From: Octopus bimaculoides
Lineage: Eukaryota
Direction of reading: 5' to 3'
Length of the DNA: 64,000 bases
Assembly: GCF_001194135.2 (NCBI RefSeq)
Contig: NC_069001.1
Location: 4,029,382-4,093,381 of the forward strand
Part shown: one piece after another, positions 1 through 64,000 of the stretch
How the letters are laid out: each line of letters begins with the position of its first letter
How positions within the stretch are numbered: position 1 is the first letter of the stretch
The notes under the pieces: generated by a model
Told to the model about the DNA's origin: nothing
Database searches by the model: none
The model's input: the letters and a program-made list of their open reading frames with translations, nothing else
Program-made: the position numbers and the translations under genes

Positions 1-59
1 ACCTTTTGATCTAAGATGTCTCAGTTCTGACTGACGATAACAATGAGTTGTATTACAGT

Positions 60-200
60 ATGGCTGTGCACTAAGAAGTTTGCTTGTTCCAGGTTCAATC
101 CCACTGCATAGCACCTTGGATAGGTGTCTTCTGTTATAGCTCTGGGCCGGCCAAAAGCCTTGTGAGTGGAGTTGGTAGACAGAAACTGAGAGAAGTCCAA
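60..200 (+). mobile_element. Octopus-type tRNA-derived SINE (family 'ggctgtgtggtaagaag...ggaaactgaaagaagcc'), representative copy
   Basis: The same ~150-bp sequence recurs across the window (approx. 5880-6005 minus, 6180-6335, 7048-7150, 39030-39190, 44772-44925, 46385-46465 minus, 50805-50965, 58500-58632 minus, 61215-61375). It usually ends in a microsatellite. Boundaries approximate. Confidence 0.8.
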
Positions 201-241
<41 letters not shown>

Positions 242-1571
242 CATCGAGAGGTAGGCCCTGAAATGGCGCGCATTCTCTCCTGATGACCCCATACACTTGC
301 TGGCTTCTGGTATGTGGAGCTCTTGACTGATAGCACTTACATGTGCAAGTTGTTTGCAAAGCACACATATATATATATATATATATATATAACACACACA
401 CACACGTGTATATCTATGCATGTGTGACTTTGTGTCCCTCCCATGACTACTTGGCACCGGTGTTGGTGTGTTTACATCCCTGTAACTTAGTGGTTCAGCA
501 AAAGAGACCAATAGAATAAGTACTAGGTTCCAGTATGGCTGCAGTCAAGTGACTGGAACAAATAAAAGAAAAGAGTAAAAGAATAGCCGTCCTGTCATCA
601 GTTGCTCTATTGGAACTCATCGTGGTTTTGACACCTTGCAGAAGCATTCAATCCAACAGCGCCTATACTGTGCCAAAAAAAAAAAAATAAATAAATAAAT
701 GCTACCTAAGAATTACAAGACATAAGAAACATCATAGATTTGTATGAGTGACAGAACAGCATCCAAAACAAAACATTACACAAGCATCGTTCCAAACTAA
801 CAGCCTGGCCTGGCTCTCCATCATTCACAACAAAGTGTGTTCCAGTTGGTTCGATCGGCAGAACAGCCTGTCATGAAATTAACGTGCAAGTGGCTGAGTA
901 CTCCACAGACATGCATACCCATAACGTAGTCCTCAGGGAGATTCAATGTGACACAGAATCTAACAAAGCCGGCCGTTTTGAATTACAGGTACTACTGTAT
1001 GAGTCATTGTGTTTGTTCCCCAACACCGCCTGACAATCGTTGTTGGTTTCTTTGTGTTCCTGTAACTTAGTGGTTCAGGAAATAAATGCTAAGCTCAAAA
1101 ATGAAAAACAAAAAAAAAAGACTGGGGCTCGATTTATTCAACTAAAACCCTTCAATGTGTTGCCCCAGCATGGCCACACTCCAATGACTGAAACAAACAA
1201 AAGATAACAGATAATGGTTAAACATACAGGATAAAAGGAATAAAACACTTGTTTACCAAAAACCTATTTATTAACGAGCACGAAAATGGAATTAAATGAA
1301 ACAATACAGGTTATTTACACTAGCATTAATTAAATAACCAACTAATTAAAATCAATGTAAAGAATAAAATCATAAGCCATAATTACGCCAATTAGCGAAC
1401 ACGTGTGTTTCATTTGCTGCTGAGACTAGCACAGAAAATGTACGAAACCTATCTGGAACCCCCAAATAGTAAGACAAAACTCACTTCAATAAAAGAAATA
1501 AGCAGGCTAAACAAATATTTATTTCTTTATTGCCCACAAGGGGTTAAACATAAAGGGGACAGACAAAGGGA

Positions 1572-1802
1572 TTAACCCTTTTGTTACTGTATTTATTTTG
1601 AGATGTTCTGTGTTTCTTTCAATTAATTTTAAATATAACTAAGAATTTAGTAAAATAACTTAGTTATCATTAAGCTGGTGTTAGGGTCATAAATTGTGAC
1701 TAAGGTTTGGTGGAAGATTTTAATTCAAAAGTTATGAAAATAAGACATTTGTACTACAGAGCTAGAGGCGGTTTCAGCCGGTTTGGTATCAAAAAGGGTT
1801 AA
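1572..1802. mobile_element. piggyBac-type MITE (TTAA target, CCCTTT termini)
   Basis: TTAA-CCCTTTT at 1572 and AAAAGGG-TTAA ending at 1802; no coding capacity. Confidence 0.7.
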
Positions 1803-1970
1803 GTCGATTACATCAACCCCAGTGCATAACTGGTACTTATTTAATCAACCCTGAAAGGATGAAAGACAAAGTCGACCACAGTGGAATTGGAACTCAGAAC
1901 ATAGCAACAGATGAAATACCGCTAAGCATTTCGCCTGGCGTGCTAATGATTCTGCCAGCTCGTTTGCCTT
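1803..1970 (-). mobile_element. Second SINE family ('gagctggcagaatc...gtcgactttgcctttcatcctttc'), tRNA-like head
   Basis: Homologous copies at approx. 11430-11610 (+), 37880-38022 (-), 50215-50430 (+), 50470-50620 (+), 55985-56165 (-) and 56280-56395 (-). Boundaries approximate. Confidence 0.75.
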
Positions 1971-1983
1971 GGCTAAACAGACA

Positions 1984-2212
1984 TTAACCCTTTAGCATTT
2001 AAACCGGCCATATCTGGCCAAAAGTATTTTGCCTATTCTATGTTCAAACTGGCCAGATCTGGTCTCTCACACCAACCCTACAATATCGTTTTAAAAATTA
2101 ACAGCTACCTCATCAAAATCTCATAGCTACGAGTTAATGCATGATTAGTTCAAAACAATGTGGATAAAAAAGCATTAATTATGGCAGAATAATGTGAACA
2201 CTAAAGGGTTAA
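1984..2212. mobile_element. piggyBac-type MITE
   Basis: TTAA-CCCTTTAG ... CTAAAGGG-TTAA terminal inverted repeats. Confidence 0.7.
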
Positions 2213-2594
2213 ACCAGTGCTTAATAAACAAAATTAAATAAGAGGAATAAACAGATAAACACTATTGCATGTTAAATCTATATCTTAACCACAACTAGAA
2301 TGGAACTAAATTAAATAAAATGAAAAAAGCATCACTGTAGTATTAGATAATACAAGGTGTCCATAAATTAATAGCTTTGCAATTTAAAAAAATTAAGGAA
2401 AAGATGAAATATAAAGATAATACAGCAGAGTATAATTGGAAAACATAAGGAAACAAATAAAGTTATATTAGGGACTTGTAGGGACATGCTATTTCGTTAT
2501 GCAACCATAATATACAACTAAATATATTAAACATCTTTCTAAGTTAACACTATGTTCTACTGTGTTAGCAGTGCTATCACATCACTTGTTAATG

Positions 2595-2794
2595 TTATCT
2601 CTACAGATTTTTTATAGAAATTATAGAAATTATAGCCAGCACCGATTGTTTTGTCATGATGGCTTTGTGTCCGAGAGGCCTGACGTAAACAACGAGATCG
2701 ATTTCATTGTTGTTTACATCAGGCATCTTGGATACAAAGTGTCGTAACAAAATTATCATAGGCCATAATTTCTATAGAAAATTTGTAAAGATAA
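2595..2794. mobile_element. MITE-like inverted-repeat element
   Basis: ttatctctacagatttt..tatagaaattat is inverted as ataatttctatagaaaatttgtaaagataa. Confidence 0.5.
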
Positions 2795-2874
2795 TCTTCG
2801 CATATGATGTAGTGGTTAAGAGTGCGGGCTACTAACCCCAAGATTCCGAGTTCGATTCCAGACAGTCTTGAACA

Positions 2875-3038
2875 GGTACTACTTAAATACAGAGGTCCTG
2901 ACTCATCTACGCAACCCTATCTCTAGTTAACCGTAAAACTAACCCTAACCTTATAACTAACCCTAACCCTAACGAGTGCGCACTGTAAAAGCATATCATT
3001 ACGTAGATGCATCGGGACGTCTGTATTTAAGTAGTACC
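2875..3038. mobile_element. Non-autonomous DNA transposon (Merlin- or hAT-like), 19-bp TIR and 8-bp TSD
   Basis: TIRs GGTACTACTTAAATACAGA / TCTGTATTTAAGTAGTACC, flanked by the direct repeat CTTGAACA (2867-2874, 3039-3046). It interrupts a tRNA-like SINE head starting ~2806. Confidence 0.7.
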
Positions 3039-6000
3039 CTTGAACACCTGTACAATGGATTGTCTTTAATGTAGCCCCATAAGAAGTGTAGAGGGGTTAT
3101 ATTTGGTGACCTAAGTGACCAGGGAACTGGATCACCTCTTCTGATTCACCAGTTTGGGAAAGTTTCATTAAGAAACACTCAACCCCCCCCCCCATTAGTT
3201 GCAAGCAAAACACATCTGATGATAAATTGTAGAAGTTGTAAAAATGATTTATGAACACTGTAAATCATTGCAAACAATGCAAAGACAATCACAAATCTAA
3301 ATCACACCCGATAGATCGCAAACATGTTGCATGTAACAGCAGGACCGTCCCAATGTGTGTGTGTGTGTGTGTGCATACACATATGAATGTATGGATGTAT
3401 CTTTTGCAAAATGTATGAAAGAAGAATGTAAGCATTGTCACAGGAACTGAAAAATCAGTGATTTTTTTTTTTTTTNNNNNNNNNNNNNNNNNNNNNNNNN
3501 NNNNNNNNNNNNNNNNNNNNNNNNNNNNNNNNNNNNNNNNNNNNNNNNNNNNNNNNNNNNNNNNNNNNNNNNNNNNNNNNNNNNNNNNNNNNNNNNNNNN
3601 NNNNNNNNNNNNNNNNNNNNNNNNNNNNNNNNNNNNNNNNNNNNNNNNNNNNNNNNNNNNNNNNNNNNNNNNNNNNNNNNNNNNNNNNNNNNNNNNNNNN
3701 NNNNNNNNNNNNNNNNNNNNNNNNNNNNNNNNNNNNNNNNNNNNNNNNNNNNNNNNNNNNNNNNNNNNNNNNNNNNNNNNNNNNNNNNNNNNNNNNNNNN
3801 NNNNNNNNNNNNNNNNNNNNNNNNNNNNNNNNNNNNNNNNNNNNNNNNNNNNNNNNNNNNNNNNNNNNNNNNNNNNNNNNNNNNNNNNNNNNNNNNNNNN
3901 NNNNNNNNNNNNNNNNNNNNNNNNNNNNNNNNNNNNNNNNNNNNNNNNNNNNNNNNNNNNNNNNNNNNNNNNNNNNNNNNNNNNNNNNNNNNNNNNNNNN
4001 NNNNNNNNNNNNNNNNNNNNNNNNNNNNNNNNNNNNNNNNNNNNNNNNNNNNNNNNNNNNNNNNNNNNNNNNNNNNNNNNNNNNNNNNNNNNNNNNNNNN
4101 NNNNNNNNNNNNNNNNNNNNNNNNNNNNNNNNNNNNNNNNNNNNNNNNNNNNNNNNNTATATCAATGTTTGCTTTTATGTTATAATATAAAATTAATTTA
4201 CATTCCTCTGACAATGGCTTAGCTGGCTGAAACTTTGAAGTCACTGTCAACAACATTCTTATACTGGACGGGAGGTGATAAATGCCTCCCCTTAAATTTT
4301 CAATTTTATGTTCTTGTCTTTTTTTTTTTTTTTTTAATTCATAAAGCAACATCGACAACTACAACATTATCATGGTTATTAATGAAATTTCCTCCGAGAT
4401 AAAAACTGGCCAATCTAGAATACATTAAACGGGATGATAAAGAGCCAGAGGTAAACAATGTCACCGATGTCGAAAGATAACGGTAATGAATTCCATGAAA
4501 CATATGTGGGTGTATTTGTGTGTGCGTGTGTATGCATGTATACATAAATGAATATAAATACATATAAAATATATATAAGTGAAATTGAAGCACTAAGCAG
4601 TAATGTGTATAAATATAAACTTGTTACCAGTTGAAATATGCTTGAGGCTTATTCAAACCCGAAAGAAAGCCATTACTCTATTTTCTCTCCTGACAAAATA
4701 GAGTGAATGACTTTCTTACAGGCTTGAGTGTGCCTCAAACATATTTCAACTCATAACAAGTGTGTGCATGTGTATTCTTTTATTCGTTTACTTGTTTCAG
4801 TTGTTTGACTGCAGCCATGCTGGAGCACTGCCTTGAAGGGTTTTAGTCAAACAAATCGACCCCAGGACTTATTTTCTAGGACCCCTTGTCTAAAAGGCAC
4901 AAATGGGTTTGTGTAAGGCCAACACCTCCACCTTGAAAAATGCAAAGTTACAGAAACATCAATGACAACTGGAAACCAAAACCTCTGGGACAGAAAGGCC
5001 TTCCCTCGAGGAACCTGGAACCAACCAGGGAGGCAAGAGAGAGGATACCCTAAAAATAGCCGGAGGCAGAGCTGGAAAAGCGGGATAGTACTGGATAGAA
5101 GCAGAAAAGATGGCCTGGAGTTGAGAGCAGTAGAGAAAAGTTGTCAATGGCCTAGACTCAATAGGAAACAAAGTGTTTCAGTAAGTAAATCGTGTTTTAA
5201 TCATTTAGTTCTAGATACTTCCATTCTGTGTTCTCTGGCCATAATTCATCTCTGACATTAAGTGCAACCAGCAAGTAAAAGGTTTTATTTAACAACACCT
5301 CTCCCCTTCCTTCTTCAAGCCTAATATCTATTTCAATTGGTTGCAGAGCCTGATGAGTGGAGGGAGAGGACGACAAAAACAGTAGTGGTTGTAGCGGTGG
5401 TTGCAGTAGTGGTGATGAATGAAACAATAAAAAATCCCCCCTCCTCCTCCTGTGTTCGTCATTTCATTGTGAATGAAACTAAATAACACACTTGACAGCT
5501 GTATTTCTCTTAATTTATTTCAACAATTCTCACTGGACACTAATAATCAAACAAAAAAGATGGACTGGTGGATAGCTGGATGGATGGTCAGTAGTCAGCC
5601 ACAGCTTCTACAGGATTACAACAACTCAATATCATCATCATCATCATCATCATGCATGTGTCAAACAAATTCTGTTGAGGCAGATTTTCTACAGTTGGAT
5701 GCCCTTCCTGTCACTAACCCTCACTTGTTTCCAAGTAAGGTAATATTTCCTCAACGCCAGACATGCTTTTCATGGAAGACTGGGAAATGAAGGACAACTA
5801 CTTGTATGATGGTCACACTCTTTTACAACTATCATGTGGTGTTGAACAAAAAGGATTTTTTTTTCAACTTCCATCTGCTAAATCCACTCACGAGGCTTTG
5901 GTTGGCTCAGGGCCACAGTAGAAAACACTTGTCCAGGTGGCATACAGTAGGATTGAACTTGAGACCACATGGTTGGGAAGCAAGCTTCTTAACCACACAG

Positions 6001-7269
6001 CCATACCTAAAATATTTAGATATAGAACAGAACACAGCCAAGTTTACTAAATATGTTAGAAATAGAAAGCCAAATTTCACTTGTATCATTCCCTTTTGGT
6101 TCTAAGCCGTCTGAGACAGCTTCTGGTTCTAGGATACAACAAGCCATGCATTTTCACCAGTCCTACATACACTGTCCAGATGTGGCTGTGTGGTAAGAAG
6201 TTTGCTTCCCAACCACATGGTTCTAGGTTCAGTCCCACTATGAAGCACCTTGAGCAAGTGTTTCCTAGTATAGTGTCAAGCCAACCAAAGCCTTTGTGAG
6301 TGGAATTGGTAGATGGAAACTGAAAGAAGCCCATTGTATGTATGAGGTAGTGCTGAAAAGTTCCTGGCTTTCACATAGTCAAAAATTAGGTCTAACAAGA
6401 AAAAAAAAAGAAAAAAAATCCTCACTGGATAGGATGCCAGTCTTCTACAAGGTTAACTTCCCAGCTACATTTCTGGAACTTGTTTATAGGTGAGTGGACT
6501 GGAGCAACGTGAAATGAAGTATTTTGCTCAAGGACACATAACACACTGCCCAGTCTGGGAATTGAAACCACAATCTTACAATCAAGAGTGTAACATCCTA
6601 ACCACTGGGCCACATGAGTTCACCAGTCCTAGACACACTCCCTCCCACACTCACACCAAAAGCGGAAAAGACGCTTGTGGCTGGAACACCTTTGATCATG
6701 GGGTTTCCGAGCAGGAGCTGACCTTGGGGGTCAACAGCAAGTGTAAGCTTACATTCTTGACATAGCCAAGACTTGAGGTCTTGTCTTAAAAAAAGGCCAG
6801 ACTTCCTTTAGCCAGTCAGAAAATACTGAACATTCCAGGACAGCTGGCTGCTAATTCTTCTACCAATCACTACACAGGTGAAACAAAGTAGGGGTTGGGA
6901 GTGGGACATAGTAAAGGACACCCACTAATGTTCACCTTGCTGGCTTTAGTGTCCAATAATGGTTGGTTGGTTGGTTGGAAAATTACATATGTATAATCTT
7001 CATCATGTATCAAGAAAATTGCCATAATCAAGGTATAAATTACGCCATGGCTGTGTGGTAAGAAGTTTGCTTCCCAACCACATAGTTCTGGGTTCAGTCC
7101 TACTGCATGGCACCTTGGGCAAGAGTGTTCTACTATAGCCTCATGCTGACCAATTCCATATGTAAATGTCTTATTTATGTGAAGTATACATAGGAGTTGA
7201 AAATTCTGGAAATATTATCTGCAGAGTAATTGTATATAAAAATCAAATGACTGGATGAATTCTTTGTTA

Positions 7270-7425
7270 TTATTTATTCATCATTACACATGTTTCATTT
7301 GCCAATAAGAAATGCAAAATCACGCATGTAATATATCTCTTATTAGAAATTCTTCAGAGCGTTATCCCACACATACAGTTTTGTAACTCCTATTAGCAAA
7401 TGAAACATGTGTAATGATGAATAAC
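7270..7425. mobile_element. MITE-like inverted-repeat element
   Basis: ttattcatcattacacatgtttcatttg is inverted as caaatgaaacatgtgtaatgatgaataa. Boundaries approximate. Confidence 0.5.
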
Positions 7426-8419
7426 TAACATCAAAACATTTTTCCAATCTCCTGTTTTGACATACATATATGTTAGTTGTAATACAGAAAGATTATCTTA
7501 GAAAGCTAATAAACCCATGATTAAAATTAATGTTTATTTCTTGTGTTCTAACGAAGCAATACTACCTGTGATATCTAATTTCATTTTCTTGGACAGCAAG
7601 CATTAATTTAGGTTACTCTTCTCGATTACACAGTATCGTTAGCAGTGAAGAGCAAACATTAAACATTTAGATGTACTTATGTGGTCAACAGAAAAAGGAA
7701 TAAATCATTTTTAGCTTTTTTATGTTGTTCAGATTTTTAAGTTATTTACAATAAATGTTGGTGAAATATTAGTAAGAACCTGACAATGGTATGTTGCTGC
7801 ATCAGCAGACTTCTATTTCAAGATTTAGTTTTGAGCATTTCATAAGTTATGTAGGTGTTACCTGAAAAAAATTCCTTTTGATGAATTGCCCTACCTACAA
7901 AACAAAACAGGCAAATATTATAATAATAATAATAATCATCAGCATCATTGTTTTAACATTCACTTTTCTATATTTGCATGGATCAGATGGGATTTAATAA
8001 GGCAGATTTTCTATAGCTGTATGCCCTTCCTGTCGTCAACTTTCATCTGTTTCTGAGTGGGGTAACATTTCCCCATGGCCAAATGATTTTGCAGAATATT
8101 GGAAATGAATGACATTCATTTATAACAATCACATGATATCGAGTAAACACAACCACACACACATTCACACAAAAATGCATACAAATATGGTGTTGGAACT
8201 CTCAGCTTACAATAAACACGTCGCTCTCAACCCCTTTGCATTACGTGTCCTTACACCCACAGTTGGTCCTCTAAACCAGTGTTTCTCAGCTATTTCTACC
8301 TGTGGATAAAACTACTTTTATAGATACTACTTTAAAATTTCCTATTTTGTTTCCCCCTCCCCCCATTCACTTGTGTAAGTTTGCAATAAAACTCTCTGAC
8401 AGAACATGCTTCAGTGGAT

Positions 8420-9454
8420 GGAAACATGTTGAACTATGTAAACCATTAAAGAAACAACCGAGCTGTTTCTTGCAATAAATACACCCAAAGCAAAATTTCT
8501 TTCATGGACCCTTAAAACACTACTGTGAATCCCTAATTTACTATGTTGCTTGCATGGCACCCCAACAGGGACATATGGACTTTGTTTGATCCCCACTGCT
8601 TTAAAGTGATTACTGCATGAGCTCCTTGAGATAGACACACAAACTCACAAGCTGCTTAGTGTTACTGGAGATGAAGACAGGCTATACCTCCGACATAAGG
8701 ATGGTGGCTGATGTCTTAAGTCTGTATTGTAATGCTGAAGTAACTTCTACAGAAGGGAAATGAAGCCAGTAACTACCTTGCCCAAACTTTGCAAGAGTGA
8801 AAACAGCAATATCATTAGGATCAGTAAGAAACCTGAAAAGAGGCACAAAGTAAGAGTTGATGTAGATCTCACTCCGAGAAGCCTTGGTTATTTCTATTTA
8901 TCAGAACAATAAAAAATAATGGACAAGTTCACTGAGAGCATAATGCACAAAAGACAAAAGCCATATAGGGAATAAATCAAATGAAAAACTTGGCACGGAG
9001 TGCTGACAAGTTTATGACAGACCACTTTGAAAGCAACCTCCATGCAATTGAAGAACAAGAGGTCACCACCAAGTACCCGCTGCTTAAAAGGCAGAAAACA
9101 TTAACGAACAATAATTATAGGTTGTGCAAAACTATAACAGAAGACAGCAACTACATCATAGCCAACAGTGAGAGAATGTCTTCTAGGTCTTATCTTCCCA
9201 TGAGGTATGATGATGCAGTGGCCAGAACAGTCTGGAACAGAATAGGTAAAATGAAAATACTAACAGACAAAGTTGATTGTATTGAGACCAATGGGTCAAA
9301 AGGATATGGGTGGAACTTTAACAATTCAAACAGCCACCAAGTTAAAAGACCAGCTAGATATTGTTGTGGAATCACAAGAAATAAAGATGCCGTTATGGAA
9401 ATCAGCTGTTCTGGATACATGGGTTTGAATACAGAATGCAAGATGCCAAAATAA
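8420..9454 (+). mobile_element. Decayed non-LTR retrotransposon with restriction-like endonuclease (3' part)
   Basis: ORF 8981-9454 has a degenerate zinc knuckle (RLCKTITEDSNYIIANSERMSSRSYLPMRYDDAVARTVW). A frameshifted RPDIVV-like motif follows. Upstream frames contain stops. Confidence 0.55.
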
Positions 9455-10946
9455 ATACCTCAATGCCACTTCGTTTAATTATCTATACTTATGCCATTGA
9501 GCCAATTTTGTTATTGCACTGTTGCACTCTTTTTTTTTTTTTAAATCAGTAGAGAAAAGTTTGTTTGAGAGAGAGAGAGAGAGATGTAAACAGAAATCTT
9601 ATTTTGTCGTCCTATTGTCGTTAAGTTCAATTCAGCAATGTAAACTCCCCGCTCGTCCTCCTCCATGCAGCTAGTCTTCATTAATTAAACTTATCCCGCT
9701 GACCACATTAAGTGTGTAGGTGATTTATCAAGCCCGACATCAATGGTTATGATAGTGATGACACAACAGTAGGGTAGTACGTAGGTAGAGGCAGCGGTTA
9801 ATATGTATAAGTTTGCAGGGAGTTATTCTAAATATGACCTTAAACATTACTACATCAATAGAGAGGATCGTTATTTCAAAGAGGAGACCAACAAACAGAG
9901 ATAAAGAGAAAAGGGGACAAGGAAAAGAACCTAATAGAATTAGTTCTGTGGGACTGTAATTTCTGAACCGGCAAAATGTACAAAATTTCCATTTTCCAAC
10001 GTCGAAATATTAATTATCTTGAGTCTACTGTTTATCACTAATAGAAGAAATAATTATGCAAATTTGTTTATTGCGCGCGCGTGTGTGTGTGTGTGTGTGT
10101 GCGTCTCGTGTGTACCCAGTGCATGTGTGTAATGGTGTGTGAATACGTGCGTGTGTGTATGCCAGTGTGTGAAATTATGCGTGTATATATGTGTATAATC
10201 AGTGCGTGTGTACGTGTATGATGAGTGTGTGTGTGTGAAGATGTGTGCATGCGTGTATATGATCAATGCGTTTGAGAGACTGTGTGAATACATGTGTGTG
10301 CATGTCTGACTGCGTATACGTATGAATGTGAATACATATATGTATGTGTGTGAGAATGCATACGCGTGTTTGTCATCATACACACACACACGTGAAATCT
10401 ACAGTATATTTTATTTACACCCGGCACAGTCACGTCAACGAAAACCGTGTCTTTGGATTTTTCCATACACTACAATGACAAAGCCAAAATTATTCAGTTA
10501 ATTGCCGTCACGCAAACAACTGAACTTACAGTTTGACCTCCCATAATATATAAATAAACAAACTAAATAAAACGAGACTTCCCCCCCACCTTCTTTTGTG
10601 ACAGTTATACGAAGATGGATGTCAAATACGTCAAACAGAAACTACACGTAGGTGACAATAACGAAGATTGAAATATGGTAATTTTGATCTCTTAACGGTT
10701 TAACATATTAAAGACGATAGGTCGGAGGCGGGGAGGGAGAGAACGAATCTAGCAAAACACATAAATATAAGCATAACTATTTATACATACACATACATAT
10801 ATAGATCACATATATACATGCGTTAATACACACATACACACATTTATGTATGAATTTTGTTGTTTTGTTTTTCCTTTCAGCAGTTTCAGCTCCAGAGCTG
10901 AGGCCATGCTGGAGCGCCGTCGTTAGCTTTAGTATACTTTCTTTCA

Positions 10947-11411
10947 CTATTTGAAACTTCCTCTAAAATATGGCATTTTGATGTTACCTGTCCTCAACTG
11001 TGTTTCTTTGACAGGAGGAAATCCAGTTCTGTTTTGAAGACATCTACATCCAACCCATGTAGGTGTCTCAGGTTTTGGGGGGAGGATACTGAAAAGCTGT
11101 GAGCCCTTGGAACCCAAGCTGTTGCAGACTCTGGTTCTCTTTCCTAATAGCACTGTTGGGATCTTTGACAATATGCAGTGGTACCCCGTTCTGCAGTTTG
11201 TGTAACTTTCAACGCCAAAGTTTGATACAAATCCTTCCAGGATTTCCCAGATGCATATCACTACATATCTTTCTCGCCTTCGTTCTAGGGAGTAGAATAT
11301 GAACTTTTTCGGTCTCTCACAGTAGCTAACGTGTCGCACTGAGACGATCTTCCTTGTGAACTTTCGCCGGATTACTTCGAATTCCCTCGTTAATTTTACA
11401 GTGGAGGTCAT
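10947..11411 (-). mobile_element. CR1/L2-group LINE fragment (C-terminal end of ORF2)
   Basis: EVIRRKFTRKI..VSYCER..FYSLERRRERYVVICIWEILEG matches the typical LE.VQR.FTR.I..LSY.ERL..LYSLERRR.R motif downstream of the RT domain. Confidence 0.7.
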
Positions 11412-14400
11412 CGTAGTTGCGAAGCGAACTTCTTTAGCATGCTGGGCTTAGCGGTATTTCGACCGTCTTTACGTTCTGAGTTCAAATTCCGCCGTGGTCG
11501 ACTTTGCCTTTCATAATTTCAGGGTCGATAAAATAAATATCACTTGAGTGTTGGGGGCTAATGTAATCGACTTACCCCCTACCCCGAACTTGCTGGTCTT
11601 GTGCCAAAACTTTCAACCTATATCAATGGGTCTCAGTCAAAATTTTCAACCATGTGTTTTCAGTTATGCGATCAATTGAAAAATTGGGCGAATTGAATTG
11701 ATGTTGAAGTGGCAGCGTGTTCTGCAGATACGTGTGCCTTGAACGTAATTCTCAAGCAGAAATCAGTGTGACAAGGCTAAAGCTTTTGATTACAGATACG
11801 ATCCTTCCAGTTGTTTCCAAACAAATGCTGTCTGCCCAGTTTCACTCACAAGGTTGAACGGAGGCTGCATAAAATGACAAGGGCCTAAGAAATCACGCTG
11901 AGTCACCGTGGTGTATATATACATACATACTGCGCTGGACTAACCATTAAACAAAATAATTATGTTCTTAGGGCATCAAAGAGAAGAGAGGCACCACAGA
12001 AATGGTAAATGGTTTACGGCACAAAAGAAATCACTTTAAACTTGCTAAAATAATATTCAGGATTCCTTTTCTCTCCTAAGTATAGAAGCAGATGTGTGTT
12101 ACATGAGATTAATTTTGAAGGTCTGATCAAAGACAAAATAGTAGAAAACTTTTCAAATATAAAGTGAAAGTATAAAAAAAAAAACAAATATTTTCTTACT
12201 GTTAGTTTTGTTTTATTTTAAAAAATATAAATTTATTTTATGGTTTAATATTGTTTATATTTTGAATTATGAGTGCACCAAACATTTCTAAGTGCATAGG
12301 GCTTGTATGGGTCTTAATCCAGCCCTATCTATCTATCTGTCTGTCTATCTATCTACCTATAGGCATAGCTACACAAGTGTGATACCCAGGTACGACGACT
12401 TTATTTCTTCATAACTTTCAGAAAGATGGACATTTTTTTTAAATGATATTTTCTACAAATACCTTTCACATGGTGTAGGTTCCGACTACATACTAACTTT
12501 TGCTGCATTAACTTTAATCGGTAGAATGTGCCGAACACGAAATGTTCTACCCCTGAGTCAATTTTGTAACTTACAATCAATTAAAAATAGTAAAACAAAA
12601 TACACACACATACATTCAGTTTATTTCTCCTGTTCTAACACACACACACGTGTATGTCTGTATTATGAGTGTGAATGCATTTAAACTTACGGATAACTTT
12701 TTTGATAATCATACAATTTAATTATACGTGCGCGCGCGCACAGACGTGATATAAACATGCAGATACTTACACATGTCTACGCGTTGTTATGTGCATGCAT
12801 TTAGTTATCTTCAAGTTATATATTCAGATTGTATGATATTTATACATATAACAATTATACAATCTCAGAAAATAACAGTATTCTTAAAGAAGATTAAATA
12901 AGAAAAATACCAAGATCATACTGAACATTTTCAAAATCTGAAACAACACTGCACTAAAGGTCCTTATTGCAAACTTGTAGTATCCGATTTCCAATTATAT
13001 ATGAAGATATAAATTTAAAAAAAAAAACATTGCCATTTATTTACACTATAAAGACACACGTTGTTATTTTATTCCTGTTTCGTTTTTGTTCGGCTACCCC
13101 CACCCACTCAAGAATATAAATACGGGTGGTTTGTAATAAGTCGGGTAAGTCGGAGATTTTGGATGGATGGATACATAGAGTGATGTTCGGTTAAGTGGTG
13201 GGATGAACACTATAAAAAAAATAAGTACTCTATCCAGCGAGAGGTAAATATTGAACATACACAGGGTTTTTAGTGACTTATAGTAGATCAATCTTAAATC
13301 CTATGTATATTTAATGAGATATAAATATATATATATAATTCATGGCCACGTCTTTCGTGCTATTGTTTAACGCTCGGTTAGCCCTGATAGAGTAGAGCTA
13401 TAATTAAAGGGATCCCATCTCATTTTAGTGCGTCTACCCATTGACTTTTCTCTTTTAAGACAGTAAAATATTTGAGATTCAGATGTCTTAGGTTTTCCCC
13501 CCCCCCCCTTTTTAGCCGGTCGAACGACCACAAAGAAACAGGCTCCTATCATCATTAGCTAGACAGACATCAAGCTAATAACTCATGCAACTGAGTCATT
13601 TTAAACTAAACATGACATTGGACTTGTACTTTTGCAGTAATTTTCCATATAACAAGCCCTAAACAATTGTATCGATACGAGGCTTCATTGACTCATCGAT
13701 ACTGAAATGATCTTAACTTTCCACCAAAAAAGTAGTGTTGTCCTCTCACAGAAAGAAAATGAAGGCATTTGTGAAGAGGGATAAATTAATAAGGCAGCGG
13801 AAATTTCCCAAGTGTATATTTGAAGATATCAGGAACTGAGCCAAACATTCTGAACATCAAAAAGCATGTATAATGAGGAGGTCTTTCGTAAAATGTAGTT
13901 AAAATATATATGTTGAAATAAAAATAAATAAAATTATAACAAGCCTATACATATTTTGGAATGAAAAACGAGGGGCGGGGAACTTTCAAAAACAACTATA
14001 TAATAATTATTACAAGACAGTCCCAGCTTTATATATGTATAAATTTCACAATTAAAAAAATATTAGCAATAGTTCTGAATATAATAGTTCTCCTGGTTCT
14101 TTTAAACAGTAAATGGTATTCTCTCAGAAACCATCTACAAGTGGATATACAGGGAACTTTACAGAAAACCTTATTTTAATTTTATTCCAAGGCAGCTTGA
14201 CCGACGTTATTCAACTGAGCACATTGAAATTTAGATCAGGACGTAAACATTGCAGTAAAAACAACGGATTACTAATGTATACCCTTTCAAAAAGCACAAT
14301 ATGTAGTTTGTGTTTAGAACTCGTCTTTTCTAGACTTTATAACTTATAAAAAGTGTTTATCTAAAGCGATACAAAAAATTATAAACAAATGCATTAGGAG

Positions 14401-15149
14401 TGGGTGTCGAAATTTATGTTAATAGAATGTTACAGTAAACTTTAAACAACGTTCTCGACCAAACACACACACACATAATTCTTTGGTTTTACATTTACTC
14501 TTGGTAATTGAGAAATACATATTGATTTTCTATTAATGAATAAAGTTGGTGTTGATGCCCGGCCATCAAAGTATAAAATATTCTAGTTAAAATGAAAGTA
14601 AAAGAGATAATTTTAAAACATCTTACAATGAAAGAAAGCACTTCGTTCTTCGGACGTTGAAAACCATTTGCCGTTTTGGGTTTAGGGTACGATTTTTAAT
14701 GACCTGGGATTATCAAAGATGTATTAATTAGGCGAGGACACGAATGACATTGCAGTTTAGTCGGATATATTTATACATATATTGTAATGTATATTTCAGT
14801 GTAGGTGTGAGAATAATTGCCTATTTCTGGAGTTTAACAGAGGGAACAGGCACTCACATGCATTGTATATCATCAGGTTGTGTCGTAATTTCTAGAATAA
14901 TAAATAGTTGGATGTGACGGTCAAGGAGGACATGAATGACAATGGAAAATAAAAGTGTTCAGGTGAGACTGTTGACTGAGATAAGTTGGTACGATTAGGA
15001 AAATCACACATGAACGGGCTTTTCCCCACCACACACGTATGACAGCGTTGGTTTCCAGATATGAGGGACGGATAAGGAGAACCAGATATTGACAAAAATT
15101 GATATAGTTATTGGACCTAACTGATTTAGTAGTGGCTAGCACTAATCTA

Positions 15150-16272
15150 TCAGTTGTGATATAATAACTGGAGATTGAAAGAAGAAAACAAGAGACATGT
15201 GAATGACATTGAGAAGTAAGAAAACAACAAAGTGACGCCAAAGAAAGTCTATACACAACAGATGATAAATATATTGATTTATAACTGAGATGGTTAATAA
15301 TGCCTGCCGGACTTCGCTTTATTGTAAATAGATCTAGGTTTTAAGAGGGTTTAGATATTAAACAAAGACAACACATTGATGAGACTTATTGGTTGTTACA
15401 CTATATTAAAATGTTCGATTTCGTTTATCTTTGTGGAAACAAAACAAATCTTTGAGTTGGAAAAGTGACTCGTAAATAATAAAGAGACAGAGAGAAAGAG
15501 AAAGGAAGAATAAAGCGTTTGTCTGTGTCTGTCTATGCGTGTATGTGTGTNNNNNNNNNNNNNNNNNNNNNNNNNNNNNNNNNNNNNNNNNNNNNNNNNN
15601 NNNNNNNNNNNNNNNNNNNNNNNNNNNNNNNNNNNNNNNNNNNNNNNNNNNNNNNNNNNNNNNNNNNNNNNNNNNNNNNNNNNNNNNNNNNNNNNNNNNN
15701 NNNNNNNNNNNNNNNNNNNNNNNNNNNNNNNNNNNNNNNNNNNNNNNNNNNNNNNNNNNNNNNNNNNNNNNNNNNNNNNNNNNNNNNNNNNNNNNNNNNN
15801 NNNNNNNNNNNNNNNNNNNNNNNNNNNNNNNNNNNNNNNNNNNNNNNNNNNNNNNNNNNNNNNNNNNNNNNNNNNNNNNNNNNNNNNNNNNNNNNNNNNN
15901 NNNNNNNNNNNNNNNNNNNNNNNNNNNNNNNNNNNNNNNNNNNNNNNNNNNNNNNNNNNNNNNNNNNNNNNNNNNNNNNNNNNNNNNNNNNNNNNNNNNN
16001 NNNNNNNNNNNNNNNNNNNNNNNNAAACAATATTTGTTGCAACTTTTTTTTTTCCTTCCGATAGTTATTAGTGTGACGGGAAGGGAGACGGACTAGTTTC
16101 GTTTCGTTTGTATCAAAGTTTTTATATAGTCTAATGTTGTAATTATATAAACCGGATGTATATATCCCCGACTATATAAAGCGCGTGAGTACGTGTTTCG
16201 GTCATTTGCGGAGCAGTTTGTTGGCTGTTGCTGAGGTATGTGCTTTATAAGTCAATCAGCAAGACTGGGGGG
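15150..16272 (+). repeat. Near-identical segmental duplicate A (promoter plus first exon of snoRNA host copy 1; includes N gap 15551-16024)
   Basis: Matches 26770-27923 almost base for base on both sides of the gap; only a few substitutions seen (e.g. gacatt/gacatc, gtgacgcc/gtgtcgcc, aaagagac/aaagggac). Confidence 0.9.
16173..16241 (+). promoter_or_regulatory. Pol II core promoter of snoRNA host gene copy 1: TATA box, Inr, first exon, 5' splice site
   Basis: TATATAAA at 16173-16180; Inr-like TCATTT with A+1 at 16204, 31 nt from the TATA start; ATG-less 32-nt exon 16204-16235; donor CTGAG|GTATGT. Confidence 0.7.
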
Positions 16273-16681
16273 AAACCATAGCGTATATGTAAGATATATA
16301 CAGCTTAAGCATGTTGAAAACAATCCATAGTTTAAGACTTAGCCATTTTAGTAATCGAACTATATTTTTTCATGATGTATTAACGTTAATCTCCTTTCTT
16401 CATAGATCAGTATGTATTTTATGACTAGAATTAATATATACTTATTTTTTTCGCTTTTCCGGTGAATCTAAATATTTTTTTATCTTTTATCTCTTGATAA
16501 AAAGACATGACTTTAATGTAATATGTATTTTGTGTATAGATTTACGGTGATCTAACTGAAACGGTTCTGCCGTGAGTGGAATCTGCGGTAACCTGCAGCC
16601 ACGTGGATTCATCTGTTGCATTCCGTTCTCACACATTACTACACGTGGTCTCTTGCTGTTTATTGTGCTACTGATTTTTCT

Positions 16682-16803
16682 ATTTCGGTGATGACATTCG
16701 CTATTCTGAAGATCAGTTGTTCTCTTCGCGGTGCAGTTTTTGTGCTTTCGAAGTTCTGACAACTTTTTACATTGCTGTCTTTTGAGGCATTTGTCTGAGA
16801 AAT
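16682..16803 (+). ncRNA. SNORD15: C/D box snoRNA, U15/SNORD15 family, copy 1
   Basis: Stem ATTTC/GAAAT, C box GTGATGA 16688-94, D' CTGA 16706-09, D CTGA 16795-98. The D guide GAGGCATTTG is complementary to the conserved 28S CAAAUGCCUC, and the 3' end GAGGCATTTGTCTGAG is as in U15. Confidence 0.8.
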
Positions 16804-17293
16804 TACATTCAGTACAGTCCTAATTGGGTTTTTTTTTAAATCCTACCCTGCTGTCCATACGACTACCAGAGTCTGCTTTTGTATAGGTTTTTTTAGTTCT
16901 ATATCTTTTATAGTTTCAAATATATGTGTTGCGGTTAATTTTTTATATCGTTTCAGTGAGAAATTGTTAAGCTTGATGGATTCGTAAAATTTTTGTACCC
17001 AAGCTGTCCGCATGTGTCGATCGAGCCATAATTTACTAGTGTATCAATTAGTAGCCCTTTAGTGTATGCCTGTTTTTAATGGTAGCTCTTTCATTTGTCT
17101 CATTTAAATTAAGAGATGTTTTGCTAGTTAGTTTTAATTTTTACAGAAGCCATTAGGATGTTAATTTTCGTCGTTCCTCGTGGGCGATCTGTGTACTGCC
17201 GTCTGTTACGTTTGACCTCAACCTTACTGTGACGGTCAACAATGTTACCCTTGCTAAATATATCACTGTACCGTTGTAGTTCTACGGAAATGT

Positions 17294-17363
17294 CCCAAGG
17301 GTGATGATCTTGTGGATCGACTGATTGTCTTGACGATTTCCTTTTGCCCCTATCTGACTTGGG
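17294..17363 (+). ncRNA. C/D box snoRNA family B, copy 1 (D guide snR60/U80-like; D' guide possibly snR62/U34-like)
   Basis: Stem CCCAAG/CTTGGG, C GTGATGA 17301-07, D' CTGA 17321-24, C' TTGACGA, D CTGA 17354-57. The D guide CTTTTGCCCCTAT pairs with 28S AUAGGGGCGAAAG. Confidence 0.8.
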
Positions 17364-17368
17364 GATCC

Positions 17369-17787
17369 AGATGGACTATATGTAATCTGAACCTTTCCAC
17401 CCCTTATTTTTTATTTTTTACCTAATCCCACGTTTTAGGCTATGGCGATTCTGATTCTGAAAAAAAAAAATTTCAAATTTTCGATTTCTCCCCCCCCNNN
17501 NNNNNNNNNNNNNNNNNNNNNNNNNNNNNNNNNNNNNNNNNNNNNNNNNNNNNNNNNNNNNNNNNNNNNNNNNNNNNNNNNNNNNNNNNNNNNNNNNNNN
17601 NNNNNCTAGTTTTGTGAGATTTGGCTGTTATTTCTAGCATGTTAATAGCCTGCTTGGTGGTAGGGGGGAATTGAAATTTTTCAAACAATTTTTTTTCAGA
17701 ATCGGAATCTCCATAGCCTAAAACGTGGGATTCCGTAAAAAAAAATAATAAATAGGGGGGGGGGTTCAGATTACATATAGTCCGTCT
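17369..17787. mobile_element. Foldback/MITE with long (>100 bp) terminal inverted repeats (internal N gap)
   Basis: agatggactatatgtaatctgaacc...cccacgttttaggctatggcgattctgattctgaaaaaa is mirrored by ttttttcagaatcggaatctccatagcctaaaacgtggg...ggttcagattacatatagtccgtct. Confidence 0.75.
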
Positions 17788-17833
17788 CCGCTATAGATTT
17801 GAGTATGCCATCGTGGCGTGGAATACAAATTAC

Positions 17834-17871
17834 GGCGATCTTACGTTAAGGACTTGTAACGTAAGATCGCC
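17834..17871. repeat. Perfect 14-bp inverted repeat GGCGATCTTACGTT-N10-AACGTAAGATCGCC
   Basis: Read directly. The same arms occur at 37596-37641 (18-nt loop), and a single arm at 28003-28016. Confidence 0.9.
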
Positions 17872-18161
17872 AAAATGACTGTTATACATCAGCTTCTTCG
17901 CATGTTATTTAGATCACTTCCGTTTGTCTCAAAGGGTGTTTATCCCTGACTTTTAATAAGAATAACCCCTCAAGGGAAAGCACGATGTCTGCCTTTGTTC
18001 ATAGACCGACTCAAGCACTCGGGTCCAGGTAACTTACTGTACAAAATATGGAAAGTGCTATGTGGGGCTGGGTGACAGAATTAGTTATACTGTTAATGGG
18101 CGGTCAACAATTGTAAAAGTGATTTATGGACATCCTGTTATAGTATCAACATTACCAATGC

Positions 18162-18255
18162 GTTCTGATGTTGTGATGAACATTGGGTCGGAGTACTGTG
18201 CTATTTTCAGCAGTGATGACAGCTCTACTCGTTCACTTCTTCTGAATATCAGAAC
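18162..18255 (+). ncRNA. C/D box snoRNA family A, copy 1 (target unassigned)
   Basis: 10-bp terminal stem GTTCTGATGT/ATATCAGAAC, C GTGATGA 18173-79, D'-like CGGA 18189-92, C' GTGATGA 18213-19, D CTGA 18242-45. Two paralogues are in the window. Confidence 0.8.
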
Positions 18256-19270
18256 CTAATTCTGTGAGCTCTATAACCCTTCAGCATGCAGATTATTCGG
18301 TCATATGTATTACTTATTCGCATTTTGAGTCAATCGTGCTTTAACCCGTAGCTTTGAGATTTATTTTTAGAATATTGTTGGATATGTGTGAGATACCAAA
18401 GATGGTCGGTTTGAATGTTAGTGTTACTCCTGGGTTCCTTTTGCGAATTGGCTTTTTAAATCTGTTTTGTGTAAAGTTTAATAAAATATGTTTATAAAAG
18501 ATAAACCTTTCCATGTCCCCCCTCCTATTCTAAAATATTTTACTTGTTTGATGTGACCCAAAAGTTTGTTTATAGCTTCGGTTGCATTTCGTGTTACTCT
18601 TCCAAGGGCGTATAGAATAGGTATGTATTGTTTCGTTCGTGTGCATCATGTACTGAAAGTTCTGGCTGCTTTTCTCGATTCTCCAGTGTTTTGCAAAATC
18701 AAGCTCATACTATGAATAAAATTTGTGCAACTTTTGTAGTGGTGGGGTGGGCATCCTGCGGGCGACTAACAATGTTGCAAAGAATAGGCAGCCATTTGAA
18801 AGATCTTCATTTTTAATTACTATAGTTTAGTATCAAGCGTCAGGTGAAATCGTAGCCATGGTACATAAAAGCATCCATTACATTCTCTTACTGGTTAGCA
18901 TCAGGAAGGGCGTGCAACTGTAGAACCTGTGCCGAATCAGACAGGAGTCTGGTGCCGCCCCTCAGCTTGCCAACATGGACAGCGGACGTTAAAATGATGA
19001 TAATGTGGTACTTTTGAAATATGCAAAGGTGCTTTAATGGATTGAAGAATTTCCCTGGTGAAGTTTTTTTGCCTTTGTCTCACTTAGGACATTTCGTTGA
19101 TGTTTTCACTTACATATACTGTTGTGTCTGGGGAGAGTCGTTCTCTTTTAGTGCATTATAATTTAACGGACTCACCGGTAAGGTTTCTACTTAATTCCTT
19201 TATTTTCGTTGCGTCTTACAAGAAGCAACGAAGATTTTAGAAAAAATAATCCTCTCTCTATATTGCTTTT

Positions 19271-19343
19271 GTCCTGAGGATGATGATCTTGTGGATCGAC
19301 TGATGTCTTGACGATTTTCCTACGCCCCTATCTGACTAGGGAC
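19271..19343 (+). ncRNA. C/D box snoRNA family B, copy 2
   Basis: C ATGATGA 19280-86, D' CTGA 19300-03, C' TTGACGA, D CTGA 19332-35. The D' guide TCTTGTGGATCGA is identical to copy 1; the D guide is CGCCCCTAT. Confidence 0.8.
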
Positions 19344-19519
19344 TATTTATGAATATTATGAGTGGGATAAAATTAGTGATAGTGTGGTCCTATTGAAATA
19401 CACACAGGAGGTACTTTAGTGGATTGAATAAGTTCCCTGGTGAATTATCTTAGAACATTTATATTGTAGGTGGATTAGGAAATGATTTCATTTTTTTCAG
19501 TGGACAATGTATGGAAATA

Positions 19520-20602
19520 TAAAAAGGGTGCTGTTGGAAAGTTACTGGCTTTAAGGGTAAAGCTGGGAGGTAGGTCAGAAGATATGCAAAATATCATGAT
19601 GGTATACGATATATCTTTCTCTTTTTTGCAGATTTAACGCATGATGGCAGCTCCTAGTGTGTTTTGATAACATTGAAGTACAAGCAGTAATGAAGTCCCT
19701 CTTTCTGCAAGGCAAACAACCAGCAGAAATCCCTAGCAAGATGAAGGAAGTATTGAAAGATGGCTGTCCATCTTATTCCACGATAAAAATCTGGCTGACA
19801 AGGTTTCAGACCGATCATTTTGAGGTCATAGATAAACCCCAGTTGGGACAGCCAACTTCTGCAACTACAGAGGACTGCTGGATCTCAGCTGAGACTCTAG
19901 GGATTTCCTGCGAAAGATTTCATCACACCATCCATGACATTCTAGGCATGAGAGGGTTTTCTGCAAAGTGGGTGCCAAAATAGGTACATCAAAATGACAG
20001 CAGAAGTTGATTTTATGGCTCGTTTAGTCACCACAGGTGGAACTAGGCTTCATCGTTATGGTCCCCGGACCAAGCAGCAATTGGTGGAATGGTATCACAG
20101 TGGTTCACACCACATCCCAAGGCGTTTTGGACACTGAAAACAAGATTTTGGCTTCAGTGTTCTGGGACAAAGCTGGAGTATTCATTTTAGAATACCTGCC
20201 AAAGGGTCACACCATCAATGCAGAAATGCCATGGAAAACTGACCCATGATGTCTTGTTTTTGTAGGGTAGTGCACCAGCACATGAAACCCTAGAAAAAAT
20301 ACACAGCTTTGGCTTTAAATTGGTAGTCCGCTCCTGACTTGACCCCCTCTCACTATCACCTCTTTTCATAACTGAAAAAACAGCTCAACAGAATGAAATT
20401 TCATTCTGAGAAGTGATTGTTGCTACAGAGGCATGGTTAGAGGCCCAACCTTCCAAGTTCTTTTTTCAGGGTTTAGAAAAACTGAAGGACTGCTGTGGTA
20501 AGTTTGTGTATCTGAAAGGGGAGTATGTTGAATAAAATCATTAACTGATCCTCCTGTATTTTCTTTTATCCAAGGTCTGGAACTTTTAAGTATCCCCTTG
20601 TA
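19520..20602 (+). mobile_element. Decayed Tc1/mariner (mariner-type) transposon with transposase pseudogene
   Basis: Fragments carry HTH-region text (EVQAVMKSLFLQGK..EI...CPSYSTIKIWLTRF), WVPK, ILASVFWDKAGV..EYLPKGHTINAE and a broken PDL.PS.YHLF motif. Degenerate TIR-like ends; multiple stops and frameshifts. Confidence 0.8.
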
Positions 20603-20612
20603 TGTAATAAGT

Positions 20613-20701
20613 TCTGATATTATGATGAACACAGGTCGGAACACTGTGCTATTTTCAGCAGTGATGACAGCCCTACTTGTTCACTACTTCTGAATATCAG
20701 A
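20613..20701 (+). ncRNA. C/D box snoRNA family A, copy 2
   Basis: Stem TCTGATAT/ATATCAGA, C ATGATGA 20622-28, CGGA 20637-40, C' GTGATGA 20661-67, D CTGA 20690-93. Confidence 0.8.
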
Positions 20702-23619
20702 CACTAATTGTGTGATGTCTTGATCTTTGATTCCCTTTCACTGATTCATTTCTTAAATCAACATTTTGTAATCATGAAATTCAATAAAATATTTTTATTA
20801 AAAAAAAAAACCTGTCTGTGCTTCCCTTCCTCTATTATGAAAGTAAATCTGTTTTTAGTCCAGTTGGATTTCATCTCACTTTTTCAAGGACATGTACTGA
20901 ATTGAAGTTTGGGCCACTGACCTACATTTCCGATGCTTTACAAAGCCAAGATTGACCAGTACTATTAATCCTTTGACATTCAGATTAATTTGTCAAATGT
21001 AATGATTATTCATCACATTTTTTTTAAAAATCATTTAGTGTCTTGTAGTTTCAAGATTTTGAAAATGTGATTGTTTATTTTTAGAAAGACATTGTAGGGT
21101 GGGTGTGAGAGGTTGAGGCTGGTCAGTTTCAACATAGTGCAGTATTTGGGCTAGGTATGGCCAGTTTAAATTTTAAAAAGTTATTAAACATTTAGCTCCT
21201 GCAGGAGAGGGTTCTTCCATTTTGGGTTTTTCATTCTGGATCTCAAACCATGCAAAGAAACTTCACTTTTAATACATTAGAAGAGGATTAATAAGAGTCT
21301 TGTAATATTTTGAGGAAAGTCAGCTCTATTATATTTTACACTAGCAGATAGGGGGATACAACTCTGGGGTTGTTTCAGTCTTATTAAACTTTGGTTGAGT
21401 ACAAGAAGTGGAAAGTTAACATTGGTAGCCACAAAAACACTGGTATTGATTTAGAATTTTAATCCTACAAGTATGGAGTGATTTGGTCTAAATGATTCAA
21501 TACCTGAGAGAGGCAAACAAGGGCTGCCCCCAGGTAGTACATGCACTAGCTACACCACTTCATATTGCTCAAAGACACACTAATCTGTAACTGTTATAGT
21601 TTTATCTAGTTAGCAGTTTTTAGTGAAACTGGTAACAGTTCTTAGAATATAAATCTCATTAAGCAGCTGCTTCAATAGCAATTAGGTTGACGGGGGGGGG
21701 GGGTTCTTCTTGAAACCATCTTATGACATGGTTAATGATATTTATCCACAGCTTAAGCATTTGTTGGAAATTTTTGCAATATGCTTTGACATTAAGAAAC
21801 ACCTTTTCTGGCAAACCCTACCAGTGCATGCAAAAATATCAGGTATTTCTTAACAAAACATGGTGGCTGTATGCTTTACCAATATGTTGTACAGCATACA
21901 AATGGGCTCGGTATTTCATTCTTTAGTATTCTGACTATTTTGTTGAATGTAATACTTGTTTATTCACAAGTTTTGAATTCTCTTGTAGCTTTGAGATTTC
22001 TATGATGTAGTTTAGTTTTAGAATGACATTGGAGAGTAGGTGTGATGAGGATTCGCATTTACAGCCATCAAGTGATGTCTAATCATGGCACTTGACTGTG
22101 GCCATGCTAGAGCACTGCCTTGAAGGGTTTTAGTCGAGCAAATCAACCCCAGGACTTATTTTTTGTGAGCCTAGTACTTATTCTATCAGTCTCTTTACTG
22201 AGCTGCTAAGTTATGGGGACTTAACACACCAACACTGGTTGTCAAGTTGTGATGGGGAACAAACACAGAAGATATATATATACATATATACGATGGGCTT
22301 CTTTCAGTTTCAGTCTACCAAATCCACTCAAGGTTTTGTTCAGCCTGTGGGTACGGTTGAAGACACTTGCTCATAGTGACTGAACCTGGAATCAAGCTTA
22401 CCAATATTTAGCAGAAGTAATAGTGACTCAAGGTCTGAGACTTTTATACCTTGACACTAGAAACTCAGACTTTGAGTCATTCTTAGTGCTAAATATTAAA
22501 AAAAAGAAATTTACACATGCTCATATTTGGAGTTGTTTTCACTGTGCAGCTTAGCAGTTCCAGTCAAGCTGTCTAGCATGGAAAGCAGACATTAAATGAT
22601 GATATATATAAAATATACTACAGGCTTCTTTCAATTTCTGCCAAACAAATCCACTTACACATTTTGGTCTAGCTGAAGCTATATAGTAGAACTCACTTGT
22701 CCAAGGTGCCATGCAGTGAGACTGAACTCAAAACTGAGAAGCAAGATTCCTAAGTACATTATCAAGAAAGTTTCTAAAAGCAATTTCTAGAAATAACGAA
22801 TTCTGCTGGCAGCATTGCATTGATTTGTACTAATACTTCCAAGATAGCAAAACTTGTTCATAACTCTGACAGGTTGACTATTAATTACAAGATTATTGGA
22901 GTTATGTTCCCATGACAGTCATTGATTTGGTTTCATCAAAATTAATTAATAAACCACATTCAGGGTTTTTTGTTTTTTTTTTCTTGACATTTTTAACATT
23001 CACTTTTCGATGCTCACATAGTTCAGAATTTCTTGAAGCAAATTTTGAATGGTTAGATGGTTCAGTGGTTCTTGTCAACCCTCACCTGTTTTCAAGTAAG
23101 GTAATATTTTCTTTCATGACTGGACATGTTTTTATGGAGGATTGAAAATGAATGGAACTACCTTTTTTGAAAGTAATGATGATTTACAAATAAGATGCAT
23201 GAATATACAACGAAATTCAGTTTCTGTCAAGGAAATCCGCTCACAAGGCTCTGATCAGCCTCAGTCTATAGAATACTCTTGTCCAAGGTGCCATGCAATA
23301 AAACAACCAAGGGTGGTTTTTCTTTTACTTGTCTCAATCATTTAACTGGAGCACTGCCTTTAATTAAAAGGGTTGGTGAGTGAATTTAACCAGATAGCTA
23401 TGCCTCTTTGTCTTCAAAATGTCTCATCAACGTCATTATGATTCTCATTTCGGGGATCATTCATGTAATGACATTTTTGGTTCAATTAATTTTGAAAATA
23501 ATGAAGAATTTATTAAAATAACTTTATTAAGCTGGTATTTAGAACATAAATTAACATGAGATTTCGATGGAAGGATTTTAAATCACTTTGAAATAATATT
23601 TGTAGCATAGAACTAGGAA

Positions 23620-25000
23620 CGGTCTCAGGTGGGTTGGTGTCGGATAGTTATTAACGACCTTTGAAATCTAGAACATTCTTCAGAGTATTACAGTTGATAC
23701 AATACATGAGGTTGGTGGAGGTGAGGTTAAATTGGTTAATGAGGTGGAATTGAGGATTATGAGCACGCCATTAGAAATGAAATCAAATGTAGAGCTGGAG
23801 TATTTAAAGGCATCAGGCTATTAGTGGGTGAAGGGAATTTTTTTTAGAGGTCCCTTTTGAAAAAGAAGAGTTGGGGATTAAGAAAGACTGGTAATTAAAG
23901 TTAATATGGATAGCTGATTGAAGAGGCATGTCAGACAAGTGAAAGTCATAGGAAGAACTTTTTGGGTTTGTGTGTTTAGAATAAAAGAGCAGAGGTTTTG
24001 GGAATCACTGGAATGTAGAATAATAGACCAACACTTCAGTGTCATGCTGTGCCAGGAAGACATGCTGCATTTCATCAGTTTTGTAAATAGATATTGGAAT
24101 CAAAATTTATTGATGGTTCCGGTGTGAGTCATATCGATGGTTCTGGTGTGAAATGAGGAGGCAATGTAAAGATAATCAATACTGACAGGAAGATACCAGA
24201 AGTATTTGAGCTGGTAGAGATAAATCCAAAAGATGGGTGGTAAGTGTTGAAGATAATTTCATGTGAAGAGTGTCTCATCATTTAACATTCATTTTTACTT
24301 GTTTGCATGGGTGAGAAGGAATTTGAGTTTATCTTGGTAGTTATGGCTTCCCTGAGAGATTGTTGACAGAATTTATTGAACAAGGAATTAACGGTAAGGA
24401 CAAGTTTAGCTTTAGAAGAGAAGTGATACCAGGTGAAGACTGGAAGTCACAGAAATGTTTAACAGCTTAAATCTTGTCGTTGATGGAATGGCTGCACAAG
24501 TGGGAAACAAATAACGTTGAGAAATAAAGGAATGAATGATTAATATCCTTGGTACATTGAAACAGGTGAACAAGAGGTGATACGAGTTTATCAAGGTAAC
24601 TGGAAAGAAGTCCAATGGGAAACCGGATGGTTGCGTTGTGTAGATTAGAGAGAAAATAGAAGGTATACGATGATGAGGTTAATAGAGGTGGAGGTGGCTG
24701 CTAAAGAAGTGATCAGTTCCTCAATAGTACAGTGGAATATTTGATTATTGGGTCGCGTATTATTGAGCTGTTGGGATGACGTCTCTCAGTAAAAGTCACT
24801 CCATCAAACAACAGCATCACTCTCTCGGTAGGTTTGATTTTGTCATTACTCCCGCTTATGAGTATCAGAGTTCATCAACCGTGATAGTCTGGGTTCCTTT
24901 TTCAAATTGAATAAATTCTGACAGCAATATTTCATCACAGATCGAACTATTCCAAGTCATTTGTTTATATCATGCTGTTCTGTTTAACATAGATAACCAA
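23620..25000 (-). mobile_element. Highly decayed Penelope-like retroelement remnant (tentative)
   Basis: Minus-strand pieces include TSTNLMYCINCN, which resembles the GIY-YIG-proximal TS.N.IYCI.C motif. Frames are heavily broken and boundaries are rough. Confidence 0.3.
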
Positions 25001-26769
25001 AAGCATCAGTGTGCAGAGATCTATTTTCCGTGTGTAAATAAAGAATTTAAAAATTAAGCCTTCGATGAACAATAAAACATAGAAATGGAACCTTCAGCAT
25101 CCGACAGGGATACAATTTATCATGAATGGTAACTATAGCATTATGTGGAACGGTAGACGTTAATTGAGGGGAAGCTGGCTGGCGAGTTGGAGTTTGGTGA
25201 ATTTTATTGGTGTTGAAAAAGCCAATAAGGGGTGCTATTCGCTGTTCATAGATGTGCATATGTTTATCGAACAAAATACGAGTGAACAGAACAGGTGAAC
25301 AAACGATGGCGAGATGTATACTGTAATGAACGAAGTCACGGTAAAGGTTGTTTGTGTTAGGTGAACCTCTTAGACTTGCTGAGCCCTATTTGAAGTTACA
25401 CCTAATTATTGACCACACCCAATTATTCCGACCCTTCACTATTATCCACACAGTACTGTCATTTCCGAGATGCAATATCATATAATGGTGTTGCTTGCTA
25501 GACACGGCATGGATAGGGATCAATGGTGATAGCAAATCGAACGGAAAAGCATGCATAAGGCATGCAAGATGCGAATGAAATTGTATAAAGTTATTACCTC
25601 TTATCCGGAACTCTCAAGCAACCGGTTTCAAGGGAAAATAAAGTTTTGTAAATTAGAGTCAAAACAATTTGTATTAATTAACTGTCCTTATAAGAAAGTT
25701 TCTACTGCATATTTCACTGCATTTACAGTACCTGCATTTTATTTGGTTAATGAAGCTTGTTATTTAATTAAATGAAATTATATCTTCATTTGTATTTCGT
25801 TTCTACTATATGCAGAATATTAATTTTATATATATAAATCGAGAGAGAGAGAGGGGAGTTTTAAAATTTGTAAGGCGCTATGGTAATTTAAAAAGTGATG
25901 ATCAGATATACGGAAAATTCAGTTATCCAGCCACACTCCGATCCCTGTGGTGCTGGATAGGCGGGAGTTTACTTTGTGTATGTGTGTGTACATTTTGACG
26001 TCCAGGAATTACTGGACAATTTTATTCAGAGGCGGCGGAGATGTATGTTTTGAAAGAGATTTGGCTGCTTTATCTAGCAAATCAAGTAATCATAACTATT
26101 ATGTATGCTCCTCCTGCATTGGTTCATGTACAGGGCAGTGTTATTGTTTAACCCCGGGTCACTGAGCGAATAGACCTTATGATTAACGGCAGAGCAAGCA
26201 CGACTGTTTCTTCGTTCACCAAGACACTATATTAACCAGTTGTTTGGTTAAGATAGTAACTTCTAATTTGAGGGAGATTTGGCTAATATTTCTAGCAGGG
26301 TGAGATGTTAATGCAGAGCCCAGGACCGTCTCAGCAGCATTATAGGCCACCGGGGAAACCAAGAATCTTGGCCCTATTGATTTATTGGCAGCAAACCACA
26401 GCATACATAAATCATAAGTAAGCCCCTAGGCAACTGCCCTGTGTGCCCATATCTTAAGAGGACACCGATACTGGCTGTTGTTCACTTGGACATTGGTGAT
26501 TCAGGGGATGAAATAACAGATAAAGGACTCAATACTCGATTTGAACAGGACTGGTCAGGTAAGGTAAATAAATATGGATGATTATGGACAGTACTATGGT
26601 GAGATGGTCAAAAAAATAAGCAGAATTTGCCGCGGAGGTAAAGAATACGTACACCACCCTGCTTTCGGCGTAACAAAAACACTAACCCTAAACACCGGGT
26701 GTACGTATTCTTTACTTTCGCCAAATTTGCTTCATGTTGAGGACAGTAGCGGTAGCTAGAACTGATGAT

Positions 26770-27923
26770 TCAGTTGTGATGTAATAACTGGAGATTGAAA
26801 GAAGAAAACAAGAGACATGTGAATGACATCGAGAAGTAAGAAAACAACAAAGTGTCGCCAAAGAAAGTCTATACACAACAGATGATAAATATATTGATTT
26901 ATAACTGAGATGGTTAATAATGCCTGCCGGACTTCGCTTTATTGTAAATAGATCTAGGTTTTAAGAGGGTTTAGATATTAAACAAAGACAACACATTGAT
27001 GAGACTTATTGGTTGTTACACTATATTAAAATGTTCGATTTCGTTTATCTTTGTGGAAACAAAACAAATCTTTGAGTTGGAAAAGTGACTCGTAAATAAT
27101 AAAGGGACAGAGAGAAAGAGAAAGGAAGAATAAAGCGTTTGTCTGTGTCTGTCTATGCGTGTNNNNNNNNNNNNNNNNNNNNNNNNNNNNNNNNNNNNNN
27201 NNNNNNNNNNNNNNNNNNNNNNNNNNNNNNNNNNNNNNNNNNNNNNNNNNNNNNNNNNNNNNNNNNNNNNNNNNNNNNNNNNNNNNNNNNNNNNNNNNNN
27301 NNNNNNNNNNNNNNNNNNNNNNNNNNNNNNNNNNNNNNNNNNNNNNNNNNNNNNNNNNNNNNNNNNNNNNNNNNNNNNNNNNNNNNNNNNNNNNNNNNNN
27401 NNNNNNNNNNNNNNNNNNNNNNNNNNNNNNNNNNNNNNNNNNNNNNNNNNNNNNNNNNNNNNNNNNNNNNNNNNNNNNNNNNNNNNNNNNNNNNNNNNNN
27501 NNNNNNNNNNNNNNNNNNNNNNNNNNNNNNNNNNNNNNNNNNNNNNNNNNNNNNNNNNNGATATATAATTGTGTTTTAAACATATAATCTTAATAATATA
27601 CTTGCTTTGTTTTCACATTCTAAGAATAACTTTTAAAAGTTTATAAATCAAGTATTGTTTACATGTATATAAATAAACAATATTTGTTGCAACTTTTTTT
27701 TTTCCTTCCGATAGTTATTAGTGTGACGGGAAGGGAGACGGACTAGTTTCGTTTCGTTTGTATCAAAGTTTTTATATAGTCTAATGTTGTAATTATATAA
27801 ACCGGATGTATATATCCCCGACTATATAAAGCGCGTGAGTACGTGTTTCGGTCATTTGCGGAGCAGTTTGTTGGCTGTTGCTGAGGTATGTGCTTTATAA
27901 GTCAATCAGCAAGACTGGGGGGG
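26770..27923 (+). repeat. Near-identical segmental duplicate B (promoter plus first exon of snoRNA host copy 2; includes N gap 27163-27560)
   Basis: Matches 15150-16272; offset after the gaps is 11650 bp. Confidence 0.9.
27823..27891 (+). promoter_or_regulatory. Pol II core promoter of snoRNA host gene copy 2
   Basis: TATATAAA 27823-30, Inr TCATTT (A+1 27854), exon 27854-27885, donor GTATGT; identical to copy 1. Confidence 0.7.
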
Positions 27924-28466
27924 AAATCATAGCAATATTAAGATATCTTAAGTTGGAAACGATCTCACTTTAAACTACTTAATTTTAGAATTTAATAAGT
28001 TAGGCGATCTTACGTTTATTTAGGAGGAACAGTATGGATGTGAGACAATGGCGACATCGACATCTTAATTTCATTGCATACATACGCATTATTTTAATTA
28101 GTTGAATATTAGTTTCATTCAGTATGAAGTAATGTAAATCTTATCTAAAATATAAAGATCAATTAGTAATTTTAAAGGCGACTTTTCATTTCACTGTCGC
28201 TTGATATCCAATTCATGGATTTCATTTTATTTAAAACATCGTTTTCTTATGGTAATTAGGATTCTCTTTCGAATTTTAATTTCTTAGTTAATCGATCGGT
28301 AGGATTCTTTTTAAAAGTTTAATTTCTTTATTAGTGAATCGATCGGTGAACAATCGAGGCGCCCTGCGGAAAATTGGCGGCAACCATAACCACGTGGTGT
28401 CGTCTATTGCATATCTTCAGAAAACTACTACACGTGGTGGCCTTCTGATTTAGTATTACTGCAGCT

Positions 28467-28590
28467 ATTTCGATGATGACACGATGACGAGTCTGAGGGC
28501 AATTTGCTTTCTTCGTGGTACAGTTTTTGTACTTTTGAAGTTGAGTTAACTGCCATATCTGCTGCTTTTAGAGGCATTTGTCTGAGAAAT
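28467..28590 (+). ncRNA. SNORD15: C/D box snoRNA, U15/SNORD15 family, copy 2 (canonical double guide)
   Basis: Stem ATTTC/GAAAT, C ATGATGA 28473-79, D' guide GATGACGAG plus CTGA 28493-96 (pairs with 28S CUCGUCAUC), D guide GAGGCATTTG plus CTGA 28582-85. Both ends match recalled vertebrate U15 (GATGACGAGTCTGA...TAGAGGCATTTGTCTGAG). Confidence 0.88.
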
Positions 28591-29049
28591 GGCTGCTTTC
28601 AATGCTTCATTCATACTATGCCCCGAGTAGTCTTTCTAATTAATCTCTGGAACTCGATCTATTTTACGTCACGAATTGGCATGCTTTTTCGAGAAGCAGG
28701 CCGCACTATAAGAAAATCGGGGTAATTTTTAGTTAGGTGCGCAGTTAAGGAGTCATGCGAGCTCTATATAATATAATACTAATGGTAATTTTTCGCTAGG
28801 CGTCCTATTGTCGTAGTGAGAAATAGTAATTTTTCGTTAGGCATTCCATTTAAAGTCCCGCAGGTTCCCTCGTAATTGATTTACAGTAAATCTTTCTGCG
28901 TTTTCTCTTTTTTAGTTGGGGTTAGCAAGAATGTATCTGGTGTTCAGCTAGCAGTATTTATAGTTTTGATAATTATTAGTTTAAAACAAAATGCCTATTA
29001 GAGGTTATTTGTGTGGTTGAATTTTAATAAGGTCTACGATCGTGCTGTG

Positions 29050-29118
29050 TGCCCTGATGAGTTCTTGGACTAGAGTCTCTGAAAAATTTCTATTTGAAGA
29101 CAAACTGTCCGCTGAGCA
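29050..29118 (+). ncRNA. SNORD52: C/D box snoRNA, U52/snR78-like
   Basis: C TGATGA 29055-60, D' guide GGACTAGAGTC (pairs with 28S GACUCUAGUC; the +5 rule hits the U of GAC[U]CUAG), D' CTGA 29079-82, C' TTGAAGA, D CTGA 29112-15. An outer stem GTGCTGT/ACAGCAC is present. Confidence 0.75.
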
Positions 29119-29697
29119 AGTAATACAGCACCTTTCGTTATCTGTCGATCATGCCATGTTTGTTCACGTGGTGTATAAATTAGTAGTAAGCTTCGCGAGT
29201 CATTCATACCGCAATCGGGTCTGTATCGCAGCTTAAATTTTTTTACTTTCTCGGTCACTTTAGTTAAGTTAGTCGTTCTTTTTCCTGCACGACCATTATT
29301 TTTAAACAGGGTATGATTTGGTTGCTATTTTTAGCAGAAGTGGGTTTCCGTATTTTTTACCCTCTGAAAATGTTCATGGACTGGGTGTTTAGTTTCAACG
29401 GGTTCACTTTTATTCTACTCTAGAATCGTTTTTGATTAGTTCATTTCTAAATATTTCGATTTATTTGGTCGACTACATAGTGCAGTGTTGATAATTGGCG
29501 CTGATTTTTTTTTAAATTTAGATATACTGAAATGGTTTACGACGATTACCTTTTCGTTCATGAATAGGGTCAGATACTTCGTCTTTATGCCGGCATTNNN
29601 NNNNNNNNNNNNNNNNNNNNNNNNNNNNNNNNNNNNNNNNNNNNNNNNNNNNNNNNNNNNNNNNNNNNNNNNNNNNNNNNNNNNNNNNNNNNNNNNN

Positions 29698-29748
29698 CGA
29701 CTGATTTCCTTGACGATTAGTCCTTTTGCCCCTATCTGATTTGGGACA
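29698..29748 (+). ncRNA. C/D box snoRNA family B, copy 3 (5' part hidden in N gap 29598-29697)
   Basis: CGA-CTGA, C' TTGACGA, extended guide GATTAGTCCTTTTGCCCCTAT (vs 28S AUAGGGGCGAAAGACUAAUC), D CTGA 29736-39. Confidence 0.75.
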
Positions 29749-30084
29749 TTTCATTAGTTTCTAACATCCGTTTTTCGTGCTAGCATGGGTTGGGCAGTTT
29801 GACCAGACCTGGTAAGGACTGGCCGCATGAGGCTCCAACGTGGCGGTAGCAGTATATATATCCACGTGCTAGGGTGGATCGAAGAGGCGCATTTTTCAAT
29901 GAAATTCGATTTTTGGTACAGATGTAAGTAAAGGTATTCATTCTCGTATTAATAAATTGTAACATTGAATCGATACTTCGAAAAATAGGGTGGTTTCGTA
30001 TGATGAATGACGTATGTGCATATGTGCTTGCAATAGTTTTGGTTCTTCTATGAAATGTTTTTATTGTTTAGAATAAGCAAAATT

Positions 30085-30175
30085 TCTGATATGATGATGA
30101 ACACTAGGTCGGAGTACTGTGCTATCTCTAGCAGTGATGACACCTCTACTCGTTCATTTTTTTCTGAATATCAGA
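30085..30175 (+). ncRNA. C/D box snoRNA family A, copy 3
   Basis: Stem TCTGATAT/ATATCAGA, C ATGATGA 30094-100, CGGA 30110-13, C' GTGATGA 30134-40, D CTGA 30164-67. Confidence 0.8.
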
Positions 30176-33100
30176 GGCTTATTCGGTGCAGCATAAAGAC
30201 TTGCCATGTTTTACACGGCCAGTGGGATGGAGCTTTTGAGTTCCGGAAAATGTCCATTCTGTGAGAATGCCAGTGTGTAACAAATTTTGTGCTGTTCGAG
30301 GTGGGGGGTATGAAAAGTTCATAGGCTAACAATGAGTGATGTTAGAGCTGTGAGATCTTCCATACATCAATTTCAACCTTTATTTATAACGACATACTTT
30401 CTTTCCAGGTAAACTTGACATTTGGCTCTTCAAACAAGGCTTAAGAAAATAACTGGTACTGACTTTTGAGATAGGACGAAATTTGTTATCAAATACCTGA
30501 TATTGGTGTGGTTGCTACATCAAGGGGGCACTCCAGCTTTGCTAACAGTGCAAAAGTGAGCAGCTGAATTCCAGAGGGGAGGCAAGAGTCTCAGATTACC
30601 CAAGGGCCAGATGTCCCACAACTGCCCCAACCCTGGGTTCTCATTCCTAAGTTTTTCAATATGTATCTCCATGCAGGAATTGCTAGATGTATTTATTGCA
30701 AAGAGTTTCTTTCTCTAATGCTTTACATAGTTTAACCCTACATAAGTTAATGTGTGAGTAACTAAACAGGAATTTTGAGAGAAGTGTATGTAAAATTAGT
30801 TTAGTATACATCATGGCTATGGGGATCCATAAATAGAAAAAGAATGGTCAAGAACCACTAGGATTGGATGCTAGACTAGAGTATTGAATTTAATTCAACA
30901 ACACAAATGCTGGTCCCAGTATGTTGCTGACCACTAAACTCTTACCCTATAGTGTAATCCTTAAGTTGAATAATCCACATTGACTGCAGCTTGTATTCTG
31001 TTGCGTAAACCTGTTAACACACTCATATTCTCTGCAGTAAAATTTAGTTGTCTTCATTAAAAGCCTGGTCCGGTTTATAGCTAATAAAAATCAAGAGACT
31101 CCATATGTCTATTTGTAAGAGCTGGTCTTTTGGAGCATGCTTGTCCATACCGTCTCAACTTTCACCTAGGCATTGTTAGTTTAAGTATCCTAGCATCTGC
31201 TCTGCTCTCACACATCCTGAGTTTTAGAGGTTACTAAAATTAGAGCCATTTGGAATAAGGACTTCTCCCTCAGGCAGATTGTATGAAGCCTGTGTGTGTG
31301 GACAGATATACTACATGGCAGTGAAACAGATTAACTGCAGAGGACATGTGAAGGCTTGAAATGAAGCCAGCATGTTGTGGATGTGCTGGTATGGCACTGA
31401 TTTGTATGAATGAAAACAGCTACATAATGAAGTGGTGAGAAATAGTATTACATTTGACAGTAATCTAGATGTTTACGGATTAGCAAAGTATAGAACCAAC
31501 AGGGAGACTAGTTGCTTGACTTGCTAAAAATAGCTACATCAACCCCTTTCAAAATAGATTTGAGTTTTTTTTATTGCATAGGAAAAATGAGATGTGATGG
31601 ACCATTGTTGGCATCATGTTGACCATAAGGTTCCTAAACTTTTTCAAGCTGCAACCCCTTTGACACCCCAACTAACCATAACAAACACACCTCTCTCAAG
31701 CAAATTCAAAGCAATTGTATTTCACAAATAAAACTTAACCTAATAAACCCATTATTTTGTTGTTTTTACATGAATCACGACCCCATTATCACCCCACTTT
31801 TCTTCAATGCCTCCAGGGGGTGCAAAACCACTGATGTAGGGTAATGGAGCCCAAGATGTCATCAGGCTATTCAATCAGAAGTGACCTAGGGTTAAAGAAC
31901 AATGTTTAAATCTTTACTCTGCTTGTGTTCTCAGAATTGGAGTTATTTTAAATACTGAACAGGAGGCTGATTTCCAGAGGGTATTCCAGACGCATCATTT
32001 AACATCCACATTTTTGCAGGGGTGGTCTCCAGGCTTAGGTCAACCCAGGGATAGAGTTGAAATCACTGGGTCATAATATACTGAACTCGAAACCATGTGG
32101 TTGGGAAGAAACCTAATAACACAGCCACACTCGTACCTATATTAACGATGAAGACAGTAATTTCTACCACACTAAGCAAGTGTGCTAGTTTGACCATATA
32201 CCTGGCTAACAAATGAACATAGCTATGGTGTAGAGGAAAATAAGCCATCCACTGGTGTTATGGGCTCAAAGGGTTAATTTGAATTACAGCATAGCTAATC
32301 CAGACGATTAGAATCTGATTTGTGAGGGTAAGAAATGAATCACTAATGCATTCTTTGTACAGAAATTACAAGAACAAATCACTATATTCGGAGAAGACAT
32401 TTCATGAAGCTCTGCTGTGTAATCTGAATTTGGTGGGTTTTAGATGAAAGATTTACAGAAATGCAGCACTTGTACATGAAATGAAGGAATAAATTTACAA
32501 TTTAGCATGCACTAACACAGACCAGGTCATTAATTTCACAGCATAGACTCACATACTGCCTGCTACTGTATCTGTAAAGGATCGAGTTTAAGTAATCAAT
32601 AAAACAATAATTTGGGTTTAAAAAGTGTTTAATATAAAATGAATACAAAACACTGATTTTAAAAACTGACAAAGTAAAAAGGAACAAACAAGTGAAATAA
32701 ATGAGCAAAAATACAGAAATGTCCAACTAGGTTTTCTTATTTCAAATGGTGTAAAAATTCAAATCTTATATTGGTAAATTGAATACAGAAGAATGCATGT
32801 GTGTATATGTATTTGGTTACATATAAATTTTACAAAATGGGAGGAAACATTAAAAAATGGAATTCCATTTAAAGTAAAGAGAATTTTGTGTTAGTATATA
32901 AAAAAAAATTGGGTATTAACATTGAATAGAACACTTTACAAATCAGCAATAATATAGAGCAAGCCCTACACAGAAAGTCTTTGTATTAAATATATTGAAA
33001 TGACCAAATATTTAATTAAAAACAAGTCAGGTTTTGGGGGGTTTTTTTGTTTTTTTTTCTAAACTGAACAAGAGTTAAAACATTTAAAGAACTTTGGGAA

Positions 33101-34384
33101 AATATATTAAGAACTGATGTTAATTTTTCAGTTGGAGGTATAAGGTAACAAAAACAAAATATTAATAGCTAAGGAGGTGGTATGGTTCTTGAAGAAGAAC
33201 ATCAAAATTGAAGTTTCAATTGTTCCCTGGTTCCAAATATAAAATCCAGAGCATCTATTAGAAGTCATTAGAAAAGCAAGGACTTGTTCGGATACATACA
33301 TACATACATACGGAACAAGCAGAAAAAAATTGGATTATGAACAACCCCTGGAGTTTAACATTTTGACCAAGCACAAGAGAGAAACTAAATTGCATTTTAT
33401 ATTTAAGAATTCTACTGGTACTTAGTTTGACTTCAACAGGAATAAATAGCAAAGTTACCATCCACTTCTCAGAATTTAACTTGTGGCTCTATCATTCTTA
33501 ATGACAATGAAAAATGTTCCAATTATAATTCACACTCAATGAAACAAACATTAAAAATATTTTAACTCTTAGAGTAAAAAATACCTTTACAAGAAGTTGG
33601 GGGGAGAGGGACTATCAATAAGATAATGTAAAAATTTTACAAAAATGTCAGGTTAGTCTAATAAACAGCAACAAACTTTTTTTTATATTTTTTTCTTTTA
33701 AGTGTTTGGTTTGAGAAATGCAACGAATATTTCTGGGAGCACTGAAATAACTCAGAATGTAACAAAAAGCGCAAACAAATGAAATATAGTAGTACTTAGG
33801 TTTTTAGAGGCTACCTGCCTTATCTAAATATAATGTCAGGAGTAACATATATTTCATACATTAAAATCAAAATCTCAAAGAAATTTATATATATAAATAT
33901 ATATATATAGTAAGAAAAAATTTCGTTAAAAAATTAAAAGGTACTTTCATATAAAGACAGCCAGTTTCGCTGTTTCTTTTTATTTATTTACTAAAGGGTT
34001 AGTAAATAGACTATTCCACTTGTGGAGTTAGTCGGCGGACTTCTGGAATAAACTACCACTACCTTATGGGGGAAATTACCAGTAGAAATTTAGTGGAAAA
34101 GGACACAGAATTGGAGAGTGAAAATGTTAAAATTGGGCAAAAAATTCTTTCACAGAAAGAATCACCCAATTCCTTAACCTTTTCCTTCAGCATAAGGTCG
34201 TGATAGCTAATTCCTAAAGTCTGCCAACTAGCATCTCACGAGTGTAATAGTTTATCAACTAATCCTTTAGTAAATAAATTGGCCATCGATAACAGGAAAG
34301 TACCGATAAAAATGTTCTAGTCCCTCTCCTCACGAAAATATTTTGAACCTACCACTTTAAATGGTAAGCAACAGACCGAGTCTG

Positions 34385-36274
34385 CTATTGAGATGGCAAC
34401 GTGTTGCCTGAATATTGAACATTTTGCATATAAGCAATACATGGAATAAATGGAGTTTGAGAAGACTGACCAGTGGCTGTGGCGAAGTTCTGTGGGTACA
34501 TAGTATATAGCTGGTGGGTGTAGGTGTGTTGTGCCGGATAATATACAGGTGTACTGTGCACGGGAGCGGTCATAGACGAATTATAGCGAAAAGAGGATAC
34601 TGACTGGGGTACAGAAGTAGAAGTTACGTTAGTGTTTTGTAACATACTAACAGCTTTGTGGTACTCAAAACCGAGGTTGTAGAAGTATCTTAAAGTAGCC
34701 AAATCCGAGAAAGGTAAGTCTCTTCCGCACGGGTCTTGAGAAACTCCAAAGTTGAAATTTACCAAATTGTTCGCTCGCTCCAAATAAGGAATCCAAATGT
34801 GAGGATTTATAGAAATTCGTGAAGTCATATTTACGGGTGCTGATAGAGAAGTCGGGTTATTGTTTACATTGGTAAGAGGTGGTTGATCACCAGTTACAAA
34901 CATGCTACCGCTCGAAGAGTCATCAGCGCTTACCAATGTCGGCGGTAGAGACGAAGTCGCCAACATTTCGGTATTTGATTGGTCATATTCTAGCTGCTTA
35001 CAGTAATGGCATTCACAAATAGCATTTTCATTGAAGTTATTTAAAGATTTATCGCTATTTACTTTCTCTGCAACATAGTCGTCGTTTTCTGGGTTTGAAC
35101 TCTTAGCATATTTATGAAGACTGCGGGAAAATTTAGCAGCTCTACTAGCCGTATTCAGTTTCTTTTGGGTGTAGATTTTAGCATGGCGACTTCCGACAGA
35201 TTTTTTGACTTTAGTGGAAGTAGTCAAATTACTAGAGACTAATTGACTCGTACCATTCATATGTACAACCATGGTTACTGCTTTTCGGCACTTTCTACCG
35301 GTTTTCAATAGGTACCGTTCATTTGAAGGTACGTGTCTTAAACAGTCGTAAGCAACTTGGCATTTCTTACCAAGTTCTTCTACATATACCTCAACATGGC
35401 CCTCCGTATCAGTTATTTCTTGAACATGAGCATTATATGTTCGGTCCGTTCCGTCTATTAAAACTTGGCATTTATCTCCCGGCTGAAATTCGGAAAGCCT
35501 TTTCGCCAATAACTCAGCTCTTTTAGCTTCTTGCCAGTTATCGAATTCAACATTCCGAAAAATATCTGGATCCAGTGCTTTGGCAACTCTGTAAGGTAAT
35601 GGAGGACTGGGTTTTTTATTCTCACATTCTTTTCTTGAACCAACACAGTCGAATTCCATATCGTTTTTCTTGTCGCAAGCCAAATTTTTGTTACTTCTAA
35701 CACGCTTGCATTTATTTTGTTTCCGTAGCATATTCACAGCCTCTTCAATTTCGGTGGGCATTTCAAATACGTTGCGGTACAAAATATCATAAATCACAGA
35801 CTGACAGAGAGCTGCTTCAGGTGGGAATGACTTTGAGTAGACACTATCATAGTGAACACCATCAAAAAATAATAAAATTTGCTTGGTATAATCAGTTTTA
35901 GAGATGGAATATATACTATCCATACCAGTATAGATGAAGAAATTTAGTTTGTATACGTCGGACAAGAGTTTAATTTCTGTATAACTTCCACAAACCTCGC
36001 TCTCTTCGAAACTAAAACTTAAATCAACGCAGGTATCTTTGTTGCAGCCACTTGAAAACGAACTACTCGAAGCCAATTTTTCTTCGACAGCCTTCTGTAG
36101 GTGGTCATGGAATGCCTGTGTATTGAACAACTGCTCTGAGACAGCTCTGTAGAAACAGGAACCATCTTTGGGGATAGGTTTTCGCCATAATCCTAAGCTA
36201 TCCAAATATAAATCCACTTCGGTTCTCGGCTTGTTATTAATACTTATAACATTAGACAAGTTGTTGTCCCCCAT
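34385..36274 (-). CDS. OTUD4: OTU-domain deubiquitinase with Tudor domain, OTUD4/ALG13/ovarian tumor (otu) family; single-exon 629 aa
   Basis: OTU motifs KDGSCFYRAVSEQ (D37, C40) and HYDSVY (H141, D143); family motif PPLPYRVAKALDPDIFRNVEFD.W; Tudor-like FQPGDKCQVLID...YNAHVQE...VEVYVEELGKKCQVAY; C-terminal DLP..DLATLRYFYNLG motif; Pro/Tyr/Gln-rich tail. The symbol denotes the family; exact orthology is not established. Confidence 0.9.
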   Translation of the reverse strand: MGDNNLSNVISINNKPRTEVDLYLDSLGLWRKPIPKDGSCFYRAVSEQLFNTQAFHDHLQKAVEEKLASSSSFSSGCNKDTCVDLSFSFEESEVCGSYTEIKLLSDVYKLNFFIYTGMDSIYSISKTDYTKQILLFFDGVHYDSVYSKSFPPEAALCQSVIYDILYRNVFEMPTEIEEAVNMLRKQNKCKRVRSNKNLACDKKNDMEFDCVGSRKECENKKPSPPLPYRVAKALDPDIFRNVEFDNWQEAKRAELLAKRLSEFQPGDKCQVLIDGTDRTYNAHVQEITDTEGHVEVYVEELGKKCQVAYDCLRHVPSNERYLLKTGRKCRKAVTMVVHMNGTSQLVSSNLTTSTKVKKSVGSRHAKIYTQKKLNTASRAAKFSRSLHKYAKSSNPENDDYVAEKVNSDKSLNNFNENAICECHYCKQLEYDQSNTEMLATSSLPPTLVSADDSSSGSMFVTGDQPPLTNVNNNPTSLSAPVNMTSRISINPHIWIPYLERANNLVNFNFGVSQDPCGRDLPFSDLATLRYFYNLGFEYHKAVSMLQNTNVTSTSVPQSVSSFRYNSSMTAPVHSTPVYYPAQHTYTHQLYTMYPQNFATATGQSSQTPFIPCIAYMQNVQYSGNTLPSQ

Positions 36275-51674: not shown

Positions 51675-53297
51675 NNNNNNNNNNNNNNNNNNNNNNNNNN
51701 NNNNNNNNNNNNNNNNNNNNNNNNNNNNNNNNNNNNNNNNNNNNNNNNNNNNNNNNNNNNNNNNNNNNNNNNNNNNNNNNNNNNNNNNNNNNNNNNNNNN
51801 NNNNNNNNNNNNNNNNNNNNNNNNNNNNNNNNNNNNNNNNNNNNNNNNNNNNNNNNNNNNNNNNNNNNNNNNNNNNNNNNNNNNNNNNNNNNNNNNNNNN
51901 NNNNNNNNNNNNNNNNNNNNNNNNNNNNNNNNNNNNNNNNNNNNNNNNNNNNNNNNNNNNNNNNNNNNNNNNNNNNNNNNNAAAAGGTGGCAAGCTGACA
52001 GAGTCATTAGTGTTTCAGACAAAGTGCTCAGCAGCATTCCTTCCCACTCTCTACATCCTGAGTACAAATCCTGCTGAGATCAACTTTGCATTTCATCCTT
52101 TTTGGGTGGGGTTAGTAAAATAAAGATCCAGTCCACCTCTGGGAGTCGATGAAATCAACTTGCTCCCTCCCCTCAGAATTACTGGCTTTGTGTCAAAATT
52201 AGAAAGAATTATCAAAATTATTATTTTCATTTTAGAAGGACAAAAAAAAATCTTTTTCATTTTCTACATATCTCTCATGAAAGCTTAGAAGGAATTTGCG
52301 GAAGAAGAAGAAGACAAACAGACGGAAATATACAAGAGAGGGAAGAAAAAAAACAGAAGGTGAAAGAGAAGGAATAAAAAATGCAAGAAAGAGAAAATGC
52401 GAAAATGACAGGAAGACATGTCTTCAGTGCAAAAAAAAAATGTTAATAATAATACTTTTGAAGTTTATGACTGCGATAATTGTTGAGAGACCCTGAGTCA
52501 TGCAAGAAAGAATTTTGAAAACACAAACAGCAAAAGAACAAATTTGTAAACAATGCTAAAATAACTGATTTATTCTAAGGAGTTTCAATATGGCAAAGTC
52601 ATCATTAGAAGGAGAGTATTCATAACGAGGAGTGAGAAACCTGCAGATTAACTGCGAGCTTGGGTTGTCAGAACAAACAGTACAAGAGGAAGTAAATAAA
52701 CCAAAATAGGTTATTGGTGGTGCTGGTGGTTGTAAACAAAGTTAAAAGATAGGCTGGGTGGAATACGTAGTACCTTTGTGCAAAATAAGAACCGAAAAAC
52801 AAAGCAAAGAAATAAACAGAAAGCAACAGAAAAAATAAAACTAACCTTGCAATATGTCAAAACATTTTCTCAAGAAATGTAATCAAGTTTTCATGTATTT
52901 AGGGAAAGAATTTCGTTTGTTGCTCCATTTTTTTTTTGCCTTTTCTTTTCATTTTTTTTCTCTTTTTGTTTTTCTTTGTTTATTAATATCGAAACTTGAT
53001 CTTCAAACAGGGAGTTGACAAAAGTAGTAGCGTGTCGGAATGTTGAGCTAAATGTCATCATCATCATCATCATCATCGTCATCCTGCTTATCATTTTCAT
53101 TTTACATCTGTTTCTCTACACCGGCACAGGTTGGTTATGTCATCATCGGCTGTGTCTTCTTGTACACATCACACCGACAAAGAATAATCAGTCGATTTCA
53201 AAGTGGTAAATCAACGTGTTGCCTGCATTTTTTATCAGGCTGCCAGTAAAATTGATACACACATGACTGAGTATATTCATTAGAGAAAGAGAAAGAA

Positions 53298-53332
<35 letters not shown>

Positions 53333-53443
53333 TAATATAACAACACAGAAAGATTTTATCAAATGGGAAATTCTTATCTTGCTTCAGTCAATTGTACTTT
53401 TTCAAATTTAACTCAGAGTTTGTAAGACATTTGCATGTTGAGT

Positions 53444-53502
<59 letters not shown>

Positions 53503-53526
53503 CATCATCACCATCACCATCACCAC

Positions 53527-53558
<32 letters not shown>

Positions 53559-53819
53559 CTATTGTCATCATCATTTAATGTTCTATTTTATGTGCTAGCA
53601 TGGTTTGGACAGTTCAACTGGAACCAAAGAGCCAGAGGACTGCAAGGAGCTCTTCTGTCTGCTTCTCCATGGTTTCTACCTTTGGATGCCCTTCCTAACA
53701 CAAATCATTTTACAGAATGTACAATGCTTTTTATGTGGCACCAGCACTTTGTGTGTGTGTGTGTATTTATGTGTATGTGCATGTGTTTGTGTGTTTGTAC
53801 ATGCCAGTATGGTTAAGCT

Positions 53820-55110
53820 GTTTTTACCTGGAATATCACCTGAGTAAGAAAACATCCTAAAAATTGTCCATAGTTTTAGCAAAGATATCAGGAGGAGAAT
53901 GGAGTTGGACAAATGTTCCAAAGTAACATTGAGAAAAAGCAGACTGATCAGCGCTGAAGATATTGCATTCAACAGACACAGAAATCAGAGAATTGGACCA
54001 CAATCGTCCATACAAATATCTAGTAATTAATGATATAGCTAAACGACAACACATAGAAATAAAAGAGAAAATTAGGAAAGAAAATAGCAGAAGAGTAAGG
54101 CTAATGTTAAAAACTGAACTCAATGCTAAAAATAAGATTGATAGAAATAAACACAGTAGCCATTGCAGTCATAAATTACAGCTTAAACATAATAGACTGG
54201 AAGATTAATGAATTGAGAAACTTAGAAAAACCAGGAAACTATTAACAGCTGATCAAAGTCACTAGCCCAAAGCAGACACAGACAGAACATATCTACCCTG
54301 CTCAGAAGGAGGACAGACATGTCCTGACAGAGAGAACTGCTTTAAATTACAACAGTTGAGCTACAAAAATATTTAGAAACAAAAAGTGAGCAGCTACTTC
54401 ATGTAATAAAGCAATGCGAAGAAAATGAAATGCTCTTCTCTCTACACAAGGAGGTAATAAAATATGAAACAGAAACAAATTTCACTGAAACACTAAACTC
54501 AAATGACAATGCAAGAGAAATGATTAAAGAGACAAAATACAACATGAAAGCTGAACTACAAAACATACTAAAGAAGAAATGGAGAGAAAAATAACTTCAT
54601 GGCTAATACCTAGCAAGGCTTGACAGAAAAGAAGTGAGCCTAACTGAAAGCCAACAATGGCTCAAAAGCTCTGAACTAAAAGCAGAAATGGAAGGACTCA
54701 TTCTTACTGCATAAAACCAATGTCTGACCACAAACAATACTAAAAGCAAATTAATGAAAACAGGCCCTAACACCAAATGCAATATGTGCAACCAGCACAA
54801 TGTGACAGTTGACCACATCATCTCTGGCTGTCCAGTTCTTGCCAAATCTGAATATATATGCAGAGACAACAGAGTAAGTAGTTATATCCACTGGGCAATA
54901 TGCCAATACTACAACATAAAAAACAAACAAGAAATTGTATAAACCTGTGCTAAACAAGATATATGACAACAATCAGGCTACAATCATCTGGGTTATGCTT
55001 GTTTGAACTGACAAAGAAATCAAAGCAAATCACCCAGACATAAGAATCAAGAACTGGAGGGTAAAAAATCATAGACATTGCAGTTCAGTTCCTTCTGACC
55101 AAAATATTGT
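53820..55110 (+). mobile_element. Decayed R4/Dong-like non-LTR retrotransposon (3' RT, zinc knuckle, RLE region)
   Basis: RRVRLMLKTELNAKNKI; PKADTD..YLP..EGG; CNMCNQHNVTVDHIISGCPVLAKSEYICRDNRVSSYIHWAICQYY (CCHC knuckle of RLE elements); frameshifted. Confidence 0.7.
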
Positions 55111-55280
55111 GATGGGAGGGGGGAGGTGGTTGATGTCGATTACATCAAGCCCCAGTTCTTGATTGGTACTTATTTTTTCAACCCCTGAAAGAATGAAGGT
55201 AAAGTTTTTCCTCAGTGACATTGGTACTCAAAATGTAAAGAGATGGAAAAAGCAAAAAAATTGCTCTACCAGCTCCCTGC

Positions 55281-55341
<61 letters not shown>

Positions 55342-58300
55342 NNNNNNNNNNNNNNNNNNNNNNNNNNNNNNNNNNNNNNNNNNNNNNNNNNNNNNNNNNN
55401 NNNNNNNNNNNNNNNNNNNNNNNNNNNNNNNNNNNNNNNNNNNNNNNNNNNNNNNNNNNNNNNNNNNNNNNNNNNNNNNNNNNNNNNNNNNNNNNNNNNN
55501 NNNNNNNNNNNNNNNNNNNNNNNNNNNNNNNNNNNNNNNNNNNNNNNNNNNNNNNNNNNNNNNNNNNNNNNNNNNNNNNNNNNNNNNNNNNNNNNNNNNN
55601 NNNNNNNNNNNNNNNNNNNNNNNNNNNNNNNNNNNNNNNNNNNNNNNNNNNNNNNNNNNNNNNNNNNNNNNNNNNNNNNNNNNNNNNNNNNNNNNNNNNN
55701 NNNNNNNNNNNNNNNNNNNNNNNNNNNNNNNNNNNNNNNNNNNNNNNNNNNNNNNNNNNNNNNNNNNNNNNNNNNNNNNNNNNNNNNNNNNNNNNNNNNN
55801 NNNNNNNNNNNNNNNNNNNNNNNNNNNNNNNNNNNNNNNNNNNNNNNNNNNNNNNNNNNNNNNNNNNNNNNNNNNNNNNNNNNNNNNNNNNNNNNNNNNN
55901 NNNNNNNNNNNGCTGCCTTGCTAATAATAATAATAATAATAATAGTAGTAGTAGTAGTAGTAGTTCTACTAAACCTTTCTACTATAGACACAAGGCCTGT
56001 AATTTTGGGGGAGGGGATTAGTCAATTACATCGACCCCAAGTGCATAACTGGTACTTAATTTATCGACCCCCGAAAGGATGGAAAGTAAACTCAACCTTA
56101 ACGGAATTTAAACTTTGGATTCAGAATGTAAGGTCCCACGAAATGCCGCTCTGCATTTTGCTACCAATTATGTCAGCTCACCACCTTTGTAAGAATGAGA
56201 ATGAGAAGAAAAAGACAAAGAGAAAGAAGAAGAAGAAGAAGAAGAAGAAGAAGAAGAAGAATTCTTTGTGTTATAGGTACAGAGCCTGAAATTTGGGACA
56301 AAGGGGCTAGGCAATTACATCGACCCCAGTGCTCAAATGGTACTCATTTTATCGACCCCAAAAGGAAGGCAAAGTCAACCTCAGCAGAAATAATGTAGGC
56401 ACAAAGCCAGCAATTTTTTTTCTAGATGGAGGGGTTAGTTTATGGCATTGAACCTCAGTGCTTGACTTCATTGAATTGCACGTGAAAAGATGAAAGGCAA
56501 AGTTGACCTTGGAAAATAATCTTCGCTGCTGTTGCTGCTGCTGGTTCCGTTTCGTCGTCGTGGTTGTTGTATGTTGTTGTTGTTGTAACAGGCTGTCAAG
56601 ATTGTCCAATAACCTCGTCTGTAACTGCTACGATTCTGCTAATACAACAGTTATTTCAATCACGGGTTAGAGAGAACATAGGTTGACAAGACTGAAACCT
56701 ACACACACACACACGCACAGATATGCATATATGCATGCACACAAACACAAATATGCACTTACACACAGAGCAAGACATGCAAACAGCAATGCATACACAC
56801 ACACACACACATACAGCTATACATGCACAGACACACACAAAGCTATACATACACACACAGCTATGCATGCACATAGATATATGTGCACTTACACACAAAG
56901 CAAATCTTGCATACATACACACAGCTATACATGCACATGCACATATTTGTATATGCACACATGTATAGAACATGCATGCACATGCACATATTTGTATATG
57001 CACACATGTATAGAACATGCGTGCACACACACAGCAATACACACACACACACACTCATAGACAGTTATGCACATACATAGCTGTATACACACAGCTGTAC
57101 ATATACAACCATACATGCATGCACAGACAGATACACGCACACACATATACATACATGCACACACACACATGATGATGCACATACATGCTTATACATACAC
57201 ATACACACACACATGTAAGTTCACATACACACATATGCACTTAAACACAACAGGATACAGTTGTTGCAAGCATGCATACACTGCTGCACAACACACACAG
57301 GTATACATACGCATATATACACACTCTCACTGATGCACATATACACACACTCTTGCACAATTCCATAAAATCACATGTACATGTACACACGTGATTTTAC
57401 ATACACATGGACTTATGCATGCATGTGCTCTCAGATGCACTTGTACATACATGCATATATACATATTACTCACATACATATATACACACATACATATATA
57501 CACACATACATATATACATTTTGTACATTTGCATGCACACTGACACAGCTATATGTGTGCAGAAGCTCACTAGGACACACACACACACAAACTTTTGTAC
57601 ACACACACATAATTCCACACAATTATATGCACGCAACCATAGTTTTACATGCATGCATATACATATATGTGCACATGCACACATACACACACTTATACAT
57701 ACGTATATACATGTGTGTGTGGCTAAGTGGTTAGGGCATTGCACTAATGATCGTATGGTTGTGGTTTCAAATCCTGGACTCGGCAGTGCATTGTGTTCTT
57801 GAGCAAAACACTTCATCTCACATTGCTCAGCTGGCAAATGCAAATAGTTAAATAATTCTGCAATGGACTGGCATCCCATCCAGGGGTAATATATATGCCA
57901 CAGAATCTGGGAAACTGACTTTATGAGCCTATGGCTCAAGAATGACCCTTCATCCTTTTGATCTATATATCATTGCTATTATGTTAAACTGTCGTATGTC
58001 CAAATTTGGTCAAATGCGTTTTTTCTCAATATTTATTTTTGCTTGCAATAGCCGGTTCTTTTGGTCAAACTATCGTATCTCCAACTGCTTCAGATGCCAA
58101 GATAACAGAAATTGTCAAAGTGTAGTTCAACGGTTCTGCTACGGAATGGTGAAACTATTTTTCCGTTTTCTGAAAAAGCAACGTTTTGGACTTACAACAC
58201 TTTTGCATAATAGTAACAAGATATGTATTTTTTACTATTTCCAGTCATTAGACTGCGGCCATGCTGGAGCACTGCTTTGAAGAAGTTTAAGTCAACTGAA

Positions 58301-58463
58301 TTGACATCAGTTTTCATATTTTTGTTAAGCCTGTTACTAATGTTATCAGTCTCTTTTTGCCAAGCTGCTAAGTTACAGGGACATAAACACACCAACGTCG
58401 GTTGTCAAGCAGTGGTGGAGGACAAACATATACACAAAGACACACACACATAGATATATACGT

Positions 58464-58501
<38 letters not shown>

Positions 58502-58934
58502 GACAGGCTTCTTTCGGTTTCCGTCTACCAAATCCACTCACAAGGCTTTGGTCAGCCCGGGGCTATAGTAGAAGACACTTGCCCAAGGTGTCATGCGGTG
58601 GAATTGAACCCAGTACCATGTGGTTGGGAAGCAAGCTTCTTACCACACAGCCATATACACACACACTGTACTTACGTACACTAAAATGCACACGCTGCAT
58701 AAACGAATGCACTCTTAGTTTCCTTGAATTGGTATATTGTACAGTTTCACACACACACACACCTGCTTACACTCATGTGCACATATGCATTTGTACACAC
58801 ATACATACATACACATAGTTGTTTATTCACACATGCACCTGTACTTACACATAGTTGCTTACACACATACACAGATACAAAACAACAAACAACCAATCTG
58901 TTCACATTTTGTTTACACACACCTCTACTCACTC

Positions 58935-59140
<206 letters not shown>

Positions 59141-59807
59141 TCACCGTTTCACTCCCTTTGCTTATCATTTCTCTTAGTAATTTCACTATTTCTCTTCTCT
59201 TGCAATCTTTCTCTTTCTCTCAATATCTCTTTGTCTATCATTCCCTTCTCACTCTTTTACTGATTATGACCACATCTGTCATTCTCTCTCTCTCTCTTTC
59301 ACTATCTGTCTGTCTATCACTGCTTCCCCCCCTCTCTCTAGCTATTACTGCTTTCTTCTCTCTCTCTCTCCCTCATACTCCTTCTCTTTCATTGTCTCTA
59401 TCTATCACTCCCTCTACTCCCCCCTCTTTCTCCCTAGTCTTATTTCCTTTAAACTGTTGCCAGGTTATGCAAGATCTGTTTTTACCCAGAATACCTCACA
59501 CTTCCTTCCAGTCATGGTGGCTACCAATAACATCTTCTACAGTCCCCACCACCACCACCACCACCACTATCACCACCGCTGCGACCACTGCATCACTACC
59601 ACAATACCACCACTATCACCAGTACCACCACCATTGTCACCTCCACCATCACCACAAACCTCACTGCACCATTACCGTCATTGCACCACACTACAGCCAA
59701 CATCAGTACATGGACTGCAGCCACCACCACCACCACTACCACCACTACTACAACTACTACTACTGCTGCTGCTGTTGCTGTTACCACCACCATCACCACT
59801 GCCGCCG

Positions 59808-59844
<37 letters not shown>

Positions 59845-60030
59845 TGTAACCATGACCACAGACACTACAGCTTCTACTACACAACTTCACTGCTATAGTT
59901 TTGCCTACTACTACAACTACTACTACTACTACCACTACCATCACCACCACCACTACTGCTGCTGCTGCAACTACTACTACTACTACTACTACTACCATCA
60001 CCACCACCACCACTACTGCTGCTGCTGCAG

Positions 60031-60071
<41 letters not shown>

Positions 60072-60759
60072 GCCACTAGTATTACTACTACCACCACCAC
60101 CACTACTACTCCTGCTATTGATGCAGCAGTAGCAGCAGCATTGTAGACTTGACAACCACAAGTACTAGAACCACCACTACAGTCACTACACTACCACCTC
60201 TACTGCAACAGCCTCTGCCGTACCAGTATCACCACTACATAACTGCAGCTTCTACAACATCTTTACAGCCTCTACTACCACCACACCACTACAGCTGCTA
60301 CCACGCTACAACAACTTTTTTGTCACACTGCTGCAATGACTACCACATTACTACATCCCATACTGCGTTAGTACTTCTCTCACTACAACCAGTGCTACAT
60401 CACAACAGCCTCTACCATATCAGCACCACTACCACAGCACCCCTACAGCTTTCACTCGATTACCACATTTATGGTATGGCATCCAACTGTCATTAATGAC
60501 CACAGATGAAGGTCCTGACTGTCCTTCCTACTGGAACCGTGTTATCTGTGGATGACCAATATGATGTGCAAATGGCAATCTCTCTTATTCACATAAGGTG
60601 CAGCAATTGTGGGCTGCCCCAGGGCTGTTTGAGATGCGGTTCTCTTTTCTGTGGAGTGGGAGCTCCAAGCAGTGATGAGTATAAATGCAATGTTATTATT
60701 GCCGGTCGAAATATGCTGGTGACACATTTGGACTGGTCCTGAGGATTAGGTCCAGTTCC

Positions 60760-60846
60760 TGAGCCATTTGCAGCTTCACCATTTGTTTATGGCATGGCTT
60801 AAGCTTTTGAGACAAGCATATGACTACTGGCAGGATCAACCAGGTA
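60760..60846 (-). pseudogene. 18S rRNA 5'-end pseudogenic fragment, copy 1
   Basis: Reverse complement reads TACCTGGTTGATCCTGCCAGTAGTCATATGCTTGTCTCAAAAGCTTAAGCCATGC...GTGAAGCTGCAAATGGCTCA, i.e. the 18S 5' end with substitutions and deletions. Confidence 0.9.
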
Positions 60847-60872
60847 TGGTCCTGAGGATTAAGTCTGGTTCC

Positions 60873-60941
60873 TGAGCCATTTGCAGTTTCACTGTTCATA
60901 TATGGCTTTGAGACAGGCATATGACTACTGGCAGGATCAAC
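60873..60941 (-). pseudogene. 18S rRNA 5'-end pseudogenic fragment, copy 2 (tandem, more deleted)
   Basis: Reverse complement GTTGATCCTGCCAGTAGTCATATGCCTGTCTCAAAGCC...GTGAAACTGCAAATGGCTCA. Confidence 0.85.
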
Positions 60942-62647
60942 ATGTCCGAACGTGCCTCAGTCTTATTTCAATTGGTAATGGCATTGCATTCTTTTCTGTG
61001 GATCTGCTTTACTTGTCCTTTGTATGATTCGGGATCACCAGCTCAGACTGTTTGACCATGTTACTTGATTTTCAAAGATAGACCCTGCTTATCATGTCCT
61101 CTTCACTGAGGATCTTGCTGGGTCGATAGCTTGTGTTAATTGACAACATTCCACATGGTCATGGCAGATAAGCATGCATCCTGCGAAGATGGGGACCAAC
61201 TGGGACTGCAAGCATAGGCGTGGGTGTGAGGTTGAGAAGCTTTCTTCCCAACTGTGTGGTCTTGAGTTCAGTCCCACTGTGTGGCACCTTAGGCAAGTGT
61301 CTTTTATTATAACCCAAGACTGACCAAAACCTTGTGAGTGGATTTGGTAGATGGAAACGGAAAGAAATCCATCATGTATCATGGCACTCCATTGGATACG
61401 ACAATGAGGGTTCCAATTCATCCGAACATGAAATTGACCTGCTCATGAAATTAACGTGCAGGCAGACAGGCAGGCAGATAGACAGGCAGGCAGATAGACA
61501 GAATAGATGTTCTTGTTCTTTCACCTGAAGTCAGCCTTGACTGAGTTGACCAGCGACCAAATGTGTTTCTGTCGTGAGCAACCCGTCTTTGCATTTAGGA
61601 GTTGTTGTTTAACCCTAAGTCATCTCTGGTTAAGCAGGTCTGTGATCAAAACTGCCCAAGCCATGACCACCCTGTAATTTTTAGTGGTATGGTAGCAGGT
61701 TTGAGGGAAAGTTGGTTGCTATTTTTAGCTGGTGAGGAGGCTCCCCCGAAGGTGTTATTGTCAAACTGTCTTCCAAACGCACACACGCAGAGGGAGATTT
61801 TACTCAGTCTCCCGACTTACTAGACATAACAGCTAAATCTCCTCCTTCAGACTTCACCCTACATACTAAAATTCGACCAACTTGACCTGTGTGTCATGGA
61901 TTTGCCGGATTGGAACTTACCCAGGGCTAACAAAACAACAACGACCACAAGAAGTAAGCAAAGCACACACGCACGGACATGGTTTTGGTGAATCACTTAT
62001 ACAAGGGAGATAACTCTACTTTCGCTATTTCTTCGTTTGAATTTGTTTTAGCAAATTACTCCGGGATTGTGTGTTGAAACAAGCAATTAATTACATCGTT
62101 GAGCCATTGGATGCCATTTAATGACACACAGACACTTGTTAAATTTACTTAACATTTATTTCGTGAGTTGTCAAAATTTTCGTCACACTCCTGTGATCTG
62201 CTCACTGATAAGATTCACTACAACATTTAAAAAAACATAATCTACTGAAAAACTTCTTTTTCTTTCAACTCACAAGGCCAGCCGACCCCAATGCTCAATT
62301 GGTACTTAGTTTATCGACCCCGAAAATATGAAATACAAAATTGACCCATGACTTCGCTCTGTGTACGGTTTCACGACGTATGTCTTGTGTGAAACATATG
62401 CTCAATGTATTCCATGCTATACCTACACCACATGAATTCTGTGTGCTATGTGAGACCTTTCTTACTATCCTTACTATCAATAAACGATAAATCGACAGAA
62501 ATATTTGTTCGTATGGGAAGTGCTAGGGTCAATGTAATCAACTAGCTCCCTTCCCCCAAGATTTCTATGTAATCGAGTAGTCCCCTCCCCCAAAATTTCA
62601 AGCCTTGTGCCTATAATAGAAAGGATTATTGTACTATGTTACTATAA

Positions 62648-62691
62648 CAGTGGTTCCCAACCTGGGGTCTATGAACTAAATTCAAAATTTC

Positions 62692-62741
<50 letters not shown>

Positions 62742-63214
62742 GGTAGAAAAGTAACACATGAGTTGATATGTATAAAGAAAATAGGACAAGACAGAAAATG
62801 CTAAAATAATTTTATCATGAAGAACATTTTAGTTCCGGTTTCATTCTTTGTGATTTTTTCAACTTAGAGTCAAATAAGAAAAAAACAATTAAATTGGAGG
62901 AAAAAAATTAAGTGAAATGTTTTGTAGATATTTCCATAGTCTTTAAATTGGTAAATATTTCTATAGTCTTCAGAAAATCTGTCTGTCTGTCTCTCTATTC
63001 CTTTGTGAATGCCTGGTAGGTAGGTAGGTAGGTAGGTAGGTAGGTAGGTAGGTAGTAGTAAATTTAAAGGAATAGTTTAAGTACAGACAATTGATGGTTT
63101 AAGCAGGAGCAGCTGAGGATAACCATATTAAAAGGGGTCTGCGGGAAAACTCATTTAAATAAAAGGGTTGGGAACCATTGCTGGGAACTACTGTGAAAAG
63201 GTTGGGAACCACTG
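62648..63214. mobile_element. Non-autonomous hAT-type DNA transposon
   Basis: TIRs CAGTGGTTCCCAAC / GTTGGGAACCACTG with 8-bp TSD TACTATAA / TACTACAA. Confidence 0.7.
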
Positions 63215-64000
63215 TACTACAAACATTATATAAATGGATACTAACTCCAAGATATTGTTATTATACTATGTGATTAAAAAAACAAGTTACTCACCGAATG
63301 GTTGCACATTCACTTCCTTCAGATGGTAACTGTGTGTTTAGGGTCCCAGACAGGGCAGTTTACTTTAGTGCTGTCACACGTTAGCTTCAAAATAAAGTAG
63401 ACACCATTCCTATTGCCCTGTTCTGGTTTATATCAACCATTGCTAAAACTTACCTGCTCCAGAATTATCAAAATTTATAGACCTATCAAACCCATATTAT
63501 TATCATGAAAAAAAAAAAAATACAATTTGATATATTATAATTTGATAAATTATAAAATATTACATATTTGATAAATTATAAAATAAATAAATTAATTAAT
63601 TATTAGAATAATAAATGAGAAAAAACCCGACTATATTTTAGGAGTTTATGTGTGTTTAACGTAACATAACTTTCAATGTCCTCGGGTTGTTATGTTAGCA
63701 TATGAATGACATATACGTGTTATGACATATGCATGTTTCTATAAAGACTCGACCGAGTGACACTTGTCCTTAAGTTGACTGAGGCAGCTTATTATAGTAA
63801 TTCCCCCATGATGTGTCCGACAATATATCTCTGCAACCACAGCCACCACCACCACCACCGCCACCATCACCGCTGCCACCACCGTCACCAGCACCCCCTC
63901 CACCGCCGCTGCCACTACCTCCAATATCACTACCAGAAACGACAACAACCACCACCCCCACCATAATCATCACTATCACTGCCACTACCTCCACCAATGC

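What the first reader, a model, noticed from the sequence alone, without database searches (positions are those of the whole stretch)
16173..30175. Hidden tandemly duplicated non-coding polycistronic snoRNA host gene
Seen: two TATA/Inr promoters with canonical spacing and an ATG-less 32-nt first exon, each followed on the same strand by stem-closed C/D-box units. Copy 1 order: U15, decayed U52, B, A, B, A. Copy 2 order: U15, U52-like, B, A. No non-TE ORF is present. Established: animals express intronic snoRNAs from non-coding hosts (GAS5/SNHG, Drosophila Uhg). As recalled, the vertebrate counterparts of these guides sit in separate hosts (U15 in RPS3, U80 in GAS5, U34 in RPL13A). Inference: a cephalopod-specific UHG-like cluster with its own guide assortment, invisible to ORF-based annotation.
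Basis: partly seen in the sequence, partly recalled or inferred. Interest (0 to 1): 0.8.

Follow-up and report, generated by a model that had tools for sequence, protein, structure and literature searches.

The report
Duplicated non-coding snoRNA host gene
This stretch holds two tandem copies of a spliced, non-protein-coding gene whose introns carry small guide RNAs (box C/D snoRNAs) that direct methylation of ribosomal RNA; the arrangement is well known in flies and mammals, so this is a new example, not a new kind.

Summary
On the + strand between 16.6 and 30.2 kb a simple scanner finds seven stem-closed C/D-box units, against 0.37 expected by chance in the whole window. Two more were found by other means.

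- **Unit identities:** Rfam recognises two U15 units and one U52 unit, all below the curated cut-offs. Family B carries the snR60/U80 guide.
- **Promoters:** The two TATA promoters plus a 32-nt first exon are 100% identical over 248 nt. RNA contigs begin 5 nt inside the proposed start.
- **Splicing:** RNA reads show GT..AG splices 16235>19632, 27885>30409 and 29923>30409.
- **Coding potential:** Mature RNAs carry poly(A) signals and no ORF apart from mariner remnants.

Several snoRNAs share one large intron. The terminal exon of copy 1 is a decayed mariner element that also contains unit A2. The B units form a roughly 244-nt tandem array, partly hidden in gap 29598-29697, with box-dead relics in copy 1.

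Not tested: mature snoRNA ends, the methylation itself, and presence in other cephalopods.

Verdict: a real, expressed UHG/GAS5-type host gene, and a new member of a known kind.

The parts
16173..16180 (+). TATA box of copy 1 (TATATAAA), 31 nt upstream of the proposed start
   Evidence: Sequence. It lies in the 248-nt block that is 100% identical to copy 2.
16204..16235 (+). Exon 1 of copy 1: 32 nt, no ATG, followed by the donor GTATGT
   Evidence: Joint 16235>19632 with GT..AG ends in X37, X38 and X19. The unspliced contig starts at 16209 in X25, which has no cover between 16124 and 16208.
16600..16647 (+). Pair of E-boxes (CACGTG at 16600 and 16642) in a conserved block upstream of U15-1
   Evidence: The 100-nt 5' flank of U15 is 59% identical between the copies, against a shuffled maximum of 51%.
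16682..16803 (+). U15-1, a box C/D unit. The D guide is kept; the D' guide is lost.
   Evidence: Rfam SNORD15 35.4 bits, E 1.5e-4; alignment with U15-2; scanner hit.
16986..17011 (+). Possible relic of U52, in the syntenic position, with boxes destroyed
   Evidence: Local alignment to 29083-29112 scores 21; 18 of 300 shuffles reach it. Inconclusive.
17292..17365 (+). B1, a box C/D unit of snR60/U80 type (D guide TTTTGCCCCTAT)
   Evidence: Scanner. The D guide pairs 13 bp with LSU AUAGGGGCGAAAG. Model R2 scores 103.5 bits.
17369..17787 (.). High-copy foldback transposon inserted just after B1. It holds gap 17498-17605.
   Evidence: Inverted repeat 17369-17492 / 17787-17663. RNA contig depth is 1500-5400 here.
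18162..18255 (+). A1, an orphan box C/D unit with a 10-bp terminal stem and boxes C, C' and D
   Evidence: Scanner; alignment A5; fold z -2.6; no Rfam family.
19021..19090 (+). Pseudo-B unit (X1); boxes C, D', C' and D are all mutated
   Evidence: Model R2 scores 19.2 bits, E about 0.009; alignment A7.
19271..19343 (+). B2, a box C/D unit of snR60/U80 type
   Evidence: Rfam snR60_Z15 15.6 bits; model R2 97.2 bits.
19399..19472 (+). Pseudo-B unit (X2)
   Evidence: Model R2 scores 15.3 bits, E about 0.1; 80% identical to X1; alignment A7.
19632..20810 (+). Terminal exon of copy 1: a decayed mariner element, then unit A2, then AATAAA at 20783-20788
   Evidence: The acceptor AG at 19630-19631 is used. 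Contig depth is 944 against 56-80 in the intron for X25, and 252 against 18-34 for X15. Pfam finds HTH_48 and Transposase_1.
20611..20703 (+). A2, an orphan box C/D unit lying inside the terminal exon of copy 1
   Evidence: Scanner; alignment A5; contig 20540-20810 at depth 596 in X25.
27823..27830 (+). TATA box of copy 2
   Evidence: Sequence; identity block.
27854..27885 (+). Exon 1 of copy 2
   Evidence: Joint 27885>30409 with GT..AG ends (X19 contig at depth 62, plus an X37 read). X37-X39 show essentially no RNA cover upstream of about 27759.
28391..28436 (+). Pair of E-boxes upstream of U15-2
28461..28596 (+). U15-2, a box C/D unit with both guides intact and an 11-bp terminal stem
   Evidence: Rfam SNORD15 63.2 bits, E 1.7e-11; fold z -3.4. 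The D guide pairs 10 bp with CCAAAUGCCUC in 42 rDNA loci.
29050..29118 (+). U52-2, a box C/D unit
   Evidence: Rfam SNORD52 37.5 bits, E 4.7e-5. The D' guide pairs 13 bp with GACUCUAGUCC.
29520..29747 (+). B tandem array: a truncated B, the spacer, gap 29598-29697 hiding at least one whole repeat, and the 3' half of B3. The period is about 244 nt.
   Evidence: 146 letters lie between 29597 and 29698, and a go-back join 29745>29548 is seen. The join has depth 38 against 12 for unique DNA in the DNA-like run X16. Alignment A7.
29750..29923 (+). Exon-like segment after the B array, ending at the donor GTAAGT
   Evidence: Joint 29923>30409 with GT..AG ends. An X26 contig joins 29718-29923 to 30409-31711. 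Depth is 8-11 against 1-2.5 in the intron.
30083..30177 (+). A3, an orphan box C/D unit inside intron 29924-30408
   Evidence: Scanner; alignment A5.
30409..31760 (+). Terminal exon of copy 2. Non-coding, with AATAAA at 31727 and 31742.
   Evidence: Contig depths are 70-82 against 10-19 in the intron. Stop codons occur in all frames and the longest ORF is 44 aa.

Best explanation
Two tandem paralogues, about 11.65 kb apart, of an RNA polymerase II gene that makes a spliced, polyadenylated, non-coding RNA. Its real products are the box C/D snoRNAs carried in the removed sequence.

Shown by sequence and reads:
- Each copy starts at a TATA/Inr promoter with a 32-nt first exon.
- Splicing joins exon 1 to a distant terminal exon: 19632 in copy 1 and 30409 in copy 2.
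- Copy 2 also has a splice 29923>30409.

Inferred by analogy with Uhg, GAS5 and SNHG genes:
- The excised intron RNA (or the unspliced precursor) is bound by C/D core proteins at each stem-closed C/D motif.
- It is then trimmed to 75-135-nt snoRNAs.
- U15 would guide 2'-O-methylation at the LSU CCAAAUGCCUCGUCAUC region, U52 at GACUCUAGUC, and B at UAUAGGGGCG.

Family A, and the invariant D' element of B (GUGGAUCGA), have no rRNA target among the rDNAs tested. They are orphans.

The locus evolves by birth and death: [B-A] module duplication, a B tandem array, box-dead relics, a U15 copy that lost one guide, and transposon insertions, one of which now supplies the terminal exon and poly(A) site of copy 1. 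The promoter, exon 1 and upstream block are kept identical between the copies. The likely cause is gene conversion or a recent duplication of that block (inferred).
For: Clustering of units:
- Seven scanner-detected units lie on one strand, against 0.37 expected by chance.

Family matches:
- Rfam SNORD15 at E 1.7e-11 and 1.5e-4, and SNORD52 at E 4.7e-5.
- The B D guide pairs 13 bp with the conserved LSU site in 107 of 120 eukaryote rDNA loci. The U15 D guide and the U52 D' guide pair with their family sites.
- Rfam's best match for B is snR60/Z15.

Selection on the units:
- Paralogous A and B units are 82-87% identical and the two U15 copies 73%, while 100-nt flanks are at the shuffled level of 43-52%.
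- A compensatory change in the terminal stem separates B1 (CCCAAG/CUUGGG) from B3 (CCCAAA/UUUGGG).
- Terminal stems appear in the minimum-energy folds.

Transcription and splicing:
- GT..AG splice joints run from exon 1 in several independent RNA runs.
- Terminal exons are 4-17 times deeper than introns.
- The transcript 5' edge lies at 27859 / 16209, with no cover over 27774-27858 in X25.
- Poly(A) signals sit at the ends of cover.

Coding potential:
- There is no ORF over 46 aa apart from mariner remnants.

Both copies are real:
- The DNA-like run X16 has the shared 5' block at depth 19 against 11-12.5 for the unique parts, and its graph branches at 27922.
Against: - No Rfam hit reaches its gathering score.
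- Guide-target pairing alone is not statistically strong. 5 of 60 shuffled guides do as well for B and U52, and U15 is no better than shuffles on 40 kb of rDNA plus spacers.
- Mature snoRNAs with defined ends were not seen, because the libraries available are standard RNA-seq.
- High read depth over B is largely explained by collapsed array copies.
- Several units share one intron and A2 is exonic. That is not the layout that works best in vertebrates.
- In X19 a contig runs without a break from upstream of the TATA box through exon 1, so some transcription may start further upstream.
- Conservation in other species was not testable.
Confidence: 0.82

Rival explanations
1. The snoRNAs are released from a polycistronic precursor by endonuclease cuts and exonuclease trimming, independently of splicing, as in plant and yeast clusters. 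The splices seen would then be incidental processing of a long non-coding precursor.
For: - Five units (U15-1, B1, A1, B2 and the relics) sit in one 3.4-kb intron, and U15-2, U52-2 and the B array sit in one 2.5-kb intron.
- Unspliced RNA is abundant in all libraries.
- A2 lies in an exon.
- The B units form a tandem array.
Against: Splicing from exon 1 is real and the spliced terminal exons dominate. A3 sits alone in a 485-nt intron, which is the classic layout. Nothing here separates the two release routes.
Confidence: 0.25
2. The units are decaying snoRNA pseudogenes or retroposed copies scattered in a transposon-rich non-coding transcript. They have no present function.
For: - Clear relics exist: two pseudo-B units, a truncated B, a possible U52 relic, and U15-1 without its D' guide.
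- Transposons lie between the units.
- Family A has no target.
Against: - Boxes, guide cores and stems are kept in nine units while flanks have drifted to random similarity.
- There are no poly(A) tails or target-site duplications around the units.
- The B-then-A order is repeated.
- The relics show what unconstrained copies look like here.
Confidence: 0.07
3. The 'duplication' is an assembly artefact. The two copies are alleles, or one 5' block was placed twice next to gaps.
For: The 5' blocks are 99-100% identical and both abut gaps (15551-16024 and 27163-27559).
Against: - The bodies differ in unit content, transposons and terminal exon.
- The shared block has about 1.6 times the depth of the unique parts in the DNA-like run X16, while the unique parts are at normal depth.
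- Both continuations after the shared block occur in DNA and in RNA.
- Exon 1 splices to acceptors specific to each copy.
Confidence: 0.05

Closest known systems
Drosophila Uhg genes (U snoRNA host genes 1-8)
   Same: - An invertebrate long non-coding RNA gene that is spliced and polyadenylated, with many C/D snoRNAs in its introns.
- 42% of expressed fly C/D snoRNAs sit in seven such genes (PMC11014333).
- E-boxes lie near the start and are bound by Myc (PMC4430873). Here six CACGTG motifs lie in the locus, including a conserved pair in front of each U15.
   Different: - The E-boxes here are 400-540 nt inside intron 1, not at the start site. Binding was not tested.
- The promoter is TATA + Inr.
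- Several snoRNAs share one intron.
- One terminal exon is transposon-derived.
- No sequence similarity of the host RNA is expected, and none was tested.
Mammalian GAS5 / SNHG1 (UHG) multi-snoRNA host genes
   Same: A non-coding, spliced host for many C/D snoRNAs. From my own knowledge (Smith and Steitz 1998), GAS5 hosts SNORD80, whose D guide targets the same LSU site as family B.
   Different: - From my own knowledge, the mammalian hosts are 5'-TOP genes with one snoRNA per intron. Here the start is TCATTTG, not an oligopyrimidine run, and introns hold several units.
- The D' guide of B differs from the U80/snR60 guide.
- From my own knowledge, U15 sits in RPS3 in vertebrates, not in a non-coding host.
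Rfam SNORD15 (RF00067), SNORD52 (RF00276), snR60/Z15 (RF00309, clan CL00070)
   Same: Boxes and guide elements match the family consensus: ACGAUGACGAGUCUGA and GAGGCAUUUGUCUGA for U15, GACUAGAGUCUCUGA for U52, and CGCCCCUAUCUGA for B.
   Different: All scores are below the gathering cut-offs: 63.2 against 75, 37.5 against 45, and 15.6 against 41. Internal regions have diverged. B carries a different, invariant D' element.
Plant and yeast polycistronic snoRNA clusters; multi-snoRNA introns of Drosophila
   Same: Several snoRNAs lie on one precursor or in one intron, with tandem duplication of units.
   Different: Here the precursor is a capped, spliced, polyadenylated gene with a short first exon. 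The release mechanism was not tested.

Membership tests
Box C/D snoRNA | C box RUGAUGA near the 5' end and D box CUGA near the 3' end, brought together by a terminal stem of 4 bp or more | tested here: met
   Seven units pass the scanner with stems of 5-11 bp, against 0.37 expected. B2, B3 and U52-2 pass by eye and by alignment. The stems appear in the minimum-energy folds.
Box C/D snoRNA | An antisense element of 10 nt or more ending next to D or D', placing a known rRNA methylation site at the fifth paired position | tested here: inconclusive
   - Met for the B D guide (13 bp), the U52 D' guide (13 bp) and the U15 D guide (10 bp); the U15 D' guide pairs 9 bp.
- Shuffled guides often score as well.
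- The site numbering rests on my own knowledge.
- Not met for family A or for the B D' element.
- Octopus rRNA itself was not available.
Box C/D snoRNA | Accumulates as a stable 60-150-nt RNA bound by fibrillarin, NOP56, NOP58 and SNU13 | not testable with these tools
   Only standard RNA-seq and assembled contigs were available. No sharp ends were seen at the unit borders.
SNORD15 (RF00067) | Score at or above the Rfam gathering score (75 bits) | tested here: not met
   63.2 bits (E 1.7e-11) and 35.4 bits. Both family guides are present in U15-2; only the D guide is present in U15-1.
SNORD52 (RF00276) | Score at or above the Rfam gathering score (45 bits) | tested here: not met
   37.5 bits, E 4.7e-5. 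The D' guide is identical to the consensus core GACUAGAGUCUCUGA.
snR60/Z15/SNORD80 (RF00309, CL00070) | Score at or above the gathering score (41 bits), with both family guides (GCAUAGUUCA before D' and CGCUCCUAU before D) | tested here: not met
   15.6 bits, E 2.3. The D guide is present and pairs with the family's LSU site. The D' guide is replaced by CUUGUGGAUCGA.
   SNORD34 is not among the matches for A1 even at E up to 10 with lax filters. The best match is SNORD69 at 15.8 bits, E 1.9.
Non-coding snoRNA host gene (Uhg / GAS5 / SNHG type) | Pol II transcript that is spliced and polyadenylated, with the snoRNAs in the removed introns | tested here: met
   Three GT..AG joints; AATAAA at the ends of cover. 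All units except A2 lie in introns or intron-like sequence.
Non-coding snoRNA host gene (Uhg / GAS5 / SNHG type) | No conserved protein-coding ORF in the mature RNA | tested here: met
   ORFs are 46 aa or shorter with no Pfam hit, apart from mariner remnants. Conservation across species was not testable.
Non-coding snoRNA host gene (Uhg / GAS5 / SNHG type) | One snoRNA per intron and a 5'-TOP start (the vertebrate hallmark) | tested here: not met
   Multi-unit introns of 3.4 and 2.5 kb. The start region GGTCATTTGCGG has no oligopyrimidine run.

The most novel reading that the evidence does not exclude
Family A (three constrained copies, no rRNA complement in 120 eukaryote rDNAs) and the invariant D' element of B are lineage-specific guides for a target that is not ribosomal or is specific to cephalopods. 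That D' element (GUGGAUCGA) is sense-identical, not antisense, to a 5.8S segment. In addition, the RNA running from the B array to the poly(A) site, which is 3.5-4 times more abundant than the upstream precursor in two libraries, would be a stable snoRNA-capped, polyadenylated non-coding RNA of the SPA type.
Probability: 0.1. Interest if true: 0.6.

Novelty: new member of a known kind. Interest (0 to 1): 0.3.

Why it matters
It adds an expressed, non-coding, multi-snoRNA host gene to the annotation of a cephalopod genome, where snoRNAs have so far only been counted by Rfam homology (PMC6962438). Gathering-score Rfam scans and ORF-based annotation both miss it.

It is also a compact picture of snoRNA birth and death:
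- module duplication,
- a tandem array hidden in an assembly gap,
- box-dead relics,
- loss of one guide,
- a transposon recruited as terminal exon,
- a promoter block kept identical between paralogues.

It does not change what is known about how snoRNAs are made.

Tried and rejected
- **Rfam at gathering scores:** nothing found.
- **Rfam on A1 and B2 alone, with lax filters:** only weak generic C/D hits. U34 for family A is rejected.
- **Guide-target search:** run against 120 eukaryote rDNA loci fetched from metagenomes.
  - It works for B-D, U52-D' and U15-D.
  - Shuffled guides do nearly as well on 40 kb, so pairing alone is weak evidence.
  - The best family A hit (14 bp with 3 G-U pairs) lies in an AT-rich spacer of a single locus and was discarded.
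- **Internal third promoter:** TATATATA at 29852 followed by CATTT at 29891 looked like one. Fine-scale depth shows no step there and cover continues back to the B array, so it was dropped.
- **High read depth over B3 as a sign of mature snoRNA:** mostly explained by reads from other array copies.
- **E-box pair as an RNA hairpin:** fold z-scores of only -1.0 and -1.7, so not supported.
- **'Decayed U52':** not significant.
- **First read-laying run:** lost to a filter at 22954-22993.
- **Small-RNA libraries:** not usable, because assembled 31-mers cannot hold reads that short.
- **Cross-species comparison:** not possible, because no eukaryote genome collection was at hand.

Full report
**1. 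What is in the sequence**

A scanner for [R]UGAUGA ... CUGA closed by a terminal stem of 5 bp or more finds seven units between 16682 and 30177, all on the + strand. It also finds three low-complexity hits elsewhere. Block-shuffled windows give 0.37 hits on both strands. Two more units, B2 and U52-2, are seen by alignment and by Rfam.

Rfam at gathering scores finds nothing in the window. In E-value mode it gives:
- SNORD15 at 28468-28590: 63.2 bits, E 1.7e-11.
- SNORD15 at 16683-16803: 35.4 bits, E 1.5e-4.
- SNORD52 at 29050-29118: 37.5 bits, E 4.7e-5.

Self-comparison gives two further families:
- Family B: 17292-17365, 19271-19343 and 29698-29747.
- Family A: 18162-18255, 20611-20703 and 30083-30177.

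The 'decayed U52' at about 16986-17011 sits in the syntenic place but is not significant; 18 of 300 shuffles reach its score.

**2. The two copies**

16025-16272 is 100% identical to 27675-27922. That block holds TATATAAA, the Inr-like TCATTTG, the 32-nt exon 1 and 37 nt of intron. 15150-15538 is 99% identical to 26770-27158.

Beyond 16273 / 27923 only the snoRNA units and a short block in front of U15 can be aligned. A and B units are 82-87% identical and the two U15 copies 73%, whereas 100-nt flanks are 43-52% identical, the level of shuffled flanks.

In the DNA-like run X16 the shared block has depth 19 against 11-12.5 for the unique parts, and the assembly graph branches at 27922. RNA shows exon 1 continuing into both copy-specific introns and splicing to copy-specific acceptors. 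The duplication is therefore real and not an assembly artefact. The identical 5' block points to gene conversion or a recent duplication of that block (inference).

**3. The gaps**

- **Gap 29598-29697 is not continuous.**
  - Reads to its left run on as TAGTTTTGTAGAAATAGCAG... .
  - Reads to its right are preceded by AGGTGTCCCAAAAGTGATGATTTCGTGGAT, which is the missing 5' half of B3.
  - Contigs place 146 letters in the gap.
  - A go-back join 29745>29548, with two variant letters, shows that B plus its spacer is tandemly repeated with a period of about 244 nt. In X16 the join has about three times the unique depth.
  - A truncated B lies at about 29520-29547.
- **Gap 17498-17605** lies inside a high-copy foldback element inserted right after B1.
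- **Gap 27163-27559** lies upstream of promoter 2, and RNA contigs run at least 457 nt into it.

**4. Transcription and splicing**

Ten RNA runs from the same species as the window hold the locus.

GT..AG joints:
- 16235>19632 (X37, X38, X19).
- 27885>30409 (X19, X37).
- 29923>30409 (X37, X39, X13, X15, X26).

Start of transcription:
- In X25 there is no cover over 27774-27858, and the unspliced contig begins at 27859 = 16209. That is 5 nt inside the start predicted from the TATA box.
- X37-X39 show essentially nothing upstream of about 27759.
- In X19, however, one contig runs from upstream through exon 1. Some upstream initiation, or DNA in that library, cannot be excluded.

Terminal exons are much deeper than introns:
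- Copy 2: 70-82 against 10-19.
- Copy 1: 944 against 56-80 in X25, and 252 against 18-34 in X15.

Cover ends near AATAAA at 20783, and at 31727 and 31742.

The mature RNAs have stop codons in all frames. The longest ORFs are 44-46 aa with no Pfam match, apart from two mariner remnants (HTH_48 and Transposase_1) in copy 1.

**5.

- The main splice of each copy removes a multi-snoRNA intron: U15-1, B1, A1 and B2 in 3.4 kb, and U15-2, U52-2 and the B array in 2.5 kb.
- Only A3 sits alone in a classic 485-nt intron.
- The terminal exon of copy 1 starts at a splice acceptor at the 5' edge of a decayed mariner element. It contains unit A2 and ends at a poly(A) signal about 80 nt after A2.
- A covariance model of B finds two box-dead relics flanking B2, at 19021-19090 and 19399-19472. 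They align with B plus its spacer. The B array therefore existed in both copies and is decaying in copy 1.
- U15-1 has lost the D' guide but keeps the D guide.

**6. Guides**

I fetched 120 eukaryote rDNA loci from metagenomes using a conserved LSU pattern and searched them for complements.
- **B, D guide:** TTTTGCCCCTAT pairs 13 bp (one G-U) with AUAGGGGCGAAAG in 107 loci.
- **U52, D' guide:** pairs 13 bp with GACUCUAGUCC.
- **U15:** the D guide pairs 10 bp with CCAAAUGCCUC in 42 loci, and the D' guide pairs 9 bp with the adjacent CUCGUCAUC.

From my own knowledge, these are the sites of the snR60/U80, U52 and U15/snR13-snR75 families. Rfam's best match for B is snR60/Z15, at 15.6 bits only.

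Pairing alone is weak statistically: 5 of 60 shuffled guides do as well for B and U52, and U15 is no better than shuffles. The argument therefore rests on the agreement with the family sites and on conservation of the guide cores among paralogues.

The D' element of B (GUGGAUCGA, invariant in all three copies) has no antisense match. Oddly, it is identical in sense to a 5.8S segment.

Family A has canonical C, C' and D boxes, a 9-10-bp stem and an internal hairpin. It has no rRNA complement and no Rfam family. SNORD34 is absent from its match list and the best match is SNORD69 at E 1.9. It is an orphan in this analysis.

**7. Mechanism**

Shown: a TATA-driven, spliced, polyadenylated, non-coding transcript in two paralogous copies, with constrained C/D units in the removed sequence.

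Inferred from the established biology of Uhg, GAS5 and SNHG genes: core proteins assemble on each C/D motif, exonucleases trim the intron or the precursor to the snoRNA, and the snoRNAs guide fibrillarin to the LSU sites named above.

Whether release needs splicing or endonuclease cuts is open, because several units share an intron.

Six of the window's 13 CACGTG motifs lie in the locus, including a conserved pair in front of each U15. Myc binds such E-boxes at fly Uhg and mammalian SNHG genes (PMC4430873). That is a lead here, not a result.

**8. Comparison and novelty**

Non-coding multi-snoRNA hosts are textbook. In Drosophila, 42% of expressed C/D snoRNAs lie in seven Uhg lncRNAs (PMC11014333). 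In the paper library I found no description of such a host gene in a cephalopod or other mollusc, only Rfam counts (PMC6962438).

This is a new member of a known kind. It has some local colour: a TATA/Inr start instead of a TOP start, multi-unit introns, a transposon-derived terminal exon, a hidden B array, and an orphan family.

**9. Limits**

- There is no direct evidence for mature snoRNAs or for methylation.
- There was no octopus rRNA to test the guides.
- No other cephalopod genome was available.
- The RNA data were unstranded.
- Contig depths are only rough measures of abundance.

Noticed in passing
window 27560-27773 (= 16025-16123) and the gaps to their left: A transcribed segment of at least 671 nt (X25 depth 127, X19 depth 20) ends at 27773 and runs into gap 27163-27559. 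A TATATAA on the minus strand at about 27797-27791 suggests a divergent transcript from a bidirectional promoter. There is no ORF in the readable part. The 30 letters read inside the gap begin, on the minus strand, with TGATGAG.
   Followed up: partly
window 16600, 16642, 28391, 28431, 29165, 29863: Six of the 13 CACGTG E-boxes in the window lie in the locus. One pair sits in a block that is conserved in front of both U15 copies, although the rest of intron 1 cannot be aligned.
   Followed up: partly
window 17292-17365, 19271-19343, 29698-29747: The invariant D' element of family B (CGTGGATCGA) is identical in sense, not antisense, to a 5.8S rRNA segment seen in a metagenome rDNA locus (L043). 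No antisense target was found.
   Followed up: partly
window 29718-31744: In X25 and X18 the unspliced RNA from the B array to the poly(A) site is 3.5-4 times deeper than the precursor upstream of the array (118 against 34, and 48 against 13). This could be 3' bias, an internal start, or a snoRNA-capped stable RNA.
   Followed up: partly
window 17369-17787: A foldback (inverted-repeat) element of very high copy number surrounds gap 17498-17605. Loose read ends at 17606 run into (CCCTAA)n-like repeats.
   Followed up: no
window 34385-36274, minus strand: A single 629-aa ORF with a weak OTU cysteine-protease domain (E 5e-4, just under the Pfam cut-off). It is convergent with the host gene. RNA cover at 32535-33330 may be its 3' UTR.
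   Followed up: partly
window 26681-26723: A 43-nt motif with very high depth in all RNA runs (560-2080) inside an otherwise silent region. It is part of a hairpin-like repeat that gave weak miRNA-model hits at 26620-26730.
   Followed up: no
window 30244-30408: Read depth rises about four-fold in the last 165 nt of the A3 intron, before the acceptor at 30409. This may be an alternative upstream acceptor or partial intron retention.
   Followed up: no
window 19115-19148 and 16820-16864: Two short segments inside intron 1 of copy 1 have contig depths 10-50 times their surroundings (for example 908 in X15). They are probably fragments of dispersed repeats.
   Followed up: no
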